Of a stretch of DNA of 64,000 bases, positions 1 to 64,000 are shown piece after piece (position 1 is the first letter of the stretch; every line of letters begins with the position of its first letter). A model generated the notes under the pieces. The model saw nothing but the letters and a program-made list of their open reading frames with translations, made no database searches and had not been told where the DNA came from. The position numbers were made by a program, and so were the translations under genes. This stretch comes from an uncultured bacterium (GTDB lineage: Bacteria > Verrucomicrobiota > Lentisphaeria > Victivallales > UBA1829). Location of the stretch: NCBI GenBank assembly GCA_902762495.1, contig CACWOL010000005.1, positions 28,213 through 92,212 of the forward strand. Direction: 5' to 3'.

Positions 1-457
1 CTCGGCATCATCTCCAAAGTCCCGCGCATTGCCGTCATTCAGGCCGAAGGCGCGAACCCGCTCTACACCATGTGGAAGAACCATACCGAGTTCAAGCCCG
101 TCAAGAACCCGGAAACGATCGCCACCGCCATCAAGATCGGCAACCCCGTCTCCTGGCCGAAGAGCATGCGCGCCGTCACCTGGAGCAACGGCGTGGTCGA
201 ACAGGTCACCGAGCAGGAGATCATGGACGCCAAGGCGAAACTCGATGCCGCCGGAATCGCGCGACAGCGGCGTGATCGGTCCCGATGAAAAGGTCGTCGG
301 CATCCTCACCGGAAACATCCTGAAGGACCCGGACGCCGTCGTCGGCTACCACCAGGATACGCTCATGGACCACTACGGCATCCGCGGCACGTTCGCCAAC
401 AAGCCCGTCGTGATCCCCGCCACGCTCGACGCTGTCCGCAAGGCGCTCGGCGACTGA
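1..457 (+). pseudogene. thrC: threonine synthase, 3' portion (5' end off-window), apparently disrupted: frame 1 to frame 2 switch near 256-262 with ~15 conserved residues missing
   Basis: Frame 1 reads LGIISKVPRIAVIQAEGANPLYTMWKNH..ETIATAIKIGNPVSWPKS..EIMDAKAKLDAAGIA, then hits a stop at 286-288. Frame 2 resumes RDSGVIGPDEKVVGILTGNILKDPDAVVGYH..KALGD* (stop 455-457). Both parts look like PLP-dependent ThrC. The xEPxSAxxxAGxxK segment expected between them is absent. Confidence 0.6.
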
Positions 458-515
458 GCTCAGTTCCCCTTTGAACCCTATCCGGCGTCCTGAAACGCGC
501 CGGAATCGTTTCCAT

Positions 516-548
516 AAAAAAGCCCTCCCGTCAGACGGAGGGCTTTTT
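516..548. terminator. bidirectional rho-independent terminator between convergent thrC and the peptidase gene
   Basis: A6 (516-521), stem GCCCTCC (522-528) / GGAGGGC (537-543), T5 (544-548). The stop codon of the minus-strand peptidase gene (531-533) lies in the loop. Confidence 0.7.
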
Positions 549-1130
549 GCTGTCTTCGTTTGTGGCTTTTGGGGCTGGAATTCGGAAGAAAAGACGTTTC
601 GACCAGTGCAGATAGACGGTCTTTCCGGCTGGAGAACGGGCGGCCACGGGGATGCCCGCGAAGCTCCACTGCACCGTGCCGTCGCGAAATCTCGTTTCCG
701 TGTTCGCCGGGAGCCGCAGGAACTTCAACGGCTTGAACGGATGAATCAAGATGGAGGCGAATCGACGGAGTTTCCACCTGCGCTGCTGAAATCGAAACTG
801 CGCCATTCCGGCCTCTCCGCCGGGTATCTGCCGGACAACGCCGTCCAGTCCGCGCGCCTCCGTCACGAGTCTGAACCGGCTGTCGCGCGTCAGTCTCAAA
901 GCGTCCGGGCGGCCGTTGTTGTCGCCCATCGTGACGGCTTCGGTCTCGTTTTTTTCAACGATGCGATGCACATAATACGGTGAACGCTCGAAGATCGCGA
1001 CGATGTCCCCCGTTTGCAGCGCTTCGAAGGCCGTTTCCGCGAGGGCAAGCGTTTCCCCGGGCACGAATGTCCCGTGCATGCTGTCCCCCGTGTAATGCGC
1101 CTCGCGCGGCGTTTCCGGCCCGTTGCCCAT
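531..1130 (-). CDS. S26B (ER/archaeal, SipW/Sec11-type) signal-peptidase-like serine peptidase lacking a membrane anchor
   Basis: 199 aa, ATG at 1130 with GGAGGA upstream. Boxes: TGDSMHGTF (Ser box at residue ~17), TGDIVAIF, YVHRIVE (His box instead of the Lys box of S26A/LexA), TMGDNNGRPD. There is no hydrophobic N-terminal segment. Confidence 0.7.
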   Translation of the reverse strand: MGNGPETPREAHYTGDSMHGTFVPGETLALAETAFEALQTGDIVAIFERSPYYVHRIVEKNETEAVTMGDNNGRPDALRLTRDSRFRLVTEARGLDGVVRQIPGGEAGMAQFRFQQRRWKLRRFASILIHPFKPLKFLRLPANTETRFRDGTVQWSFAGIPVAARSPAGKTVYLHWSKRLFFRIPAPKATNEDSKKPSV

Positions 1131-1136
1131 CGCGGA

Positions 1137-1397
1137 TCAGTCCTCCGACAGCAGGGATCGGCTCCGCAGTTCCTCCAGGAACGCCTTCACGTCCGCGGCG
1201 GCCTTCTCTTCCGTCACGCCGTCGTACTTTTCCAGCAGTCCGGCGGCCATTTCCGCTTCGGTCGCGCCGTCTTTCAGGCGGCTCCACAGATACACGCCGG
1301 TCTTGTTCAACGCGACCGCGCCGTTCGATTCCGGGTTGAACACCAGTCCCGTGCCGTCGAACTGTTCCGCCATCACGGCAAATGGATTCAGTTTCAT
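1137..1397 (-). CDS. PqqD-family protein (RiPP recognition element-like peptide chaperone)
   Basis: 86 aa. FNPESNGAVALNKTGVYLWSRLKDGATEAEMAAGLLEKYDGVTEEKAAADVKAFLEELRSRSLL fits the PqqD pattern. ATGA overlap with the upstream kinase stop (1394-1397). Confidence 0.75.
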   Translation of the reverse strand: MKLNPFAVMAEQFDGTGLVFNPESNGAVALNKTGVYLWSRLKDGATEAEMAAGLLEKYDGVTEEKAAADVKAFLEELRSRSLLSED

Positions 1398-2266
1398 AAG
1401 TTGTCCTCAATGACTTTCTTCAAATCGCCCTCGAGCACGGTCAAAAGCGCCCGCGGGGCGAATCGTTTCGTGATGGTTTCCGCCTGCGTCCGGATGCGGT
1501 CCGTCAGGATCCGCTGTTTCTCTTCCGGCAGTTCCTTCGCGTAGAAAAGATTCCAGTAGAACAGCGACCGGTAGCACTGGGCGAAAAACTGCGCCGGGCT
1601 GAGCGGCACGATCTCGTCGTGCCCGGTTTCGCCGCGGCCAAGCCCCAGCACCCCGGTCAGCGGGAGTTCTTCGCCCGCGGGATAGTTCCATTCGTTTTTT
1701 TCCTCGCGGCAGGCGCTCCAGGTCGGCATCCGGCGTACATGGATTGTTCCGTCCGCACCGCTGAAATCCAGCAGCGCCATGTCGTCCGAAACACATTTTC
1801 CTCCGTTCGCGCGCCAGCGTGCCGAGGCCGTGCTTTTGCCCATTCCGCTTTCGCCGAAGATCAGGATCACGCCGCGGTCCGTTTCCAGCGTCGCGCAATG
1901 CGCCAGCACCGCGTTCTCTCCGCGCAGGATGGCGTTCATCCCGGCATGGATCAGCAGCTTCTGCCATACGCAGCAGCGGTAATAATGCTCCTGCTTCGGC
2001 GGTTTCTTCCAGCCTGCGATCAGCACGCGGCTCCAGTCCGCGGCGTATGCGGTCTCCGTCAACGGCCCAGCCCTCAGCGTGTGCCGGTCTTCCGGCAACC
2101 GGTCCGGCGCGACGAATTCCGCATCCGCGAAACCCGGTCCCGCCTCATCCACATTCAGGCACAACAGCCTGCCCACCCCGTCGAAGGGGATCTCCTCCTC
2201 CGGGCCGTCCGCCTGCATCGCGATGCTTCCGCCGTCATGCAGCCCGATTGTCAGCCGCCGTGCCAT
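1394..2266 (-). CDS. HPr kinase/phosphorylase-related P-loop kinase (catalytic-domain-only type)
   Basis: 290 aa. Has P-loop GESGMGKSTASARW followed by VSDDMALL, as in the HprK C-terminal domain. Starts 3 nt after the ABC gene stop. Confidence 0.65.
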   Translation of the reverse strand: MARRLTIGLHDGGSIAMQADGPEEEIPFDGVGRLLCLNVDEAGPGFADAEFVAPDRLPEDRHTLRAGPLTETAYAADWSRVLIAGWKKPPKQEHYYRCCVWQKLLIHAGMNAILRGENAVLAHCATLETDRGVILIFGESGMGKSTASARWRANGGKCVSDDMALLDFSGADGTIHVRRMPTWSACREEKNEWNYPAGEELPLTGVLGLGRGETGHDEIVPLSPAQFFAQCYRSLFYWNLFYAKELPEEKQRILTDRIRTQAETITKRFAPRALLTVLEGDLKKVIEDNL

Positions 2267-2269
2267 GTC

Positions 2270-3982
2270 TTAAAAACCCCGGGATGCGTCGATTTGCAGG
2301 ACGGGGAAGCCGTCCGTGAGCGGGTGGTGTGTGTGCCGGATCATCAGGACCGTGCGGTCGCGGAAGACGCGCAGAACGGTCTCCAGGAAGTGCGTTTCAT
2401 TGTCGGCGTCAAGGTGCGCCGTGGCTTCGTCGAGCAGCAGGATGCGCGTGCCGCGGAGGAGTTCGCGTGCTAGCGCGAGACGAAGGCGTTCGCCCGCGGA
2501 GAAATTGCGGGCGGATTCGGTCAGCACAGTGTCGAGCCCGTGGGGGAGCGCGCGGACGACGGTGTCGGCCCCGGCGGCGGCGAGCGCATCGAAAATGACG
2601 TCGTCGGAGGGCGTTTCGCGGCATCCGAGCGTAAGGTTGACGCGGAGCGCGGAGGGGATGAACTCGGGGAAGGGGCCGAGATATCCGATCTGGCGGCGGA
2701 GCGCGCGGACGTTGTAGTCGTCGAGGGGGCGGCCGTCGAGGAGGATCGCGCCGGAAACGGGCTTGTAGAATCCGAGGAGGAGTGCGAAGAGGGTGCTTTT
2801 GCCGGAGCCGGACGGGCCGGAGACCAGGAGCTTCGCCCCGGGTTCGAGCGAGAGGTCGATGCCGTCCAGCACGGTACGGCCGGGGTGGTACGCGAACGTG
2901 AGGCCGCGCAGTTCGACCGCGCCTTCCAGTTCGAAATCCCCGACGCCGGAGTCGAGACGGGGTTCGCGCGTGGCGTCCTGGAGCTCGATAAGGCGGGCGG
3001 CGGAGGCGAGCGCGGATTGGGCGAGGGGGAATGCGCCGCAGAGCTGGCTGACGGGATGGAAGACGTTCATGAGGTAGCAGTTCAGCGCCCAGAGCGAACC
3101 GAGCGACCACTGTCCCTTCAGAATGAGGTGGATGCCGACGGCGGCGAGGACGCCTTGGCAGACGAGCGGGATGAGGTTGGTGAGGAAGAGGAAGGTGTTG
3201 GCCAGCCGGACGGCGCGCAGGCGGAACAGCGTTTCGCGGGCGAATCCGGTGCGGATGGCTCCGCCCACGCGGTCCTCGGCGGCGCTGGTCTTGACGAGGT
3301 CGATGCTGCCGAGCGAGGAGGCCAGCATGCGCTGGTTGCGGGCGTTGAGCTCGCTGATCTCGCGGGAGACGGCGTAGTGCTGTCCGCGGAACCGCCAGAG
3401 CAGGAAGGCGTAGCAGGGGAACACGAGGAGGACGGCGAGGCCCGTGCGCGGACTGAGGAGGAAGAGGAAGACGAGGCCGCCCGCGACTTTCAGGATGTTC
3501 GCGAGCACGGTGAAGAGGGTATTGGAGAAGAATATCTGGAGCTGGGTCACGTCGTTGGCGAGGCGTCCGGAGAGATAGCCGCCGCCGAGCTGGTCGAGCA
3601 GTCCGGGCGGCAGGTCGAGCAGACGGTCCGTGATGCTCGATTTGAGGCGGAACATGACCTTGTGGACCGTGGAGTTCACGATGCGCTGGCGGAGCAGCGC
3701 CTCCGAGCGGATCAGCAGCATCAGCAGCCCTGCAGCGACGAACAGATACCAGATGCCGTCGGATTCGCGCCCGGTCAGGGCGTTGATGAGGCGTTTCTGG
3801 ATGATCGGAAGCAAGTATCCCGCAGCCGTGATGAGCAGAACGCCGAGGAATACTCCCGCGTACACCCAGCGCCAGGGACGGACCGCATGCAGGAAGAAGC
3901 GCGCAAACGCCCGGAACGACGGGGCGGGCGCGTCTTTGTTGAAGAGGCTGGACTGTGCCTGATTTTGGTCTGTCTGCTGCAT
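2270..3982 (-). CDS. ABC exporter, fused permease/ATPase (no C39 peptidase domain)
   Basis: The ORF-track start 4072 is a TTG inside the promoter -35; the first ATG is at 3982 (MQQTDQNQ..), giving 570 aa. Multi-TM N-half, then Walker A GPSGSGKST, signature FSAGERLRLALAR, Walker B ILLLDEAT. Confidence 0.85.
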   Translation of the reverse strand: MQQTDQNQAQSSLFNKDAPAPSFRAFARFFLHAVRPWRWVYAGVFLGVLLITAAGYLLPIIQKRLINALTGRESDGIWYLFVAAGLLMLLIRSEALLRQRIVNSTVHKVMFRLKSSITDRLLDLPPGLLDQLGGGYLSGRLANDVTQLQIFFSNTLFTVLANILKVAGGLVFLFLLSPRTGLAVLLVFPCYAFLLWRFRGQHYAVSREISELNARNQRMLASSLGSIDLVKTSAAEDRVGGAIRTGFARETLFRLRAVRLANTFLFLTNLIPLVCQGVLAAVGIHLILKGQWSLGSLWALNCYLMNVFHPVSQLCGAFPLAQSALASAARLIELQDATREPRLDSGVGDFELEGAVELRGLTFAYHPGRTVLDGIDLSLEPGAKLLVSGPSGSGKSTLFALLLGFYKPVSGAILLDGRPLDDYNVRALRRQIGYLGPFPEFIPSALRVNLTLGCRETPSDDVIFDALAAAGADTVVRALPHGLDTVLTESARNFSAGERLRLALARELLRGTRILLLDEATAHLDADNETHFLETVLRVFRDRTVLMIRHTHHPLTDGFPVLQIDASRGF

Positions 3983-4043
3983 GGGGCGTGAATGGGGGAT
4001 GAATTGCGGGGAATCCTGACGGAAAAATGAAATGTCGGACAAT

Positions 4044-4072
4044 AATCTAACACGGACAGCGTGGAATGTCAA
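4044..4072 (-). promoter_or_regulatory. sigma70-type promoter for the ABC/kinase/PqqD/peptidase operon
   Basis: Minus strand reads TTGACA (4072-4067), 17-nt spacer, TAGATT (4049-4044), about 60 nt upstream of the ATG at 3982. Confidence 0.5.
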
Positions 4073-4151
4073 GTGCGATTCCCGATGGAAAAGGCCCGTG
4101 GAACGGCGTTCCGATGTTCATTCTATGAAACAAATGTAAGCTAAAATGAGC

Positions 4152-5570
4152 TCAGGCGTAGACGGCGAGCGGGAACGATTTCGCGGCGAGCGCGCGGGCT
4201 TCTGCGGCGTTTTTCAGGTCGCCGCATGCGATCATCTGGCCGAGGATGTTGCCGATGGCGGTCGCTTCGGTCGGTCCGGCAAGCACGCGGCGTCCGGTCG
4301 TCCGTGCAACCAGCCGCATGAAGAACCTGTCGCGTGTGCCGCCGCCGAGGATGTTGAGCGTGTCGAACTTCCTGCCCGTGATGGTTTCGAGCTGATCGAT
4401 GCGTTTCTTGAAGCAGTCGGCGAGCGAATCGTAGATGCAGCGGACCAGCGCGGCGTCGCTCGGGATCTCGCCCTGGCCGTGCTCTGCGCAGTAACGCCGG
4501 ACGCGTTCGGGCATGTCGCCCGGCGGGAAGAACGCCGTGTCGTCCGGGTCGATGCGGAACGGCTGTCCGTCGAGCGGGGCGGCCATCGCCTCCATGTCCG
4601 CGAACGAAATGTCCTTGCCCTGTTCGGTCCACGTGCGGCGGGTCTCCTGAAGCAGCCATGTGCCCATGATGTTGCAGAGGAACCGGAACGTGTCCTCCAC
4701 GCCGCGTTCGTTCGTGAAATGGCTGTCCAGCGCCTCCGGCGTGAGGATGGCGGAATGGAGTTCCGCGCCGAGCAGTGCCCACGTGCCGAGGCTGATGTAC
4801 AGCGCCTTCTCCGGGTCGGCGCACGGCATGGCGAGCACGGCGCTCGCGGTGTCGTGCGAAGCGCATTTTACGGCGGGGATGCGCGGGATGCCGAGGCGCG
4901 CCGCCGTCTCCGGTTTCAGGCAGCCCGCGGGCGATGCTGGCGGCACGAGCTGAGTAAAGAGCCTGGCGGGAAGTCCGGCGAACTTGGTTAGTGCTTCCAT
5001 GTCCCATTCCGGCGAACTTGCTTTCAGCAGTGCGCCCGTGCTTGCGATGGTGACTTCGCTGGTCGCCGTGCCCGTGAGCATGAAGTGAAGTGCGTCCGGC
5101 ATGAGGAGCATGGTGGAACCGTTCAGTGCCGCCGGATCGTCGCGCAGCTCGGCGCAGAGCTGGTAGATCGTGTTGAAAACGAGCGGCTGGATGCCGTTTC
5201 GGGCGTAGAAATCCGCCTTGGATATCTTCTTGTGGAAATCCTCGATCGCGGCCTCGGTCCGTCCGTCGCGGTAGCAGTACGGATCGTGAATCAGTTCCCC
5301 GTTGCGGAACAGCGCGTAATCGACACCCCAGGTATCAATCGAAAAACTTGCGAGATCGGGTGTAATTCCGGCGGCTTTCTTCAGCCCGGTTTCGAGCTCG
5401 CCGAGAAGCGCGCGGAAATCCCAGAAATAATGCCCGTCCTTTTCGTACGGATAGTTCTTGAAACGGTGGATTTCCTCAAGCTCAAGCCGTCCGTTCCGCA
5501 CAGTCCCGAGGATGGCGCGTCCGCTGCTCGCGCCGAGGTCAAACGCCAGATAATATCTGTTCTGTTCCAT
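4152..5570 (-). CDS. rhaB: rhamnulokinase
   Basis: 472 aa from ATG 5570. The 735-aa track ORF is an upstream extension overlapping rhaA out of frame. FGGY-kinase N-terminus YYLAFDLGASSGRAILG and SIDTWGVDYALF, with RhaB-like overall pattern. Confidence 0.85.
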   Translation of the reverse strand: MEQNRYYLAFDLGASSGRAILGTVRNGRLELEEIHRFKNYPYEKDGHYFWDFRALLGELETGLKKAAGITPDLASFSIDTWGVDYALFRNGELIHDPYCYRDGRTEAAIEDFHKKISKADFYARNGIQPLVFNTIYQLCAELRDDPAALNGSTMLLMPDALHFMLTGTATSEVTIASTGALLKASSPEWDMEALTKFAGLPARLFTQLVPPASPAGCLKPETAARLGIPRIPAVKCASHDTASAVLAMPCADPEKALYISLGTWALLGAELHSAILTPEALDSHFTNERGVEDTFRFLCNIMGTWLLQETRRTWTEQGKDISFADMEAMAAPLDGQPFRIDPDDTAFFPPGDMPERVRRYCAEHGQGEIPSDAALVRCIYDSLADCFKKRIDQLETITGRKFDTLNILGGGTRDRFFMRLVARTTGRRVLAGPTEATAIGNILGQMIACGDLKNAAEARALAAKSFPLAVYA

Positions 5571-5593
5571 GTCGTTTGCGTCCTTTTCCGTTG

Positions 5594-6856
5594 TTACGCA
5601 CGTTTCGAGGTCACGCCCTGCTCGTAGTCGCGCACGGCGTCCAGCACGCCGGCTGCCTCCGCCGGCACCTCGTTTTTCAGGCAGAACCAGGCGTAGACCG
5701 CCTCCCACGGCATCGACTTGATCTCCTCGCTCAGGATGAGGCGTCCGGTGTAGTCTCCGGCTGCCTCCATCCGCTTCAGTGCGGGCGGTTCGAGCAGGGC
5801 GCGGCACAGGGCTTTCTGCATGGCGCGCGTGCCGACGGCCCAGGCGGCGACGCGGTTGACCGTGGCGTCGAAATAATCCAGCGCGATGTTCACGCGTTCG
5901 CGGCCGCAGCGGACGATCTCGTTCGCGATCGTCTGGAGCTCGTCGTCCAGGATCACCACGTGGTCGCTGTCCCAGCGCACGGGACGGCTCACATGGAGCA
6001 GGATTTCGTCGAGGTAGAGCAGCACGGAGCTGATCTTGTCGCTGATCGCCTCGGTGGGGTGGAAATGCCCGGAATCGAGCGTGAGCATCACGTTGTTCTT
6101 CACGGCGTAGCCGAGGTAGAACTCGTGCGAGCCGACCGTGCAGCTCTCCAGGCCGATGCCGAACAGTTTGCTCTCCACGGCGTCGCGCATCAGTGCCGGG
6201 TCCATGGGCACGGACAGGATCTCGTCGAGCGATTCCTTCAGCAGGCGGCGCGCGGTCATGCGGTCCGCGGGGATGTCCTTGAACCCGTCCGGGATCCAGA
6301 TGTTCATGAGCGAGCGTTTGCCGAGGGCATGCCCGAACTCCGCCGCGATCCTGCGGCACGCCTGCACGTGGCGGATCCAGTACGCGCGCACGGCGTCGTC
6401 ACGGCTCGACAGCGTGAACCCGGAGGCGGCGTTCGGATGCGAGAAGCACGTGGGGTTGAAGTCGAGCGCGATGCCGCGTTCCTTCGCCCATGCGATCCAC
6501 GAACTGAAATGCTCCGGCGCGAGCTCGGCACGGTCCACGAACCCGTCCGTCTCCGCATAGATCGCATGCAGGTTCACGCGTTTCGTGCCGGGGATCATCG
6601 ACATGGCCTGATCCAGGTCCTGGCGCAGTTCGGCGGCATTGCGGGCGCGGCCGGGGTAATTTCCGGTCGTGAGGATGCCGCCTGACGCTCCGCTCGCGTC
6701 GTGCTCGAATCCGACCACGTCGTCGCCTTGCCAGCAGTGGATTGAGATCGGGATCTCCTGAAGTGCGCTGAGCACGGCTTCCGCGTCGACGCCGAGCTCT
6801 CCGTAATAATCCTTTGCGATTCTCCATGCGTTTTCGATGTGGGCGGTATTGTTCAT
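5594..6856 (-). CDS. rhaA: L-rhamnose isomerase
   Basis: 420 aa from ATG 6856, preceded by GGAGG. Motifs IHCWQGDDVVGFE and LDSGHFHPTE; the length matches RhaA. Confidence 0.9.
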   Translation of the reverse strand: MNNTAHIENAWRIAKDYYGELGVDAEAVLSALQEIPISIHCWQGDDVVGFEHDASGASGGILTTGNYPGRARNAAELRQDLDQAMSMIPGTKRVNLHAIYAETDGFVDRAELAPEHFSSWIAWAKERGIALDFNPTCFSHPNAASGFTLSSRDDAVRAYWIRHVQACRRIAAEFGHALGKRSLMNIWIPDGFKDIPADRMTARRLLKESLDEILSVPMDPALMRDAVESKLFGIGLESCTVGSHEFYLGYAVKNNVMLTLDSGHFHPTEAISDKISSVLLYLDEILLHVSRPVRWDSDHVVILDDELQTIANEIVRCGRERVNIALDYFDATVNRVAAWAVGTRAMQKALCRALLEPPALKRMEAAGDYTGRLILSEEIKSMPWEAVYAWFCLKNEVPAEAAGVLDAVRDYEQGVTSKRA

Positions 6857-7090
6857 AAGGGGCCTCCGTTCGGGGTGAAGCCGTCCCGAAAATGAGCTTG
6901 TGTCGGGGCGGCGTGTTTTTTTTGACGTTTTCGCCAATATTCTATCACCTGAAATGGATGTTTTCAAGTGTCTTTTCGGCTTATTTCCCCGTTTTTTCCG
7001 CGTCCGCCTTGATTTTTTCTTTTTTTCGAGTATTTTATTTTACCTTTCGGAGCGTTTCCGATTTGAATCAATATGGAACGCAATCCGTGC

Positions 7091-7178
7091 GGAGAGATGG
7101 TCGAGTGGTTTAAGGCATCGGTCTTGAAAACCGACGAGGGGCAACCCTCCGGGGGTTCGAATCCCCCTCTCTCCGCCA
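7091..7178 (+). tRNA. tRNA-Ser (anticodon UGA), CCA encoded
   Basis: Acceptor GGAGAGA/TCTCTCC, anticodon loop CTTGAAA, long variable arm CGAGGGGCAACCCTCCG, T arm GGGGG-TTCGAAT-CCCCC, discriminator G then CCA. Confidence 0.9.
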
Positions 7179-7261
7179 TTTTTATGCTCAAATTCCGGGA
7201 TTCTTCCCCGTTTCCTCCTCATTTCCACGGTTTGTTATCCCCTTCCTTCCGCCTCAAAGGC

Positions 7262-7291
7262 AAAAAAAAGACGCCCCGTTGCCGGGGCGTC
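7262..7291 (-). terminator. rho-independent terminator of the small basic protein gene
   Basis: Stem GACGCCCCG (7270-7278) / CGGGGCGTC (7283-7291) with a 4-nt loop. On the minus strand it is followed by T8 (7269-7262). Confidence 0.8.
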
Positions 7292-7311
7292 CCGCAAAAA
7301 GGAATCATGGA

Positions 7312-7494
7312 TTATTTTTTGAACTTGTCCCAATCTTCCTTCTTGACGAAAGCGGTCAGAGAACGACCATCTTTCGTTTCAGCCTTGAAGGCGTAGCGGG
7401 TGCGGGTGCCTTTGCCGAATTTGACCGCTTTGGTGACTTCGGCTTGGACTTTCTTCTTCATCTTGACGTCGTAGAAATTGTGTTTCATGGACAC
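7312..7494 (-). CDS. small lysine-rich basic protein, unknown function (possibly nucleic-acid binding)
   Basis: 60 aa with 15 Lys and 3 Arg. GGAGGA RBS, near-consensus promoter and strong terminator. No family recognised by eye. Confidence 0.6.
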   Translation of the reverse strand: MSMKHNFYDVKMKKKVQAEVTKAVKFGKGTRTRYAFKAETKDGRSLTAFVKKEDWDKFKK

Positions 7495-7517
7495 TCCTCC
7501 AGGTTAAGGGTTAGCCA

Positions 7518-7546
7518 AATATAGCCCCACAGTTGAGCATTGTCAA
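7518..7546 (-). promoter_or_regulatory. near-consensus sigma70-type promoter
   Basis: Minus strand TTGACA (7546-7541), 17 nt, TATATT (7523-7518). An A/T-rich UP-like tract lies upstream (7551-7585). Confidence 0.6.
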
Positions 7547-7831
7547 GCGGAAAAACGAAAAAAATGCGATTTTCTTTAAAAAAACTTGATTTTCGCGGAA
7601 AAATGGCGTATTTTCAATGGTTTTTCGAGTTTTGAGACAAAGAACGACGAGCCGGTTTCGGGAGAAGATCTTTCAGCGACGACAAAAAAAGACGCCGAGC
7701 AAAGAAAAATAGAACGTATGAAAATCTTTTATATAAGCTGTGTCGAGCTCAGGCAAAGCTGATTTGAGTTTGATCCGGATAATCCGGGTCCAATATGAGC
7801 CGGATCATGACATGGTTGAGCAGAAACCGCC

Positions 7832-9352
7832 TCAGTCTTGAACTTGCGGCCGAGCCGTCTGAAGTGCGGCTTTCCGAGGCGGAATAACCACGAAATAGAG
7901 GGAGCGGATCTTTTCTTTGCCGTACGGGGCCTTGTAGGAGAACCTGTATTCCTTTGCGTTCTTTTTGAGCTCGTCGAGCTCCAACCCGAGCGCATCCGCC
8001 AGCTGGACGGCATCCTTTTCCTGCACATAGACGCCGAGAGCGCCTTCCTGATCCAGAATCGTGCTGAATCTGAACTCGTCGTACGGGTCCTCGAACGAGC
8101 CCGCATAGGGGTGGTGAGGCAGATACTGCATGATGCACCCCGCGTACCACATGTCGCCGAATGCGAGCGAAATGTCGCGTCCGGTCTGCTCATGGTAAAA
8201 CTCCTGGGCGGACGCGGCGAATTCGCGCGCGACGAAATGTCCACGGTTGCGCGTCTTCGTGAACCAGTAAAAGATGTCGAAGACCTGAACGGAAACGAAC
8301 AGGATCATGAGCGTGAAGAAGAGTTTTTTGAACTCGCGGGCCGAAACGTCGTCTTTCCAGAACGCCATCAGGAAGAAGCCTGTGACGAAGTAGACCGGAT
8401 ATGCCCACATCGAGTCGATCATCATGCCCGTGCCGGCCATCAGCGTCAGGACCGCGATCGGCGTGAACTGGACACAGAGGGCGAGGCGCGCTGCGACGGG
8501 ATCGGATGGGCGCAGGTTACGCGGGCAGAACTTGAGCAGGGATTGAACAGGATGATCCATCGTGAGCCAGAGGAGAAGCAGGGGTACTGCGAACGGGTAC
8601 AGGTTTTCGCCCAGAATTGTCAGAAGGTTCACGACCGGGTTCAGTCTTTCCTCGGACACGCGGTCTGTAATATATGTAAGCGGAAGGAAGTCATTTTGAA
8701 CAAGCCAGACGATATACGGAGCGAGTACGAGCAGGAAGACAGCGAACGCGACGTACGGACCGGGCCGCCAGAAATATTTGCGTGTGTCGCGTCCGGTCAG
8801 GATGAACAGGAAGAGCGCGAACAGGAGCACGAAGCCGAAGAACTTGCTGAGCACGGAGAGAGCGGAGACGACGCCGAACAGGATCCAGTCGGCCATGCGG
8901 TCATTCTTCACCCCGCGGTAACAGTAGAACGTCATCATTGGCCAGAGCGCCATGTGCGGCAGGTTCACGTTGAACTTGGCCGAGTCGAACGAGTAGAAAA
9001 CGATCGTGCTCAACAGGATGACGGAGAAGATGGCTTTTTCCGTGCTGAAGAATTCTTTTCCCAGGCGGTACATGTACACGAATCCGATGACGAGCATCGT
9101 CTGGCTCAGCAGGTACATCGCGAAATCCGTGTGTGCGAAGACGATCGTGAAAATGCCCGCCAGCCACGCCGCCAGCGGCGGGTGCTTCGCGTTGCCCATG
9201 GAGAACGGATGGCTCCACATGATGGTCTCGATCGTGTCGAGCGGGAGAACCGTGTAGAATATGGTCGGGATGGCGGTCAGGAGGATCAGCCAGACGGCGA
9301 TAAAGACGAGAAGATACCGGAAAAGACGTTTGTCGTATTCGTTCGAGTTCAT
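7832..9352 (-). CDS. GT-C fold glycosyltransferase, family 39 / ArnT-like (polyprenyl-phosphate-sugar dependent)
   Basis: 506 aa from ATG 9352. About 11 hydrophobic helices. N-terminal loop LPLDTIETIMWSHPFSMGNAKHPPLAAWL is typical of PMT_2/ArnT-type enzymes. Confidence 0.7.
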   Translation of the reverse strand: MNSNEYDKRLFRYLLVFIAVWLILLTAIPTIFYTVLPLDTIETIMWSHPFSMGNAKHPPLAAWLAGIFTIVFAHTDFAMYLLSQTMLVIGFVYMYRLGKEFFSTEKAIFSVILLSTIVFYSFDSAKFNVNLPHMALWPMMTFYCYRGVKNDRMADWILFGVVSALSVLSKFFGFVLLFALFLFILTGRDTRKYFWRPGPYVAFAVFLLVLAPYIVWLVQNDFLPLTYITDRVSEERLNPVVNLLTILGENLYPFAVPLLLLWLTMDHPVQSLLKFCPRNLRPSDPVAARLALCVQFTPIAVLTLMAGTGMMIDSMWAYPVYFVTGFFLMAFWKDDVSAREFKKLFFTLMILFVSVQVFDIFYWFTKTRNRGHFVAREFAASAQEFYHEQTGRDISLAFGDMWYAGCIMQYLPHHPYAGSFEDPYDEFRFSTILDQEGALGVYVQEKDAVQLADALGLELDELKKNAKEYRFSYKAPYGKEKIRSLYFVVIPPRKAALQTARPQVQD

Positions 9353-9429
9353 ATCAATATAAGCAAAAGGGGAGAGATGCCAGGACAGATGGAGCGTTCC
9401 TGATATTTGATGTAAAGCAGAGAATAAAT

Positions 9430-9458
9430 AATTTACACCCGTAAACAAGTGATTTCAA
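9430..9458 (-). promoter_or_regulatory. sigma70-type promoter for the GT-C transferase gene
   Basis: Minus strand TTGAAA (9458-9453), 17 nt, TAAATT (9435-9430), in the 109-nt gap after murE. Confidence 0.45.
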
Positions 9459-9461
9459 GAG

Positions 9462-10967
9462 TCAGGGGCGAAAAGAATTCAGGATTTCGACGTCCGAGAA
9501 GTGATGTTTGCCTTCGCGCGTCTCCTGAGTGGTCTCATGCCCTTTTCCAGCCACCAGCAGGATGTCGTTCGGGCGCGCTTCCCGGACGGCCAGTTCGATC
9601 GCTTTAGCGCGGTCCGGTTCCACGAGGTAATGCGTCCCGGCCGGGATGCCGGATTCGATCTCGCGGATGATGGACATCGGGTCCTCGGAACGCGGGTTGT
9701 CGCTGGTCAGGATCGCGAGGTCGGCCAGACGTGCGGCCGCGGCGCCCATCCTGGGGCGTTTCGTGCGGTCCCGGTCGCCGCCGCACCCGAAGACCGCGAT
9801 CAGACGCCCGTCCGCCGTCAAGACCTCGCGCAGGCTGGTTAAAACGCGTTCCAGCGCGTCGTCCGTGTGGGCATAATCCACGAAGGCGGTCGCGCCGCAG
9901 GCCAGCGGAACAGCCTGAAGACGTCCGGGAACATGCGGTATGAGTGCCGAAGCCTCCAGCAGGGCGTCAAACGGAAGCCCGGTTCCATATGCCATGCAGA
10001 GCGCGGTCAGGCAGTTCGCGGCATTGAATGCGCCGGGCAGCGGCAGACGCAGGGAAGCATCGTGTCCGTCGAGCGTGAATTCGAGGTCGGAAAATGCCGG
10101 GTTGAGCATAAGTTTCCGCAGGGAACAGAACGCGTCGGCGCGTCCCGTGAAGGAAACTGGCAGAATGCGGAGTCCGGGGCGTTCCTGTTTCAGTTCGGAA
10201 ACGAGACGCGCGCCTGCCGGATCGTCGGTGTTGACGACCGCCGGGGCATCGTCGGCGAGCAATTCGCGGAAAAGGATCTTCTTCGCCTTGTAATAGTTTT
10301 CCATCGTGCCGTGATAATCCAGGTGGTCGCCCGTAAGGTTCGTGAATGCGGCCGAGGCGAGTTTGAGCGTGCCGGACCGGTGCTGGTGCAGGCCGTGGCT
10401 GGAACTCTCCATGACCGCGTCCGTGACGCCGTTGGTCTTCATCGCGGCGAACATCTCCTGAAGCGTGAACGCGTCGGGCGTGGTGTGTTCGGACGGCTCC
10501 GGGCCTGCGCCGAGGTCGCAGCAGACGGTCGAGATCAGCGCGGTCTTCGAGCCGGGTTTGACCGTGTCGAGGTAATGCCGCATGAAATACGCGGTCGATG
10601 TTTTGCCGTTGGTGCCCGTCACGGTATGTACGCGGAAAGCGTCCGCGGGTCGCCGGAAGAATGTTTCGCAGACAATCGACCACGCGAGATAGGAGTCCGT
10701 GACGCGAAGGACTGGCAGGCCGGAGGGCAGGGGACCCTCGTAATCCGCCGAAATGATGAGAGCAGACGCGCCTTTCTGAACGGCATCGGGGAGGAATCTG
10801 TGTGCGTCCGCCTTTGCGCCCCGGATCGCGAGGAAGAGCGTGCCGGGCGCGACCTTCGACGAGTTGTTCGCGACCGCGGAGATGAGAGGTGTTGCGGCGG
10901 GATCGAACGGCGCGGCCAGCAGCGGTTTCAGTGCTTCGGCGAAAGCCGACAGGGGCAGCGGCTGCAT
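9462..10967 (-). CDS. murE: UDP-MurNAc-L-Ala-D-Glu:meso-diaminopimelate ligase
   Basis: 501 aa. Has GTNGKTSTAYF P-loop and the DNPR motif (TSDNPRSEDP) typical of DAP-adding MurE. Confidence 0.9.
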   Translation of the reverse strand: MQPLPLSAFAEALKPLLAAPFDPAATPLISAVANNSSKVAPGTLFLAIRGAKADAHRFLPDAVQKGASALIISADYEGPLPSGLPVLRVTDSYLAWSIVCETFFRRPADAFRVHTVTGTNGKTSTAYFMRHYLDTVKPGSKTALISTVCCDLGAGPEPSEHTTPDAFTLQEMFAAMKTNGVTDAVMESSSHGLHQHRSGTLKLASAAFTNLTGDHLDYHGTMENYYKAKKILFRELLADDAPAVVNTDDPAGARLVSELKQERPGLRILPVSFTGRADAFCSLRKLMLNPAFSDLEFTLDGHDASLRLPLPGAFNAANCLTALCMAYGTGLPFDALLEASALIPHVPGRLQAVPLACGATAFVDYAHTDDALERVLTSLREVLTADGRLIAVFGCGGDRDRTKRPRMGAAAARLADLAILTSDNPRSEDPMSIIREIESGIPAGTHYLVEPDRAKAIELAVREARPNDILLVAGKGHETTQETREGKHHFSDVEILNSFRP

Positions 10968-10969
10968 AT

Positions 10970-12355
10970 TCAGGCCTCGGCGGGTTCCAGAAGCTCAAGA
11001 TGCGTCGAACGGGATGCCTTCAGGAAGACGAGGCTGCCCGCCTCGATCTGAAAGGACGCTTTTGCGGCGTCCTGTGCAGACGGATACGCCGTGCAGTCCA
11101 GTCCGGTTTCCTGTGCGGCGGCGGTCATATGCGGACCGACGACAAGGAAACGGGCATCGGGGAAGAGGTGTTTCGCGAGGGCGCAGACGGAACGGTGTCC
11201 CTCGGCGCTTGATTCGCCGAGTTCGCCCATGTCGCCGAGAATGAGCACAAGTTTCTTCGGATCGGCGAATTCGGAAAGCCAGTTCAGCGAAGCCGCCATG
11301 CTGTCCGGATTTGCGTTGTAGGCGTCGTTGATCCAGGTCGCTCCGCCATGCTCGGAAACGCGCATGCGGAGGCCGGGGAGCGTCGTACGGGAAAGCCCTT
11401 CGGCGACCGTCTGGAACGGGATCCCGAAGGTCAGCGCGGCGAGCGCGGCCGCGGCGGCATTGCCCGCCTGGTGACGGCCCGGGATGCTCCACTGAACCGA
11501 GACTGTTTCGCCGGTCGTGGCGCGCGTGAGCGTGAATTTCGCGCCATGCAGATTGCCGCCCAGATACTTCGCCGTGAGGTCGGCATCCGTGTCCGAGAAC
11601 CCGAACGTGCCGGTACGGAACTGCGAGGCGGCGCGGGCGAGGATGTCCTGGCCGGGGCATTGCGCCGGAATGATTGCGAATCCTCCGGGCGCGAGGTGGG
11701 TGAAAAGCTTGGATTTTTCCCGCGCAACGCCTTCGAGCGAGCCGAGGAATTCGAGGTGGCAGTTCGCGATGGAGACGATGATCGCGAGATCGGGCATGGC
11801 GCAGTAGGAGAGAGGTTCAAGTTCGCCGTGGTGATTGGTCCCCGCCTCCAGGATGGCGATGCGGTGGCGCGCATTGAGGCGGAGGAGGTTCTGCGGCAGC
11901 CCGATCTGGTTGTTGGTGTTGCCCTCGGTCGCGAGTACGCTGATGGAGTCCATCGCGTGGACGAAGATCGCCCGCAGGGATTCCTTCGTGCTGGTCTTAC
12001 CGCAGGACCCGGAGAGCAGGATGACCTTCAGGTTCGGGAAGCGCAGGCGGTGAAACCGGGCGATGCGCTGGAACGCCGTCACGGTCGAGGGGACCGCGAT
12101 GGCGGGGATGCCGGACGGGACCTTGTCGAGCTTGGATCCTTCGACGCAAAGCAGGGAAGCGCCGTTCGCGACGGCCTGCGCGAGGTAGTCGTGGGCGTCG
12201 AACGATTCGCCGGAGAACGCGAGGAACAGGGCATTTTTCGCGGTCTCGCGGGTGTCGGTGAAGACGGAATCGACCATGGCGGGCGCGTTGTCGCCGACGA
12301 GGCGTCCTTCCGTGGCACGGAGCAGTTCATGAAGCGTGAAAGATACGTCGAACAT
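10970..12355 (-). CDS. murF: UDP-MurNAc-tripeptide:D-Ala-D-Ala ligase
   Basis: 461 aa. Has GSCGKTSTKE P-loop and a Mur ligase middle/C-terminal pattern. Its start overlaps the uxs stop by 1 nt (TGATG). Confidence 0.9.
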   Translation of the reverse strand: MFDVSFTLHELLRATEGRLVGDNAPAMVDSVFTDTRETAKNALFLAFSGESFDAHDYLAQAVANGASLLCVEGSKLDKVPSGIPAIAVPSTVTAFQRIARFHRLRFPNLKVILLSGSCGKTSTKESLRAIFVHAMDSISVLATEGNTNNQIGLPQNLLRLNARHRIAILEAGTNHHGELEPLSYCAMPDLAIIVSIANCHLEFLGSLEGVAREKSKLFTHLAPGGFAIIPAQCPGQDILARAASQFRTGTFGFSDTDADLTAKYLGGNLHGAKFTLTRATTGETVSVQWSIPGRHQAGNAAAAALAALTFGIPFQTVAEGLSRTTLPGLRMRVSEHGGATWINDAYNANPDSMAASLNWLSEFADPKKLVLILGDMGELGESSAEGHRSVCALAKHLFPDARFLVVGPHMTAAAQETGLDCTAYPSAQDAAKASFQIEAGSLVFLKASRSTHLELLEPAEA

Positions 12356-13299
12356 CAGAAATCCTCCAGGTTGCGGAAATAGTCGATGGTCTGCCGGAGT
12401 CCGTCTTCGAGGGCGATCTCCGGCGTCCAGCCGAGGAGCTCGCAGGCGAGCGAAACGTCCGGTTTGCGGCGGGCGGGATCGTCCTGCGGGAGCGGCTTGT
12501 AGACGATCTTCGACTTCGATCCGGTGATGCGGATGATGGTCTCGGCGAGCTCGCGGACGGTGAATTCGCCGGGGTTGCCGAGGTTGACCGGGCCGGTCAC
12601 GCGGTTCGGTGTGTGCATCATGGCTTCAAGCCCGACCACTAGGTCGGAGACACAGCAGAAACTGCGCGTCTGGGATCCGTCGCCGTAGATGGTGATGTCG
12701 TGTCCCTTCAGCGCCTGTACGATGAAGTTGCTGACGACGCGGCCGTCGTTCGGGAGCATGCGCGGGCCGTAGGTGTTGAAAATGCGGACGACTTTGATCG
12801 GGAGCCCGTACTGGCGGAGGTAGTCGAAAAACAGCGTTTCGGCGCAGCGTTTCCCCTCGTCGTAGCAGCTGCGGACGCCGATCGGGTTCACGTTGCCCCA
12901 GTAGGTCTCGCGCTGGGGATGTTCCTTCGGGTCGCCGTAGACTTCGCTCGTGGAGCTCTGGAGGATCGGGATGCGGAGCCGCCGCGCCAGCTCCAGCATG
13001 TTCATGGCGCCGAGGACGTTCGTGCGGATGGTCTGCACCGGGTCGTGCTGGTAGTGGATGGGCGAAGCGGGGCAGGCGAGGTTGTAGATGGCATCGACCT
13101 CAAGTTCGATCGGGATCGTGACGTCGTGGCGGATGAGTTCGAACGACGGGTGGGAGAGCAGATGCCGGATGTTGTTTTTCGAGCCGGTGAAGAAATTGTC
13201 GAGGCAAATCACGTCGTTGCCGCGGGAGAGCAGCAGTTCGCAGAGATGGGAGCCGATAAAACCGCCTCCGCCGGTGACCAGGATCGTTTGTTTGTGCAT
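12355..13299 (-). CDS. UDP-glucuronate decarboxylase (UDP-xylose synthase-like extended SDR)
   Basis: 314 aa. Has Rossmann GGGGFIGSH, catalytic YDEGKR (YxxxK), and [12 protein letters not shown] as in UXS enzymes. Confidence 0.8.
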
Positions 13300-13338
13300 G
13301 GGAATCTGCCTGTCGGGCCTGGATGCCGTGCCGTGCGG

Positions 13339-14685
13339 TCAGCGGCCCTTTTTGGTTGAGGTCGTTTTCGAAGATGTCGAAGATTTTGTCGAGGAAGATT
13401 TTGTCGAGGTCGAGGTCTTTGCCTTAGCGACGCCGATTTTCGCGTAGCCCCAATCCAGAAGTACGCGGATGAAGTTGTCGCGGTCGGCGGCTGATGGAAA
13501 TCCGGTTACGACCGCCAGCAGATTGCGTCCCTCGCGTTCGCAGGAGGCCGCCACACAGAATCCCGCACGGTTGGTGAAACCGGTCTTGATGCCGTTCACG
13601 CCGGGGGTCGCGGTCTTCGCGCCGGGGAGCAGGTTGTTGTGGTTCTGCAGCAGGATATAATCAGGCGATTCTTTCTCGCGGAACGGCGCGGTGCGTTTCC
13701 CCGCGAGCTCCATGAGGTACGGATAGTTTCGGAAAACGAGGCAGAGACGCGCGACGTCTTCGCATGAGCTCTGGTTGTCGAGCGCCTTGGTCTTTCCCGG
13801 GAGGCCGTGCGCATTGAAATAGGTGGTGTGGGTCATGCCGACTTCCTTCGCCCTGCGGTTCATGTCCTCAATGAACTTGTCCGCCTTGCCCCCGCCGAGG
13901 TGTTCCGCCAGCAGGTGCGCGGCGTCGTTTGCGCTCCGGACGGAGGCGGCGATGAGGAGCTCGTCGATGGTGAACATCTCGCCATTTTTGAAATAGACCT
14001 TGCTTGCCTCGGTGTTGATGGCCTCGGGCGTGACCGGGATCAGGGACTGGAGCGTATACGGGGAGGAGTCGTCCATGGCGATCTCGTAGGCTAGCATGAT
14101 GGTCATGATCTTCGTGAGGGAGGCGACCGGGACGGGCTTGGACGGATTCTTCGCCCACAGGACCTTGTTGGTGTCCATGTCGACCAGAATGCCTGCCGTG
14201 GAGAGCGTGATGCCCTTCAGGCCGGAGATGTCGTCCCGGGCCGCGCCCGCGAAATCAAGCTTGGGGACGACTGTTTTCCTGGGCTTGCGGACATAGGTCG
14301 TGGACGGCACGGACGGCGCGGGTTTATCCTTGACGGCGGGCAATCCGGCGAGCGGATCCTTTTCCGCGGAGTTTCCGGTCTGTGTCTGCGCAGCGGTCGG
14401 AGACTGTGCGGCGGAAGCCGGTTTCTGCTGCGTTTGTGCATTGGTAGAGGGCTTTTCGGAAGACGTCCCCGTTTCCGGCTTCTGAACGGCCGGCGATGGA
14501 GTTGCCTGTTCAACCGTCGGGGCATTGTTTTCCATTTCTGAGATCAGGGCGTTTCCCTCTTCGATCTGCTTGCGGGTGTCGGAGATCTTCTGTTCGTTGG
14601 AACCTGTGGCGACGACAAGCCATAGAAGAATGCCGTGTACGGCGATGATCGCAAGGATCAACAGTATCATAGCGCGGCGACTCAT
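13339..14685 (-). CDS. D-alanyl-D-alanine carboxypeptidase (S11, PBP5-type) with low-complexity N-linker and S/T/K-rich C-tail
   Basis: 448 aa. N-terminal TM, then SxxK (SLTKIM), SxN (SANDAA), KTG (IKTGFT). C-terminus is KAKTSTSTKSSSTKSSTSSKTTSTKKGR. Confidence 0.8.
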   Translation of the reverse strand: MSRRAMILLILAIIAVHGILLWLVVATGSNEQKISDTRKQIEEGNALISEMENNAPTVEQATPSPAVQKPETGTSSEKPSTNAQTQQKPASAAQSPTAAQTQTGNSAEKDPLAGLPAVKDKPAPSVPSTTYVRKPRKTVVPKLDFAGAARDDISGLKGITLSTAGILVDMDTNKVLWAKNPSKPVPVASLTKIMTIMLAYEIAMDDSSPYTLQSLIPVTPEAINTEASKVYFKNGEMFTIDELLIAASVRSANDAAHLLAEHLGGGKADKFIEDMNRRAKEVGMTHTTYFNAHGLPGKTKALDNQSSCEDVARLCLVFRNYPYLMELAGKRTAPFREKESPDYILLQNHNNLLPGAKTATPGVNGIKTGFTNRAGFCVAASCEREGRNLLAVVTGFPSAADRDNFIRVLLDWGYAKIGVAKAKTSTSTKSSSTKSSTSSKTTSTKKGR

Positions 14686-14884
14686 TTGGGAACGACCTCC
14701 GTTTCGATGGAAAGTATAAAATCAAACTGGTTTGGCATGACGGATTCCTGATTTGCATACACGGTTAAGATACTATATCACAATTTCCGGAAAAAGAAAC
14801 TATGTTTCTTGTTTTTTTTTGCAAAAACACGCGTTTGCGGTGGTCCGGCAGGATGACAGCACGGTTTTTTGAGCGCCTTTCCTC

Positions 14885-14913
14885 TTGACGAATCCTTGTT
14901 TTTATGCTATATT
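14885..14913 (+). promoter_or_regulatory. sigma70-type promoter for gatB
   Basis: TTGACG (14885-14890), 17 nt, TATATT (14908-14913). Confidence 0.55.
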
Positions 14914-15014
14914 AGAGTGATATGTCTGAAACCGCGGGCAGCCGGACGCTTGAGCCGTCTTTGAGCCGGACAGGAAGGAGCCCGCGCAACCTCATTTTCT
15001 CCGGAGACACCCTC

Positions 15015-16457
15015 ATGACGATGTATGAACCCGTGATCGGGATCGAAGCGCACGTGCAGATCCGCACGAAAAGCAAGATGTTCTGTTCCTGCCCCAATAC
15101 CTACGGCGCGCCGCCGAACACCGATACCTGTCCGGTCTGCATGGGCATGCCGGGCGTGCTGCCCGTGGTGAACAAGGAGGCGGTCCGCAAGGCCGTCGTC
15201 GCGGGCATGATGTGCGGCTGCGAGATCGCGAAGTTCAGCAAGTTCGACCGCAAGAGCTATTTCTACCCGGACCTCGTGAAGGACTACCAGATCACGCAGT
15301 ACGACCTGCCCATCTGCAAGAACGGCCGCATCCACATCTTCGGCACGGGATTCTCCGGCGAACAGCTCCCCGACAAGTGGATCGGCATGACCCGCATGCA
15401 CCTGGAGGAGGACCCCGGCAAGTCCACCCACTTCTCCAACTGCACCGGCCTCGACTTCAACCGTTCCGGCGTGCCGCTCATCGAGATCGTCAGCGAACCG
15501 GACATGCGTTCCGCCGACGAAGCCTACGCCTACCTCTCCTCGCTCAAGGAGATCATGCAGTACGCCGACGTCAGCGACTGCGACATGGAGAAGGGCCAGA
15601 TGCGCTTCGACGTGAACATCTCCCTGCGGCCGCGCGGCACCGAAAAATTCGGTACCAAGGTCGAGATCAAGAACCTGAACAGCTTCCGCGCCGCCCACCG
15701 CGCCATCCTGTACGAGATCAAACGCCAGCTCGTCGAGCTGGAAAACGGACAGGAGATCGAGCAGGACACCCGCGGCTGGAACGACGAACTCGGCGAGACC
15801 GTGGTGCAGCGCACCAAGGAAAACGCCAACGACTACCGCTACTTCCCCGAACCCGACCTCCTGCCGATCGTGTTCACCGACGCCGAGCTCGACGTCTTCC
15901 GCGCCGCCCTGCCGGAACTCCCCGCCGACAAGCGCCAGCGCTACGTGCGCGACTACGGCCTGACGCCTTACGACGCCCAGGTCCTGACCTCGGACCGTTC
16001 CTATGCGGAATTCTTCGAGGCCGCGGCGAAAGGCTCCTCCGCCTCGAAGATCATCGCGAACCTCTTCACGTCGGAACTCCTCCGCAAGCTCGGCGAATCC
16101 GGCGGTTCGCTCGCCGACTGCAAGGTGAAGCCCGCCGACCTCGCTGCGCTCGCCGAACTCGTGAACGCCTCCACGATCAACTCCAAGACCGCAAAGAAGG
16201 TCTTCGAGGAGATGTTCGAGACGGGCAAGGATCCGAAGACCATTGTGGAGGAGAAGGGCCTCGTGCAGGTGTCCGACGAGGGTGCAATCCTCGCGCTTGT
16301 CGACCAGGTGATCGAGGCGAACCCGGCGCAGGTCCAGCAGTTCAAAGAGGGCAAGACCGCCGTGCTCCAGTATCTGGTCGGCCAGCTCATGAAGCTCAGC
16401 CGCGGCAAGGCCAACCCGAAGCTCGCGATCCAGATGTTCCAGGAAAGGCTCAAGTAA
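15015..16457 (+). CDS. gatB: Asp-tRNA(Asn)/Glu-tRNA(Gln) amidotransferase subunit B
   Basis: 480 aa from ATG 15015 with GGAG upstream. N-terminus YEPVIGIEAHVQIRTKSKMFCSC and a C-terminal YqeY-like tail. The antisense 529-aa ORF is a GC shadow. Confidence 0.9.
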   Translation: MTMYEPVIGIEAHVQIRTKSKMFCSCPNTYGAPPNTDTCPVCMGMPGVLPVVNKEAVRKAVVAGMMCGCEIAKFSKFDRKSYFYPDLVKDYQITQYDLPICKNGRIHIFGTGFSGEQLPDKWIGMTRMHLEEDPGKSTHFSNCTGLDFNRSGVPLIEIVSEPDMRSADEAYAYLSSLKEIMQYADVSDCDMEKGQMRFDVNISLRPRGTEKFGTKVEIKNLNSFRAAHRAILYEIKRQLVELENGQEIEQDTRGWNDELGETVVQRTKENANDYRYFPEPDLLPIVFTDAELDVFRAALPELPADKRQRYVRDYGLTPYDAQVLTSDRSYAEFFEAAAKGSSASKIIANLFTSELLRKLGESGGSLADCKVKPADLAALAELVNASTINSKTAKKVFEEMFETGKDPKTIVEEKGLVQVSDEGAILALVDQVIEANPAQVQQFKEGKTAVLQYLVGQLMKLSRGKANPKLAIQMFQERLK

Positions 16458-16492
16458 TCCGCTTTCCCTGCTCATTCCTGCATGAATAAAAC

Positions 16493-16531
16493 GCACCGGA
16501 GTCCGACATGGTTCCGGTGCGATTCTTTTTT
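16493..16531 (+). terminator. rho-independent terminator of gatB
   Basis: Stem GCACCGGA (16493-16500) / TCCGGTGC (16513-16520), followed by GATTCTTTTTT. Confidence 0.75.
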
Positions 16532-16554
16532 GGAAAAATCGGGGCGGATCCCGT

Positions 16555-18705
16555 TTAGTTCTTCAGAGGGAATCCGGGGAAAAGCACGTTGATCGTGTTG
16601 GCGGCCGCGGTCGTCTGTGTCGTCTTCGGCAGCTGCGACATAGTCTTCGCGAACATCGCGGGGAGCTTCTTTTCGCCCATCGCGTGAAGCGTGCGTGCGG
16701 CTGAGACGAGTTCCTCCGCGACGGCGTTCGCGGTGGCGGGGATCTCGGGATCTTCCGGCCTCAGCTGGGCGGCCTTGTCATAGTCTCCGCGCAGCGTCTC
16801 GAACGCGCAGAGGATGGTCGCGGCGGTCCGTCCGTCGTCACCGTACAGTTCGGTGTAGGCGGCCTTCGCCTCCTCCTGCGTAATCTTCTCCAGGTCGACG
16901 TCGTCGCCGGAGAACACGGCATAGACGCGGTCCAGGAAATTGATCCTGCGCATCATTTCCGTGCACCATTCTTCGAGGCGCGGCGAACGGAGCAGCTCTG
17001 TCGTGAGCATCTGCCTAGCGAGGGAGAAGCGCTGGGTGATGACGAGCTGATGCAGTCGCTGGCGCATCATGTTGAGCTTCTGTTCGTCGGATGCGGCGAG
17101 CTCCTCCTCGCGGGTCTTGCTCAGGGCGTTGTAGTCCGCCTTGCTCTTCACAAGGTCGTGCTGTGCGGAAATAAGGTCGGAGTGGTAGACTTCGCCTTCC
17201 TTGATCGCGGCGTCGATCTCCTCCTTGAGGCGCGGGACGATCTTGGTCTTCAGGTTCGCGATCTCGTCGTTCAGCAGGCTGACCTGGTTTTCGAGGGCGG
17301 CCGCGGATTCGGTGGAAGCCGTAGCGCCGCCGTCCGCGGGTTTTTCCTTATCCGTGCGCAGACTGAGCAGATAATTGATGTGGGACAGCATGTAGTGACC
17401 GATGCGGTCGTTGCGGAGGGTATCCTTGTTCGTGAATTCCCTGATCAGCGCCGTGGATTCCGCGTTCAGACGCTCCATGGGGATATCCGGGTTCGAGGCG
17501 AGGCGTTCGAACGCGTCGAGTTTCGCGAACATGGAGCGTTCGAAGGAGTGCCGCTGGAAATCGGAGAGGAAATAGATGGCGGCGACCGCGAGCAGAACGA
17601 GCGGGATCAGGGCGACCATGGCAATGGTGAACCACGGCTTTTTCTGCTCGGCGAGCTGTTTCTTCAGGATGCGTTCCTGCTTGCGCTTGTTGTTCACGTA
17701 CTCCGTCTGGATCTCGTAGTTCAGGCGGCGGATGGAAATGGTATGGACGTCCGGCACGAGGCTGCGGCTCGGCGCGGTGATCTGGCGAAGCTGCCAGATG
17801 GCGTCCAGCAGCTCCTCCATGTCGGCGAACCGCTTCGCCGGTTTCTTGGCCATCATCTTTTTGATGAGGGCGGAGACGGTCGACGGCAGGCCGGGTACGA
17901 AGTGTTCAGGCGGTTCCGGTTTCTGGTTGAAATGCTGGTTCGCGAGCGTGCTGATGGAGACGGCACGGAACGGGAGCGAGCCGGTAATCATCTGGTAGAG
18001 GGTGACGCCGAGGCTGTAGATGTCGCTGCGCGTGTCGAGCGGCTCGCCTGCGAACTGCTCCGGGCTCATGTAGGACGGGCTGCCTGAGATATCCATGTCC
18101 TCGGACCAGTCCTTCTGGTTCATGGCGAGGCCGAGGTCGGTCAGCTTGACGATGCCGTCGTCCGTGATCATGATGTTGTCCGGCTTCACGTCGCGGTGGA
18201 TCAGGCGGCTTTCGTTCCATGCGTAGCAGAGCGCCTCGGCGACCTGCTGGACGATGTGGAGCGCCTCGTCGATCGGGATGCGCTTCTCGCGTTTCAGGCG
18301 CGATTTCAGCGTCTCGCCCTTGATGTAGGTCATCGCCATGTAGCTGTAGCCGTCGTCCTCGCCGACCGCGTAGGACTGCACCAGATTGACGTGGCTGAGC
18401 TTGGCGGCGGCGCGGGCTTCGTTCAGGAACGTCGCCACGCCCTTTTCGGTCATATTCTTGTGGGAAAGGACTTTCAGCGCCACCTCGCGTTCCAGCGAGA
18501 TCTGCTGCGCCAGGAAAACGGTCCCGGCGGAACCCGCCCCGATCCGGCTCTGAATGATGAAGTCGCCGATGATGCAGCCGTTGTCGAAGCGCGTGGCGGG
18601 GATCGCGACCGTCTTGCCACACGCCGGGCATACGATGCGTCCTCCGGCGTCGGACTCTTCGACGGAGATCTGGAAATGGCAGAACGGGCAGGCGAAACGG
18701 AGCAT
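16555..18705 (-). CDS. Ser/Thr protein kinase with N-terminal zinc ribbon, one TM helix and a large helical C-terminal domain
   Basis: 716 aa. CPFC..(16)..CPAC ribbon, Hanks kinase motifs (HRDVKPDNIM, DLG, SPE), TM WFTIAMVALIPLVLLAVAAIYFL, then ~340 aa of unknown helical sequence. Confidence 0.85.
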   Translation of the reverse strand: MLRFACPFCHFQISVEESDAGGRIVCPACGKTVAIPATRFDNGCIIGDFIIQSRIGAGSAGTVFLAQQISLEREVALKVLSHKNMTEKGVATFLNEARAAAKLSHVNLVQSYAVGEDDGYSYMAMTYIKGETLKSRLKREKRIPIDEALHIVQQVAEALCYAWNESRLIHRDVKPDNIMITDDGIVKLTDLGLAMNQKDWSEDMDISGSPSYMSPEQFAGEPLDTRSDIYSLGVTLYQMITGSLPFRAVSISTLANQHFNQKPEPPEHFVPGLPSTVSALIKKMMAKKPAKRFADMEELLDAIWQLRQITAPSRSLVPDVHTISIRRLNYEIQTEYVNNKRKQERILKKQLAEQKKPWFTIAMVALIPLVLLAVAAIYFLSDFQRHSFERSMFAKLDAFERLASNPDIPMERLNAESTALIREFTNKDTLRNDRIGHYMLSHINYLLSLRTDKEKPADGGATASTESAAALENQVSLLNDEIANLKTKIVPRLKEEIDAAIKEGEVYHSDLISAQHDLVKSKADYNALSKTREEELAASDEQKLNMMRQRLHQLVITQRFSLARQMLTTELLRSPRLEEWCTEMMRRINFLDRVYAVFSGDDVDLEKITQEEAKAAYTELYGDDGRTAATILCAFETLRGDYDKAAQLRPEDPEIPATANAVAEELVSAARTLHAMGEKKLPAMFAKTMSQLPKTTQTTAAANTINVLFPGFPLKN

Positions 18706-18748
18706 GGGGCGGTCCTTGATTCAGGGGGGATGAGCGGAGTATAAAAAT

Positions 18749-18777
18749 AATATATCACATGTGCGCGAGGTTTGCAA
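18749..18777 (-). promoter_or_regulatory. sigma70-type promoter for the kinase gene
   Basis: Minus strand TTGCAA (18777-18772), 17 nt, TATATT (18754-18749). Confidence 0.5.
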
Positions 18778-18850
18778 ATGCGATTTATATTTTTCGATTC
18801 GCAAAAACGGCGGATGTGTATGAGCTAAAATGATAGCGGTGCAAGAGGTT

Positions 18851-20434
18851 TTAGTGATGGTTTGCCAGCGCGGCGTCGGCGGTGTGCAGACCGTCCACGG
18901 CGGCGGACACGATCCCGCCTGCGAATCCAGCGCCTTCGCCGCAGAAATACAGTCCGTCCACGCTCGATTTGTACGTCACGCGGTCGCGGTCGAACCGGAC
19001 CGGGCTTGACACGTGCGTTTCGCCGCCGATCATCACGCCGCGGTCGAGGAAGCCCGGCATGATCTTGTCAAAGTGAAGGAGCGCGCGCCGCAGGGACGCC
19101 GTGACCGGAGCGGGCATGATGGAGTCGAGCCGGGCGGGCGCGAGGCCGAAACAGTAGGATGTCTCCGAGGGGAGCCGTCCGGTTTTGCCGTTCAGGAAAT
19201 CCCGCGCGGTCTGTGCCGGGGCGACGCATCCGCCGCCGCCCGCCTGCGCGAGTCGGAGTTCGAGGTCATCGAGGAACGCGAACGCGTCGCCGGGCGCGCC
19301 AAACGTGCTGGCGGGGATCGTGGTGATGAGCGCGGCGTTGGCGAACTTGCCGTCGCGTGCGGCGTTGCTCATGCCGTTGGTCGAGAGATGGTCGGCGTCG
19401 GTCACGGCTGCGATGATCTCGCCGCCGGGGCACATGCAGAAGCTCGCGGCGCCGTCGATGCGCCCGTCCTGCGACGGGCGGCTGACGACCTGATACGGGG
19501 CGGCGCCGAGGGAGTCCGGCGGGATCGCCATGCCGTACTGCGCGGCGTTGATGAACTCCTGGGGGTGTTCGATGCGGATACCGACCTGGAAGCCCTTCAT
19601 GGACGACTGGACGTGGCCGAACAGCGACCACGTGAACGCACGGGCGCTGTGCCCGGCGGCGGCAATCACCACGTCGGATTCGAGCGTTTCGCCGTCCGCC
19701 AGCTGCACGCCGCTGCATTTCCCGTCGCGGATCAGCAGCTCGTCGACGCGCGAATCCCAGCGGAACGTCCCGCCGAGTCGTTTGATCTTTTCGCGGAGGA
19801 CGGCGATGATGCCGGGCAGACGGTCGGAGCCGAGGTGAGGGTGGCTGAAATAGGTGATGGACGGGTCCGCGCCGCATGCCGTGAGCGTTTCCAGCACGTA
19901 CATGACGGCAGGCTCGTGGATGCGCGTGAAGAGCTTGCCGTCGGACCATGTGCCCGCGCCGCCTTCGCCGTACAGGTAATTGCTCTCCGGATCGGGCATG
20001 CGCGAGGCACGGAACGCCTCGATGTCGCGTCTGCGGCGGTCAACGTCGCGGCCTCGTTCCAGCACGACGGGCGCGCATCCCGCCTGCGCCAGGACCAGCG
20101 CGGCGAAAAGTCCCGCCGGACCCGCGCCGATCACGAGCGGATTCTTCAGGGACGTTTTCCCCTCGAACGGACGGTATTTTTCGCGTGGCGTGTACGGCTT
20201 GATATTCGAGTTTTTGATTGGACGCACGCCATCCGCCAGATCGACGTCCGCACGGAACAGCAGCGCCACGGCGGGTTTCTTCCGCGCGTCGATGCTTTTC
20301 CGCACGATCCGGTAGCCCGGCACGTCGTCCGGGCGTACGCCTGCCGCCCGCGCGATGAACGGCGCGAGTTCGCGGTCAATGCCGGAACCGGCTTTCGCGG
20401 CGGGGATGGGCGGCAGGTCAATCGTAATGGTCAT
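18851..20434 (-). CDS. FAD/NAD(P)-binding oxidoreductase (uncharacterised FAD-dependent dehydrogenase type)
   Basis: 527 aa from ATG 20434. Dinucleotide fold VIGAGPAGLFAALVLAQAG and C-terminal GEGAGFAGGI. Confidence 0.7.
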   Translation of the reverse strand: MTITIDLPPIPAAKAGSGIDRELAPFIARAAGVRPDDVPGYRIVRKSIDARKKPAVALLFRADVDLADGVRPIKNSNIKPYTPREKYRPFEGKTSLKNPLVIGAGPAGLFAALVLAQAGCAPVVLERGRDVDRRRRDIEAFRASRMPDPESNYLYGEGGAGTWSDGKLFTRIHEPAVMYVLETLTACGADPSITYFSHPHLGSDRLPGIIAVLREKIKRLGGTFRWDSRVDELLIRDGKCSGVQLADGETLESDVVIAAAGHSARAFTWSLFGHVQSSMKGFQVGIRIEHPQEFINAAQYGMAIPPDSLGAAPYQVVSRPSQDGRIDGAASFCMCPGGEIIAAVTDADHLSTNGMSNAARDGKFANAALITTIPASTFGAPGDAFAFLDDLELRLAQAGGGGCVAPAQTARDFLNGKTGRLPSETSYCFGLAPARLDSIMPAPVTASLRRALLHFDKIMPGFLDRGVMIGGETHVSSPVRFDRDRVTYKSSVDGLYFCGEGAGFAGGIVSAAVDGLHTADAALANHH

Positions 20435-20630
20435 GGGCGGATGAAATGAGTTGGAAGCGTGGCGGATTATCTGGGGATTATGTTCGGTCAAATAATTTAC
20501 AGCGCATTTTTCCAAAAATCAACCGGACGCGCTTGAAAAACCGGATTTTACGGCAATATTAGATAGTGCGCAGCATATGCTCCACCTGTCTTCCGTGCCG
20601 CGCAAACCTTTCCCGATGGAGTCGAATCCC

Positions 20631-21545
20631 ATGAAATTGTTTTCTTTCGTCTCGGCAGTCTGCCTGCCGGTTCTTCTGTTCCTGTCCGCACCCGTCTTCG
20701 CCCAGGACGCGCCGAACACTCCCCCAGCTCAGGACGCGCCCGAACGCCGCGTCATTCCCCCGCTCACGCTGGAGGAACGGATCGTCGATCTGATCGAGGC
20801 GATCCAGGATGAAGCGCCGGAGACGTACCGCCGCATGGCGGACCTCCCGCGCGAGGAGGCGCTTGCCCGCGTGATGCGCGCGCTGGACAGCGGCGCGGTC
20901 CTCGTTTCCGGCATCGGAAAAAACGGTAAAACGGATGCCGCCGTGCAGGATGCCGAAGTGAAAAACTATCCGGCGCTTATGCTCACCGGGAAAAAGTTCC
21001 TGTATCTCCGGTTCGACGGCTTGACGGCGCTGACCGTGCCAGAGGCTGTGAAAGCGCTCGACGAAAGAGGCGGCAACGCGGATGCGTCCGGCGTGATCTT
21101 CGACCTGCGGAATGCAATTTACGGAGACTACGGTTTCGAGGAATCTCTGGCGGAGTCCGCACGCAAGCTCAAATGTCCAGTCATGGTCCTGATCTCCGGC
21201 AAAACGAAGGGAGCCGGGGAACTTCTTGCGGCAGTCCTGCGGCGCGATTGCGGAGCGGTCCTGATCGGTACGGAGACGGCGGGATCCGTTTTCCCCGTGA
21301 AACGCATTACCGTCAACGACGTCGCGTGGTTTGTTCCGAATCCGCCTGCGCGGTATTCCGGGATATCCCCGTACGCACTGAAACCGGATCTGGAAAAAAC
21401 TTCCGAGGCGCGTCTGGACTACGACCGGCTGAAGGAATCGCCCGACAAGCTCGACGGCGATCCCGTGCTGCGGCTTGCCGCCGACCTGCTGACCATGAAG
21501 GCCGCGGTCAAGCCTGTGGAGCCGTCTCGGTCTCCGGCGCAGTGA
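20631..21545 (+). CDS. secreted S41 (C-terminal processing peptidase)-like protein, catalytic residues apparently not conserved
   Basis: 304 aa from ATG 20631 with a signal peptide. S41-like blocks GVIFDLRNAIYGDYG and PVMVLISGKTKGAGELLAAVLRRDCGAVLIGTETAGSVFPV. The usual SASAxE and TFGKG positions read TKGAGE and TAGSV. Confidence 0.55.
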   Translation: MKLFSFVSAVCLPVLLFLSAPVFAQDAPNTPPAQDAPERRVIPPLTLEERIVDLIEAIQDEAPETYRRMADLPREEALARVMRALDSGAVLVSGIGKNGKTDAAVQDAEVKNYPALMLTGKKFLYLRFDGLTALTVPEAVKALDERGGNADASGVIFDLRNAIYGDYGFEESLAESARKLKCPVMVLISGKTKGAGELLAAVLRRDCGAVLIGTETAGSVFPVKRITVNDVAWFVPNPPARYSGISPYALKPDLEKTSEARLDYDRLKESPDKLDGDPVLRLAADLLTMKAAVKPVEPSRSPAQ

Positions 21546-22341
21546 CTTTTTCACTCGCTTCAGCTGCGGGCGCGGCTTCCGTTTTTATTACATTTGAGGG
21601 TATGGCGGTGTCCGTTTTCTGCACGGATTCCGCGGCGGGCGCTTTTGCATTGCCTTCCAGCGCCTCGGGATCGGGCGGTTCACAGCCTTTCAGGATGAAG
21701 GAGATGATGCCCACGATGATGACGACGGGCAGGATGAGGTGCACCAGCAGGGCGTGGAAACTTTCCGCGTTGTGCCATTCCCGAATCATCTCCGGGTGCG
21801 CCGCCAGAAACGTCTCGTGATACTTCATCAGGTCGGCGAGCTCGGCCTCGCGGTACGGTTCCAGCGCGGGATCGCGGTCGGCGGAAGCGGCGACCATGCG
21901 GTGCCCGACCTCGACGTTCTCCTTCTTTTCGGAGTGTTCCAGCACCTTGCCGAGGATCATCAGGTGGACGGGGTACTTCAGGAAACGCGGCGAGAAGGGT
22001 TCCGGCATGCGGAGCTCGACGTATTCGAGCATGTACCCGAAGTTGTCGAACCTGACGCATCCCTGCAGGAAGCGCGAGAAATTGAGCGACTGGCTGCGGC
22101 GCACGATCATGGCGATGAGGCCGACGATGACCACGTAGCCCGCGGCGGCGAACCCGTAATACTGGAGCTTGTCCTGCCCTGCGGCATTGTGCGCGGCCTT
22201 GTTCACGAAGAACACGGTCATGCCGAGCAGGTAGATCGCGCCGACGGTCAGCGACACGGCGAGTTTGTGCGAGCATTTGTAGCGGAACTGCTTGAGCTCG
22301 TCTTTCGTGAAAAGCGGAACGGGGGCGGTATTTTCCGGCAT
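21508..22341 (-). CDS. hypothetical membrane protein (3 TM helices)
   Basis: 277 aa, ATG at 22341. Coding-like composition and hydrophobic helices. No family recognised. The 3' end overlaps the convergent S41-like gene by 38 nt. Confidence 0.5.
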   Translation of the reverse strand: MPENTAPVPLFTKDELKQFRYKCSHKLAVSLTVGAIYLLGMTVFFVNKAAHNAAGQDKLQYYGFAAAGYVVIVGLIAMIVRRSQSLNFSRFLQGCVRFDNFGYMLEYVELRMPEPFSPRFLKYPVHLMILGKVLEHSEKKENVEVGHRMVAASADRDPALEPYREAELADLMKYHETFLAAHPEMIREWHNAESFHALLVHLILPVVIIVGIISFILKGCEPPDPEALEGNAKAPAAESVQKTDTAIPSNVIKTEAAPAAEASEKVTAPETETAPQA

Positions 22342-22391
22342 GGTTTGTATGCGGTCCTTCTGCTGAGGTAAATGTGTGCTGGCTGCGGCGT

Positions 22392-23405
22392 TTACTTGTC
22401 GTTTGCTTCCTGCGCGTACTCCACGCCGGTGATCGCCTGGAGCTCCTTCTGGATCGCGGAGACGGTCTCTGCGGGGACGCCGTCGAGCGAACGGGCCGTG
22501 AGGTAGCGCACCTGGACGTCCTGGATCGTGGAGAGGCGTTCCTCGGAGAGCGTGCGGTCCTTCAGGAGCAGGCAGTGGAGGACTTCCTCGTCGGTGAGCT
22601 CAGTTTCCTTGATGATTGCGTCAGCCATGCTCCGCATCGCTTCCGCCGTGTAGCGTTCTTTTGCGAGGCGCACGAAGAGCGCGAACGCCTGTTTCAGCTT
22701 CGCATCGGAAATGGCCTTGCCGCGTTTGCGCAGGTCGGTTTCGAAGCGGGCCGAGAGCTGCTGCGCCGTGCGGACGATGACCTCGCGCCGGAGCGACACG
22801 GCGATCTGGCCGATCAGCGCCTCATGGTCGTCCGTGAGCGTGATGCCGCAGGCGACGCCCTCGTATTCGGGATGGCGCGGCGTCCACCATTCGTAGAACT
22901 TCCGGTAGACCGGCTCCATGGCGCGGATGAACTCCTCCGACCTCAGCACTGCCGCCTGTCCCGCGGCGGTCCACTCGGCGCGGAGCTTCTCCTGTTCGGC
23001 GGGGTCGCGGATGCCCATGAGCTGGCGGATCATCGCCTCCTCGGAGAGACGGCGCCGGGCGCATTCCTTTTCGATCGTATCGCGGAGGAACGGCTCGGTG
23101 TCGAACTCCGCCGTGCAGTCCTGAAGCAGCGTCGAACAATACGCGGCCTCGTCCGGCGTCAGGTCGATCCCGTACAGCGCGGAAAACTCGTTCTGGAAAC
23201 TCTCCAGCACGGCCTCGCGCATCCCGTCGTTCACGGACACCTTCGCCGGGACGTCCAGCGCGGTCATCAGGGTTTGGACGGTCGCGGGCGGGGCAGGGCG
23301 GAGAAACGCCCGGACGGCGATCGCGACGACGGCGATCACGACCTGCGCCAGCACCAGGCTGAAGACCGAAAGTTTCGTCCTGTCATTGTTTTGATTCTCG
23401 GACAT
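22392..23405 (-). CDS. hypothetical membrane-anchored helical protein
   Basis: 337 aa. N-terminal TM LSVFSLVLAQVVIAVVAIAV, then an E/R/A-rich helical region. No family recognised. Confidence 0.5.
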   Translation of the reverse strand: MSENQNNDRTKLSVFSLVLAQVVIAVVAIAVRAFLRPAPPATVQTLMTALDVPAKVSVNDGMREAVLESFQNEFSALYGIDLTPDEAAYCSTLLQDCTAEFDTEPFLRDTIEKECARRRLSEEAMIRQLMGIRDPAEQEKLRAEWTAAGQAAVLRSEEFIRAMEPVYRKFYEWWTPRHPEYEGVACGITLTDDHEALIGQIAVSLRREVIVRTAQQLSARFETDLRKRGKAISDAKLKQAFALFVRLAKERYTAEAMRSMADAIIKETELTDEEVLHCLLLKDRTLSEERLSTIQDVQVRYLTARSLDGVPAETVSAIQKELQAITGVEYAQEANDK

Positions 23406-23471
23406 GCGGAGGGGATTCCTTTCCTGAATGATATGGCGATTGCCGCCCGGTTTACATAAATTCAGGTATTA

Positions 23472-23499
23472 AATATAGTTTCTTTTCCGGGTTTTTCAA
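23472..23499 (-). promoter_or_regulatory. sigma70-type promoter
   Basis: Minus strand TTGAAA (23499-23494), 16 nt, TATATT (23477-23472). Confidence 0.45.
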
Positions 23500-23646
23500 G
23501 ATTCGGAGCGTACGATTCGCGCGGCCGCCGGAAAAAACGCGCAAAAAAACGGTTTTCCCATTTGATTTTTGAAAAAGCGTGATATAGTATACCGAAAAGC
23601 CATTCACACGAATCAACCGGCAAAACGCCGTATCAGGAGGTACAGA

Positions 23647-23994
23647 ATGACCAACTATCTGAAGGGAAAAACGATCCGTCTCCGCTGCAAGAAAGATTAT
23701 CCCGGCGCACACACGCACATCCTCATCGGCCGCGTGGTCGAGGAAAACGAAAGCTACCTCGCCGTGCAGGGCCGCTCGTTCCACTTCGCCCGCATCGTGG
23801 ACGGCATGAAAAACCAGATCAATGTGGGCCAGGAAACCGTCCGCGTGGTCCCGTGGGCCAACGTGGAGCTGATCCACTGGCTCACCGAGCGCACCGACTG
23901 GAACGCCGAGATCGGATTCGATGTGAAGGGCTCGCTGATCCTTCAGGATCCCGCCCGTACCATGATCGCGGAGCGCCGCGACGGCTTTAATTAA
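23647..23994 (+). CDS. hypothetical protein
   Basis: 115 aa from ATG 23647, preceded by AGGAGG. The track start 23569 lacks an RBS. No family recognised. Confidence 0.5.
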   Translation: MTNYLKGKTIRLRCKKDYPGAHTHILIGRVVEENESYLAVQGRSFHFARIVDGMKNQINVGQETVRVVPWANVELIHWLTERTDWNAEIGFDVKGSLILQDPARTMIAERRDGFN

Positions 23995-24064
23995 GCGAAA
24001 CAAAAAGCAGCCCGCGCTTCGACCGGGCAAAAAGAACAAACGTCTGTTTCTCCGGAGGTGAACC

Positions 24065-24916
24065 ATGAACAGAACTGGGGAAATCAATCCTGCGACGAAA
24101 CGTTCCGGGACGGTCATAATCCTCATCGTGCTTGCGGTCCTGCTTTTGGGGGGCGCGGGCTTTCTCTTCTACTGGTTCCGCATGGGCGAACCGGCGAAGG
24201 GGTATTACGAGGCCGCGAAACAGGGCGACGCCGAGGCGCAATACCAGCTTGGCGAATGCTATTACAACGGCAACGGCGTGAGAAAAAGTTTTTCCGAAGC
24301 GGTCAACTGGTATCGCAAAGCCGCCGAACAGGGGCACGCTGACGCTCAATTTATGTTCGGGAGATGTTGCTATCACGGCGAAGGCATAAGCAAAGACTAT
24401 GGCGTTGCTTTTGAGTATTATCGCAAAGCCGCCGAACAGGATCACGCGAAGGGACAGTGCGGCCTTGGCTATTGTTACTATGATGGCGAGGGTGTGGAAG
24501 AAGACAAAGAGGAAGCCGTCAAATGGTATCGGAAGGCGGCGGAACAGGGAATCCCGGAAGCGCAGAACCAATTGGCCGTTTGTCTTATGAGCGGCGAAGG
24601 CGTCGACGAAGACAAAGAGGAGGCCGTCAAATGGTTTCGAATGGTCGCTGAACAGGGAATCCCGCAAGCGCAGTCCAATCTCGGGAATTGTTATTTCAAT
24701 GGCTGGGGTGTGGAAGAAAACAAAGAGGAGGCCGTCAAATGGTATCGGAAGGCGGCAGAACAGGGGAATACGTATGCGATGGTGGCTCTCTCAGTCTGTT
24801 ATATGCTGGGTGAAGGTGTTCCCGTGAATAAAACTGAAGCGATTCGGTTGCTTCACAAGAGCGCAAAACTTGGAAATCCGGAAGCACAAAAAGCCCTTAA
24901 AAAATTGGGGTTCTAA
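24065..24916 (+). CDS. Sel1-repeat (SLR/TPR-like) protein with N-terminal TM anchor
   Basis: 283 aa with a GGAGG RBS. About seven 36-aa repeats of the form AQxxLGxCYxxGxGVxxDxxEAVKWYRKAAEQG. Confidence 0.85.
   Translation: MNRTGEINPATKRSGTVIILIVLAVLLLGGAGFLFYWFRMGEPAKGYYEAAKQGDAEAQYQLGECYYNGNGVRKSFSEAVNWYRKAAEQGHADAQFMFGRCCYHGEGISKDYGVAFEYYRKAAEQDHAKGQCGLGYCYYDGEGVEEDKEEAVKWYRKAAEQGIPEAQNQLAVCLMSGEGVDEDKEEAVKWFRMVAEQGIPQAQSNLGNCYFNGWGVEENKEEAVKWYRKAAEQGNTYAMVALSVCYMLGEGVPVNKTEAIRLLHKSAKLGNPEAQKALKKLGF
24490..24800 (+). repeat. three near-identical 108-nt coding repeats (Sel1 units)
   Basis: GAAGACAAAGAGGA(A/G)GCCGTCAAATGGT(A/T)TCG.. recurs at about 24500, 24608 and 24716 (period 108 nt = 36 aa). 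Confidence 0.8.
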
Positions 24917-24975
24917 GCAAAGGAAAACTGATAATCTGGCAGGTCTATCCGCCGAAAATGAACATATAAAAGAAT

Positions 24976-25018
24976 CGCCTCCGGGACAGCGTTCATGCCT
25001 TTCCGGAGGCGTTTTTTT
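24976..25018 (+). terminator. rho-independent terminator of the Sel1 gene
   Basis: Stem CGCCTCCGG (24976-24984) / CCGGAGGCG (25003-25011) followed by T7 (25012-25018). A second hairpin GTGTCCG..CGGACAC lies at 25021-25042. Confidence 0.75.
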
Positions 25019-25065
25019 CCGTGTCCGAGCGGAGCCGGACACTACTGCAGTGGAAGCATTGCCTC

Positions 25066-27183
25066 CTATTTCTTGAGGGCGTTGTCAAGGGCCTTGTTCA
25101 CGTCCTCGGGTTTCGGGCAGAAATGCACGTTGCTGGGGAAGCTGATGCGTTTGAGCTTGGCGAGGTCGTAGATCGGGGGCGTGATCCCCTTCGGCAGCGG
25201 CAGCTTGTTGACGCTCTGGTAGAAGAGGATGCAGGCGTCCTTCCACCAGACGGCTTCGCGCGCCTGGAGTTTCAGGCGGCCGAGCACGAGGTCGTAGCGT
25301 TCGGGATCGACGTACATCCTGACGGATTCCCAGATGCCGGGATAGGTCGCGGCGACCTTCGCGCCGTTTTCGAACTCTCCGCAGAGGTGTTCCCAGAAGG
25401 TGTCGCCGGTGGGCATCTTCTGTTTCCAGCCGAGTCGGTGGAACCAGAGCCAGTAGCGTTCGGGGCAGGTCTTCAGGTCGTTGTACTGGTCGCAGAGCGG
25501 GGCGTTGTACTGCATCACGGTGCCGGTGCCCTTCTTCGTGCGGTCGGCGCCGAGCTCGGTTTCCGTGGCGTCGAAGACCTTGCGGCCGGGGACGTTCTCG
25601 TTGGTGGAGAGGAGCGAGGCGTACTTGAGGAACGACTCGTTGCCGGTCTGGTAGAGCCACGGGCCGGGTCCGTAGTGGTTGCCGAGCGTGGAGGCGAAGA
25701 TGTGGGCGAGACCGAGCGGCATCATGTACTGGCGGATGGCGGGGACGCTGCTCATCATCATGTCGCAGACGGGGTCGACGAACTTGGGATTCGCCGTAAA
25801 GGTCTGCGCGAGCCACTCCTTCGCGATGTCCTCGGCCTTCAGATCCGGGTTCCACGCGAGGCGTCCGAACGCGTACCAGTTCGCCTGAGCGAACGGATGG
25901 CGGGTCCAGTTCACGTCGTCGCCGATGTTCGCCACGCCGGCGATCATGCCGGACTCGTGGATCTTCTTCGCGACGGTGCTGCCGGGTCCGTACTGGTAGG
26001 TGTCGCTGTCGAGGACTTCCTTCCACAGCGTGGCGAGGTAGGCGAGGTGGTTGGACTGGCCGAGGTATTCCTGCGTGATCTGGAACTCCATGGCGAGCGG
26101 GATCTTCGTGATCTTGCCGAAGAGCGGGTGGAAGGGTTCGCAGGGCTGGAAGTCGAGTGGGCCGTTCTTCGCCTGCACGATCACGTTGTCGCGGAACTTG
26201 CCTTCGAGCGGCTGGAATTCAAGCAGGGCCTGCTGGACGCGTTCCTGCGGCTTCTGGCCGTACACGAAGGCGCGCCAGATGACCACGCCCCCGTAGGGAT
26301 TGAGGGCGTCGGCGAGCACGTTCGCGCCGTCGGCGTGGGTGCGTCCGTAGTCGCACGGGCCGGGCTGGCCTTCGCTGTTCGCCTTGACGAGGAATCCGCC
26401 GAAATCGGGAATCAGGTCGTAGATCTCCTTCGCCTTGGCTTTCCACCAGGCGGCGACTTCGGGCTTCAGCGGGTCGGCGTCCTTCAGCTTGCCGATGACC
26501 ATGGGCGAGGCGAAGTTCGCGGAGAGGAAGACGCGGATGCCGTACGGACGCAGCACGTCGGCGATGGCTTTCACCTTCGCCAGATTCTCCGGCTCAAGCA
26601 TCTTCGGCGACGCGTTCACGTTGTTCAGCACGGTCGCATTGATGCCGATCGAGGCGTTGGCGCGGGCGTATTCGGCGTAGCGCGGCGAAATGGTCCCGGG
26701 GAGCTCGTCCCATTTCCAGATGGAGTTTCCGGCATAGCCTCGCTCAATGGTGCCGTCGAGGTTGTCCCAGTGGTTCAGCATGCGGTATTTGTAGTACGGG
26801 ACCTCCTTCGCGTGGAAATTATCCGTGACCACGGTCCCGCAGGCCTGTTCCCGCAGCAGATGGTACGCGCCGTACAGAAGGCCGCGGTCGGTCTGCGCGA
26901 TGATCTTGACCGTGTCGTCCATGATGCGGATTTCGAATCCCTCGTCGCCGAGGTCGGAGCGGTGCTTGTCGGTCATGACCGCCCACTTGCGCTGTTTGAA
27001 GCGGGTGAGTTCGGAGAGCGCGATGTGCATGGTGTCGCTGACGGGCTTGTCGGCCTCTAGGGTGACTTTGGAAGGGATGGGCGTCTGAAGCCAGAGCTTG
27101 CTGCCGTCGTCCGCGGCGGCGGTCAGAGCGGTCGTGACTCCGAGGAGCAGTCCGAGGGCGGCGTTTCGTGCGGTATTTGCCAT
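25066..27183 (-). CDS. alpha-glucuronidase, glycoside hydrolase family 67, secreted
   Basis: 705 aa with a signal peptide. GH67-like blocks MLNHWDNLDGTIERGYAGNSIW and KANSEGQPGPCDYGRTHADGANVLADAL. Confidence 0.85.
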   Translation of the reverse strand: MANTARNAALGLLLGVTTALTAAADDGSKLWLQTPIPSKVTLEADKPVSDTMHIALSELTRFKQRKWAVMTDKHRSDLGDEGFEIRIMDDTVKIIAQTDRGLLYGAYHLLREQACGTVVTDNFHAKEVPYYKYRMLNHWDNLDGTIERGYAGNSIWKWDELPGTISPRYAEYARANASIGINATVLNNVNASPKMLEPENLAKVKAIADVLRPYGIRVFLSANFASPMVIGKLKDADPLKPEVAAWWKAKAKEIYDLIPDFGGFLVKANSEGQPGPCDYGRTHADGANVLADALNPYGGVVIWRAFVYGQKPQERVQQALLEFQPLEGKFRDNVIVQAKNGPLDFQPCEPFHPLFGKITKIPLAMEFQITQEYLGQSNHLAYLATLWKEVLDSDTYQYGPGSTVAKKIHESGMIAGVANIGDDVNWTRHPFAQANWYAFGRLAWNPDLKAEDIAKEWLAQTFTANPKFVDPVCDMMMSSVPAIRQYMMPLGLAHIFASTLGNHYGPGPWLYQTGNESFLKYASLLSTNENVPGRKVFDATETELGADRTKKGTGTVMQYNAPLCDQYNDLKTCPERYWLWFHRLGWKQKMPTGDTFWEHLCGEFENGAKVAATYPGIWESVRMYVDPERYDLVLGRLKLQAREAVWWKDACILFYQSVNKLPLPKGITPPIYDLAKLKRISFPSNVHFCPKPEDVNKALDNALKK

Positions 27184-27204
27184 GAGAGGGGATTCCTTTC
27201 TGAG

Positions 27205-27233
27205 GTTATATTTGTTTGTTGATTCAGCGTCAA
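27205..27233 (-). promoter_or_regulatory. sigma70-type promoter for the GH67 gene
   Basis: Minus strand TTGACG (27233-27228), 17 nt, TATAAC (27210-27205). Confidence 0.45.
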
Positions 27234-27361
27234 AAAGTAATATAACAGCGGAACGCGGGAAGTCAAGCGCAAAGCGCAGGGAAATCCGGGTGATTTTCCA
27301 TTGATTTCCGCCTGATAACAGCGTCTTGTAAGGCGGACAGTGTTTCTTTCTTGGTTTCCGG

Positions 27362-27390
27362 TTGACTTTCCGGTGTGGATGGTGTATTTT
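27362..27390 (+). promoter_or_regulatory. sigma70-type promoter for the ACT/UPF0210 operon
   Basis: TTGACT (27362-27367), 17 nt, TATTTT (27385-27390). Confidence 0.5.
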
Positions 27391-27464
27391 AAATGGATAT
27401 TTTTTTATCCATCACCCCCAAAATGGGCGCAGTATGTGGTTTCGCGCCCGGAAAGGCCCGTCCC

Positions 27465-27734
27465 ATGAAAGCTGTCATCTCCGTCATCGGCAAGGACACA
27501 GTCGGCATCATCGCGAAAGTGAGCGCGGAGTGCGCGCGCTGCGGCGTGAACATCCTAGACATCTCCCAGACCGTCCTGCAGGACTACTTTACCATGATCA
27601 TGATCACGGATATCGACGGCATCACCGTGCCGTTCCCGGACTTCGTGGACGCCATGACCCGCATCGGCAGCGCGAACAACCTGAAGATCCTCACCATGCA
27701 CGAGGACATCTTCAACACCATGCACAAGATCTGA
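27465..27734 (+). CDS. ACT-domain protein (UPF0237 type)
   Basis: 89 aa from ATG 27465. [38 protein letters not shown] is a single ACT fold. It sits directly upstream of its usual UPF0210 partner. Confidence 0.75.
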
Positions 27735-27747
27735 ACGGAGCCGTCCC

Positions 27748-29106
27748 ATGCTCGATAAATTCGACATCCTCGAAACGCTGAACATGATCCGCGAGGAATG
27801 CCTCGACGTCCGCACGATCACGCTCGGCATCTCGCTGTACGACTGCCAGAGCGACGATCCGCGCCGCCTGGCGGACAACATCTACGACAAAGTCATGTCG
27901 CGCGCCCACAACCTCGTGAAGGTCGGCTGCGACATCGAAAAGATGTACGGGATCCCGATCATCAACAAGCGCGTGTCCGTGACGCCCGCCGCGCTCCTCT
28001 GCGGCCGCCTGGACCGCGACGGCGCGGTTGGAATCGCGAAGGCGCTCGACCGGGCGGCGCACGAGCTCGGCATCAACTTCATCGGCGGCTACAGCGCGCT
28101 GGTGCAGAAAGGCGCGTCCGACGGCAGCCGCGTACTTATCGAATCCATCCCGGAGGCGCTCGCCAGCACGGAATTGGTCTGTTCGTCCGTGAACGTCGCC
28201 TCCACCAAGGCGGGCATCAACATGGACGCCGTGGCGGAAATGGGGCGAGTGGTGCGCCGCACCGCCGAGCTCACCGCCGACCGCGGGTCCATCGGCTGCG
28301 CCAAGCTCGTCGTCTTCGCGAACGCCCCGGAGGACAATCCCTTCATGGCGGGCGCGTTCCACGGCCTCGGCGAACCCGAAACGGTCATCAACGTGGGCGT
28401 GTCCGGCCCCGGCGTGGTGGCGTCCGCCATCCGCCGCGCGGGCGACTGCTCGCTCGCCGAGATCGCGGAGATCATCAAGAAGACCGCGTTCAAGATCACC
28501 CGCGTGGGTCAGCTCGTCGCGCGCGAAGCCTCGAACCGCCTCGGCGTGCCGTTCGGCATCGTGGACCTCTCGCTCGCGCCCACGCCCGCCATCGGCGACT
28601 CGGTCGCGTACATCCTGGAGTCCATGGGGCTGGAACAGTGCGGGGCATGCGGCACGACCGCCGCGCTCGCGCTCCTGAACGACGCCGTGAAGAAGGGCGG
28701 CGTGATGGCTTCCTCGCAGGTCGGCGGCCTCTCCGGCGCATTCATCCCCGTGTCCGAGGACGCCGGCATGATCGCCGCCGCGCGGTCCGGCGCACTCCGC
28801 CTCGAAAAGCTCGAAGCCATGACCGCCGTGTGCTCCGTCGGGCTGGACATGATCGCGATCCCGGGCGACACGTCCGCCGAGGTCATTTCCGGCATCATCG
28901 CCGACGAGATCGCCATCGGCGTCGTGAACACGAAGACGACCGCCGTGCGCGTGATCCCGGCAATCGGCTGCAAGGTCGGCGATACGGTCAATTTCGGCGG
29001 CCTGCTCGGCGAAGCGCCCGTGATGCCAGTGAACACGCTTTCCCCGGCGAAGTTTATCGCGCGCGGCGGACGCATCCCCGCGCCCATCCACAGCCTCAAG
29101 AACTGA
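27748..29106 (+). CDS. UPF0210/DUF711 (PFL-like) family protein
   Basis: 452 aa. N-terminus [30 protein letters not shown]. Length and pattern are typical of the family. Confidence 0.75.
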
Positions 29107-29139
29107 GCTGAAATTTCAGCGTTTGAGCCGAAAAGGAAG

Positions 29140-29181
29140 CACCCCGTCCCGCGAATCGTGCGGAAACGGGGTGTGTTTTTT
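29140..29181 (+). terminator. rho-independent terminator
   Basis: Stem CACCCCGT (29140-29147) / ACGGGGTG (29166-29173), then TGTTTTTT. Confidence 0.75.
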
Positions 29182-29207
29182 GTATCAAGTGAGGGGCGGA
29201 CGCGGCT

Positions 29208-32200
29208 TTACTTCGTGGCGAACTCGATCCGGTAGTAGTCCGAACCGTCCTGAAAATCGTTGAGCTCCAGTTGCGCGTGATGTTCATCGGCGGGCAGCAG
29301 CGTGACCGTACCGCGCGCCTGCTTCCGCATGATCCGGGTCAGGATCGCGGCGGCATCCAGCATCAGCGGCTTCGTCAGGTCCGGCCACGGTTTTCCGTCG
29401 ATCTTCACGCCGGCCGGGTATTCGCCTTCCCTGTGGGAATACGCGATCATGCTGCCCATGAACAGGAACACGCCGCGGCCGTCGAACGTTCCCTCCAGGA
29501 CCAGGACGCCCGGTTCAACGGGCATTGTCGTCTGCGAGGCGGTCTGTCCTGCGGCGGGCGTTGTCGTTGCACCGGGCAGAACGGCGGGTTTGCCTCTGTC
29601 GGCTTTCTTATTCGTGCGCTCCGGGTCGAAGATGTTCCGCGCCACGATGGCCGCGACTTTGTTTTCCGCGGTCACGCTGCCCGGATGCGGCGGGGAAGAG
29701 GTCGCTACTCTGACAAGACCTACGGAGAAAGAACGGACCTCATTGGAAAGAATCCTCTGCGTCAAACTGCCGATCTTCCAGTAGGGGAAAATCAGGTAGC
29801 GGTCGGGGGCGGGACTGGTGTTCGAAGCCTGAATCGTGAGGGTGCAGTTCATGTCGGTGAACCGGAGCTGTGTCACGAGCGCATCGTCGGGAATCGAGAG
29901 AGACAGATCGTAGAGTTTGGCGAGGAAGTCCGGATCGCCGGTGGAACTCCCAGGTTTCTGTTTTATCTCCGCCGGGGCGGTGGCGCCGACTGCCGGAACG
30001 GACTTGTTTTTGGCGGGCGTGTACTTGATGACGCGAATCTGCGCGGTCATGCGGACCTGCCTGGCCGTGGTCGCCGGGGCCGCACCGGCCTGCTGTCCGG
30101 CCAGGGCGCGGGCGGGCTCGATGCGGATTTCGAGGCGGCTCCAGGCCAGACGCGGCGTTACTTTTTCGATTTCGTCGATGAAGCGGACGATCCTGCTGTA
30201 TTCGTCGACGAGAGTAAAATCGATTTCGGCGGTGGAACGCTCGGCGTCGATCGAAATGGTCCTGACGGCGCCGAGCGACCGGAGATCGGCCTCCGCACGC
30301 TTCGCCGCATCGCCGACGAGTTCGCGGAGCCGGATTTCGGGCACTCCGTAGCGCTCGGTATTCCAGAGGGGCGCTCCCGTGAGCTTGCCGCTGTCGGTCT
30401 CGAACATCGTGAAGACGTCCTGATCGTTCCGGTCGCCGTCGATGTTCGTCGCAGCGGATTCGCCTGTCCGGGGCTTCGACGTCTGTGCCGCCGTCGCGGG
30501 CTTTGCTGCGACGGGAATCTCTTTCACGGTATTTCCGACGGGGTCCTTCGGCAGCTCCAGGGGCTCCTTCACCCCGTCCGGCTGGAACAGGATGATCCGG
30601 TAACGTGCGGCCGCCCCATCCTGATCGTAGATCGTGACCGTGACGCTGTCGCCCGTGCGGCTCAATCTTTTCTGTCCGCGACCCTCGCAGACGAAGCGCG
30701 TTTCGGCGGGGGCCGGGGTGAATCCCAGCTCGAACGGTTTGGAAAGGTCGGTCCACGGCTTCCCGTTGACGGTCAATTCGGCGGGTTCCTTGTAGGACTT
30801 GTGCTGGAGAAAGACCTTGTTGTCGCGGAAGACAAACGCGTCCTCACCATCGATAAAGCCCTCCAGGATCACGGAGATCTGCCCGTCGACTTTTGCCGCG
30901 GCGGATTCGCTCTGCTGTGTCGCGGTGCCCGGTTTCGCGGTGGCGGTCACCTGCCGCGGAATGGTCTGCTCGGCGGGCTTGGCGCCGGGCACGGTGGTCC
31001 GGGCGGGGCCTTCCACGGGCGGGCCGAAACCGCCGTTGGAACGCTGCTGGAACGGCGGCATGCCGAAGCCCGGGAACGGCATGCCTTCGAACGACGGCGT
31101 GACAGGTCCGTCCGCCTCCGTGGCTTCCACGCCGGGCTCATTGATGCGGCCCGCGAAGAGGATGAGCCCGGTCTGGTTGTCGCGGATCAGGACGAGGTAC
31201 GGACGGTCGGCGCGGAAGATGTTGAACGGGGGCGGCTGGGCCGCGCCGCCCATGCCGCCCATGATGATCGCGGTGGCGGCCGCCGCCTGCGTCTTTTCCT
31301 CGTCCATCTTCAGTGCGGTCTTGTGGATCACCTTTTCGATCCAGATGTATTTCAGCCGTTCGGAACGCTGCGCTATCCCGAAGAAATCCGCCTTCTTATC
31401 GTCAAACGGCGTCTCCATGCCGAGTTCCCCGAGGGCGTCCTTGAGGCTGTATTTGCAGGTCAGGTCGACGATCGGAAGCCAGAGGCGCGTTTCGTATGGC
31501 GAGCGGTTTTCGAGCCAGTCGTCGAGCTTTTCCCCGATCTTCGAAATGATGTTGTTCATCGCGGCTTCCCCGCGGTCCGCGCCGGGCTGGATCGGCATCA
31601 GTGCGACGAGATCGAACCGGGTGTCCTCGTACGGCAGGACCACAGCGTGGACGTTGTCCTCCTCGCTGGAGTAGTACGCGATGTCGTGGCCGCGTCGGTA
31701 CATCATTTTGACGCGTTTTTCCTTGCCGTCGAAATTGCGGAAGATCATGGGCTTGGTATCGTCTTTCTTGAACGGCGTCTTCCATTTCGCCTCGAAAAAC
31801 AGCGTGTTCAGCAGGATCATGAAGGATTTGTCCGAAATATCGGAGGGCGACAGCAGGTCCCTGATCATGTTCTTCGTGTGATCCTCGACATAGGCGTTGA
31901 CCTTCGAGACGAGCGGCCCCGGCTGCGAGAAGTCCTCTTTGAAAAACGTTCCGCCGTAGTATTGTCCGATCATCTTGATGAACGACGGAAGGATCAGATC
32001 ATCATATTTCTGTTCGTACCAGACGGAGTTCGACACCAGGACCTCGATCAGCTTGTTCGCCTCGTACTCCTGCGAAACCTCGTGGAAGAATTTGCCGCAT
32101 TCCGCCGGATCGGCGGGCAGCCCCAGCGTGTCGCGGATCTCCTGCGCGGTCTTTCCGCTCGCGCCGCAGTAGACCAGCCCGAACGCGCTGTCGATGCTGT

Positions 32201-32435
32201 ACGGGGAGATGAACGCGTTTTCCTTCGTGTCCTTCCCGCTGACCAGCTTAAAGAGGTCGAACCCCTTGCGGTTCATCTCCGCGGCGATGGCCTTCCGGTC
32301 CGCCGCTTCGTCATCTGCGTGCGTTGTCAGGGGCAGGGCGGACAACAGGGCCGTCGCGGCGCATGCGGCGGCGGCAAGTCCTCTTGCTTTGTGGGAAATG
32401 AACGCGGGACCGTCAAAAAACGATGTCTTTTTCAT
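29208..32435 (-). CDS. secreted serpin fused to a ~640-aa C-terminal extension of unknown function
   Basis: 1075 aa with signal peptide ..LTTHA/DDE. Serpin core spans about residues 50-432 (31140-32290): SPYSIDSAFGLVYCGASGKTAQEI, hinge EEKTQAAAATAIIM, C-terminal PPPFNIFRADRPYLVLIRDNQTGLILFAGRINEP. Residues 433-1075 are non-serpin. Confidence 0.8.
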   Translation of the reverse strand: MKKTSFFDGPAFISHKARGLAAAACAATALLSALPLTTHADDEAADRKAIAAEMNRKGFDLFKLVSGKDTKENAFISPYSIDSAFGLVYCGASGKTAQEIRDTLGLPADPAECGKFFHEVSQEYEANKLIEVLVSNSVWYEQKYDDLILPSFIKMIGQYYGGTFFKEDFSQPGPLVSKVNAYVEDHTKNMIRDLLSPSDISDKSFMILLNTLFFEAKWKTPFKKDDTKPMIFRNFDGKEKRVKMMYRRGHDIAYYSSEEDNVHAVVLPYEDTRFDLVALMPIQPGADRGEAAMNNIISKIGEKLDDWLENRSPYETRLWLPIVDLTCKYSLKDALGELGMETPFDDKKADFFGIAQRSERLKYIWIEKVIHKTALKMDEEKTQAAAATAIIMGGMGGAAQPPPFNIFRADRPYLVLIRDNQTGLILFAGRINEPGVEATEADGPVTPSFEGMPFPGFGMPPFQQRSNGGFGPPVEGPARTTVPGAKPAEQTIPRQVTATAKPGTATQQSESAAAKVDGQISVILEGFIDGEDAFVFRDNKVFLQHKSYKEPAELTVNGKPWTDLSKPFELGFTPAPAETRFVCEGRGQKRLSRTGDSVTVTIYDQDGAAARYRIILFQPDGVKEPLELPKDPVGNTVKEIPVAAKPATAAQTSKPRTGESAATNIDGDRNDQDVFTMFETDSGKLTGAPLWNTERYGVPEIRLRELVGDAAKRAEADLRSLGAVRTISIDAERSTAEIDFTLVDEYSRIVRFIDEIEKVTPRLAWSRLEIRIEPARALAGQQAGAAPATTARQVRMTAQIRVIKYTPAKNKSVPAVGATAPAEIKQKPGSSTGDPDFLAKLYDLSLSIPDDALVTQLRFTDMNCTLTIQASNTSPAPDRYLIFPYWKIGSLTQRILSNEVRSFSVGLVRVATSSPPHPGSVTAENKVAAIVARNIFDPERTNKKADRGKPAVLPGATTTPAAGQTASQTTMPVEPGVLVLEGTFDGRGVFLFMGSMIAYSHREGEYPAGVKIDGKPWPDLTKPLMLDAAAILTRIMRKQARGTVTLLPADEHHAQLELNDFQDGSDYYRIEFATK

Positions 32436-32572
32436 GGCTGGCTCCTTGTTGGGACAGGTGAAAACGTTTCAAGAAGTTATTTCTATGCTATTAGACGTTT
32501 CAAATAACGGAAATCTTAGCGTTGTTTTCAAAAAAACATCAAAAAAAGTCGAAAAAAAGTTTTCGGAGCACG

Positions 32573-32605
32573 AAAAAAGCCCCGCATCGTTTCCGATGCG
32601 AGGGC
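32573..32605 (-). terminator. rho-independent terminator of aroA
   Basis: Minus strand GCCCTCGCATCG-GAAA-CGATGCGGGGC followed by T6. It is preceded by two further hairpins (32618-32640, 32647-32660). Confidence 0.8.
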
Positions 32606-32661
32606 TGATAATACCCCGTGCGCGAGCGTAGCCGCGCACTTCTTCAGCACCGCTTGCGGTG

Positions 32662-33948
32662 TTAGACGACGTAGAAGTCCGCGCCGAGCCTGGCGAAATC
32701 GTCAACGAAGGTCGGGTAGGTGACGGCGATGGATTCCGCGGAGTCGATCACGGTCGGTTCTTTCTCGTCCGCGCCGCAGGTCATGCCTGCGATGGCGAGC
32801 GACATCGCCACGCGGTGGTCGCGGAAACTGTCGACATGGGCGGGCTTCAGCTTGCCGCCGGTGACCGCCATGCCGTCCTCGAATTCCTCCACCCGGATGC
32901 CCATCTTTCTGAGCTCGTGCGACATGACCGCGATGCGGTCGGTCTCCTTCAGACGCGCCTGCGCGACGTTCTTCAGCACGGTGATGCCGTCTGCGCACGC
33001 GGCCACGACGGAGAGGACCGGCAGGAGGTCGGGCGTGGAGTTCAGGTCGAGTTCGGCGGAGTGGAGTTTCACCGGGCCGGGCTTCACGCGGGCGAATCCG
33101 GGGCCGGTCTCGATCTTCGCGCCCATGCGCCGGGCGAGCTCGACGAACGCCTTGTCGCCCTGCGGATCGTTGAAATCGAGGTTGCGGACCAGGATGCCGC
33201 CGCCGGTCACGACGGCCGCCGCGAGCGGGAAGGCCGCTGTGGAGAAGTCGGCGGGGATGGTCTCGTTGAACGGTTTGAACTGCTGGCTGCCGATCACGTG
33301 GAAGCGGGTGTAGTTTTTGTTGTACTTCAGGTTGATGTTCTGGCGCTTCAGCCAGGCGAGCGTCATCTCGACGTAGGGGACCTCGTTCAGGAACGGGACG
33401 TTCAGGATGGTGTCGCCCTGGGCGAGCGGTGCGGCGAGCAGGAGCGCGGAAAGATACTGCGAGGAGGTGCCGTCGACGGACGTTTCGCCGCCGCGGATGG
33501 GGCCCGTGACCGTGAGGGGGCAGTGTCCGCCGTTGGATTCGGTCTTCGCGCCGAGGTCGTTCAGCGCGGCCAGCAGGGGCTCCATCGGGCGTTTCTGCAG
33601 CGACTCGTCGCCGCCGAACGAGATCGGCGAACCGGAGAGGGCAGCCAAAGCGCTGAAAATGCGCAATCCGGTGCCGGAGTTGCCCATGTCGAGCGGGCGC
33701 GCCGGTTCGATCATGCGACCGCCGGTCCCGATGACCTGCCACAGGGAATCGTCGCCGCGGCGGATCCACGCGCCGAGGGCGCAGGCGGCGGAGAGACAGG
33801 AGAGCGTGTCGTCGGAGACGAGCGGGGCCTTGATGATGGAGGAGCCTTTCGCGAGGGAGGCGATGGCGAGGGCGCGGATGGTATGGGATTTGGATCCCGG
33901 GACGGCGGTTTCGCCGTTGATCTGCGAGTGTTTGACGGATAAGAGCAT
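32662..33948 (-). CDS. aroA: 3-phosphoshikimate 1-carboxyvinyltransferase (EPSP synthase)
   Basis: 428 aa from ATG 33948. Motifs PGSKSHTIRAL, MGNSGTGLR, FRDHRVAMS. Confidence 0.9.
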   Translation of the reverse strand: MLLSVKHSQINGETAVPGSKSHTIRALAIASLAKGSSIIKAPLVSDDTLSCLSAACALGAWIRRGDDSLWQVIGTGGRMIEPARPLDMGNSGTGLRIFSALAALSGSPISFGGDESLQKRPMEPLLAALNDLGAKTESNGGHCPLTVTGPIRGGETSVDGTSSQYLSALLLAAPLAQGDTILNVPFLNEVPYVEMTLAWLKRQNINLKYNKNYTRFHVIGSQQFKPFNETIPADFSTAAFPLAAAVVTGGGILVRNLDFNDPQGDKAFVELARRMGAKIETGPGFARVKPGPVKLHSAELDLNSTPDLLPVLSVVAACADGITVLKNVAQARLKETDRIAVMSHELRKMGIRVEEFEDGMAVTGGKLKPAHVDSFRDHRVAMSLAIAGMTCGADEKEPTVIDSAESIAVTYPTFVDDFARLGADFYVV

Positions 33949-33979
33949 GTTGAACTCCGTGTGATTCCGGCTTGAGGTG

Positions 33980-34927
33980 TTACGGTTCGGATTCCGCCGC
34001 GGCTCCGGCATCCGGCGGGAAGATCGCGTTCGCGTAGGTCTCCGGGTCGAAGACCTGCAGGTCGTCCGGCTGTTCGCCGAGGCCGACGAAGAGGATGGGC
34101 AGGCCGAATTCGCGCTGCGCGGCGCAGGCGGCTCCGCCTTTTCCGGTGCCGTCCATTTTGGTCAGGACCATGGCGGACGCGCCGGAGACGGATGCGAACT
34201 CGCGTGCCTGAGCGATGGAATTGCTGCCGTGGCTGGCGTCGATGGTGAGGATGGTCTCGTGCGGCGCGCCGGGCAGGACCTTGTTGATGATGCGCGTGAC
34301 TTTCGCCAGCTCGTCCATCAGGTTCTTGCGGTTCTGCTGGCGTCCGGCGGTGTCGATGAGCAGGTAGTCCACGCCCTTCGCGACTGCGGACTTCACGGCG
34401 TCGAACGCCACGGATGCGGGGTCCGCGCCCTGTTTCGCCGCGACGATCTGGCTGCCGGTGCGTTCGGCCCACAGCGCGAGCTGTTCGACGGCTGCCGCGC
34501 GGAAGGTGTCGCACGCGCCGAGCATGACGCGGTTGCCGTCCTGCGTGAGTGCGGCGGCGAGCTTGCCGATGGTGGTGGTCTTGCCGCTGCCGTTCACGCC
34601 GACGAAGAGGAGCACGGTCACGCCGTCCGGGTTCTTGCGCATGGGGCGCGCGCCCTCGGAAAGGATCTTTTGGAGTTCGGCGGCGGCCACGCGGGAGATG
34701 TCGTCGGACGATTTCAGTTCGCCGAGCTTGTAGCGTTCGCGAATGTTCTGCACGATGGTGCGCGAGGCGGACATGCCGAGGTCGGTGCCGATCAGGGTCT
34801 TTTCCAGTTCGGCGAAATCCTCCTCGGTCCACTCTTTGTTTCCGGTGAAGAGCCCGGATATCTTGCGGTTGACGGCGACGGCGGTCTTCTGGAGGCCGTT
34901 TTTGAATTTGGAGAAGAGGGAGAACAT
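33980..34927 (-). CDS. ftsY: signal recognition particle receptor
   Basis: 315 aa. NG domain with GVNGSGKTTTIGKLA, DTAGR, TKMDGTGKGG, GLPILFVGLGE. Confidence 0.9.
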   Translation of the reverse strand: MFSLFSKFKNGLQKTAVAVNRKISGLFTGNKEWTEEDFAELEKTLIGTDLGMSASRTIVQNIRERYKLGELKSSDDISRVAAAELQKILSEGARPMRKNPDGVTVLLFVGVNGSGKTTTIGKLAAALTQDGNRVMLGACDTFRAAAVEQLALWAERTGSQIVAAKQGADPASVAFDAVKSAVAKGVDYLLIDTAGRQQNRKNLMDELAKVTRIINKVLPGAPHETILTIDASHGSNSIAQAREFASVSGASAMVLTKMDGTGKGGAACAAQREFGLPILFVGLGEQPDDLQVFDPETYANAIFPPDAGAAAESEP

Positions 34928-34933
34928 GTTCCG

Positions 34934-35497
34934 TTATTCCGTTTTGCCGCCCGCGGGATTCTTTTCGATCTCGTTCTTGATGCCGTTCAGGATGCCGTTG
35001 ATGAAGAGGCCGGATTTCTCGTCGCTGAAATCCTTCGCGATCTCGATCGCCTCATCGATGCTCACCACGTGCGGGATGTCCGGGCAGTACAGCATCTCGG
35101 CCACCGCCACTTTCATGATGTTGCGGTCCACGGCGGACATGCGGTCCACGTCCCATTTCTCGGAGAACTTGCCGAGGTAATCGGTGATGACGTCGTCGTT
35201 GGCCTGCGCGTTTGCGATCAGGTTTTCGGCGTAGGCTCTGGCGCGGCGGAAGACGCGTGCGTCGGCGAACTCGCCGGACTCCTCGGCCTGCGCCCAGAAA
35301 TCCTCCATCGTGTTCGGTTCGGTCACGCTGTCCCGGATGTCGCATTCGAAAAGGTACTGCATCGCGAGCTCGCGGCCGAGGCGCTTGAAGTGCTGGTGCG
35401 GCTGGAAATGCGGCTGATGCGATTTTCTGCCGTTCGCGGCGTGTTTTTCCGGGGCGGCGTCTCCGGCTTCGTGTTCAAAATCGGATTCTGTGTTCAT
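34934..35497 (-). CDS. nusB: transcription antitermination factor NusB with ~45-aa N-terminal extension
   Basis: 187 aa. Motifs GRELAMQYLFECD and AVDRNIMKVAVAEMLY. Classic position after ribH. Confidence 0.85.
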   Translation of the reverse strand: MNTESDFEHEAGDAAPEKHAANGRKSHQPHFQPHQHFKRLGRELAMQYLFECDIRDSVTEPNTMEDFWAQAEESGEFADARVFRRARAYAENLIANAQANDDVITDYLGKFSEKWDVDRMSAVDRNIMKVAVAEMLYCPDIPHVVSIDEAIEIAKDFSDEKSGLFINGILNGIKNEIEKNPAGGKTE

Positions 35498-35549
35498 AGC
35501 AATTCGGGAAAATAGGCTGGATTCTGGAGAAAAGGGGAGGGGCGGCGGC

Positions 35550-36026
35550 TCAGAGTTTCTTGTTCAGGTTCGCCATTTCGATCGCGGCGACCGCCGCGTC
35601 CGCGCCGCGGTTGCCCGCCTTGGTGCCGGAGCGTTCGATGGCCTGTTCGATGTTTTCGACCGTGACGACGCCGTAGATGACCGGGACGCCGCTCTCCATG
35701 CCGATCTGGGCGAGGGATTTCGAGACCTGGCTGTAGATCGTGGAGGCGTGGGCGGTCGCGCCCTGGATGACCACGCCGAGCGCGATCACGGCGTCGTACT
35801 TGCCGCTTTTCGCGAGCTTGGAGACCGCGAACGGGAGTTCGAATGACCCGGGCACCCATGCCTGGGTGATGTTCCCGCGGCTGCCGCCGTGACGGACGAT
35901 CGCGTCGACCGCGCCGCTGAAGAGTTTGGAGACGAAGAATTCGTTGAAACGTGCGCACACGACGGCGATTTTGAGTCCGGCGGCGCTGAGGTTGCCTTCC
36001 AGTACGGTGAGTTCGTCTTTTGCCAT
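35550..36026 (-). CDS. ribH: 6,7-dimethyl-8-ribityllumazine synthase
   Basis: 158 aa. Contains WVPGSFELPFA..AVIALGVVIQGATAH. Confidence 0.9.
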   Translation of the reverse strand: MAKDELTVLEGNLSAAGLKIAVVCARFNEFFVSKLFSGAVDAIVRHGGSRGNITQAWVPGSFELPFAVSKLAKSGKYDAVIALGVVIQGATAHASTIYSQVSKSLAQIGMESGVPVIYGVVTVENIEQAIERSGTKAGNRGADAAVAAIEMANLNKKL

Positions 36027-36092
36027 GATGGTTTCTCCTGATGTATGTTGATATTTTGTTGTGATTTCAGTTCGTTTTTGTGTGGTGCGAGT

Positions 36093-37283
36093 TCAGATGA
36101 GATGCCCCATCTTCTCGCGTTTCGTATCCAGGTAATGCTTGTTGAACTCGCCCGGTTCGATCACGATGGGGACGCGTTCGTCGATGACGAGGCCGTAGCC
36201 GTCGATGCCGACCACTTTCATCGGGTTGTTCGTGAGCAGGCGGAGGTGTTTCACGCCGAGGTCGAGCAGGATCTGCGCGCCGATGCCGTATTCGCGGAGG
36301 TCGGGCGGGAATCCGAGGCGGATGTTCGCCTCGACGGTGTCGCAGCCTTCCTCCTGGAGCTTGTACGCGCGGAGCTTGTTCGCGAGCCCGATGCCGCGTC
36401 CTTCCTGGCGCAGATAGACCAGCACGCCCGCGCCTTCCTTCGCGATCATGCGCATGGCCGTGTGGAGCTGGTCGCCGCAGTCGCAGCGCATGGAGCCGAA
36501 GACGTCGCCCGTGAGGCATTCGCTGTGCATGCGGACGAGCACGGACTTCGCAGATGCGACGTCGCCGAGGGTCAGCGCCAGATGGCACGCGTCGTCGAGC
36601 TTGGAGCGGAACATGTGGAGCATGAAATCGCCGTACGCGGTCGGGAGCTTCACGCAGAGTTCCTCCTCCACGAGCTTTTCCTTCCTGCGGCGGTATTCGA
36701 TGAGGGAGGCGATGGAGCAGAGCTTGAGCCCGAATTTCTCCTTGAACGCCGCCAGGTCGTCCAGACGCGCCATCGTGCCGTCGTCCTTCGTGATCTCGCA
36801 GATGACCGCCGCGGGCTGGAGCCCGGCGAGGCGCGCGAGGTCCACGGACGCTTCCGTGTGGCCGGTGCGCTGGAGCACGCCGCCGGGACGCGCCGCGATG
36901 GGGAACACGTGTCCGGGGATGCCGAAGTCTTCGCGTTTCGCCGCCGGATCGAGAAGGGCTTTGATGGTGGCGGCGCGGTCGGCTGCGCTGATGCCGGTGG
37001 TGCCGGTGAGCACGTCGACGCTCTCGGTGAACGCCGTTTTGAAGTGGTCGGTGGAAGGCGCGCGGTAGATGCCGAGTTCCTTCGCCCGCGCCTCGGTGAT
37101 CGGGGCGCACACGAGTCCGCGTGCATGAGTGATCATGAAATTCACATGTTCCGGCGTGATCTTTTCCGCCGCGCACACCAGATCGCCTTCGTTCTCGCGT
37201 TTTTCGTCGTCCGTGACGATCACGAGCCGGCCTGCGCGCACGTCCTCCAGGACGCTTTCCACGGTGTCGAACCTGCTGTCCAT
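36093..37283 (-). CDS. ribBA: bifunctional 3,4-dihydroxy-2-butanone-4-phosphate synthase / GTP cyclohydrolase II
   Basis: 396 aa. N-half has [12 protein letters not shown]; C-half has [18 protein letters not shown] and [13 protein letters not shown]. Confidence 0.9.
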
Positions 37284-37349
37284 TCTCGATTTACCTCGTA
37301 ATTTGTTCTGCGGTATCGGGATCTTCGCCTAAAGAACATCTGCGACGCT

Positions 37350-37515
37350 GCAATGATTCTCTCTTCCGGACTGCCTCGCCGCCCGCCGCGCCGAATGCGC
37401 CTGCGTGCGGTCCGTTCACCGTCGGTCGTGGGATTCCACCACGTCGGTCAGCTTGCGCCGGTTCGCGGACTTTCACCGCCGGTCTGGATTCTCACCAAAC
37501 CCCGAATGACTGCAA
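37350..37515 (-). promoter_or_regulatory. FMN riboswitch (RFN element) in the ribBA leader
   Basis: Minus strand reads ..TTCGGGGTTTGGTGAGAATCCAGACCGGCGGTGAAAGTCCGCGAACC..GACCGACGTGGTGGAATCCCACGACCGACGGTGAAC..CAGTCCGGAAGAGAGAA, matching the conserved RFN core blocks. Confidence 0.85.
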
Positions 37516-37542
37516 TGTGTCTGTTGAAAAAATGCAAGTTAT

Positions 37543-37571
37543 AATATACACGCGCTGGAAGGAAATGTCAA
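37543..37571 (-). promoter_or_regulatory. near-consensus sigma70-type promoter driving the riboswitch/rib operon
   Basis: Minus strand TTGACA (37571-37566), 17 nt, TATATT (37548-37543), about 25 nt upstream of the aptamer. Confidence 0.6.
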
Positions 37572-37747
37572 GTTCTGACAAAGGAAATGAGGGAAAAACG
37601 CCGGATGGCGGATGATTTGATTGATCAATCGCATGCTGTTCGCAGTGTGCGGGAGAAAACGCGGACTTTTGCGGATGTTTTTGAGGAGAGAAATGCTTGC
37701 GGAAATTGAGCAGTTTTTGTTCCGAATGTTTCGAGGAAACGGATAGA

Positions 37748-37756
37748 TGTTATAAT
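37748..37756 (+). promoter_or_regulatory. extended -10 promoter element (TGnTATAAT)
   Basis: TGTTATAAT at 37748-37756. There is no good -35. It would give a ~215-nt leader before the ATG at 37980. Confidence 0.35.
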
Positions 37757-37979
37757 AGAGCTAAATTTAAGAGGGACAGAGCATTAAAAATATAAATTAT
37801 TTCTTTTCCGGCACAATAAAACGCCGCATCGGAGCGTTATTTGATTTAGAAACGGCATTATGTCCGTAATAATCCCGGCGAAATCTCCTCCTTCCCGGTA
37901 GAGGACTGTTCCTTTGCCACACCCCCGAGAAACGGAGTCACGCCCCCTCAACGCCCCAAACTATGAAGGAGAACGGGAA

Positions 37980-39161
37980 ATGAGAACCATTTTGATCTTT
38001 GCCAATCTGATCCTTGCGGCATTCGTCGCGTTCCACGGATACGAATGGCTGAGCGAGCCGAAGGCGGAAGCCGAAGTGGCGACATCGGTCAAGAAAGAGC
38101 GCCGCGCATCGGAGCCGCAGCCCCGGCCCATCTCGGTGCAGCAGACGTTTCCGCAATTCGGATTCGGATTCAATGCCGCGCCTGTGCCCATGTCGACGGA
38201 CAATCAGGTCGCGACGACCGTGGCACTGAACATCTTCGACCCCGAACGCGCGCCGAAGGCGGTGAACACGAACCGCAGGACGGCGGCGATGCCGGTCAAC
38301 CGCGGCGACATGACGCTCGTCGGTACGTTCACCATCGGCAGAGTCGCCGGAGCGATCATCCTTCAGCGCGGCATGCAGATGATGAACATGTGGCAGCAAC
38401 CCGGACGCAACAATAATAACAACCGGAACAACAACACGCCCAACGCCGAGGAGCTTGCGGCGGCGCAGGAACAGCAGATGCAGGAGGCGCTGGCGAACCG
38501 TGCTGAACTGACCTCTCTGCTTCAAGCCCTTCAGATGAGCCCCGATGTCACGCCTCAGCAGACCGAACTGCTCCGTCAGCGCCTGAACCGTTCCAACGAG
38601 CAGATCGCACTCCTTCAGAATCAGAACCAGCAGCGTGCCATGGGGCGTGACGGACTGTCCGCGGACGGCGTTACGGCCACGGCCAACGCGTCCAATTCCA
38701 ACAAGCAGTATTTCCGCATCGGCGAAACGCTCCCGAACGGATACACGCTCGCGGCCGTGACTTCATCGAGCGCCACGCTCACGCGCGGACAGGAACAGCC
38801 GATTGAACTCACCATGCAGAAAACGAACGGAAATGCGGGCATGGGCGGTTTCGGCGGCGGCATGGGCGGATTCGGTATGGGCGGCTTCGGCGGCATGGGC
38901 GGTTTCGGAGACATGGGCATGGGTGGCTTCGGGGGCATGGATTTCGGCGGCGGTATGGGCGGCTTCGGCGGCGGCATGGATTTCGGCGGCGGCATGGGCG
39001 GCTTTGGCGGCGGCATGGACTTCGGTGGAGGCATGGGCGGCTTCGGTGGCGGTGCCGGCTTCGGCGGCGGCGCCGGTGGTTTTGGCGGTGGCTTCGGCGG
39101 CGGCGCCGGTGGTTTTGGCGGTGGCTTCGGCGGCGGCATGGGCGGTTTCGGAGGATTCTGA
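37980..39161 (+). CDS. membrane-anchored protein: GspC/PilP-like beta segment split by a Q/N-rich coil, ending in a G/M/F/D/A-only tail
   Basis: 393 aa from ATG 37980 with GGAG upstream. TM ILIFANLILAAFVAFHGY; motif VATTVALNIFDPER; N/Q-rich residues ~134-245. Residues 284-393 contain only G, M, F, D and A. Confidence 0.7.
   Translation: MRTILIFANLILAAFVAFHGYEWLSEPKAEAEVATSVKKERRASEPQPRPISVQQTFPQFGFGFNAAPVPMSTDNQVATTVALNIFDPERAPKAVNTNRRTAAMPVNRGDMTLVGTFTIGRVAGAIILQRGMQMMNMWQQPGRNNNNNRNNNTPNAEELAAAQEQQMQEALANRAELTSLLQALQMSPDVTPQQTELLRQRLNRSNEQIALLQNQNQQRAMGRDGLSADGVTATANASNSNKQYFRIGETLPNGYTLAAVTSSSATLTRGQEQPIELTMQKTNGNAGMGGFGGGMGGFGMGGFGGMGGFGDMGMGGFGGMDFGGGMGGFGGGMDFGGGMGGFGGGMDFGGGMGGFGGGAGFGGGAGGFGGGFGGGAGGFGGGFGGGMGGFGGF
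38829..39158 (+). repeat. coding low-complexity repeat array (GGMDFGGGMGGFG x3, GGAGGFGGGFG x2 and variants)
   Basis: 39-nt and 33-nt units recur with synonymous variation (ggc/ggt/gga). Antisense P/K-rich and A/E-rich ORFs over this stretch are shadows. Confidence 0.85.
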
Positions 39162-39247
39162 TCCCCTCGAAAACTGTGAAGACGTTAAGCTCTGCCCAAA
39201 TTCGATGAAAAAATAGGTCCTATAAGTCCCATAAGTCTTATTGTGCA

Positions 39248-39370
39248 CGAGCGGAAGCCGCGCACTACCCAAGTCGAGGCCATGCCTCGCGAGCGGAAGC
39301 CGCGCACTACCCAAGTCGAGGCCATGCTTCGCGAGCGAAGCCGGACACTACCGCAGTTGAGGATTTGTCC
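39248..39370. repeat. 42-nt intergenic tandem repeat, about 2.9 copies
   Basis: CGAGCGGAAGCCGCGCACTACCCAAGTCGAGGCCATGC(C/T)TCG at 39248 and 39290 (1 mismatch). A degenerate third copy starts at 39332 and runs into the waaA stop (39371). Confidence 0.9.
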
Positions 39371-40645
39371 TCACTCCCGGACTTCGGCGAGGATCTTTTC
39401 GAGCGCGCCGCGGCTTTTCAGCATGACGGCGCGGGCGCGTTCGCCGAGTTCGCGGCGTTTCGCGGGATCGGCGAGCAGGCCGCGAAGAGCGCCGACAAGC
39501 TCGTCGTCCTTCATCACGCGCAGCACGGCGTCGCTCTTCACGAGGGCGTCGAGCGCCTGACGGAAATTCTTCAGCTGGCGTCCGCAGACCACGGGCTTGC
39601 CCATGACGGCGGGCTCGATGATGTTCTGTCCCTCGTCGTTTCCGGCGAGCGTCTTGCCCATGATGATCAGGTCCGCCCCCTTGATGAGGCGCGCGAGTTC
39701 GCCGGTCGTGTCCGCCAGCAGCACGGCGAATCCCTGTTTGTCGCCCCTGTCGTTGCTCCGGCGGTGGTAGCTCAGACCGCGGTCGCGGATCATCTTTTCG
39801 ATGTCGTTGCCGCGTTCGGCGTGGCGCGGCACGAGCACGAGCCGCAGGGCGGGGAATTCCTTCTGAAGCGCCAGGAACGCGTCGAGGATGAGCGGTTCCT
39901 CCGGGCTGTGCGTGGAGGCCGCCAGCAGGACCGTGATGCCCTGTTCGCCGAAGATCGCGGGGAAGTCCGCGCCGTCGCTAGCGGGCGGGGCCTGGTCGAA
40001 CTTGATGTTGCCGCACACGGACACGCGCTCTTCGATGCCGGGCGCGATCGTGAGCAGGCGTTCGCGGTCGAGTTCGGTCTGCGCGCAGATGCGGTCGAAC
40101 TTGCGGAGCATGGGCGCGATCACGAACCGGAACCGGCGGTATCCGCGATACGAATGGTCGGAGATGCGCGTATTCGCGAGCATGAGCTTCGCGCCGGAAC
40201 GTTTCGCCGACGAGATCAGCTGCGGCCAGAGTTCGGTCTCGAAGATCACGAGTTTCGAGGGGCGGATCAGGCGCATGGCGGACCACACGAAGAAACACCA
40301 GTCGATGGGGCAGAAGATGACCTTCACGCGCGCCGGATCGGTTTTGTTGCGCGCGATCTCCTGCGCCGTGGTGGTCGTCGTGCTCAGGATGAACTTGCGG
40401 TCGGGTTCCGCCTCCGCCCACGCTTTCAGCAGAGGCAGCGTGAGGTTCGTTTCGCCTACGCTCACGGCATGAAGCCACACCGCGCCGCGCCATTCCTTCA
40501 GCTCGCGGCGCCGTGCCGCGCCGAAGATGCCGAAGCGTTCGCGGTAGGTCGCCTTGTACCCGGACCGCCGGATGTATTTCACGATCAGGCCGGGCAGGTA
40601 GAACAGAAACACCAGCGGGAAGAAAAGATTATAGAAGAACAGCAT
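39371..40645 (-). CDS. waaA: 3-deoxy-D-manno-octulosonic acid (Kdo) transferase
   Basis: 424 aa. N-terminal membrane helix, WLHAVSVGE motif, GT30 pattern. Confidence 0.9.
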   Translation of the reverse strand: MLFFYNLFFPLVFLFYLPGLIVKYIRRSGYKATYRERFGIFGAARRRELKEWRGAVWLHAVSVGETNLTLPLLKAWAEAEPDRKFILSTTTTTAQEIARNKTDPARVKVIFCPIDWCFFVWSAMRLIRPSKLVIFETELWPQLISSAKRSGAKLMLANTRISDHSYRGYRRFRFVIAPMLRKFDRICAQTELDRERLLTIAPGIEERVSVCGNIKFDQAPPASDGADFPAIFGEQGITVLLAASTHSPEEPLILDAFLALQKEFPALRLVLVPRHAERGNDIEKMIRDRGLSYHRRSNDRGDKQGFAVLLADTTGELARLIKGADLIIMGKTLAGNDEGQNIIEPAVMGKPVVCGRQLKNFRQALDALVKSDAVLRVMKDDELVGALRGLLADPAKRRELGERARAVMLKSRGALEKILAEVRE

Positions 40646-40691
40646 GCGCGGCTTGCCTCTGGGGTGAAATTGAATTCAAAACGGGATATAT

Positions 40692-40720
40692 AATATACAT
40701 CTTTTTCCCGAAAAAGGCAA
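40692..40720 (-). promoter_or_regulatory. sigma70-type promoter for waaA
   Basis: Minus strand TTGCCT (40720-40715), 17 nt, TATATT (40697-40692). The -35 lies inside the first 47-nt repeat unit. Confidence 0.45.
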
Positions 40721-40808
40721 GCCCTCCGCTGTGGTTGTGCTCTGCTACGCGAGAGCACGGAAGGCAAGCCCTCCACTGCGGCGGAGCGGCGCACTGCTAC
40801 GGCACTGG
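40714..40808. repeat. 47-nt intergenic direct repeat, 2 diverged copies
   Basis: AAGGCAAGCCCTCC(G/A)CTG(T/C)GG....CTGCTACG.. at 40714 and 40761. Copy 1 contains the hairpin GTGCTCT-N8-AGAGCAC. Confidence 0.7.
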
Positions 40809-40816
40809 TTGCAGTG

Positions 40817-41653
40817 TCAGCGGGAATTCTTCGCGCAGTATTTCTCGATGACGCGGACGAGGTGTCCGAGCGGGGGGATCCAGCCGGGCGCGACCTCGGC
40901 ATAGGCGGCGAGGAGGAGTTCGGCGGTGGCGTCGCAGGAGATGAAGTCGTCGAGCGCGGGTCTGTGCTTCGCGGCCTCGATGCAGATCGCTGCGCCGAGA
41001 GACCCCAGGTCGCGCAGGATGCTGCGTTCGGTGAGGTGCCCGGACCAGGACTGAAGCCAGCCTGGATTCCAGAGGGAGAGGACGGCTCCGCGGTAGTAGA
41101 AATGGGCGAGGCGGAAATCGCCGTGGAAGAGTTCGGCGGAGTGGAGCGCGGCGATGAGGCGGGAACTGTCCTCGATGAAGAGCGCGACACGTGCGCGTGC
41201 GTTCGGTCGGCAGAAGATGTCCGTGACCTCGTCGGCGTCGGAGACGGCCTCCATGACCAGATAGACGGCCTTGATGAGGAGCCCTTTCCTGCGGATGCCG
41301 ATGGCGAGGACGGCGGGGGTGGAGACTCCTGCGTCGGCGGCGAGGGCGGCCCATTCGGCGCGGCGGAAGGGGTTCGCGCGGGAGAAGAGCGTGCGGAATC
41401 CGAGGCCGGTCGGGTAGACGCGTTTTTTGAGGTAGAGCGCGGGCGTGCTGTCGGTCCCGGGGCGAAGTCCCGACCAGAATCCGGGCGTGCCGTCTGGCAT
41501 GATGTGCGGCTCGAAGAAATCGTCGATGCGGAGGATGTCGTCGTTGGAGATGGTGAACCGCTCGGGGACGGGGAACATGAATCTGAGGGCGCCGTCGGCG
41601 GCGTTGACGAAGAGCGGCGTGTTGCCGCTGGGCGTGAAGATATGTTTGCTCAT
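40817..41653 (-). CDS. lipopolysaccharide kinase (Kdo/WaaP/InaA) family protein, paralogue 2
   Basis: 278 aa from ATG 41653, with an ATGA overlap with the upstream stop. Contains LIAALHSAELFHGDFRLAHFYY. The track start 41710 would overlap the upstream gene by 61 nt. Confidence 0.65.
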   Translation of the reverse strand: MSKHIFTPSGNTPLFVNAADGALRFMFPVPERFTISNDDILRIDDFFEPHIMPDGTPGFWSGLRPGTDSTPALYLKKRVYPTGLGFRTLFSRANPFRRAEWAALAADAGVSTPAVLAIGIRRKGLLIKAVYLVMEAVSDADEVTDIFCRPNARARVALFIEDSSRLIAALHSAELFHGDFRLAHFYYRGAVLSLWNPGWLQSWSGHLTERSILRDLGSLGAAICIEAAKHRPALDDFISCDATAELLLAAYAEVAPGWIPPLGHLVRVIEKYCAKNSR

Positions 41654-42546
41654 GCGTGAAGTCCTCCATAGTCGAACCGGAGTTTGCGTTTGTTCAGCCA
41701 GCGGACGCACGCGACATCCATGACCTCGGATGCGGCGGGTGCGGGTGTTTTCGCGACGGCGGAATAGGCGCCGAGCAGGTCGTTCGTGACCCGGTTCAGG
41801 TTGAAGAAATCGTCGGGGAACGCGGGGTTCCGTTCGGCGAAGATCAGGACGGACGAGACGATGCGGCCGAGCTCGCGGACGAGGAATTCATGCGGGATCC
41901 CGCCGGGGCGGAAGAGCTGGGCGGAATCCAGGTCCCAGACGCCGCAGGGGGCGTCGTCGGCCGTGCGGTAGAGATTGACGAGTTTCAGGTCGCCGTGGTA
42001 GAAACCATGGTCGTGGAGCGCGGCGGCCACGCGGGCGACTTCGCGGATCAGCGCGGGCATCCCGGCGGGGGCGTCGGGGCGTTCGATCACGTAGGACATC
42101 AGGTCGCGGGCATCCGTCAGGGCTTCGGTGACGAGGTATCCGGCGAGCAGGAAATGCGCGAAGCGTTTCTCCCCTGCGGCGAGCACGCGCGGGGTCATGA
42201 TCCCGGCTTCCTCGACGCGCTGTGCGGCGGTCGCGGCGCGGAAGACGCGGGCGGGGATGAAGAAGTATTTGAAGATGTACTCGAAGCCGTGGATGCGGTT
42301 TCGCTTCACGAAGATCTTTTTGTCGTCCGGGAGCGTCAGGACGGAGGCGCTGGACGCCCACGATTCCTTTATGCGGTCTCCGTCGCGGATCATGCGGTCG
42401 GCTTCTGCGAAATGCTCCGCGAGGTAGTCCTGCGCGGGGCCGGACGCGACGGCGAACCGGTACGTGCCCTTCCGGACTTCGCAGACGCCGGGCAGCGCCA
42501 GGAACCGTTCACGGCAATGGAAGTAATCTGTGCCTATTTTTTTCAC
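41650..42546 (-). CDS. lipopolysaccharide kinase (Kdo/WaaP/InaA) family protein, paralogue 1
   Basis: 298 aa with a GTG start at 42546 (GTGA overlap with the M28 stop). Contains VAAALHDHGFYHGDLKLVNLY. Confidence 0.65.
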   Translation of the reverse strand: MKKIGTDYFHCRERFLALPGVCEVRKGTYRFAVASGPAQDYLAEHFAEADRMIRDGDRIKESWASSASVLTLPDDKKIFVKRNRIHGFEYIFKYFFIPARVFRAATAAQRVEEAGIMTPRVLAAGEKRFAHFLLAGYLVTEALTDARDLMSYVIERPDAPAGMPALIREVARVAAALHDHGFYHGDLKLVNLYRTADDAPCGVWDLDSAQLFRPGGIPHEFLVRELGRIVSSVLIFAERNPAFPDDFFNLNRVTNDLLGAYSAVAKTPAPAASEVMDVACVRWLNKRKLRFDYGGLHA

Positions 42547-43601
42547 AGGTCCGCAAATCCGTTTCCGGCGAGCCGCCAGACGACGCGGAGCGCGACGTCC
42601 GCGGCGGTCTTGATGCTCTCCGCCGAGATCTTGTCCATGGTGTCGGTTCCGGTGTGCCAGTAGCGGTTGTCCGGGCCGTAGTTGAAGTCGATCAGGTCGA
42701 CGGCTTTTTTCCCCGCCTGAAGGAACGGGTAGTGGTCGTCGAGCATATCGACCTCGCCGCGCGAGAACTTGTCGGCGTATCCGGCTGCGGCCGCCTCGGC
42801 CAACACGACGTCCGCGAGCGAGGGCGTGGAGTTGCCCGCCAGTTCGATATGCAGATCCTTGTCGCCGATCATGTCCAGCAGGATCATGGCGCGGCAGCGG
42901 AGTTTGGAGTAGTCCTGCTTCATCATGTCCACGTAGGCACGGCTGCCGACCAGGCCGTCGGTCTCCGTGTACTGGTATAGCGCCTCCTCGCCGTCGAAGA
43001 AGACGAGGCGGACGGTGCAGGGCGGAAGTTCCTTCTGCGCGTACTCCGTGATGGCGGCGGCCATCGCGAGAAGGGCGCCGACTCCGGACGCGCCGTCGTT
43101 GGCCCCGGCGAAGTCCGGCACGCTGAACAGGCGTTTGGTGTCATGGTGCGCGCCGACGATGACGAAGTTCGGTTCCTTGCCGGGGAAAATGATCTCGACG
43201 TTGTATTCACCGTGGGCGGACGGGGGGATGCGGACACGGCCAGCCTTTTCGAAGCCGGGAATCTTCTGCGCCTGTTCCACGATCCATTCCGCGGACTTTT
43301 TCGCGCCCTCGGTGCGGAATACCTTCGGTCCGAGGTCGTAGTTTTCCTGCGCGTATTTCAGGGCCAGCTCGCCGTCGATCACGGGAGGGGCGATCTTTTT
43401 TGAATTCAGGCTGGCGCAGGAGACCGGGCCGAGGATGAGGAACCGGAGCACAGCGCAGGAGATCAGGATCACGCCGAAGACCGAGGCCATGAATTTGAGC
43501 AGCCCGAAGAGGTATCGGTTGCCTTCTTCCTTGCTCACGCCCTCGGCGAAGAGATGGAATCCGCTCCGTTCTTTCTTCTCATATTGTTCGGGATCGTACA
43601 T
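42543..43601 (-). CDS. M28-family metallopeptidase / glutaminyl-cyclase-like protein, membrane anchored
   Basis: 352 aa. TM FMASVFGVILISCAVLRFLIL; metal-site blocks VGAHHDT, GANDGASGVGALL, FFDGEEA. Confidence 0.7.
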   Translation of the reverse strand: MYDPEQYEKKERSGFHLFAEGVSKEEGNRYLFGLLKFMASVFGVILISCAVLRFLILGPVSCASLNSKKIAPPVIDGELALKYAQENYDLGPKVFRTEGAKKSAEWIVEQAQKIPGFEKAGRVRIPPSAHGEYNVEIIFPGKEPNFVIVGAHHDTKRLFSVPDFAGANDGASGVGALLAMAAAITEYAQKELPPCTVRLVFFDGEEALYQYTETDGLVGSRAYVDMMKQDYSKLRCRAMILLDMIGDKDLHIELAGNSTPSLADVVLAEAAAAGYADKFSRGEVDMLDDHYPFLQAGKKAVDLIDFNYGPDNRYWHTGTDTMDKISAESIKTAADVALRVVWRLAGNGFADL

Positions 43602-43607
43602 GGCGGG

Positions 43608-44855
43608 TCAGTTTCCCTTGTCGATGCGGATGTTGCGGCGCTGGTAGGTCGGGATGTCGAGGTCTTCATCGCTGAATCGCACGGCGGGGAGCTTCTCGAA
43701 GATGCCCTTGTCGTAGCTTTGGAGGCCGAGCTCGACCTCCTCGACGTTGTTCGACGCGGCGGAGAAGGGCAGCGGGAGATCGTCGGATGCGGCGGGCGCG
43801 GCGGACGGAACTGGCGCTGGGGTGCGCCGGGGCAGGGGGGCGGGTTTGGATTCGGGGGCGTACTGGAAGATGACGGCGGTCATCTGGACGGAGCCCGCGG
43901 CCTCCTCGCAGACGTTCGCGCCGGAGAGGAGTTCGACATTTTTCGGCAGGACGCCCGCCGCGAGTTCGAGGGTGCGTTTCAGTTCGCCCAGCTCCAGGTC
44001 GGGTCCGCCGGTCAGCGTGACGATCGCGGCGTCGGCGCGCTTCATGGCGTCGTTGCCGCCGAGGAACGGCGAATCGAGCATGCGCGTAAGGGCGAGGGCG
44101 CAGCGGTCGAGGCCATCGGAATTCTCCGCGAACCCGACGCCGATGCCGCAGGAGGCGCGGCGCTTGTGGAGGGCGCTCATGAACGTGGCGAAATCGGTGC
44201 CGATGAGGTCGCGGCAGCGCAGGACCGAGGCGATCCCGACGACGGTCGACGCCATTTCGTACGCGGAGGTCGCGAACGCGTTTTCGGCGGGCGTGTCCGG
44301 CGGGAGCTTGCTGAAAAGCAGGTCGTTCGGCATCGTCAGGACCACGTCGGCGACCGGCAGGATCTCCTGCAGGCAGTCTTCGGCGTTCTTGCGGCGGGAA
44401 TGCGCCTCGAACGAGAACGGCGTGGTGAGCAGGAAGACGGTCGGGATGCCTTCCTCGCGGGCGACGCTGGCGAACGTGCGGACGCCGCCCGTGGCAGTGC
44501 CGCCGCCGAGTCCGCCGGCCACGATCATGAGGGAGAAGCCGCGGATATGTTCCTTCAGGTTGGCGCGTTCGTGGGAGATCGCGCGTTCGCCGCGGATGAT
44601 GTCGCCTCCGCATCCGGCGCAGGATTTCGAGTTCCAGTCCGCCGAGGCGTTGATGACGGCGTCGGCGTGCGTTCCCGCGAGGACGCCGCCGTCGGTGTCG
44701 ACCGCGAGCGTGACGAGCCATTTCGCGCGGGGGTTGGCGCGGAGGAAATCAAGGATGCGGATGCCGCAGCCGCCGAGCCCGACGACGAGCGCTTTTCCGT
44801 TGCCGATGGGAGCCCGGGAGAGGCCGGCGGGCGTGTTTGCGTTTTGTTCCATCAT
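43608..44855 (-). CDS. ftsZ: cell division GTPase FtsZ (divergent)
   Basis: 415 aa from ATG 44855, with an ATGA overlap with the ftsA stop. Has GLGGCG loop, tubulin signature GGLGGGTATGG, and C-terminal peptide DLDIPTYQRR. Confidence 0.85.
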   Translation of the reverse strand: MMEQNANTPAGLSRAPIGNGKALVVGLGGCGIRILDFLRANPRAKWLVTLAVDTDGGVLAGTHADAVINASADWNSKSCAGCGGDIIRGERAISHERANLKEHIRGFSLMIVAGGLGGGTATGGVRTFASVAREEGIPTVFLLTTPFSFEAHSRRKNAEDCLQEILPVADVVLTMPNDLLFSKLPPDTPAENAFATSAYEMASTVVGIASVLRCRDLIGTDFATFMSALHKRRASCGIGVGFAENSDGLDRCALALTRMLDSPFLGGNDAMKRADAAIVTLTGGPDLELGELKRTLELAAGVLPKNVELLSGANVCEEAAGSVQMTAVIFQYAPESKPAPLPRRTPAPVPSAAPAASDDLPLPFSAASNNVEEVELGLQSYDKGIFEKLPAVRFSDEDLDIPTYQRRNIRIDKGN

Positions 44856-46129
44856 ATTTTGAGTGCCTTTCCCAGGTTTTTCAGTCCCTGCAGGAACTGG
44901 TCGGTGGCGTGAACCATGGTGCGGCCGAGTCCGTTGCCGGAGGCGGGCGAATCCTCCTCCAGCGCGGCGGCGTGCTTCACGAGGCCGAGGATCGCGGAGT
45001 AGCACGGCATGGGGCTGCGGAACGCCGACAGCGCGCCGGTCACGTTCATGGCCTCGCCGCAGCGGACGGGGACGTTCATGACGTTCGCCATGGTGGCGGG
45101 CGCAGACTCGATCAGGGAGCCGCCGCCGGTCATGACGACGCCGTTGCGGAGGTAGGAGATCATACCGGTGCGTTCGAGTTCCTTTTTGAGGAGGTTGAAT
45201 ATCTCGCGCTGGCGCAGGTCGATGACTTTTTCGAAAGAGTCGAGCGGGATGCGGCGGATCTTCTCGGCGCCGCCGCTGGAGACCTTGTATTCGACGTAGT
45301 TCTTGCCCTCGCCGCGCAGCGTTTCCAGCTTCGATTCCCGCAGGAATTTCTGGCAGTATTCGTACGGCAGTTCCAGCGCCACGGCGAGGTCGTTCGCGAC
45401 GTTGTTCACGCCGACCGGGATCGACCCGCTCAGGAGGACGCCCTCCTTGTAGAGCAGCAGGTAGGAGCAGACGCCCGCGCCGTAGTCGAGGAGCAGCGTG
45501 CCCTGGTTCCGCTCGTCCTGCGTAAGCACGCCATAGGCGTCGGCGAACGGGACGAAGATCGGGTAGCCGGACTCGAAGCCGAGCTCGCGGAGGATGGTCT
45601 GCACCATGTCGATGCGCTTCTTGTCCGCGAAGACGATGTGGATGACGGCGGTGAGCTTTTCCGCGAGACAGCCGATGGGGTTGAACGTGCGTTTCGTGCC
45701 GTCGAGCAGGAACGACGAGTCATAGACCTGGATGTTCACGAGGTCGGTCGAGACCGCCAGGTTCTTCGCGCTTTCGATCGCTTTCTGAACGTGGGATGCC
45801 GTGATCTTCTTGTCTTCGTTGTAGTTCAGTACGGTCCCCTCGCCGAAACGGGCGCTGACGTGCATGCCGTTGATCAGGAAATAGACGCTCTGTTCGGAAC
45901 GGCTGAACCTGCCGAGCCCCTTTTCCGATTCGTCGAGCACGGATTTGAGGATGTTGAGGGCGGCGTTCTGGTCGACGACCGTGCCCTTGACGACGGAGTT
46001 TCTGCTGGGCTGCGAGGCGAAGGAAAGCACCTCGATGTTCCCGTTCTGGTCCGGCCTGCCGTGAATGACGCAGATCTTGTCCGTGCCGAATTCGATGCCG
46101 GTTATGATGGTTTGTCCTGAAGAAGCCAT
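44852..46129 (-). CDS. ftsA: cell division protein FtsA (actin-like ATPase)
   Basis: 425 aa. Contains ITGIEFGTDKICVI, LLLDYGAGVCSY, VVMTGGGSLI. Confidence 0.85.
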   Translation of the reverse strand: MASSGQTIITGIEFGTDKICVIHGRPDQNGNIEVLSFASQPSRNSVVKGTVVDQNAALNILKSVLDESEKGLGRFSRSEQSVYFLINGMHVSARFGEGTVLNYNEDKKITASHVQKAIESAKNLAVSTDLVNIQVYDSSFLLDGTKRTFNPIGCLAEKLTAVIHIVFADKKRIDMVQTILRELGFESGYPIFVPFADAYGVLTQDERNQGTLLLDYGAGVCSYLLLYKEGVLLSGSIPVGVNNVANDLAVALELPYEYCQKFLRESKLETLRGEGKNYVEYKVSSGGAEKIRRIPLDSFEKVIDLRQREIFNLLKKELERTGMISYLRNGVVMTGGGSLIESAPATMANVMNVPVRCGEAMNVTGALSAFRSPMPCYSAILGLVKHAAALEEDSPASGNGLGRTMVHATDQFLQGLKNLGKALKI

Positions 46130-46282
46130 TTCGATCCCTTCTGCTGCATGCGAGCCGTTATGCTGGCGGAGTTGTCATAAAACATTACCACACTTTTTAA
46201 AAAAATCGAATGGATTTGACAAAAAAACAAATGTTTTTTTGAAGAAAAACGAAAAAAACGGCAGGAAAACGGCTGAACAGGG

Positions 46283-46852
46283 TCAGACGAGGCCGAAAAG
46301 CCGGAGAAGCGCGTCGAAGCGCTCCACCGTGTCCGTGCCGAATTTCTCCAGCGAACGTCGGACGATGGAGACCGGTTTGTCCTTCATGTCGCCGGATTTC
46401 GAGAAGAACTTGTCCGCCAGACAGATGAGCTTTTCTTCAGGCGTCTCCGGCAGGTAATCGCGTTCGGGGATCGGCAGGCCCTGTTCGCGGACCTCCTGCA
46501 CCGTGATGCCTGTTCCCGTATGGCGTTCGCAGATGCGCGCGAACGGCTCCAGGTCGAGCCCGTGCGTGCGACCGTAGTCGCGGAGCATTTCCGCGCCGAT
46601 GATGCCGTGCGCGATGTATGGGCGCGTACCGACGCAGAGGATGGACGGCGCGTGACAATGCAGAATGCCGACGTCGTGGAGCATGGCGCCCGCGGAAACG
46701 AGTTTGGCGTCGAGCTCAAGCGGCGGACGCGACGGATTCGCGAGGATGGCGAGCGCCTTGTCGCGGACCTGCGTGCTGTGGCGCAGGAGAAGCCGCCTGA
46801 GCGGGGTGTCCTCCGGGTAGAAATGCGCGATGATGACGTCCGGGTCGATCAT
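46283..46852 (-). CDS. HD-domain phosphohydrolase
   Basis: 189 aa. Contains GAMLHDVGILH and ICERHTGTGI. Confidence 0.7.
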   Translation of the reverse strand: MIDPDVIIAHFYPEDTPLRRLLLRHSTQVRDKALAILANPSRPPLELDAKLVSAGAMLHDVGILHCHAPSILCVGTRPYIAHGIIGAEMLRDYGRTHGLDLEPFARICERHTGTGITVQEVREQGLPIPERDYLPETPEEKLICLADKFFSKSGDMKDKPVSIVRRSLEKFGTDTVERFDALLRLFGLV

Positions 46853-46907
46853 GGATGTGCCGGGGTGGATGGAGTGAACAGGAAACGGGGCGCGAAACCG
46901 GAACGGA

Positions 46908-47522
46908 TCACTTCGTTTCCGGAGCGGCTTTCGCCTTGTCGGCGCGTTTCTTGAGTTCGTCTTTCAGGATGTATACGACATGGTCGGCGAACTTCGCCGC
47001 GGCCTTGGTCATGCCGTCCGCGAACGCCTCCGCGGAGATCCCGTCAACGGGGATGCTGTAGTTCTCCGTGCCGGTAATCTTGAAGTCATTGTCGCCATGT
47101 TCGAGGATGAAGAAACGCACCAGCAGGTCGACCTGCTTCTTTTCCTTGTTCAGTTCGCAGTTCAACACCGAGCCGTCGAGCTCGAATCCCGGTCTTCCGT
47201 CGCGTCCGTAATGGCCGGACGGCGCGGCGAACCTGGCGGAGAGGTACTTGGTGAGCATGGCTCCGGGAGGCATCGCCCAGCGGTTGTATTCGTCGACATC
47301 GATTCGGTTCGAAGCCTCGCGGAAGACCATTTTGTACCGGCCTGCGCATTCGCTGGAGAAGGCGTCGACGTCGACGGTGAACGGAATTTCACCGATCGAC
47401 GGGGGCGAGGTGAGGTCAAAAGTCCTGGGGTCCGTGATTTCGGCCTGCGGAATGACGCTGAAGCTGCATGCCGCGAGGAGCGGGAGCAGCGCGGCCGCGC
47501 ACCAGAGCTGGAAACGTTTCAT
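46908..47522 (-). CDS. lipoprotein, PqiC/YmbA-like (ABC-type transport auxiliary component, DUF330-like)
   Basis: 204 aa from ATG 47522 with GGAG upstream. Lipobox LLAACS. Contains YNRWAMPPGAMLTKYLSARF. Confidence 0.5.
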   Translation of the reverse strand: MKRFQLWCAAALLPLLAACSFSVIPQAEITDPRTFDLTSPPSIGEIPFTVDVDAFSSECAGRYKMVFREASNRIDVDEYNRWAMPPGAMLTKYLSARFAAPSGHYGRDGRPGFELDGSVLNCELNKEKKQVDLLVRFFILEHGDNDFKITGTENYSIPVDGISAEAFADGMTKAAAKFADHVVYILKDELKKRADKAKAAPETK

Positions 47523-47551
47523 GAGGCGGTGTCTCCTCGAAATGGAAGGGA

Positions 47552-48412
47552 TTACTGCTTGGCGGGGGCGGGCGGGATGACGAGCTTCTGCCCGATCTTC
47601 AGGATGCCGCGTTCGCCGAGCGTTTCCTTGTTGGCGTCCTGAATGATCTTCCACATGGAGGCCTTGCCGTACATCTTCTGCGCGATTGCCTGAAGTCCGT
47701 CGCCCTTCGCCACGTAGTAGTAACGCACGCCGTTCTCGCCGGCGACCGTGGTGCCCGGGGTGCCGGTCGTGGAGGACGGGATGCTGCCCGCTGCGGTCGC
47801 TGTCGAGGTGGTGGTTTTAGGTTGTTCCTCGAATGCACGCCCGCCCGATTTGGAACCCGCCGAGACCGTGCCGGCGCGGGCGAGGCGGTCGCGGAGCTCC
47901 TGGTTCTGCGCCAGGATGACCTTCTCGTTTTCGATGTATTTCTGGATCTTTTCGCGGAGCGCGGCGTTCTCAGCGTTCTTCGCGGCGAGCTTGGCGGGAT
48001 CGGCCTGCGGTGCGTCGTCGGCGAGCTTGATGTCATTGCGGACGCGGTAGGATTCGAACATCATGCGTTCGCAGTCCTGGATGTAGCCGCGGATGGCCGC
48101 CTGATCCTGCTTGGAGAGCGTTTCCCCACTGAGCTCGAGATACTTCAGCAGGTGGTAGATGGCGGCGGGATAGTTTTCGAGGTTTTCCTTGTAGAGGATC
48201 GCCGCATCGTAATGCGCCTTCGGGGACTTCGGGCAGATCGTGAGGAATTCCTCCAGGCTGTCGGCTGCTTCGCGGTAGGATTTCGCGGACTTGGCGGTCG
48301 TGTATTTCGCGTACAGCGGGTGCGTGGCTTCCTTGCCGACATAGTCGGAGCACGCGGTGAAAACGATGCAGGCGGCGAGCGCTGCGGCGGGGAGGAAACG
48401 AACGGCCTTCAT
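47552..48412 (-). CDS. lipoprotein with TPR-like N-region, coiled coil and C-terminal LysM domain
   Basis: 286 aa from ATG 48412 with AGGAG upstream. Lipobox VFTACS. LysM domain YYYVAKGDGLQAIAQKMYGKASMWKIIQDANKE..LKIGQKLVIP. Confidence 0.7.
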   Translation of the reverse strand: MKAVRFLPAAALAACIVFTACSDYVGKEATHPLYAKYTTAKSAKSYREAADSLEEFLTICPKSPKAHYDAAILYKENLENYPAAIYHLLKYLELSGETLSKQDQAAIRGYIQDCERMMFESYRVRNDIKLADDAPQADPAKLAAKNAENAALREKIQKYIENEKVILAQNQELRDRLARAGTVSAGSKSGGRAFEEQPKTTTSTATAAGSIPSSTTGTPGTTVAGENGVRYYYVAKGDGLQAIAQKMYGKASMWKIIQDANKETLGERGILKIGQKLVIPPAPAKQ

Positions 48413-48529
48413 ATTCGAGGACTCCTTTCGGGAAAAACGTTGAAAATAACATGTACCATTAAAATATAGCAAAGGAATGCGAAAAAGAAAACCGAAAAAC
48501 GAAAAAAAACGGAAAAAAGTCGTTCCGCC

Positions 48530-48558
48530 TTGTTTTTTCGTCTGTTCCGGAGTAAATT
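48530..48558 (+). promoter_or_regulatory. possible sigma70-type promoter
   Basis: TTGTTT (48530-48535), 17 nt, TAAATT (48553-48558), 60 nt upstream of the ATG at 48619. Confidence 0.35.
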
Positions 48559-48618
48559 ATACGCTCCGTTTTTCGAAATGCGAAACCGTTTGCAAGTTGT
48601 TCCGGAGGTATCCATACG

Positions 48619-49776
48619 ATGAACGCCGTTTCAAAGAAACTCCGCCCCGTGCGGTTCCTGTTTGCGCTTCTGATCTGTGCCGCGCTGTTTGCGCTTGCGT
48701 CCTGCTCGTTCTTCCGTGCGGACGAACCTGAAACGTCTGTCGAGGCGGAAGATAAGACGGAAACGGCCGCCGCGGAGCCGGCGAAAACGGCGGTCGAGAT
48801 CAACGCGCCGCTGGTCATCCCGCCGCCGCCCGACTACGCCAACCCCGCCAGCTGGGTGCGGATGGGCGAAACGGATTCCATCCTGCCCGAATTTGAGATA
48901 TTCTACATCTATCCGACGCTCTTCCAGAACAAACGGCGCCCGGTGATGGACCACAGGTTCGAACGCATCCGCACGAAGGCCTCGGACTACATAGGCCTCA
49001 CGTTCGGGCTCCTCGCCGACCCCGTGCATCCGCTGAAGCTGTATGCGCCGTTCGTGCGGCAGGCGGACTACTCGACCTCGCTGGAAACGGATTTCGGCGC
49101 CGACCTGAGCGGCACGCTCTTTCAGTACGGTATTGAGGACACGAAGACCGCGTTTGCATATTTCATGAAGTTCTTCCACACGCCCGGCATGCCGTTCATC
49201 CTGATCGGACACAGCCAGGGCGCGTCCGACCTGTACGAACTCCTCCGCGCCACGCCGGAGATCACGCCGGAATCCGGGTTCGCCGCCGCCTATCTGGCCG
49301 GGCTTCCGAAGAAGACCGCCGCCGAGATCGAACGGGATTTCGCGGGCCGGAGGATCCGCCTCGGAAAAGGCGCGGACGATACGGGCGTGATCCTGACATG
49401 GAACACGATCACGGAGGACGCCGGAGAGAACATGCTCACCGTGCCGGGCGGGGCCGTCGTCAATCCGGTGAACTGGAAAACGGATGACACGCCCGCGGAC
49501 CTGTCGGGATCGCAGGAGACGGCGTATTATTATGTGTCCGAGAAGGAGCCCGCGGGCACGTTCAAAGCCTCTCTGCTTGACGGTACTCATGCCGATCCCG
49601 AACGAGGCGCATTGATCGTGAACTTGCCGGGGGACAGCCAGTACGACGCGAGCGCGCAGATGGGCGAGGGGATCTTCCACGCCAACGATATCTTCTTCTT
49701 CGCCTCGTTCCTGCGCGACAACATGGTGCGCCGCGCCTCGGCCTGGCGCGCAAAATACGCCCGGCCGGAGGAATAA
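48619..49776 (+). CDS. lipoprotein, DUF3089-type alpha/beta hydrolase
   Basis: 385 aa with a GGAGG RBS. Lipobox ALASCS. Nucleophile elbow ILIGHSQGA. Confidence 0.65.
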   Translation: MNAVSKKLRPVRFLFALLICAALFALASCSFFRADEPETSVEAEDKTETAAAEPAKTAVEINAPLVIPPPPDYANPASWVRMGETDSILPEFEIFYIYPTLFQNKRRPVMDHRFERIRTKASDYIGLTFGLLADPVHPLKLYAPFVRQADYSTSLETDFGADLSGTLFQYGIEDTKTAFAYFMKFFHTPGMPFILIGHSQGASDLYELLRATPEITPESGFAAAYLAGLPKKTAAEIERDFAGRRIRLGKGADDTGVILTWNTITEDAGENMLTVPGGAVVNPVNWKTDDTPADLSGSQETAYYYVSEKEPAGTFKASLLDGTHADPERGALIVNLPGDSQYDASAQMGEGIFHANDIFFFASFLRDNMVRRASAWRAKYARPEE

Positions 49777-49799
49777 GCCTTTTTGAAGCGGAACGCGCC

Positions 49800-50411
49800 T
49801 CAGACGTAGGGATTGTTTTTCTTCTCGTACCCGATGGACGTGAATGGGCCGTGACCGGGGACGACGCGCGTGCCGTCGGGCAGGTTGAACAGCTGCTTGT
49901 GAACCGAGTCCAGGAGCTGTTTTTCGCTGCCGCCGGGCAGGTCGGTCCTGCCGATGGAGGTGAAGAAGAGCGTGTCGCCGGAAAAGACGGTGTCGAGCTC
50001 GGGGAAATAGTATGCTGCGCCGCCGGGCGAATGTCCGGGGCAGGGGAGGACCAGCATCCGCGGGTCTTCGGGCGGCCAGGTTGTGTCGGGGAGGTCTTCG
50101 GCGGCGGGGATGTAGTTTCCGACGGTGTTGCCGGGGCTGTAGTAGATGGGCTTGTCGGCGGGATTGAGGTAGACCTTCGCGATGTGCAGGGCGTTCGCGA
50201 CGGCTCCCGCGGCGGAGATGTGGTCGACGTGGGCGTGCGTGAACAGGATGACCGCCTCGTCATAGTCGAACGATTTCGCCTCGGATTCGATGAGCTTCCA
50301 GTCGCCGCCGGGGTCGATGACGTACAGCGTGCGCGAGTCAGGCAGCTGAACGAGGCAGCAGTTGACCTCCAGCAGACCGACGGTAACGGTTTTGAACGGG
50401 AATTCAGGCAT
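49800..50411 (-). CDS. MBL-fold metallo-hydrolase (glyoxalase II-like)
   Basis: 203 aa. HxHxDH motif FTHAHVDHI and later PCPGHSPG. Confidence 0.8.
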   Translation of the reverse strand: MPEFPFKTVTVGLLEVNCCLVQLPDSRTLYVIDPGGDWKLIESEAKSFDYDEAVILFTHAHVDHISAAGAVANALHIAKVYLNPADKPIYYSPGNTVGNYIPAAEDLPDTTWPPEDPRMLVLPCPGHSPGGAAYYFPELDTVFSGDTLFFTSIGRTDLPGGSEKQLLDSVHKQLFNLPDGTRVVPGHGPFTSIGYEKKNNPYV

Positions 50412-50469
50412 GATGCGATGCTCCTTTTGTCTTGATATCCTGTGAACCTGAGGGAAGAGGCGCGTCCGC

Positions 50470-52545
50470 TCAGTGCAGACTGGACGGGCCTCCGTTCGAG
50501 AAATTGGTGCCCTGCCAGCCGCCTCCGCCCCCGTTTCCGCCGCTGCGGCCGGAGCAGTAGTATTCGCGGTTGGTGTAGAGCGGATGGCGGTCGCCGTGCT
50601 CGTCCTTCGTCCAGACCGCCGTCGCGTCCAGCCAGTCGAGCCCGGCCTGACGGAATTCCGGATTGCTGAGCACGGCGAGCGCGCTCACATATTTCGAGAA
50701 ATAGCCGAGATGGCCCGGATAACGCTCCATGGCGCGGCTCCAGGCCTCTTCGATGGAAGGGCTGCCGGAGAGGAGCGGGACGAATTCGGTGAGGTAGTAC
50801 AGCCAGTCGATGTCCGACATGGACATGCCCTCGACCGGCTCCAGCGCGATCGGGACGAGCGCGGTTTCGGTGAAGACGGGCAGGATCATGCGGCCGGCCT
50901 CGAACGGGCGGAAATACTGTCCGTCCTCCGTCTTGATCCTGCCGATCGGCTTTGCCTCGGCGTTCGTTTCGATCCTGTTGACGGAGTTCATGTTGTTCAG
51001 CCGGTAAAGCGCGTTGGAAACGCGTTGCGCCTCGCCGTTGGTCTGCGCCGAGGAGAAGACCTGTCCGACGTCGGGCGCGCGGTAGCCGCGCCGCGGGCGC
51101 CCCATGGATCCGGAGACGGTCACGGTGTCCTGTTCCACCTCGAAATAGGCGAGCGCGCCGGACCGGTAGTCCATGCCCGGCTTGAAGTGTCCGCGCAGAT
51201 ATTGCTCCCATTCCTGTTTGTCGTCGCCGTAGGAGCCCCATTCCTCGTCGAAGACGGCCCAGGAAAGGTGCGGCAGGAGGTCGTAGCGGCGGTCTGCGTC
51301 CTCGTCGTTGTAGGTCTCCTCGAAGAGCGCGGGGTTGACGGAGATCGTGATGTTGGTGTACGTGTGGTAAGTGTGCGTGTTGCCGGCGTGTTCCTCGCTG
51401 GTCTCCACGTCGTCGCTCACGGAATACTCGTAGGGGATTTCGCGGTTGAAGATGTCGTCGAAGAGTTTCCGGCCGCCTTTTGCGTAGCGGTCGAGCGCGC
51501 CGGCATTGTCCGCGTCGCCGTAGGTCCCGGCCGAATCGGAGAAGTCGATGTGCAGGGGGAGTATCTCGGACTGTCCGGGGAAATCGTCCTCGAACTCGCA
51601 TTCGAAATCGCCCCACCAGTTGCCGTTGAAGTCCAGGCGCAGGAGACGGTCGAGTCCGCACCAGTCGCGGGCGTGGATCATGTCATAGATATGCTTTTCT
51701 CCGAGGTAGTTCGCAAGATCGCCCGGGGGATTGGTCGTGAGGTGGGGCATGCCCACGAATTTGAACTTTGTCCCGACGGCGATGCCGTATGCGCGGTTTT
51801 CGGTTTCCCCGGTGAAATCGTTGCGCTGCGCGGAATAATCGAGGATGGAATCGAGCATGGAGATGTACGGCATGCGCCAGGCGTAGTCCTTCACGAAGAC
51901 GGGAGCGAGGCGTTCGTAGACGCCTCCGTTTCCGACGAGGTTCAGGTATTTGATGTAGAAATCGCTGGAATCCGGATCGTAGGAGATGCCGTTGTTCTTC
52001 GCGGCCTGCTGCGCCGCGCCGAATCCGATCAGCGGGCCGGCGAACGAGATGCGGGTCTGGAGCTGGGAGACGAGGTCGTCGAGGGCGTCGAGATAGCGCT
52101 TTTCCTTCTCCACGCGCAGGACCTCCTCCATGAGCTTCTCCACGTTCAGGGAGCCGTCCCCGTTGTAGAACTCTGCCTTTTCCGGGAACTTCGTGTATTC
52201 CTCCGGGGTGAGCGGCTGGGGAAGGTCGGCGAAGAATTCCGCCGCGTTCGAGTTCGGGTTGTCCAGGATGCCCTTCGCAAAGAACGGGTCGGAAATCAGC
52301 GTGCCGGTCGCGCGCACCAGGTTCAGCTCGCCGATCAGGTTCAGGGAATGCTTCTGCCATTCGGCGGCAGTGAGCGCTGCGGCGTCCACGCCGTTCTGCG
52401 CCTTCACTTTGCCCCGGATTACGGTCTGGACGTCGAACAGCAGCAGGACGGCGATGATGACGAGGATGAGCGCGACGACCGCCAGGATGAGCACCTGGCC
52501 GTGCTCGCCCCGTCTGCGCCTCAATGCCGTCAGGTCCCGTTTCAT
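50470..52545 (-). CDS. TadG-like (Tad_N) pilus-assembly/pseudopilin-like large protein
   Basis: 691 aa. N-terminus RRRRGEHGQVLILAVVALILVIIAVLLLFDVQ..NGVDAAALTAAEW. C-terminal G-rich end GRSGGNGGGGGWQG. Confidence 0.65.
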   Translation of the reverse strand: MKRDLTALRRRRGEHGQVLILAVVALILVIIAVLLLFDVQTVIRGKVKAQNGVDAAALTAAEWQKHSLNLIGELNLVRATGTLISDPFFAKGILDNPNSNAAEFFADLPQPLTPEEYTKFPEKAEFYNGDGSLNVEKLMEEVLRVEKEKRYLDALDDLVSQLQTRISFAGPLIGFGAAQQAAKNNGISYDPDSSDFYIKYLNLVGNGGVYERLAPVFVKDYAWRMPYISMLDSILDYSAQRNDFTGETENRAYGIAVGTKFKFVGMPHLTTNPPGDLANYLGEKHIYDMIHARDWCGLDRLLRLDFNGNWWGDFECEFEDDFPGQSEILPLHIDFSDSAGTYGDADNAGALDRYAKGGRKLFDDIFNREIPYEYSVSDDVETSEEHAGNTHTYHTYTNITISVNPALFEETYNDEDADRRYDLLPHLSWAVFDEEWGSYGDDKQEWEQYLRGHFKPGMDYRSGALAYFEVEQDTVTVSGSMGRPRRGYRAPDVGQVFSSAQTNGEAQRVSNALYRLNNMNSVNRIETNAEAKPIGRIKTEDGQYFRPFEAGRMILPVFTETALVPIALEPVEGMSMSDIDWLYYLTEFVPLLSGSPSIEEAWSRAMERYPGHLGYFSKYVSALAVLSNPEFRQAGLDWLDATAVWTKDEHGDRHPLYTNREYYCSGRSGGNGGGGGWQGTNFSNGGPSSLH

Positions 52546-52551
52546 GCGCCG

Positions 52552-53277
52552 TCACTCCAGAAATGCCGAGGAATGGTTCGTGAGCTCAGCCTCACCTGAG
52601 ATGTCGATGGAATCGCGTCCGGTGAGCCAGTCGTGCAGAGGGATGTTCAGCGGGTAATGAACGAACTCGAAATCGAAACGCGTGGTCTTGCCGAGACTCT
52701 GTACCGACGCGTCCACATAGTGCCTTTTGCTTTTGCCGCAGATGGAACAGCTGCCGAGCAGCCGCTCGCCGTAGTGGGGGCAGTGGTAATTCGTGTGGAT
52801 GCGGTCCTCGCCGACCCAGTTGGCGTATTCCACGTTGCGGTCTCCTTCCATAAAGCCGCGCAAAAGCGATTTCTCCGATTCCACCCCGGTCCAGCCTGCA
52901 TAGCCTCTGTGATTCGGCGTCACCATGGGGCCGGAAACGGGCGCGGCTTTGATCAGAGCCTCCTTGATAGTGAATTCGTCGCGGAATCCGACGGCGGCGG
53001 AACGCGCCCCGCGGAAGGCCGCGTAGTCGGTGACCATGTCGGCGAGCACGAGCTGGAAAAGCTGAAGGATGCCGAAGAGGATCAGACCGAGCAGGATCAT
53101 GGAGAGGAACGATTCGAGGATCGCGGATCCGTGCTCGCCCTTTCTGCGCGCGTATCCGCCTGCCCGGATGCAATGCCCCGCATGCTCCGCCGCGGGCTTC
53201 GCCGCTTCGGAGCCGGTCTCAAGGCTGCGGACTTCCTTATCTTCGCGGCTCAGGAAATGTCGGGGCAGGAAATGCAC
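52552..53277 (-). CDS. TadE-like pseudopilin (start uncertain; track start is GTG)
   Basis: 241 aa. ARRKGEHGSAILESFLSMILLGLILFGILQLF resembles the TadE/TadF N-terminus. The true start may be downstream of 53277. Confidence 0.55.
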   Translation of the reverse strand: MHFLPRHFLSREDKEVRSLETGSEAAKPAAEHAGHCIRAGGYARRKGEHGSAILESFLSMILLGLILFGILQLFQLVLADMVTDYAAFRGARSAAVGFRDEFTIKEALIKAAPVSGPMVTPNHRGYAGWTGVESEKSLLRGFMEGDRNVEYANWVGEDRIHTNYHCPHYGERLLGSCSICGKSKRHYVDASVQSLGKTTRFDFEFVHYPLNIPLHDWLTGRDSIDISGEAELTNHSSAFLE

Positions 53278-53304
53278 AGGTACGCCCTTTTCATAAACGA
53301 TTCA

Positions 53305-53339
53305 GACACGGGCGGCGTACAGGCGACGCTCCCCGTGTC
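53305..53339 (-). promoter_or_regulatory. intercistronic stem-loop between the flp-like and tadE-like genes
   Basis: GACACGGG (53305-53312) pairs with CCCGTGTC (53332-53339), with an inner GCGT/ACGC stem. No U-tract follows. Confidence 0.5.
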
Positions 53340-53364
53340 CGTTCATCAGGCGGAAACAGTCCGG

Positions 53365-53634
53365 TCAGAAATTGATTTCGGACGGACCGTTCTTGTCCAT
53401 GTTTCTCATCTGCTGCAGGGAATCGCCGTTTTCGCCGGCGGCATCTGCTGCCGCGGAATCGTTGCTGATCGCGGAGGTCGTTCCGGCGATCAGCTGTCTG
53501 ATCTTGTCGCCGAAGAGACCGAACACGGTCAGGGCCGCCACCGCAACGAGCGCGATGATGATGATGTACTCCAGGATGGCCTGTCCGCCGGAGGAACGGC
53601 GTTTCATTCCGTAGTGCTTTCTGTTGAATTTCAT
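53365..53634 (-). CDS. Flp/Fap-family type IVb prepilin
   Basis: 89 aa with an AGGAG RBS. KRRSSGG/QAILEYIIIIALVAVAALTVF matches the G/xxxxEY processing motif followed by a hydrophobic helix. Confidence 0.75.
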   Translation of the reverse strand: MKFNRKHYGMKRRSSGGQAILEYIIIIALVAVAALTVFGLFGDKIRQLIAGTTSAISNDSAAADAAGENGDSLQQMRNMDKNGPSEINF

Positions 53635-53674
53635 ATCAGGACTCCTTGGTTCAGGTTTTTGTTTTTTCGACCGG

Positions 53675-53836
53675 TCAGGGTTCCCAGGCGATCAGCGTCA
53701 GAATGCGCCAGCCGTACTCCAGAAAGACCCGCATGAGAAGGAAAAGCGTGAGGGCGACGAGCACGACCATGAAGAGCATCACGGTATACTCCGCGAGCAC
53801 CTGTCCGGATTCGCCTTTGCGCGCGCGCCGTCTCAT
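53675..53836 (-). CDS. second Flp-like prepilin, 53 aa (below the ORF-track size cut-off)
   Basis: My translation is MRRRARKGESGQVLAEYTVMLFMVVLVALTLFLLMRVFLEYGWRILTLIAWEP*. GGAG lies 8 nt upstream. It has the same G/QxLxEY motif. Confidence 0.6.
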   Translation of the reverse strand: MRRRARKGESGQVLAEYTVMLFMVVLVALTLFLLMRVFLEYGWRILTLIAWEP

Positions 53837-53969
53837 TTTTCTTCTCCGTTACAATACGATAGCATGTTTTTTACAGGTTTCAAATCAAAAAAACGACAAA
53901 AACGAAAAAAACGGAAAGAAAAACTATGAAATATACTGTTTCCCGTTCTTTTGCGGCCGAAAGGCCGAG

Positions 53970-55055
53970 TTATTTGTCTTTCTTCTTCGAGCTGTTCTTC
54001 TTGTTGTTCTTCGCGGCGGATTTCGCGACTTCGTCGAGGAATTCCTCGGAGAGGTTCAGCGTGAAGACGGCGTCGTTGCCTTTCGGTTCGTGCTTGAGCG
54101 TGGAGAGCGGGTTGGATTTTCCGCCCTTCTGGATGAGCTTGCCGTCCTTGCCGATCTCGAAAGACGCGCTGGTGAGCATGGTGTAGAGGGTCACGAAACC
54201 GTCGACGGTGTGGAAGACCTCGTCGCGGATCGCGGAAGTGGTGCAGCGGAGCGTGATGGCGGCGTCGATGGAGCCGCGCGAGCCTTCCGTGATGCGCGCG
54301 AAAATCGCCTTGACGTTGTTGCGGATGTCCTCGATGCTGGGGTCCTCCTCGTCGATCTCGATGGAGCCGTCCCCGGCCTTGATCTTCGTCTTCTTCTCCT
54401 CGGCGGTGCGCGGATGGGCTTCCTCCTCGGCCTTCACTTTGCCCTGGACGTAGGCGGCGTCGACCATGGCGGAGACGAGCGCGCCCTTGGTCTTCATGCC
54501 GGTGACCAGCATGGACGGTTCTGGGTTCACTGTCCAGACGAAGGGCTGGGTGTCCGGGAGGTTGATCGCCAGGCGGCACTGCATGATGTCATCGGAGATG
54601 AACTCGAAGATGGCGAGCGAATCGGTCTCGCCGTTGATGGTGTGGATCTTCAGGATGCGCACGCCGGAAACGGTGGACGCTTCGGTTTTGATGTCTTCGC
54701 GGCCGGCGAGGCGCTTGTAGATTTCGTTGACGCGTCCGGGAGCGTAGAGGACGACGTCCATGAGGGAATGCTGGAAGTCGCCGGGATCGATCTCGGTGAG
54801 GAAGAAGGCGACGTCTCCGGTGAGGTCCTCCTTGACCATGGCCACCTCGTTGAGGCTGTTTTCGAGGTCGACGCCGTCCTTGAAGAGGAGCGTCTGGAGC
54901 GCGGGCGAGCTGACCGCCTTGCTCGCGTTGACGTAGAGCGCGAACTTGGCGTTCGAGGGGATGTAGGTCTCGGAGACCGCGAAGAGGGACGGCGCGAATA
55001 CCGCAAGGGCGAGGAGGAATGCGGCGGATTTGATGCTGGACAGTAATCTTCTCAT
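53970..55055 (-). CDS. secreted hypothetical protein with K-rich C-terminus
   Basis: 361 aa with signal peptide AAFLLALAVFAPSLFA. Ends AKNNKKNSSKKKDK. No family recognised. Confidence 0.55.
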   Translation of the reverse strand: MRRLLSSIKSAAFLLALAVFAPSLFAVSETYIPSNAKFALYVNASKAVSSPALQTLLFKDGVDLENSLNEVAMVKEDLTGDVAFFLTEIDPGDFQHSLMDVVLYAPGRVNEIYKRLAGREDIKTEASTVSGVRILKIHTINGETDSLAIFEFISDDIMQCRLAINLPDTQPFVWTVNPEPSMLVTGMKTKGALVSAMVDAAYVQGKVKAEEEAHPRTAEEKKTKIKAGDGSIEIDEEDPSIEDIRNNVKAIFARITEGSRGSIDAAITLRCTTSAIRDEVFHTVDGFVTLYTMLTSASFEIGKDGKLIQKGGKSNPLSTLKHEPKGNDAVFTLNLSEEFLDEVAKSAAKNNKKNSSKKKDK

Positions 55056-55083
55056 GGCTGGCGTCCTTTCTGCCGTGTGGCCG

Positions 55084-55707
55084 TTATTGTTGGGAGAAGT
55101 GCATGAAGTTGCGGATGGCGTTCGCCTCGAGGTTCAGCGCGGCGGGTTCGTCGAAGGGGCCGTCGATGACCACGGAGTCCACGTCGGAGTAGAGGAACCG
55201 GGGCTTGAACGTACGGTAGCAGACGCTGTCGATGAGGAACGCGAGCGACGGAGCCGAGGTGGACGAGGCAGTGCTGTTGAGGTTCCCGAGGCTGAGCTTG
55301 CGCCAGATTTTGCCGCCGTCCTGGGTCAGGTGGAGGCGGAGCTTGTAGAATCCGGGCAGGTCGTTGATCGCGATGGCCTCGATGGAGATGATGTCGGAGG
55401 AGTCGAGCAGAGGGGTCTTGTCGATGATGATCTCGTCGCCGAACATGGTCTCGACCTCGATTTCCTTGTCGGTGCCGCGTTTGTGGCGGATGATCTCATG
55501 GATGGAGACCACGCCGTATTCGCCGGGCTCCCCGACGACCGGCTTGTAGACGTCTTCCTTGTTGTCGACGTTGAGCGGGTCCAGGATGCTGGAGGCGCTG
55601 CCGCCGCACGAGGCAAGCAGACAGAACGATGCCGCTGCGAGGGCGAGCGCCGCGAGGCGGGCAGATGCGCGGAGGCCGGATCGTGTGATGTGCTTCGGAG
55701 TCGTCAT
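55084..55707 (-). CDS. lipoprotein paralogue 1 with SecDF P1-head-like motif
   Basis: 207 aa. Lipobox LLASCG. Contains LAFLIDSVCYRTFKPRFLYSDVDSVVIDGPFDEPAALNLEAN. Confidence 0.6.
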   Translation of the reverse strand: MTTPKHITRSGLRASARLAALALAAASFCLLASCGGSASSILDPLNVDNKEDVYKPVVGEPGEYGVVSIHEIIRHKRGTDKEIEVETMFGDEIIIDKTPLLDSSDIISIEAIAINDLPGFYKLRLHLTQDGGKIWRKLSLGNLNSTASSTSAPSLAFLIDSVCYRTFKPRFLYSDVDSVVIDGPFDEPAALNLEANAIRNFMHFSQQ

Positions 55708-55713
55708 AGGCCG

Positions 55714-56277
55714 TTATTTGAGCCGGAAGAAGTTCCGGGCGGAGTTGGATTCAAGTTTCTTCGCGGTGGCAGGGTCGAACGGGCCGTCCACGATGATGTA
55801 GTCGGTCACGTCGTCGTAAAGCAGACGCGGGACGAACGTGCGGTAGACGATGCCGTCGATGATGAAGGCGACGTGCGTGGCTTTGTTCGGGAGGCTGAGC
55901 CCGATCCAGTGGCGTCTGCCGCGGTCGGTCAGTTTCAGTTCGAGGCTGTAGTAGGGCGGCTGCTTTTCGAGCGGAATCGCCTTGATGGACTTGATGTCGG
56001 CGGAGTCCAGCAGGATGGCCTTGTTCAGGCAGATGTCGTCGCCGAACATCGTGGGCGCCATGACCTCCTTGTCGGTCCCGCGGCGCAGCGAGATGATCTC
56101 CTGGATCTCGATGATGCCTTCCAGAGGACGGTCGGACGTGTCGAGGTTTTCCGGATCGAACATGTGGTCGATCTGCTCGGCGCTGCAGCTCTGCGCTCCC
56201 GCGCCGCAGCAGAAGACTGCGGTGAAGAGGAGCATGACGACAGGCAGCGCCCGGCGGAAATATTTCATGAATTCCAT
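55714..56277 (-). CDS. lipoprotein paralogue 2 with SecDF P1-head-like motif
   Basis: 187 aa (alternative ATG at 56268). Lipobox AVFCCG. Contains VAFIIDGIVYRTFVPRLLYDDVTDYIIVDGPFDPATAKKLESN. Confidence 0.6.
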   Translation of the reverse strand: MEFMKYFRRALPVVMLLFTAVFCCGAGAQSCSAEQIDHMFDPENLDTSDRPLEGIIEIQEIISLRRGTDKEVMAPTMFGDDICLNKAILLDSADIKSIKAIPLEKQPPYYSLELKLTDRGRRHWIGLSLPNKATHVAFIIDGIVYRTFVPRLLYDDVTDYIIVDGPFDPATAKKLESNSARNFFRLK

Positions 56278-56284
56278 GGCCGGA

Positions 56285-56833
56285 TCATTTCCTCATTTTG
56301 AAGTAGTTGTATTTCGCGTTGTTCTGAAGCGCCAGCGCGGTCGCCTGGTCGAACGGACCGTCAACGATGACCGAGAGCGCGTCGTCGGCGATCTGGCGCG
56401 GGACGAATCCGCGGTACACGGTGCCGTCGATCACGAACGCCAGTTGGGTGCCTTTGTGCTGGACGCTGAGGTTGATCCACAGCTTGTGGCCGCGGTCGGT
56501 CAGGTCGAACCGGAGGTTGTAGAACCCCTGGTCTCCGGGGATCGGAATAGGCTGGATGTACTTGATCTCGGAGGAATCCAGCAGCTGGATGGAGTTGATC
56601 GTCACATCGCCGCCGAAGTACGACGCCACGGTGCGTTCGATGCTGTCGCCGTTCTTTTTGCGGATGACTTCGTGGATCGAGACCACGTTTTTCGGCGGCA
56701 GCTGCATTTCCTCCCAGTTGTCCGGGTCCATATACAGATCGACTTCTTCGCTGTCGCAGCTGTGGTAGCCGCAGCAGAAAATAACAGAGCAGAGCAGAGC
56801 CGCCGGAGCAAGAAGTTTGCGGAAGATTTTCAT
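56285..56833 (-). CDS. lipoprotein paralogue 3 with SecDF P1-head-like motif
   Basis: 182 aa. Lipobox VIFCCG. Contains LAFVIDGTVYRGFVPRQIADDALSVIVDGPFDQATALALQNN. Confidence 0.6.
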   Translation of the reverse strand: MKIFRKLLAPAALLCSVIFCCGYHSCDSEEVDLYMDPDNWEEMQLPPKNVVSIHEVIRKKNGDSIERTVASYFGGDVTINSIQLLDSSEIKYIQPIPIPGDQGFYNLRFDLTDRGHKLWINLSVQHKGTQLAFVIDGTVYRGFVPRQIADDALSVIVDGPFDQATALALQNNAKYNYFKMRK

Positions 56834-56950
56834 GAATATTCCTGAAGTTGGAAGTGTGATTCGTAACTAATAAGATAGACTCCAAACGCGAAAATGCAAC
56901 CTTTCTTTCTAAAAAAGAGGCGGAAAAAACGCCAAATGTCGGTTTCGGGG

Positions 56951-56978
56951 TTGAAAAATCCGCGGGACGGGGTATTAT
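56951..56978 (+). promoter_or_regulatory. sigma70-type promoter for the MoxR operon
   Basis: TTGAAA (56951-56956), 16 nt, TATTAT (56973-56978), overlapping a TATAAT 3 nt further on. Confidence 0.45.
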
Positions 56979-57048
56979 AATTGCTGTTTTTTGTCGCCGG
57001 GGCAATCCGCGCCGCCGGTTTCGCCGCAGTTTTACGGAGGTGCATGGT

Positions 57049-57996
57049 ATGGAAGAACAGACGTCCCGCCTGGAGACGATCGGAGAGATACGGACCCGTT
57101 TGAAACAGGTCATCCGCGGAAAAGACGAAGTAATCGATTTGCTGCTGAACGCGGTCCTGGCGAACGGCCACGTGCTGCTGGACGACGTGCCGGGAGTGGG
57201 CAAGACCACGCTCGCCAAGGCGCTTGCCCTGACGGTCAAGGCGGATTTCAAGCGCATCCAGTTCACGTCCGACATGATGCCGTCGGACATCCTCGGCTCC
57301 TCGGTCTTCAACCAGCAGTCCGGCGAGTTCAAGTTTTACCCCGGCCCGGTCTTTGCGAACATCCTCCTCGGCGACGAGATCAACCGCGCGTCGCCGCGCA
57401 CGCAGTCGGCGCTGCTGGAGGCCATGAACGAACACCAGGTGTCGATCGAGGGCGTCCGCTACGACCTGCCGAAGCCGTTCCTCGTGATCGCCACGGAGAA
57501 CCCGGTGGAGTATTTCGGCACGTTCCCGCTGCCGGAAGCCCAGCTGGACCGTTTCGCCATGAAGTTTTCGCTCGGCTACCCGAATCCCGCCGAGGAGCTC
57601 GCCATGCTGAACGACCGCTGGCAGGACGACCCGCTGGACCGCATCGAACCCGTCATCACCTGCACGGAGCTGATGGAGATCCAGAAAAGCGTGCGTGCCG
57701 TGACCATGGAGCAGTCCGTGCAGGAATACGCCCGCGAGCTCGTCGCCGCTACGCGCGATCCGGACAACGGTTTCTCGCTCGGCGCAAGTCCGCGCGCGCT
57801 GCTCGACCTTGCCCGCTGCGCCCAGGCGCACGCCCTGCTGAACGGACGGACGTTCGTGACGCCGGACGACGTGTCGTCGCTGGCGGGTCCGGTCCTGACG
57901 CACCGCCTGATCCTGAACCAGAAAAGCCGCCATGCGGGCGTTTCCGCTTCGGACCTGGTCGCCGCCATCGTGAAGAAGACGCACGTTCCCGTTTAA
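57049..57996 (+). CDS. MoxR-family AAA+ ATPase
   Basis: 315 aa from ATG 57049 with GGAGG 8 nt upstream. Walker A DDVPGVGKTTLAKALA, Walker B ILLGDEINRASPRTQSALLEAM. Confidence 0.85.
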   Translation: MEEQTSRLETIGEIRTRLKQVIRGKDEVIDLLLNAVLANGHVLLDDVPGVGKTTLAKALALTVKADFKRIQFTSDMMPSDILGSSVFNQQSGEFKFYPGPVFANILLGDEINRASPRTQSALLEAMNEHQVSIEGVRYDLPKPFLVIATENPVEYFGTFPLPEAQLDRFAMKFSLGYPNPAEELAMLNDRWQDDPLDRIEPVITCTELMEIQKSVRAVTMEQSVQEYARELVAATRDPDNGFSLGASPRALLDLARCAQAHALLNGRTFVTPDDVSSLAGPVLTHRLILNQKSRHAGVSASDLVAAIVKKTHVPV

Positions 57997-58029
57997 GTTC
58001 AATCCCCTCCGGAGAAGGAATCCCGTGAC

Positions 58030-59412
58030 ATGAGCCGGAACCCGCTGCGTTTGATCGGAGACCTCTGGCGGAGGTTTTTGGACGGTCCCCAGTGGCTGCG
58101 CGAGTCGCACGGGCTCGGTTTCGTGTTTCAATACTACCGTTCGCCCTCGCTGAAGCTCCTCTTCTGGGCGATGGCGTGGTACGAACGTCTGTTCAGCCGC
58201 CCGATGCGCCTGCTCTTCATCGTGATCCCGATGTTCGCCTTCTTCTCCATGTTCACGCTGAACAGCCTGGCGGTCACCATGTTCCTGTTCCTGCTGTCTC
58301 TGCTGGCGGTCGATCTCGTTGTCGGCCTAGTCTTCCGTCCCCGGCTCTCCGTCGAACGGGATATGCCGCCGCGCGTCAAATGCGGCACGGCGTTCGACGT
58401 GAGCTACCGAGTCCGCAATCTCCGGCGTCTGCCCGCCGCCGACCTGCTGCTCGACCCGAATATCGAGCTGCCGGAGCTTCGTCGCGTGCAGGGGTTCAAG
58501 TACGTCGCCGTCCGCGGACACGCGGAGGAACGGTTCGCCACGGAACTGAAGCCGTTCAAACGCGGCGTCTTCAGCATCCCGCAGGGGATCGCGGAGTCCG
58601 GTTTCCCTTTCAATCTCTTCAAGCATTCCGTCCTTTTCGGCCGCAAGGAATCCCTGATCGTGCATCCGGCCAGCCGGGAACTGAAGAACCTTTTCCCGCG
58701 CGACGGCGGCGTCCTGCCGCGCCTGAGCGCGCGTTCCGTGCCCCGGCCGGGCGACAGCATGGATTTCTACGGATGCCGCATGTACCGGCCCGGCGATTCC
58801 CCGCGCAAGATCCACTGGCGGGCGACGGCGCGCTACCGGCTCCCGATCATCAAGGAATACCAGCAGGAACACGTCTCCCACGCGGCGGTCCTGCTGGACA
58901 CGTACGTCCCGCGCGCCCGTCTGGCCGTAGGCGTGCTTCGGGCGCTGTTCAGCCTGTCGGAATCCCTGCTGCGGGTCCGCACGAACCTGACGTTCGAGGC
59001 GGCGGTCTCGCTGGCGGCGTCAATCGCGGAGACCCTGACCTCGGCATCGTACCATGTCGACCTGCTTGCCGTCGGCGGCCGGATCACGCGTTTCCCGACG
59101 AACGGCGAGCCGGACCGGAACTGCGACCCGCTGCTGGACGAACTTGCGACGGCGACGACGTCGGCGCGCGACGCGTTCGCGGGGAAGGGCGCGGCTGCGC
59201 TTGCCGAGGATGCGCTGGAATCTGGCACGGTGTTTGTGATCCTGACGCGCTGGGACGCCGCCTCCAAGGCGTTTCTCGCCAGCCTGACCGGACGCGGCTC
59301 GCAGATCGTGCCCGTACTTGTGGCGGAACGCGTGCCGGACACGGAGCTGCCGGACGACCTCCGCGTCATCACGCCGGACGCCGTCCTGCGGGGAGGCGAC
59401 CTGCCGTTATGA
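58030..59412 (+). CDS. DUF58-domain protein (MoxR-associated, vWA-like fold)
   Basis: 460 aa. N-terminal TM pair, then the core FYGCRMYRPGDSPRKIHWRATARYRLPIIKEYQQE. Confidence 0.8.
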   Translation: MSRNPLRLIGDLWRRFLDGPQWLRESHGLGFVFQYYRSPSLKLLFWAMAWYERLFSRPMRLLFIVIPMFAFFSMFTLNSLAVTMFLFLLSLLAVDLVVGLVFRPRLSVERDMPPRVKCGTAFDVSYRVRNLRRLPAADLLLDPNIELPELRRVQGFKYVAVRGHAEERFATELKPFKRGVFSIPQGIAESGFPFNLFKHSVLFGRKESLIVHPASRELKNLFPRDGGVLPRLSARSVPRPGDSMDFYGCRMYRPGDSPRKIHWRATARYRLPIIKEYQQEHVSHAAVLLDTYVPRARLAVGVLRALFSLSESLLRVRTNLTFEAAVSLAASIAETLTSASYHVDLLAVGGRITRFPTNGEPDRNCDPLLDELATATTSARDAFAGKGAAALAEDALESGTVFVILTRWDAASKAFLASLTGRGSQIVPVLVAERVPDTELPDDLRVITPDAVLRGGDLPL

Positions 59413-61619
59413 AGACGCTCAAAGCATTGTTCGAATATGTGCCGCCGAACCGCCACCCGCTCGGCCTGGAGACGCGTTGCCTGCTGATCTTGCCGCCGGC
59501 GTTCCTGCTCTCCCTGAAATATGACCTGCCGCACATCCTGATCCTGACGGCGCTGATGGTCATTTTCCCGATCTTCCAGGACCGCAGTTTCCGGCTGCGG
59601 GACCGCCCCGTCATCTACTCGCTGCTCGCGGCGGGCATCCTGGCGGTCGTGCCCGGCCTGTTCGTGAAGATACCGGACAGCCGCCTGACGTTCTCCGACT
59701 ATCTGATGCGGTCGCACCAGTTTCTGCCGTTCCTGCTGTACGCCGCGGCGATCTCCTGCTGGTTCATGCGGACGCGCGAGGTGTCGGCGCTGTGCCTGCT
59801 GATCGTCCTGCTGTCGTGTCTGGCGTGCGGCGACGTCTACAATACCGCCAAGCTCGAAAACATCAATTTCGCCGGGACTACGCCGCTTCTGCGGAATTAC
59901 CGCCGGACGTACCAGGTCTGCGCCGTCCTGCAATGCATCGGAGTGCTGATGCTTCTGGTCACGGATGTCCGTTTCGACTCGGCGGCCAGCCTGAAATCGG
60001 TCAATTATGTCGTCCGTCCCCTCGCGATCCTCCTGATCCTGCCTGCTGCGGCGGGGGCGATCCTGTATTTCAGTTCGATGGAGGACACGTTCCGCGAGTG
60101 GCGGTCGCACCTCCAGCAGATCTTCCAGCCGCCTCCGCCGGGGCAGGGCAACGCGTTCCCCGGCGAGGTCGCGATCCGGTCGCCCCAGTTCGAGCTGGAC
60201 ACGCCGGTCCGGGTGGTCATGCGGGCGCTGGCGTCGTCCGCGCCGGGCTATTTGCGCGGCAACGTCTACCGCGGGTTCAACGGCAGCTACGGGGGCGTCT
60301 GGGTGGCAGACGAGAAGGACCCGACGGACGTCGTGGAAATCACGCGCGACGAGGACCGGAACCTGACCGTGCTGACGTTCCTGCTCCAGAACACCGGCGA
60401 CGTCGACACCGAACGCCTCGAATTCCGGTTCGCGTCCGATTTCCGCAACGTCGTGACGCCTCTGCCCGCGAACGCGACCTCGGTCACGCTCGACGCCAAA
60501 TCCGCCGCCATCACGCGCGACGGCGGCCTGATCGCCGAAAACTGGGTCCCCTCCACAGGTGTGATCGTGACGGTCAACAAGCCGGACCCCGCCGCTGCGT
60601 ACCAGGAGCCTCTGGCCGAAGTCATGGCGCCGGGCCAGGACGTGCGGCAGGAATATCTGCGTCTGCCGCCCCTGCTGACGGACCAGCTCGCCGTTCTCAC
60701 GGACGAGATATTCGACGGCAGGAATCCCGGAGACCTGTCGCCGCAGGCGCGGATTGTCGCCGTCGTGCGGTTCTTCTCGGACAATTTCACGTATTCCCTG
60801 AAGCGGGACGATTACGTCCCCTCGCGCGGCGAATACTACAGTCCGCTGATGCGGTTCCTGTTCTACCGCAGGACGGGCCACTGCGAGCTCTTCGCGACCT
60901 CGGCGGCGCTGCTCCTGCGCCTGTACGGCGTCCCGACCCGGTACGTCGCGGGCGTCGTCTGCACCCGCTACAATCAGGCGGGCTATTACTATGCCACGAA
61001 TTTCGACCTGCACGCGTGGGCGGAGGCCTGGGTGGACGACGAGCAGAAATGGGTGCTCGTGGAGGCGACGCCGCCCGGCACGGAAATCGACGACATCCTG
61101 GCTGATTTCGAGGCGGATTCGTGGGGGCGTTCCTTCCGCGACTACATCGCGTTCAAGTACGAAAACATGGTCTACTGGTTCCGGCGCGGCTATCTGGCGC
61201 AGGTCATCATCCACGCATGGGATGCGGTCTACGGCTGGACGCTCTACCAGTTCCGGGACCACCCCGTCCGCTCCGTCTTCGGGCTGCTCGTCCCGCTTGC
61301 GCTCGCGGCCGCCGGTGCGACATATCTGCGGAACATCCGCCGCAAACGCTATGCGCTGACGCGTCAGGCGCGCCGTCTTGCCCGTATGATGCGTTCACTT
61401 CAGCTCGCGGTCTGGCGGAAGACCGGCGTCCAGCGCGAACCGTGGCAGACCTACGGCGCGTGGGCGGCGGAGCTCGACGATCCGGCCCTGAACACCTGCG
61501 TTGCGCTCTACGAACGCATCCGCTATTCCGGGACTGTCCCGACGCCGGAAGACGTCGAGTCCTTCGAACAGGCTGTCCGCGCGGTCCGCAACCATATCCC
61601 CCGCAGAAAAGACGCGTGA
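59409..61619 (+). CDS. transglutaminase-like domain membrane protein
   Basis: 736 aa from ATG 59409, with an ATGA overlap with the DUF58 stop. The first ~440 aa of the 1175-aa track ORF are an out-of-frame shadow over DUF58. Multi-TM N-half, then RRTGHCELFATSAALLLR, DLHAWAEAW, C-terminal TM. Confidence 0.8.
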   Translation: MKTLKALFEYVPPNRHPLGLETRCLLILPPAFLLSLKYDLPHILILTALMVIFPIFQDRSFRLRDRPVIYSLLAAGILAVVPGLFVKIPDSRLTFSDYLMRSHQFLPFLLYAAAISCWFMRTREVSALCLLIVLLSCLACGDVYNTAKLENINFAGTTPLLRNYRRTYQVCAVLQCIGVLMLLVTDVRFDSAASLKSVNYVVRPLAILLILPAAAGAILYFSSMEDTFREWRSHLQQIFQPPPPGQGNAFPGEVAIRSPQFELDTPVRVVMRALASSAPGYLRGNVYRGFNGSYGGVWVADEKDPTDVVEITRDEDRNLTVLTFLLQNTGDVDTERLEFRFASDFRNVVTPLPANATSVTLDAKSAAITRDGGLIAENWVPSTGVIVTVNKPDPAAAYQEPLAEVMAPGQDVRQEYLRLPPLLTDQLAVLTDEIFDGRNPGDLSPQARIVAVVRFFSDNFTYSLKRDDYVPSRGEYYSPLMRFLFYRRTGHCELFATSAALLLRLYGVPTRYVAGVVCTRYNQAGYYYATNFDLHAWAEAWVDDEQKWVLVEATPPGTEIDDILADFEADSWGRSFRDYIAFKYENMVYWFRRGYLAQVIIHAWDAVYGWTLYQFRDHPVRSVFGLLVPLALAAAGATYLRNIRRKRYALTRQARRLARMMRSLQLAVWRKTGVQREPWQTYGAWAAELDDPALNTCVALYERIRYSGTVPTPEDVESFEQAVRAVRNHIPRRKDA

Positions 61620-61722
61620 GGAGAAAAAGCGGTTTCCCCTGCTTGAAAAACGGGGAGGCGTGGCCTCCGCTGAAGCCTTGCGCGTGACGCTCGCGCGCAA
61701 GGACAAAGCGTGTTTTCTCTGT

Positions 61723-61757
61723 AAAAAACGGGACACCCGGATGAACCGGATGTCCCG
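61723..61757 (-). terminator. rho-independent terminator of the PPIase gene
   Basis: Minus strand CGGGACATCCGG-TTCAT-CCGGGTGTCCCG (12-bp stem) followed by T6. Confidence 0.8.
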
Positions 61758-61785
61758 ATGAATGTTTCCGTGTCCGAACGGGATC

Positions 61786-62988
61786 TTACTTTGTTTCGGC
61801 GGGAGCTTCCTTCGCGGGTGCGAAATCGTTGATCTTCGCGTTCTTCGCGATCTCGTCGTCGAGCATCTTGTTGAGGTCTGCCTGCGCCTTTTCGGCCGCG
61901 AGGTACTCGGTGAGTTTGTCATTGACCTTCTCGATCGGGGTGACTTCTTCCGGAGTCTTTTCGATCAGCTTGATGATGTGGTAGCCGAACTGGGTCTTGA
62001 CGGGCTTCGTGATCTGTCCGGCCTTTTCGATGCCGAACGCCGCGCTGGCGAAGGTCTGGTCCATAGCTCCGCCGCCTTCAAGCAGCATGCCTTCCTTGTC
62101 GAAGGCCGGGAGCTTGCCGTTGTCACGTTTGCCGGAGGGGCAGTCGCTCTTTTCCTGCGCGAGCTTGTCGAAGCTGGCGGGATCCTTCAGGAGTTCGTCG
62201 TAGATGGCGTCGATCTTCGCCTTGGCTTCCTTGTCGGCGGCTTCCGCGTCGGAGGCTTCCTTTTCCTCGTCGAGCTGGATGAGGATGTGCGCGACGGTTA
62301 CGCCTTCGGGTTTCTTGAAGCCTTCGATGTTCTCTTCGTAGAGCTTCTTGATATCCTCGTCGGAGACGTTCTTCTTCGCCTTGTCGAGGTATTCGGTGTG
62401 GACGAACTTGGAGAGGGCGGCCTTCATCTGGATCTCGGGATTCTCCGAGGTCTGCTTCATGTGCTCTTCGAGCGTGAGGCCGTTTTCCTTCAGGGTCTCT
62501 TCGATCTCCTCCTGCTCCTCCTTCGGGAGCTCGGCGAATTCTTCCTTCATTTCCTTGGCGACGAATTCGGCGGAGGGCTTGAATCCGGCCTTTTCTGCCT
62601 GCTTCAGCATGATCTTGTCCTTGACCATGTCTTCGATCTGCTTGCTCATGGCCTGGCGGAGGCGTTCCTCGCCGATGCTCTTGTAGATCTCAAGCGGGAC
62701 TTCCTGCGAGACGAGCTCGTCGATGATCGCTTTCCTGGCGATGGGCTCGCCGTAGACCGTGGCGACTGGATCGGGGAGGAATGCGAGGACTTCGGTGATT
62801 TCGGCCTCGGTGGCGGGCTTCATGTCCAGATCCTGCATCTGCATGCCCTGCGTCTGGGCCTGGGCTTCGGTGCCGGCCTGCGCCGGTTCCTCGGTCTTCT
62901 TGTCGCCGCAGGCGCTGAGCGCCGCGGCCGCGATGCCTGCCGCGAAGCAGATCGCAGCGGCTTTCCCGGTGAATTTCATGATGTTCAT
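61786..62988 (-). CDS. lipoprotein peptidyl-prolyl isomerase (SurA-N-like chaperone region + parvulin domain)
   Basis: 400 aa from ATG 62988 with AGGAG 5 nt upstream; the track GTG at 62994 is less likely. Lipobox ALSACG. Parvulin block VAHILIQL..FGYHIIKLIEK. Confidence 0.8.
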   Translation of the reverse strand: MNIMKFTGKAAAICFAAGIAAAALSACGDKKTEEPAQAGTEAQAQTQGMQMQDLDMKPATEAEITEVLAFLPDPVATVYGEPIARKAIIDELVSQEVPLEIYKSIGEERLRQAMSKQIEDMVKDKIMLKQAEKAGFKPSAEFVAKEMKEEFAELPKEEQEEIEETLKENGLTLEEHMKQTSENPEIQMKAALSKFVHTEYLDKAKKNVSDEDIKKLYEENIEGFKKPEGVTVAHILIQLDEEKEASDAEAADKEAKAKIDAIYDELLKDPASFDKLAQEKSDCPSGKRDNGKLPAFDKEGMLLEGGGAMDQTFASAAFGIEKAGQITKPVKTQFGYHIIKLIEKTPEEVTPIEKVNDKLTEYLAAEKAQADLNKMLDDEIAKNAKINDFAPAKEAPAETK

Positions 62989-63208
62989 GTTCACTCCTGT
63001 TGCTGAGTTATCGTTTTGTTATTGTATGATATTTTGATATGCCGGGGTCCTGCTTCCGGAACCCGCCGGACGGGGCGTCCCGCGGTCCCTTCCGCAAAAA
63101 CGGATATATACCATTAGCACCGATTCCCGCGTTTTCAAACCGGAAACATGACTTTTTTCGGGAAAGTTTCGATTCCGGGGCGATCGGCGGGACGGCGGAT
63201 GCGGCGTG

Positions 63209-64000
63209 TCAGTCTTCCGGTTTCCAGTATTTGACGGTCTTTCGGATGTTCGCGATCTCCTTGTCGAGTTCGTTGGCCTTGGCCGGGGCTTTCGCCTTCA
63301 CGAGGGCGTCCATGATTTTCGCCTTTTCTGCGTCGTACGTGCCTGGGTACTGCGTGCGGTTGGCCTCGTAGTGGTCCTTCAGCGCGTCTTCGTCGATCTC
63401 CTTCTTCGCGGCTTCTTCCGCGTGCTTGTTCACGAAAAGCTGCATGGCGGTCTGCTTCTGGATGGCTTCGATCTCTGCGAGCTTCGCGACCTGGTCCTCC
63501 AGCGACTCGCCCTGCTCCTTCAGCGCGTCGTCAAGCTCCTTTCTCTGATCGGCGGGGAGCTCGTCGAGTTCCTTCATCACGGACTCCTTCACGAGCTGGG
63601 GGGAGGGCTTGAATCCGGACTTCTGCGCGAGGTAGAGCAGGATCGCGTTGTCGAGGTTCGCCCGGATCATCTCGCCGACGGATTCCTTCGTGATGCGCGC
63701 GCAGTCGCTGGCGGTCGGTTCCTGATCGAAGATCTCCTGCAGGAGCTCTTCCTTCGTCAGCTTCAGGTCTTCGTATTCCACGAGCATGTCCGGCAGGTAG
63801 TCGAACTGCTTCTTGAGTTCCTCCATCGTGACGGGCTTGCCTTTGCCGTCGAGGATGTCCTGGATCTTGTCGATGTATTCGGCGGAGTAGCCGGAGAGAC
63901 GGCCGAGCACCGTTTCGCCGTCGGCGGCGAGCACGACCGTGCAGGGATAACCGTCGACTTTGAACTTTTCGGCGAGCTCGGCGTTCTGCTTCTTGAGTTC
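63209..64000 (-). CDS. partial CDS (5' end off-window): thioredoxin-like segment followed by a SurA-N-like helical region
   Basis: The frame is open to the window edge (264 codons). The edge reads ELKKQNAELAEKFKVDGYPCTVVLAADGETVLGRLSGY (thioredoxin-fold GYPT-type pattern). Downstream, LAQKSGFKPSPQLVKESVMKELDELPADQRKELDDALKEQG is paralogous to the neighbouring PPIase N-region. Confidence 0.6.
   Translation of the reverse strand, partial: ELKKQNAELAEKFKVDGYPCTVVLAADGETVLGRLSGYSAEYIDKIQDILDGKGKPVTMEELKKQFDYLPDMLVEYEDLKLTKEELLQEIFDQEPTASDCARITKESVGEMIRANLDNAILLYLAQKSGFKPSPQLVKESVMKELDELPADQRKELDDALKEQGESLEDQVAKLAEIEAIQKQTAMQLFVNKHAEEAAKKEIDEDALKDHYEANRTQYPGTYDAEKAKIMDALVKAKAPAKANELDKEIANIRKTVKYWKPED

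What the first reader, a model, noticed from the sequence alone, without database searches (positions are those of the whole stretch)
38206..38258. Shared VAxxVAxNIFDPER motif links the serpin fusion and the Gly-rich protein 6 kb away
The serpin fusion has NKVAAIVARNIFDPERTNK (coding DNA 29607-29660, minus strand). The Gly-rich protein has NQVATTVALNIFDPERAPK (38206-38258). In the core 17 residues (VAAIVARNIFDPERTNK versus VATTVALNIFDPERAPK) 12 are identical. In both proteins a short linker and a hydrophobic L-V/E-G-T-F beta strand follow. Both proteins also contain G/M/F-rich segments. They therefore appear to share a lineage-specific periplasmic module and may act in the same structure.
Basis: seen in the sequence. 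Interest (0 to 1): 0.55.

Follow-up and report, generated by a model that had tools for sequence, protein, structure and literature searches.

The report
Shared secretion-machine docking motif, serpin fusion
The short motif shared by the two proteins is real: it is a conserved segment of the GspC part of a type II secretion machine, and the serpin protein carries a soluble single-chain copy of that machine's periplasmic GspM, GspL-position and GspC pieces, so both proteins probably meet at the same secretion apparatus.

Summary
NIFDPER occurs exactly twice in the six-frame translation of the window, once in each protein. The start coordinates need small corrections (38202-38258 and 29607-29663).

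The Gly-rich protein is this rumen Lentisphaeria lineage's divergent GspC. It has a membrane anchor, the motif helix, and an HR beta domain split by a helical hairpin. A 110-residue G/F/M tail replaces the usual second periplasmic domain. In a relative its gene sits directly upstream of gspD-E-F-G.

The serpin fusion holds a roughly 300-residue insert, absent from a close ortholog. The insert has no membrane segments and consists of:
- the periplasmic domain of the operon's GspM-like protein (49% identity, E 3e-40);
- the periplasmic domain of the protein in the GspL position (47% identity, E 1e-22);
- the GspC motif.

At family level the similarity extends well beyond the motif (hhalign probability 99.1%, E 1.7e-18; bridging protein P0111, E 9e-22).

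My inference is that the motif is the GspC segment that docks on the GspL/GspM periplasmic pair. The cassette would then tether payloads such as the serpin to the secretion platform. The function itself is not shown. Soluble M-L-C (and G-M-L-C) fusions appear to be undescribed.

The parts
37980..39161 (+). Gene for the Gly-rich protein, a divergent GspC (393 aa from the ATG at 37980; the TTG at 37914 listed by the ORF finder is probably not the start).
   Evidence: All 31 aligned homologs start at MR.(I/V)L. GGAG lies 9-12 nt upstream of the ATG. 18 of 32 family members hit PF11356 T2SSC. Its homolog sits directly upstream of gspD in L007.
37980..38054 (+). N-terminal membrane anchor (aa 1-25).
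   Evidence: It is the only hydrophobic segment in the protein. AF2 predicts a helix at 2-25.
38202..38258 (+). The motif NQVATTVALNIFDPERAPK (aa 75-93): a short helix followed by NIFDPER. Proposed GspL/GspM docking segment of GspC.
   Evidence: N84, F86 and R90 invariant. It aligns to PF11356 profile positions from about 44. AF2 predicts a helix at 73-82 with pLDDT about 50 when the protein is modelled alone.
38301..38372 (+). HR domain, first part (aa 108-131; strands MTLVGTFTIG / GAIILQ).
   Evidence: AF2 strands 111-119 and 122-130 with pLDDT 86-88. L113, G115, T116, A125 and I127 are invariant.
38445..38651 (+). Helical hairpin inserted in the HR domain (aa 156-224; conserved tip LQ.(S/T)PxVT.QQT).
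   Evidence: AF2 helices 156-186 and 192-224. It is homologous to the C-terminal coiled coil of most fusion-family members.
38691..38819 (+). HR domain, second part (aa 238-280; YFRIGETLPNGYTLAAVT..ATLTR..IELT).
   Evidence: AF2 strands 240-279 with pLDDT 87-89. With the hairpin removed in silico, the two parts match PF11356 positions 44-132 of 141 in one stretch, at 27.8 bits against a cutoff of 27.
38829..39158 (+). G/F/M-rich low-complexity tail (aa 284-393) where other GspC proteins have a PDZ or helical 2P domain.
   Evidence: 110 aa: G 64%, F 16%, M 12%. The tail is conserved as a feature across homologs.
29208..32435 (-). Gene for the serpin fusion protein (1075 aa).
   Evidence: GC3 is 0.81.
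32316..32435 (-). Sec-type signal peptide (aa 1-40; hydrophobic core 19-38, then THA|DDE).
   Evidence: It is the only hydrophobic segment in 1075 aa. The cleavage site was read by eye, not predicted with a tool.
31134..32273 (-). Serpin domain (aa 55-434).
   Evidence: PF00079, E 8.3e-84, covering the full profile.
30576..30893 (-). 'GKPW' beta domain, copy 1 (aa 515-620).
   Evidence: Internal repeat with aa 975-1075, E 3e-13. The domain forms arrays in P0110 and P0114. No Pfam match.
30018..30380 (-). Cassette domain 1: GspM-type periplasmic domain (aa 686-806), with no membrane anchor.
   Evidence: 49% identity, E 3e-40, to the bitopic 277-aa protein of the L007 T2SS operon. Foldseek top hits are PilO (2rjz, 5uvr, 3jc8_Oa; probability 1.0). 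The standalone homolog P0127 passes PF10741 T2SSM_b and matches NCBIfam GspM at E 4e-12.
29706..29939 (-). Cassette domain 2: periplasmic C-terminal domain of the protein that occupies the GspL position (aa 833-910).
   Evidence: 47% identity, E 1e-22, to aa 315-401 of the bitopic 406-aa L007 protein. AF2 pLDDT is 77-90. No GspL or PilN profile match.
29607..29663 (-). The motif NKVAAIVARNIFDPERTNK (aa 925-943): a GspC-derived segment immediately after the M and L domains.
   Evidence: The columns are invariant in the family. AF2 predicts a helix and pLDDT 82-87 when the M and L domains are in the same chain.
29211..29513 (-). 'GKPW' beta domain, copy 2 (aa 975-1075).
   Evidence: The same strand is present in ortholog P0085, which has no motif, so it belongs to the GKPW domain.

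Best explanation
The motif is a conserved segment of GspC, the inner-membrane protein that links the type II secretion (T2SS) assembly platform to the secretin. It forms a short helix followed by N-I-F-D-P-E-R and lies between the membrane anchor and the flexible linker that precedes the HR domain.

The Gly-rich protein is this rumen Lentisphaeria lineage's GspC. Its architecture is: membrane anchor, motif, an HR beta domain split by a helical hairpin, and a G/F/M-rich tail.

The serpin protein is exported by a Sec signal. It carries a roughly 300-residue cassette without membrane segments, made of the periplasmic domain of GspM, the periplasmic domain of the protein in the GspL position, and the GspC motif. 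This is a single-chain copy of the periplasmic C-L-M contact.

I propose that in GspC the motif docks on the GspL/GspM periplasmic pair. In the fusion it would do the same in cis, giving a folded unit that can join the platform by the same domain-domain contacts that L and M use with each other. That would hold the serpin, and other payloads in paralogs, in the periplasm at the base of the secretion machine. There the serpin could act as a local guard against serine proteases, much as ecotin does.

Shown here: the motif, the homologies, the operon context, the absence of membrane segments, and the indel relative to an ortholog.
Inferred: L/M docking by the motif, attachment of the cassette to the machine, and the role of the serpin.
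For: - The motif is real and restricted to the two families.
- Family-level homology excluding the bridging protein: hhalign probability 99.1%, E 1.7e-18, 106 columns covering motif plus hairpin.
- Bridging protein P0111 (M + L + motif + complete split HR) aligns to the Gly-rich protein over 194 residues, E 9e-22.
- GspC identity: 18 of 32 members hit PF11356. The spliced HR scores 27.8 bits against a cutoff of 27, with the motif inside the matched stretch. The homolog's gene lies directly upstream of gspD-E-F-G, pseudopilin genes and a GspK-like gene.
- Cassette domains against the L007 operon proteins: E 3e-40 and E 1e-22.
- GspM support: Foldseek hits to PilO, T2SSM_b and NCBIfam GspM via P0127, and a direct weak GspM hit.
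- AF2 gives the motif pLDDT 82-87 when M and L are in the same chain, against about 50 in the Gly-rich protein modelled alone.
- Published models and crosslinking describe a GspC-L-M trimer. In those models GspC has a second alpha helix that is the L/M binding site, followed by a flexible linker and then HR (PMC11981180). This is the position of the motif.
- Paralogs add the GspG globular domain, 55% identical to the operon's GspG and lacking its hydrophobic helix, to the same cassette.
- One MAG holds at least two paralogs with different payloads.
Against: - The pLDDT contrast is indirect.
- The second cassette domain matches no GspL or PilN profile and no solved structure by sequence. 'GspL' rests on topology and gene position only.
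- No T2SS core gene lies in the window or next to any cassette gene seen.
- The close ortholog P0085 lacks the cassette but keeps the serpin, so the serpin does not depend on it.
- A motif bound in cis may leave nothing free to bind the real machine.
- The signal peptide and periplasmic location were read from the sequence and not tested.
Confidence: 0.62

Rival explanations
1. The cassette is a targeting or secretion tag. The fusion proteins would be cargo of the T2SS, brought to the machine by mimicking its own platform and then expelled. The serpin would therefore act outside the cell, for example against rumen or host proteases.
For: The architecture is modular: variable N-terminal payloads (serpin, GKPW arrays, an unknown domain plus GspG-like) with a conserved, mostly C-terminal cassette. 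From general knowledge, other gut bacterial serpins act extracellularly, and T2SS substrates are thought to bind GspC or the CLM complex (PMC11981180).
Against: Only about 11 clusters at 50% identity among 1.84 billion representatives carry the full cassette, which is far too few for a general tag in glycan-degrading bacteria. No hydrolase payloads were seen. In the window protein the cassette is internal, not terminal. Ortholog P0085 has the serpin without the cassette.
Confidence: 0.17
2. The cassette proteins are soluble decoys or regulators. By copying the periplasmic faces of M, L, C (and G), they would compete with the membrane-anchored subunits, or with substrates, and so tune or block assembly of the platform.
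For: They are 47-55% identical to the lineage's own subunits, lack membrane anchors, and are present as several paralogs. L/M periplasmic domains are known to exchange partners dynamically (PMC3815138, title and abstract).
Against: A decoy has no obvious need for payloads such as a serpin or GKPW arrays. The cis-bound motif suggests a self-satisfied unit rather than a competitor. There is no regulatory context around the genes.
Confidence: 0.1
3. The motif belongs functionally to the HR domain and contacts the secretin N0 domain rather than GspL/GspM. The fusion would then bind the secretin directly.
For: The motif lies inside the stretch matched by the PF11356 profile, which also covers HR. 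The HR-N0 contact is the established GspC interaction (PMC3169554, abstract).
Against: Most cassette proteins keep the motif but have lost the HR strands, and the motif always directly follows the M and L domains. About 17 poorly conserved, low-confidence residues separate the motif from HR. Published models place the L/M site on the helix before this linker.
Confidence: 0.08
4. The match is a chance similarity or a compositional artefact between two unrelated proteins.
For: Between the two window proteins only about 20 residues align convincingly. The rest of the BLAST alignment needs a 17-residue gap.
Against: The same residues are invariant in both families. hhalign gives probability 99.1%. 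P0111 bridges the two families over 194 residues. There are no occurrences outside the two families in 199 kb.
Confidence: 0.01

Closest known systems
GspC (T2SS protein C; Pfam PF11356; XpsC, PulC, OutC, EpsC, XcpP)
   Same: It has a single N-terminal membrane anchor, a conserved helix before a flexible linker, and an HR beta domain. In a relative its gene lies directly upstream of gspD. The profile match covers both the motif and HR.
   Different: The HR domain is interrupted by a helical hairpin of about 100 residues. The second periplasmic domain (PDZ or single helix) is replaced by a 110-residue G/F/M-rich tail. In the window lineage the gene is separated from the T2SS operon, lying between waaA and ribBA. 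The unspliced sequence scores below Pfam's cutoff.
GspC-GspL-GspM trimeric assembly-platform complex (XpsCLM; PMC11981180)
   Same: The same three partners are involved. The L and M periplasmic ferredoxin-like domains pair with each other and both touch the periplasmic part of GspC near its second helix.
   Different: Here the three periplasmic elements are joined in one Sec-exported polypeptide without membrane segments, in the order M-L-C, and are fused to unrelated payloads.
PilO/PilN/PilP alignment subcomplex of type IVa pili
   Same: The first cassette domain has a PilO-like fold. From general knowledge, the unstructured N-terminal part of PilP binds the PilN/PilO heterodimer and its C-terminal HR-like domain binds the secretin. 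This is the same division of labour proposed here for the motif and HR.
   Different: The operon in the relative is of the T2SS type, with a GspK-like protein and a secretin N0 domain of the GspD type. Sequence similarity to PilO and PilP is marginal.
Periplasmic adaptor proteins of tripartite efflux pumps (AcrA, MexA, MacA)
   Same: A beta domain is interrupted by a long alpha-helical hairpin. These were weak Foldseek hits to the Gly-rich protein model (E 0.2-0.9).
   Different: The resemblance is in topology only. There is no significant sequence or fold score and no pump genes nearby.
Ecotin (periplasmic serine-protease inhibitor of E. coli) and secreted bacterial serpins
   Same: A protease inhibitor exported to the cell envelope. 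This comparison is from general knowledge and was not tested here.
   Different: A serpin joined to copies of secretion-machine domains turned up in none of my searches of the held library.

Membership tests
GspC / PF11356 T2SSC (Gly-rich protein) | Profile match at or above Pfam's curated cutoff (27 bits) | tested here: inconclusive
   The native sequence scores 19.4-22.7 bits (E 1e-3 to 1e-4), below the cutoff. With the hairpin insertion removed in silico it scores 27.8 bits, E 2.6e-6, over profile positions 44-132 of 141. 18 of 32 family members match at E <= 0.01.
GspC / PF11356 T2SSC (Gly-rich protein) | Bitopic topology: one N-terminal membrane helix with the rest periplasmic | tested here: met
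   One hydrophobic segment at aa 1-22. AF2 predicts a helix at 2-25.
GspC / PF11356 T2SSC (Gly-rich protein) | Gene within a T2SS cluster, next to gspD | tested here: met
   Met in relative L007, where the 64%-identical homolog lies immediately upstream of a secretin with an N0 domain, followed by GspE, F, G and a GspK-like gene. Not met in the window or its close relatives L005 and L006, where the gene lies between waaA and ribBA.
GspC / PF11356 T2SSC (Gly-rich protein) | [quoted passage not shown] | not testable with these tools
   This needs complex modelling or binding assays.
GspC / PF11356 T2SSC (Gly-rich protein) | Second periplasmic domain (PDZ or coiled coil) | tested here: not met
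   The C-terminus is a 110-residue G/F/M low-complexity tail. No PDZ match was found.
GspM / PilO family (cassette domain 1, aa 686-806) | Ferredoxin-like periplasmic fold of PilO/GspM | tested here: met
   The Foldseek top hits are PilO 2rjz (E 6e-4, probability 1.0), 3jc8_Oa and 5uvr (TM-score 0.71 on the target). The model has pLDDT 81-94 in this domain.
GspM / PilO family (cassette domain 1, aa 686-806) | Sequence match to GspM profiles | tested here: met
   The direct match is only weak (NCBIfam GspM, E 0.027). A transitive match exists through P0127, which is related to the cassette at E 1e-13, passes PF10741 T2SSM_b (23.7 bits against 21.7) and matches NCBIfam GspM_XpsM at E 4e-12 over positions 3-163 of 180, below the equivalog cutoff.
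GspM / PilO family (cassette domain 1, aa 686-806) | N-terminal membrane anchor | tested here: not met
   There is no hydrophobic segment in the fusion apart from the signal peptide. The operon homolog does have an anchor.
GspL (cassette domain 2, aa 833-910) | Homology to the periplasmic C-terminal domain of a bitopic protein with a large cytoplasmic N-domain, encoded with gspM in a T2SS cluster | tested here: met
   47% identity, E 1e-22, to aa 315-401 of the 406-aa L007 protein, which has a roughly 250-aa N-domain, a membrane helix, a coiled coil and a C-domain.
GspL (cassette domain 2, aa 833-910) | Match to GspL, GspL_C or PilN profiles, or to solved GspL structures | tested here: not met
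   No hit in Pfam, NCBIfam or the PDB profile search, including with a 14-sequence profile. I therefore call it 'the protein in the GspL position' and do not treat it as a proven GspL.
Serpin (aa 55-434) | Full-length match to PF00079 | tested here: met
   E 8.3e-84, profile positions 4-370 of 370.
Serpin (aa 55-434) | Inhibitory-type hinge of the reactive-centre loop (small residues at P14-P9) | tested here: inconclusive
   The sequence reads EEKTQAAAATAIIMGGMGGAAQPPP before FNIFRADRPY. It resembles the inhibitory consensus as I recall it, but no tool test was done.

The most novel reading that the evidence does not exclude
Rumen Lentisphaeria would encode a small family of Sec-exported 'plug-in' subunits. 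These are single-chain replicas of the periplasmic faces of their own T2SS platform (GspM + GspL-position domain + GspC docking helix, sometimes also the GspG globular domain and the GspC hairpin). They would insert into or onto the secretion machine and station payloads there, such as a serpin. That would be a previously unknown class of T2SS accessory proteins. It would also be a natural fusion that identifies which GspC segment holds the C-L-M trimer together.
Probability: 0.35. Interest if true: 0.8.

Novelty: new variant of a known kind. Interest (0 to 1): 0.62.

Why it matters
How GspC, GspL and GspM fit together in the periplasm is one of the least resolved parts of the type II secretion machine. 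The only available models are predictions supported by crosslinking (PMC11981180).

A natural fusion of the M and L periplasmic domains to one short GspC segment is independent evolutionary evidence for the C-L-M trimer. It also nominates specific residues for mutagenesis: the helix plus N-x-F-x-x-x-R.

If the cassette does attach payloads to the machine, it would be a new way of equipping a secretion system with accessory activities, here a protease inhibitor. It would also be a ready-made soluble construct for structural work.

The divergent GspC is of interest for how the secretin vestibule is organised outside Proteobacteria, because of its split HR domain and its tail resembling FG repeats.

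Tried and rejected
- PDB sequence and profile searches gave only coiled-coil or noise hits. I tried the Gly-rich family, the spliced HR alignment and the GspL-position family.
- Foldseek with the whole Gly-rich protein model was dominated by its helices. PilP hits were weak (E 0.6-1.2).
- The genomic contexts of P0111 and P0108 were uninformative (short contigs with sugar-hydrolase neighbours).
- No T2SS core gene was found in the window, either by Pfam on 30 genes or by BLAST with the L007 operon proteins.
- I rejected the idea that the 'LxGTF' strand after the motif is homologous in the two proteins. In the fusion it is the first strand of the GKPW domain and is present in ortholog P0085, which has no motif. 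The same strand pattern recurs in GKPW arrays.
- I rejected using G/M/F richness as evidence of homology, because it is low-complexity composition.
- A degenerate DNA-pattern scan of all genomes for NIFDPER was considered and dropped. By my estimate the pattern carries about 31-33 bits, which would give hundreds of chance hits in 596 Gb.
- Literature searches for Lentisphaerae T2SS, or for serpins linked to T2SS, found nothing relevant.
Full report
**1. The observation**

Both peptides exist and are in frame.
- NQVATTVALNIFDPERAPK is encoded at 38202-38258(+).
- NKVAAIVARNIFDPERTNK is encoded at 29607-29663(-).

NIFDPE occurs only twice in the six-frame translation of the window. BLASTP of the pair gives E 9e-6. 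By my scaling to all real gene pairs in the window, that is about 4e-3.

The carriers are ORF 29208-32435(-), 1075 aa, and ORF 37914-39161(+). The true start of the second ORF is almost certainly the ATG at 37980. A GGAG lies upstream of it, and every homolog starts MR.(I/V)L there.

**2. Origin of the window**

The window is 61.5% G+C. All homologs come from rumen and gut metagenomes and from MAGs labelled Lentisphaeria or Victivallales.

The genes around the two proteins are housekeeping genes: GH67 glucuronidase, DUF711, aroA, ftsY, nusB, ribH, ribBA, waaA and a Kdo kinase. No T2SS core gene lies in the window.

**3. The Gly-rich protein is a divergent GspC**

- It matches Pfam T2SSC (PF11356) weakly, exactly over the motif region. 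18 of 32 family members match at E <= 0.01.
- The AF2 model shows the following elements:
  - a membrane helix at 2-25;
  - a low-confidence helix at 73-82 (the motif);
  - two confident strands at 111-130;
  - a long helical hairpin at 156-224;
  - four more confident strands at 240-279.
- When I removed the hairpin in silico, the two strand blocks plus the motif matched PF11356 in a single stretch (profile positions 44-132 of 141), at 27.8 bits against a cutoff of 27. The HR domain is therefore split by an inserted hairpin, and the motif lies inside the region that the GspC profile covers.
- The last 110 residues are G 64%, F 16% and M 12%. They stand where other GspC proteins have a PDZ or helical domain.
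- The decisive context comes from contig L007. There the 64%-identical homolog lies immediately upstream of a secretin with a GspD-type N0 domain, followed by GspE, GspF, GspG, pseudopilin genes and a GspK-like protein.
- In the window lineage (L005 and L006 have the same synteny) the gene has moved away from that operon.

**4. What surrounds the motif in the serpin fusion**

The fusion has one hydrophobic segment, a Sec-type signal peptide. After it come:
- a full serpin domain (E 8e-84);
- a P/G/F-rich linker;
- a roughly 100-residue beta domain, which I call GKPW. It recurs at the C-terminus (E 3e-13) and forms arrays in other proteins.

Between the two GKPW copies lies a cassette of about 300 residues. 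Its parts match the L007 T2SS operon as follows:
- aa 656-810 are 49% identical (E 3e-40) to the periplasmic part of the bitopic 277-aa protein encoded just upstream of gspC;
- aa 823-909 are 47% identical (E 1e-22) to the C-terminal periplasmic domain of the bitopic 406-aa protein encoded before that one;
- the motif follows directly.

The first domain is of the GspM/PilO type. Foldseek puts PilO structures at the top. A standalone homolog passes T2SSM_b and matches NCBIfam GspM at E 4e-12.

The second domain could not be tied to GspL or PilN by any profile. Calling it GspL rests on the topology of its parent protein and on its gene position.

**5. Is the similarity more than a motif?**

Between the two window proteins, no. 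After about 20 residues the fusion continues into the GKPW domain. Its first strand, VLVLEGTF, only superficially resembles HR strand 1. The same strand is present in the motif-less ortholog P0085.

At family level, yes.
- Most relatives of the fusion continue after the motif with a coiled coil that is homologous to the GspC hairpin (P0092, E 6e-18).
- One relative, P0111, continues with a complete split HR domain (194 aligned residues, E 9e-22).
- Profile-profile comparison with P0111 excluded from both sides gives probability 99.1%, E 1.7e-18 over 106 columns. The HR strands appear as an insertion on the GspC side.
- The motif residues (I, N, F, D/P, R) are among the very few invariant columns in both families.

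**6. Distribution and evolution**

- A full scan of 1.84 billion representative proteins found about 11 clusters with the whole cassette. It also found about 55 clusters of 200-330-aa standalone bitopic M-type proteins and a few 400-430-aa proteins of the L-position type.
- In a rough neighbour-joining tree without support values, the cassette M domains form one clade. It is sister to the standalone M proteins of the same lineage.
- Payloads differ between family members: a serpin, GKPW domains, coiled coils, or an unknown domain plus the GspG globular domain. That GspG-like domain is 55% identical to the operon's GspG and lacks its hydrophobic helix.
- One MAG (RGIG6864) holds at least two paralogs.
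- Ortholog P0085 sits at the syntenic locus and is 86% identical over aa 1-658, but it lacks the cassette altogether. The cassette is therefore gained or lost as a unit.

**7. Mechanism**

*Established elsewhere.* GspC, L and M form a trimer. The L and M periplasmic domains pair with each other and both touch the periplasmic part of GspC. In the published models GspC consists of a membrane helix, a second helix that is the L/M binding site, a flexible linker and then HR (PMC11981180).

*Shown here.* The motif helix occupies exactly that position in the Lentisphaeria GspC. In a dozen protein clusters evolution has fused it directly behind the M and L periplasmic domains.

*Inferred.*
- The motif is the L/M-docking segment. 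This is consistent with its pLDDT of 82-87 when M and L are in the same chain, against about 50 when GspC is modelled alone.
- The cassette is a folded replica of the periplasmic C-L-M contact that can associate with the platform.
- The serpin is thereby stationed at the base of the machine, perhaps as an ecotin-like guard.

I put about 0.9 on the homology and the T2SS link, about 0.55 on L/M docking by the motif, and about 0.3 on the tethered-guard role.

The rivals are a cargo-targeting tag, a decoy or regulator, and secretin binding by the motif. Each is listed with its evidence in the rival explanations.

**8. Novelty**

The component families are known. The following turned up in none of my literature searches:
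- soluble single-chain M-L-C (and G-M-L-C) proteins;
- a serpin joined to such a cassette;
- a GspC with a hairpin-split HR domain and a G/F/M tail.

I rate the finding as a new variant of a known kind.

**9. Limits**

- No model coordinates were available, so no contacts could be checked.
- GspL membership is unproven.
- The organism's own T2SS operon is outside the window.
- All functional statements are inferences.

Noticed in passing
window 38829-39158 (+); L007 6686-7876: The 110-residue tail of the GspC-like protein is 64% G, 16% F and 12% M (GGFGGGMGGF repeats). In L007 the first gene of the T2SS operon encodes a signal-peptide protein with about 190 residues of the same composition plus a helical domain. 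P0038 fuses that helical domain to GspC. A composition resembling FG repeats inside a secretion machine is unexplained.
   Followed up: partly
window 30576-30893 (-) and 29211-29513 (-): A beta domain of about 100 residues with no Pfam match, which I call GKPW (pattern LxLxGxxDGxxxFxF ... NGKPWxDLxxPFxL). It occurs twice in the serpin fusion (E 3e-13) and forms arrays of several copies in P0110 (897 aa) and P0114. The AF2 confidence was only moderate.
   Followed up: partly
window about 29565-30461 (-) versus L005 10001-12373: Presence/absence polymorphism. Ortholog P0085 at the syntenic locus is 86% identical over aa 1-658 and 68% over the last 118 residues. It replaces the roughly 300-residue cassette with a short T/E/P-rich linker.
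   Followed up: yes
L002 5953-8556; L011 4405-7032: Paralogs carry the globular domain of the major pseudopilin GspG (52-55% identical to the L007 GspG aa 44-134, without the N-terminal hydrophobic helix) in front of the M-L-C cassette. The periplasmic parts of four T2SS components are therefore present in one soluble chain.
   Followed up: partly
window 38445-38651 (+): The helical hairpin inserted in the HR domain has a conserved tip (LQxxPGVTxxQT). The tip is shared with the C-terminal coiled coil of most cassette proteins. The topology recalls the hairpin of AcrA/MexA adaptors (weak Foldseek hits). Its partner is unknown.
   Followed up: partly
window 31230-31290 (-), serpin aa 383-402: The serpin reactive-centre loop is unusually Gly/Met-rich (AAAATAIIMGGMGGAAQPPP). 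P1 and the target protease are not obvious.
   Followed up: no
window 50470-53301 (-), 53970-56866 (-), 57040-59412 (+): TadG-like (691 aa) and TadE-like (249 aa) proteins are followed by four genes without any Pfam match (361, 209, 192 and 193 aa). A divergently oriented MoxR AAA ATPase and a DUF58 protein follow. This may be a separate envelope or pilus-related cluster.
   Followed up: no
L007 7954-9174 and its homologs P0183-P0302: The 406-aa protein in the GspL position is very strongly conserved across these Lentisphaeria (78-94% identity in 120 clusters). It is far more conserved than the GspC-like protein (47-88%), yet it matches no known family.
   Followed up: partly
window 29271-32507 (+), 25021-27060 (+), 33977-35515 (+) and others: Very long ORFs lie antisense to real genes (for example 1078 aa opposite the serpin gene). 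They are expected in DNA of 61% G+C and have low GC3, so they are not genes.
   Followed up: yes
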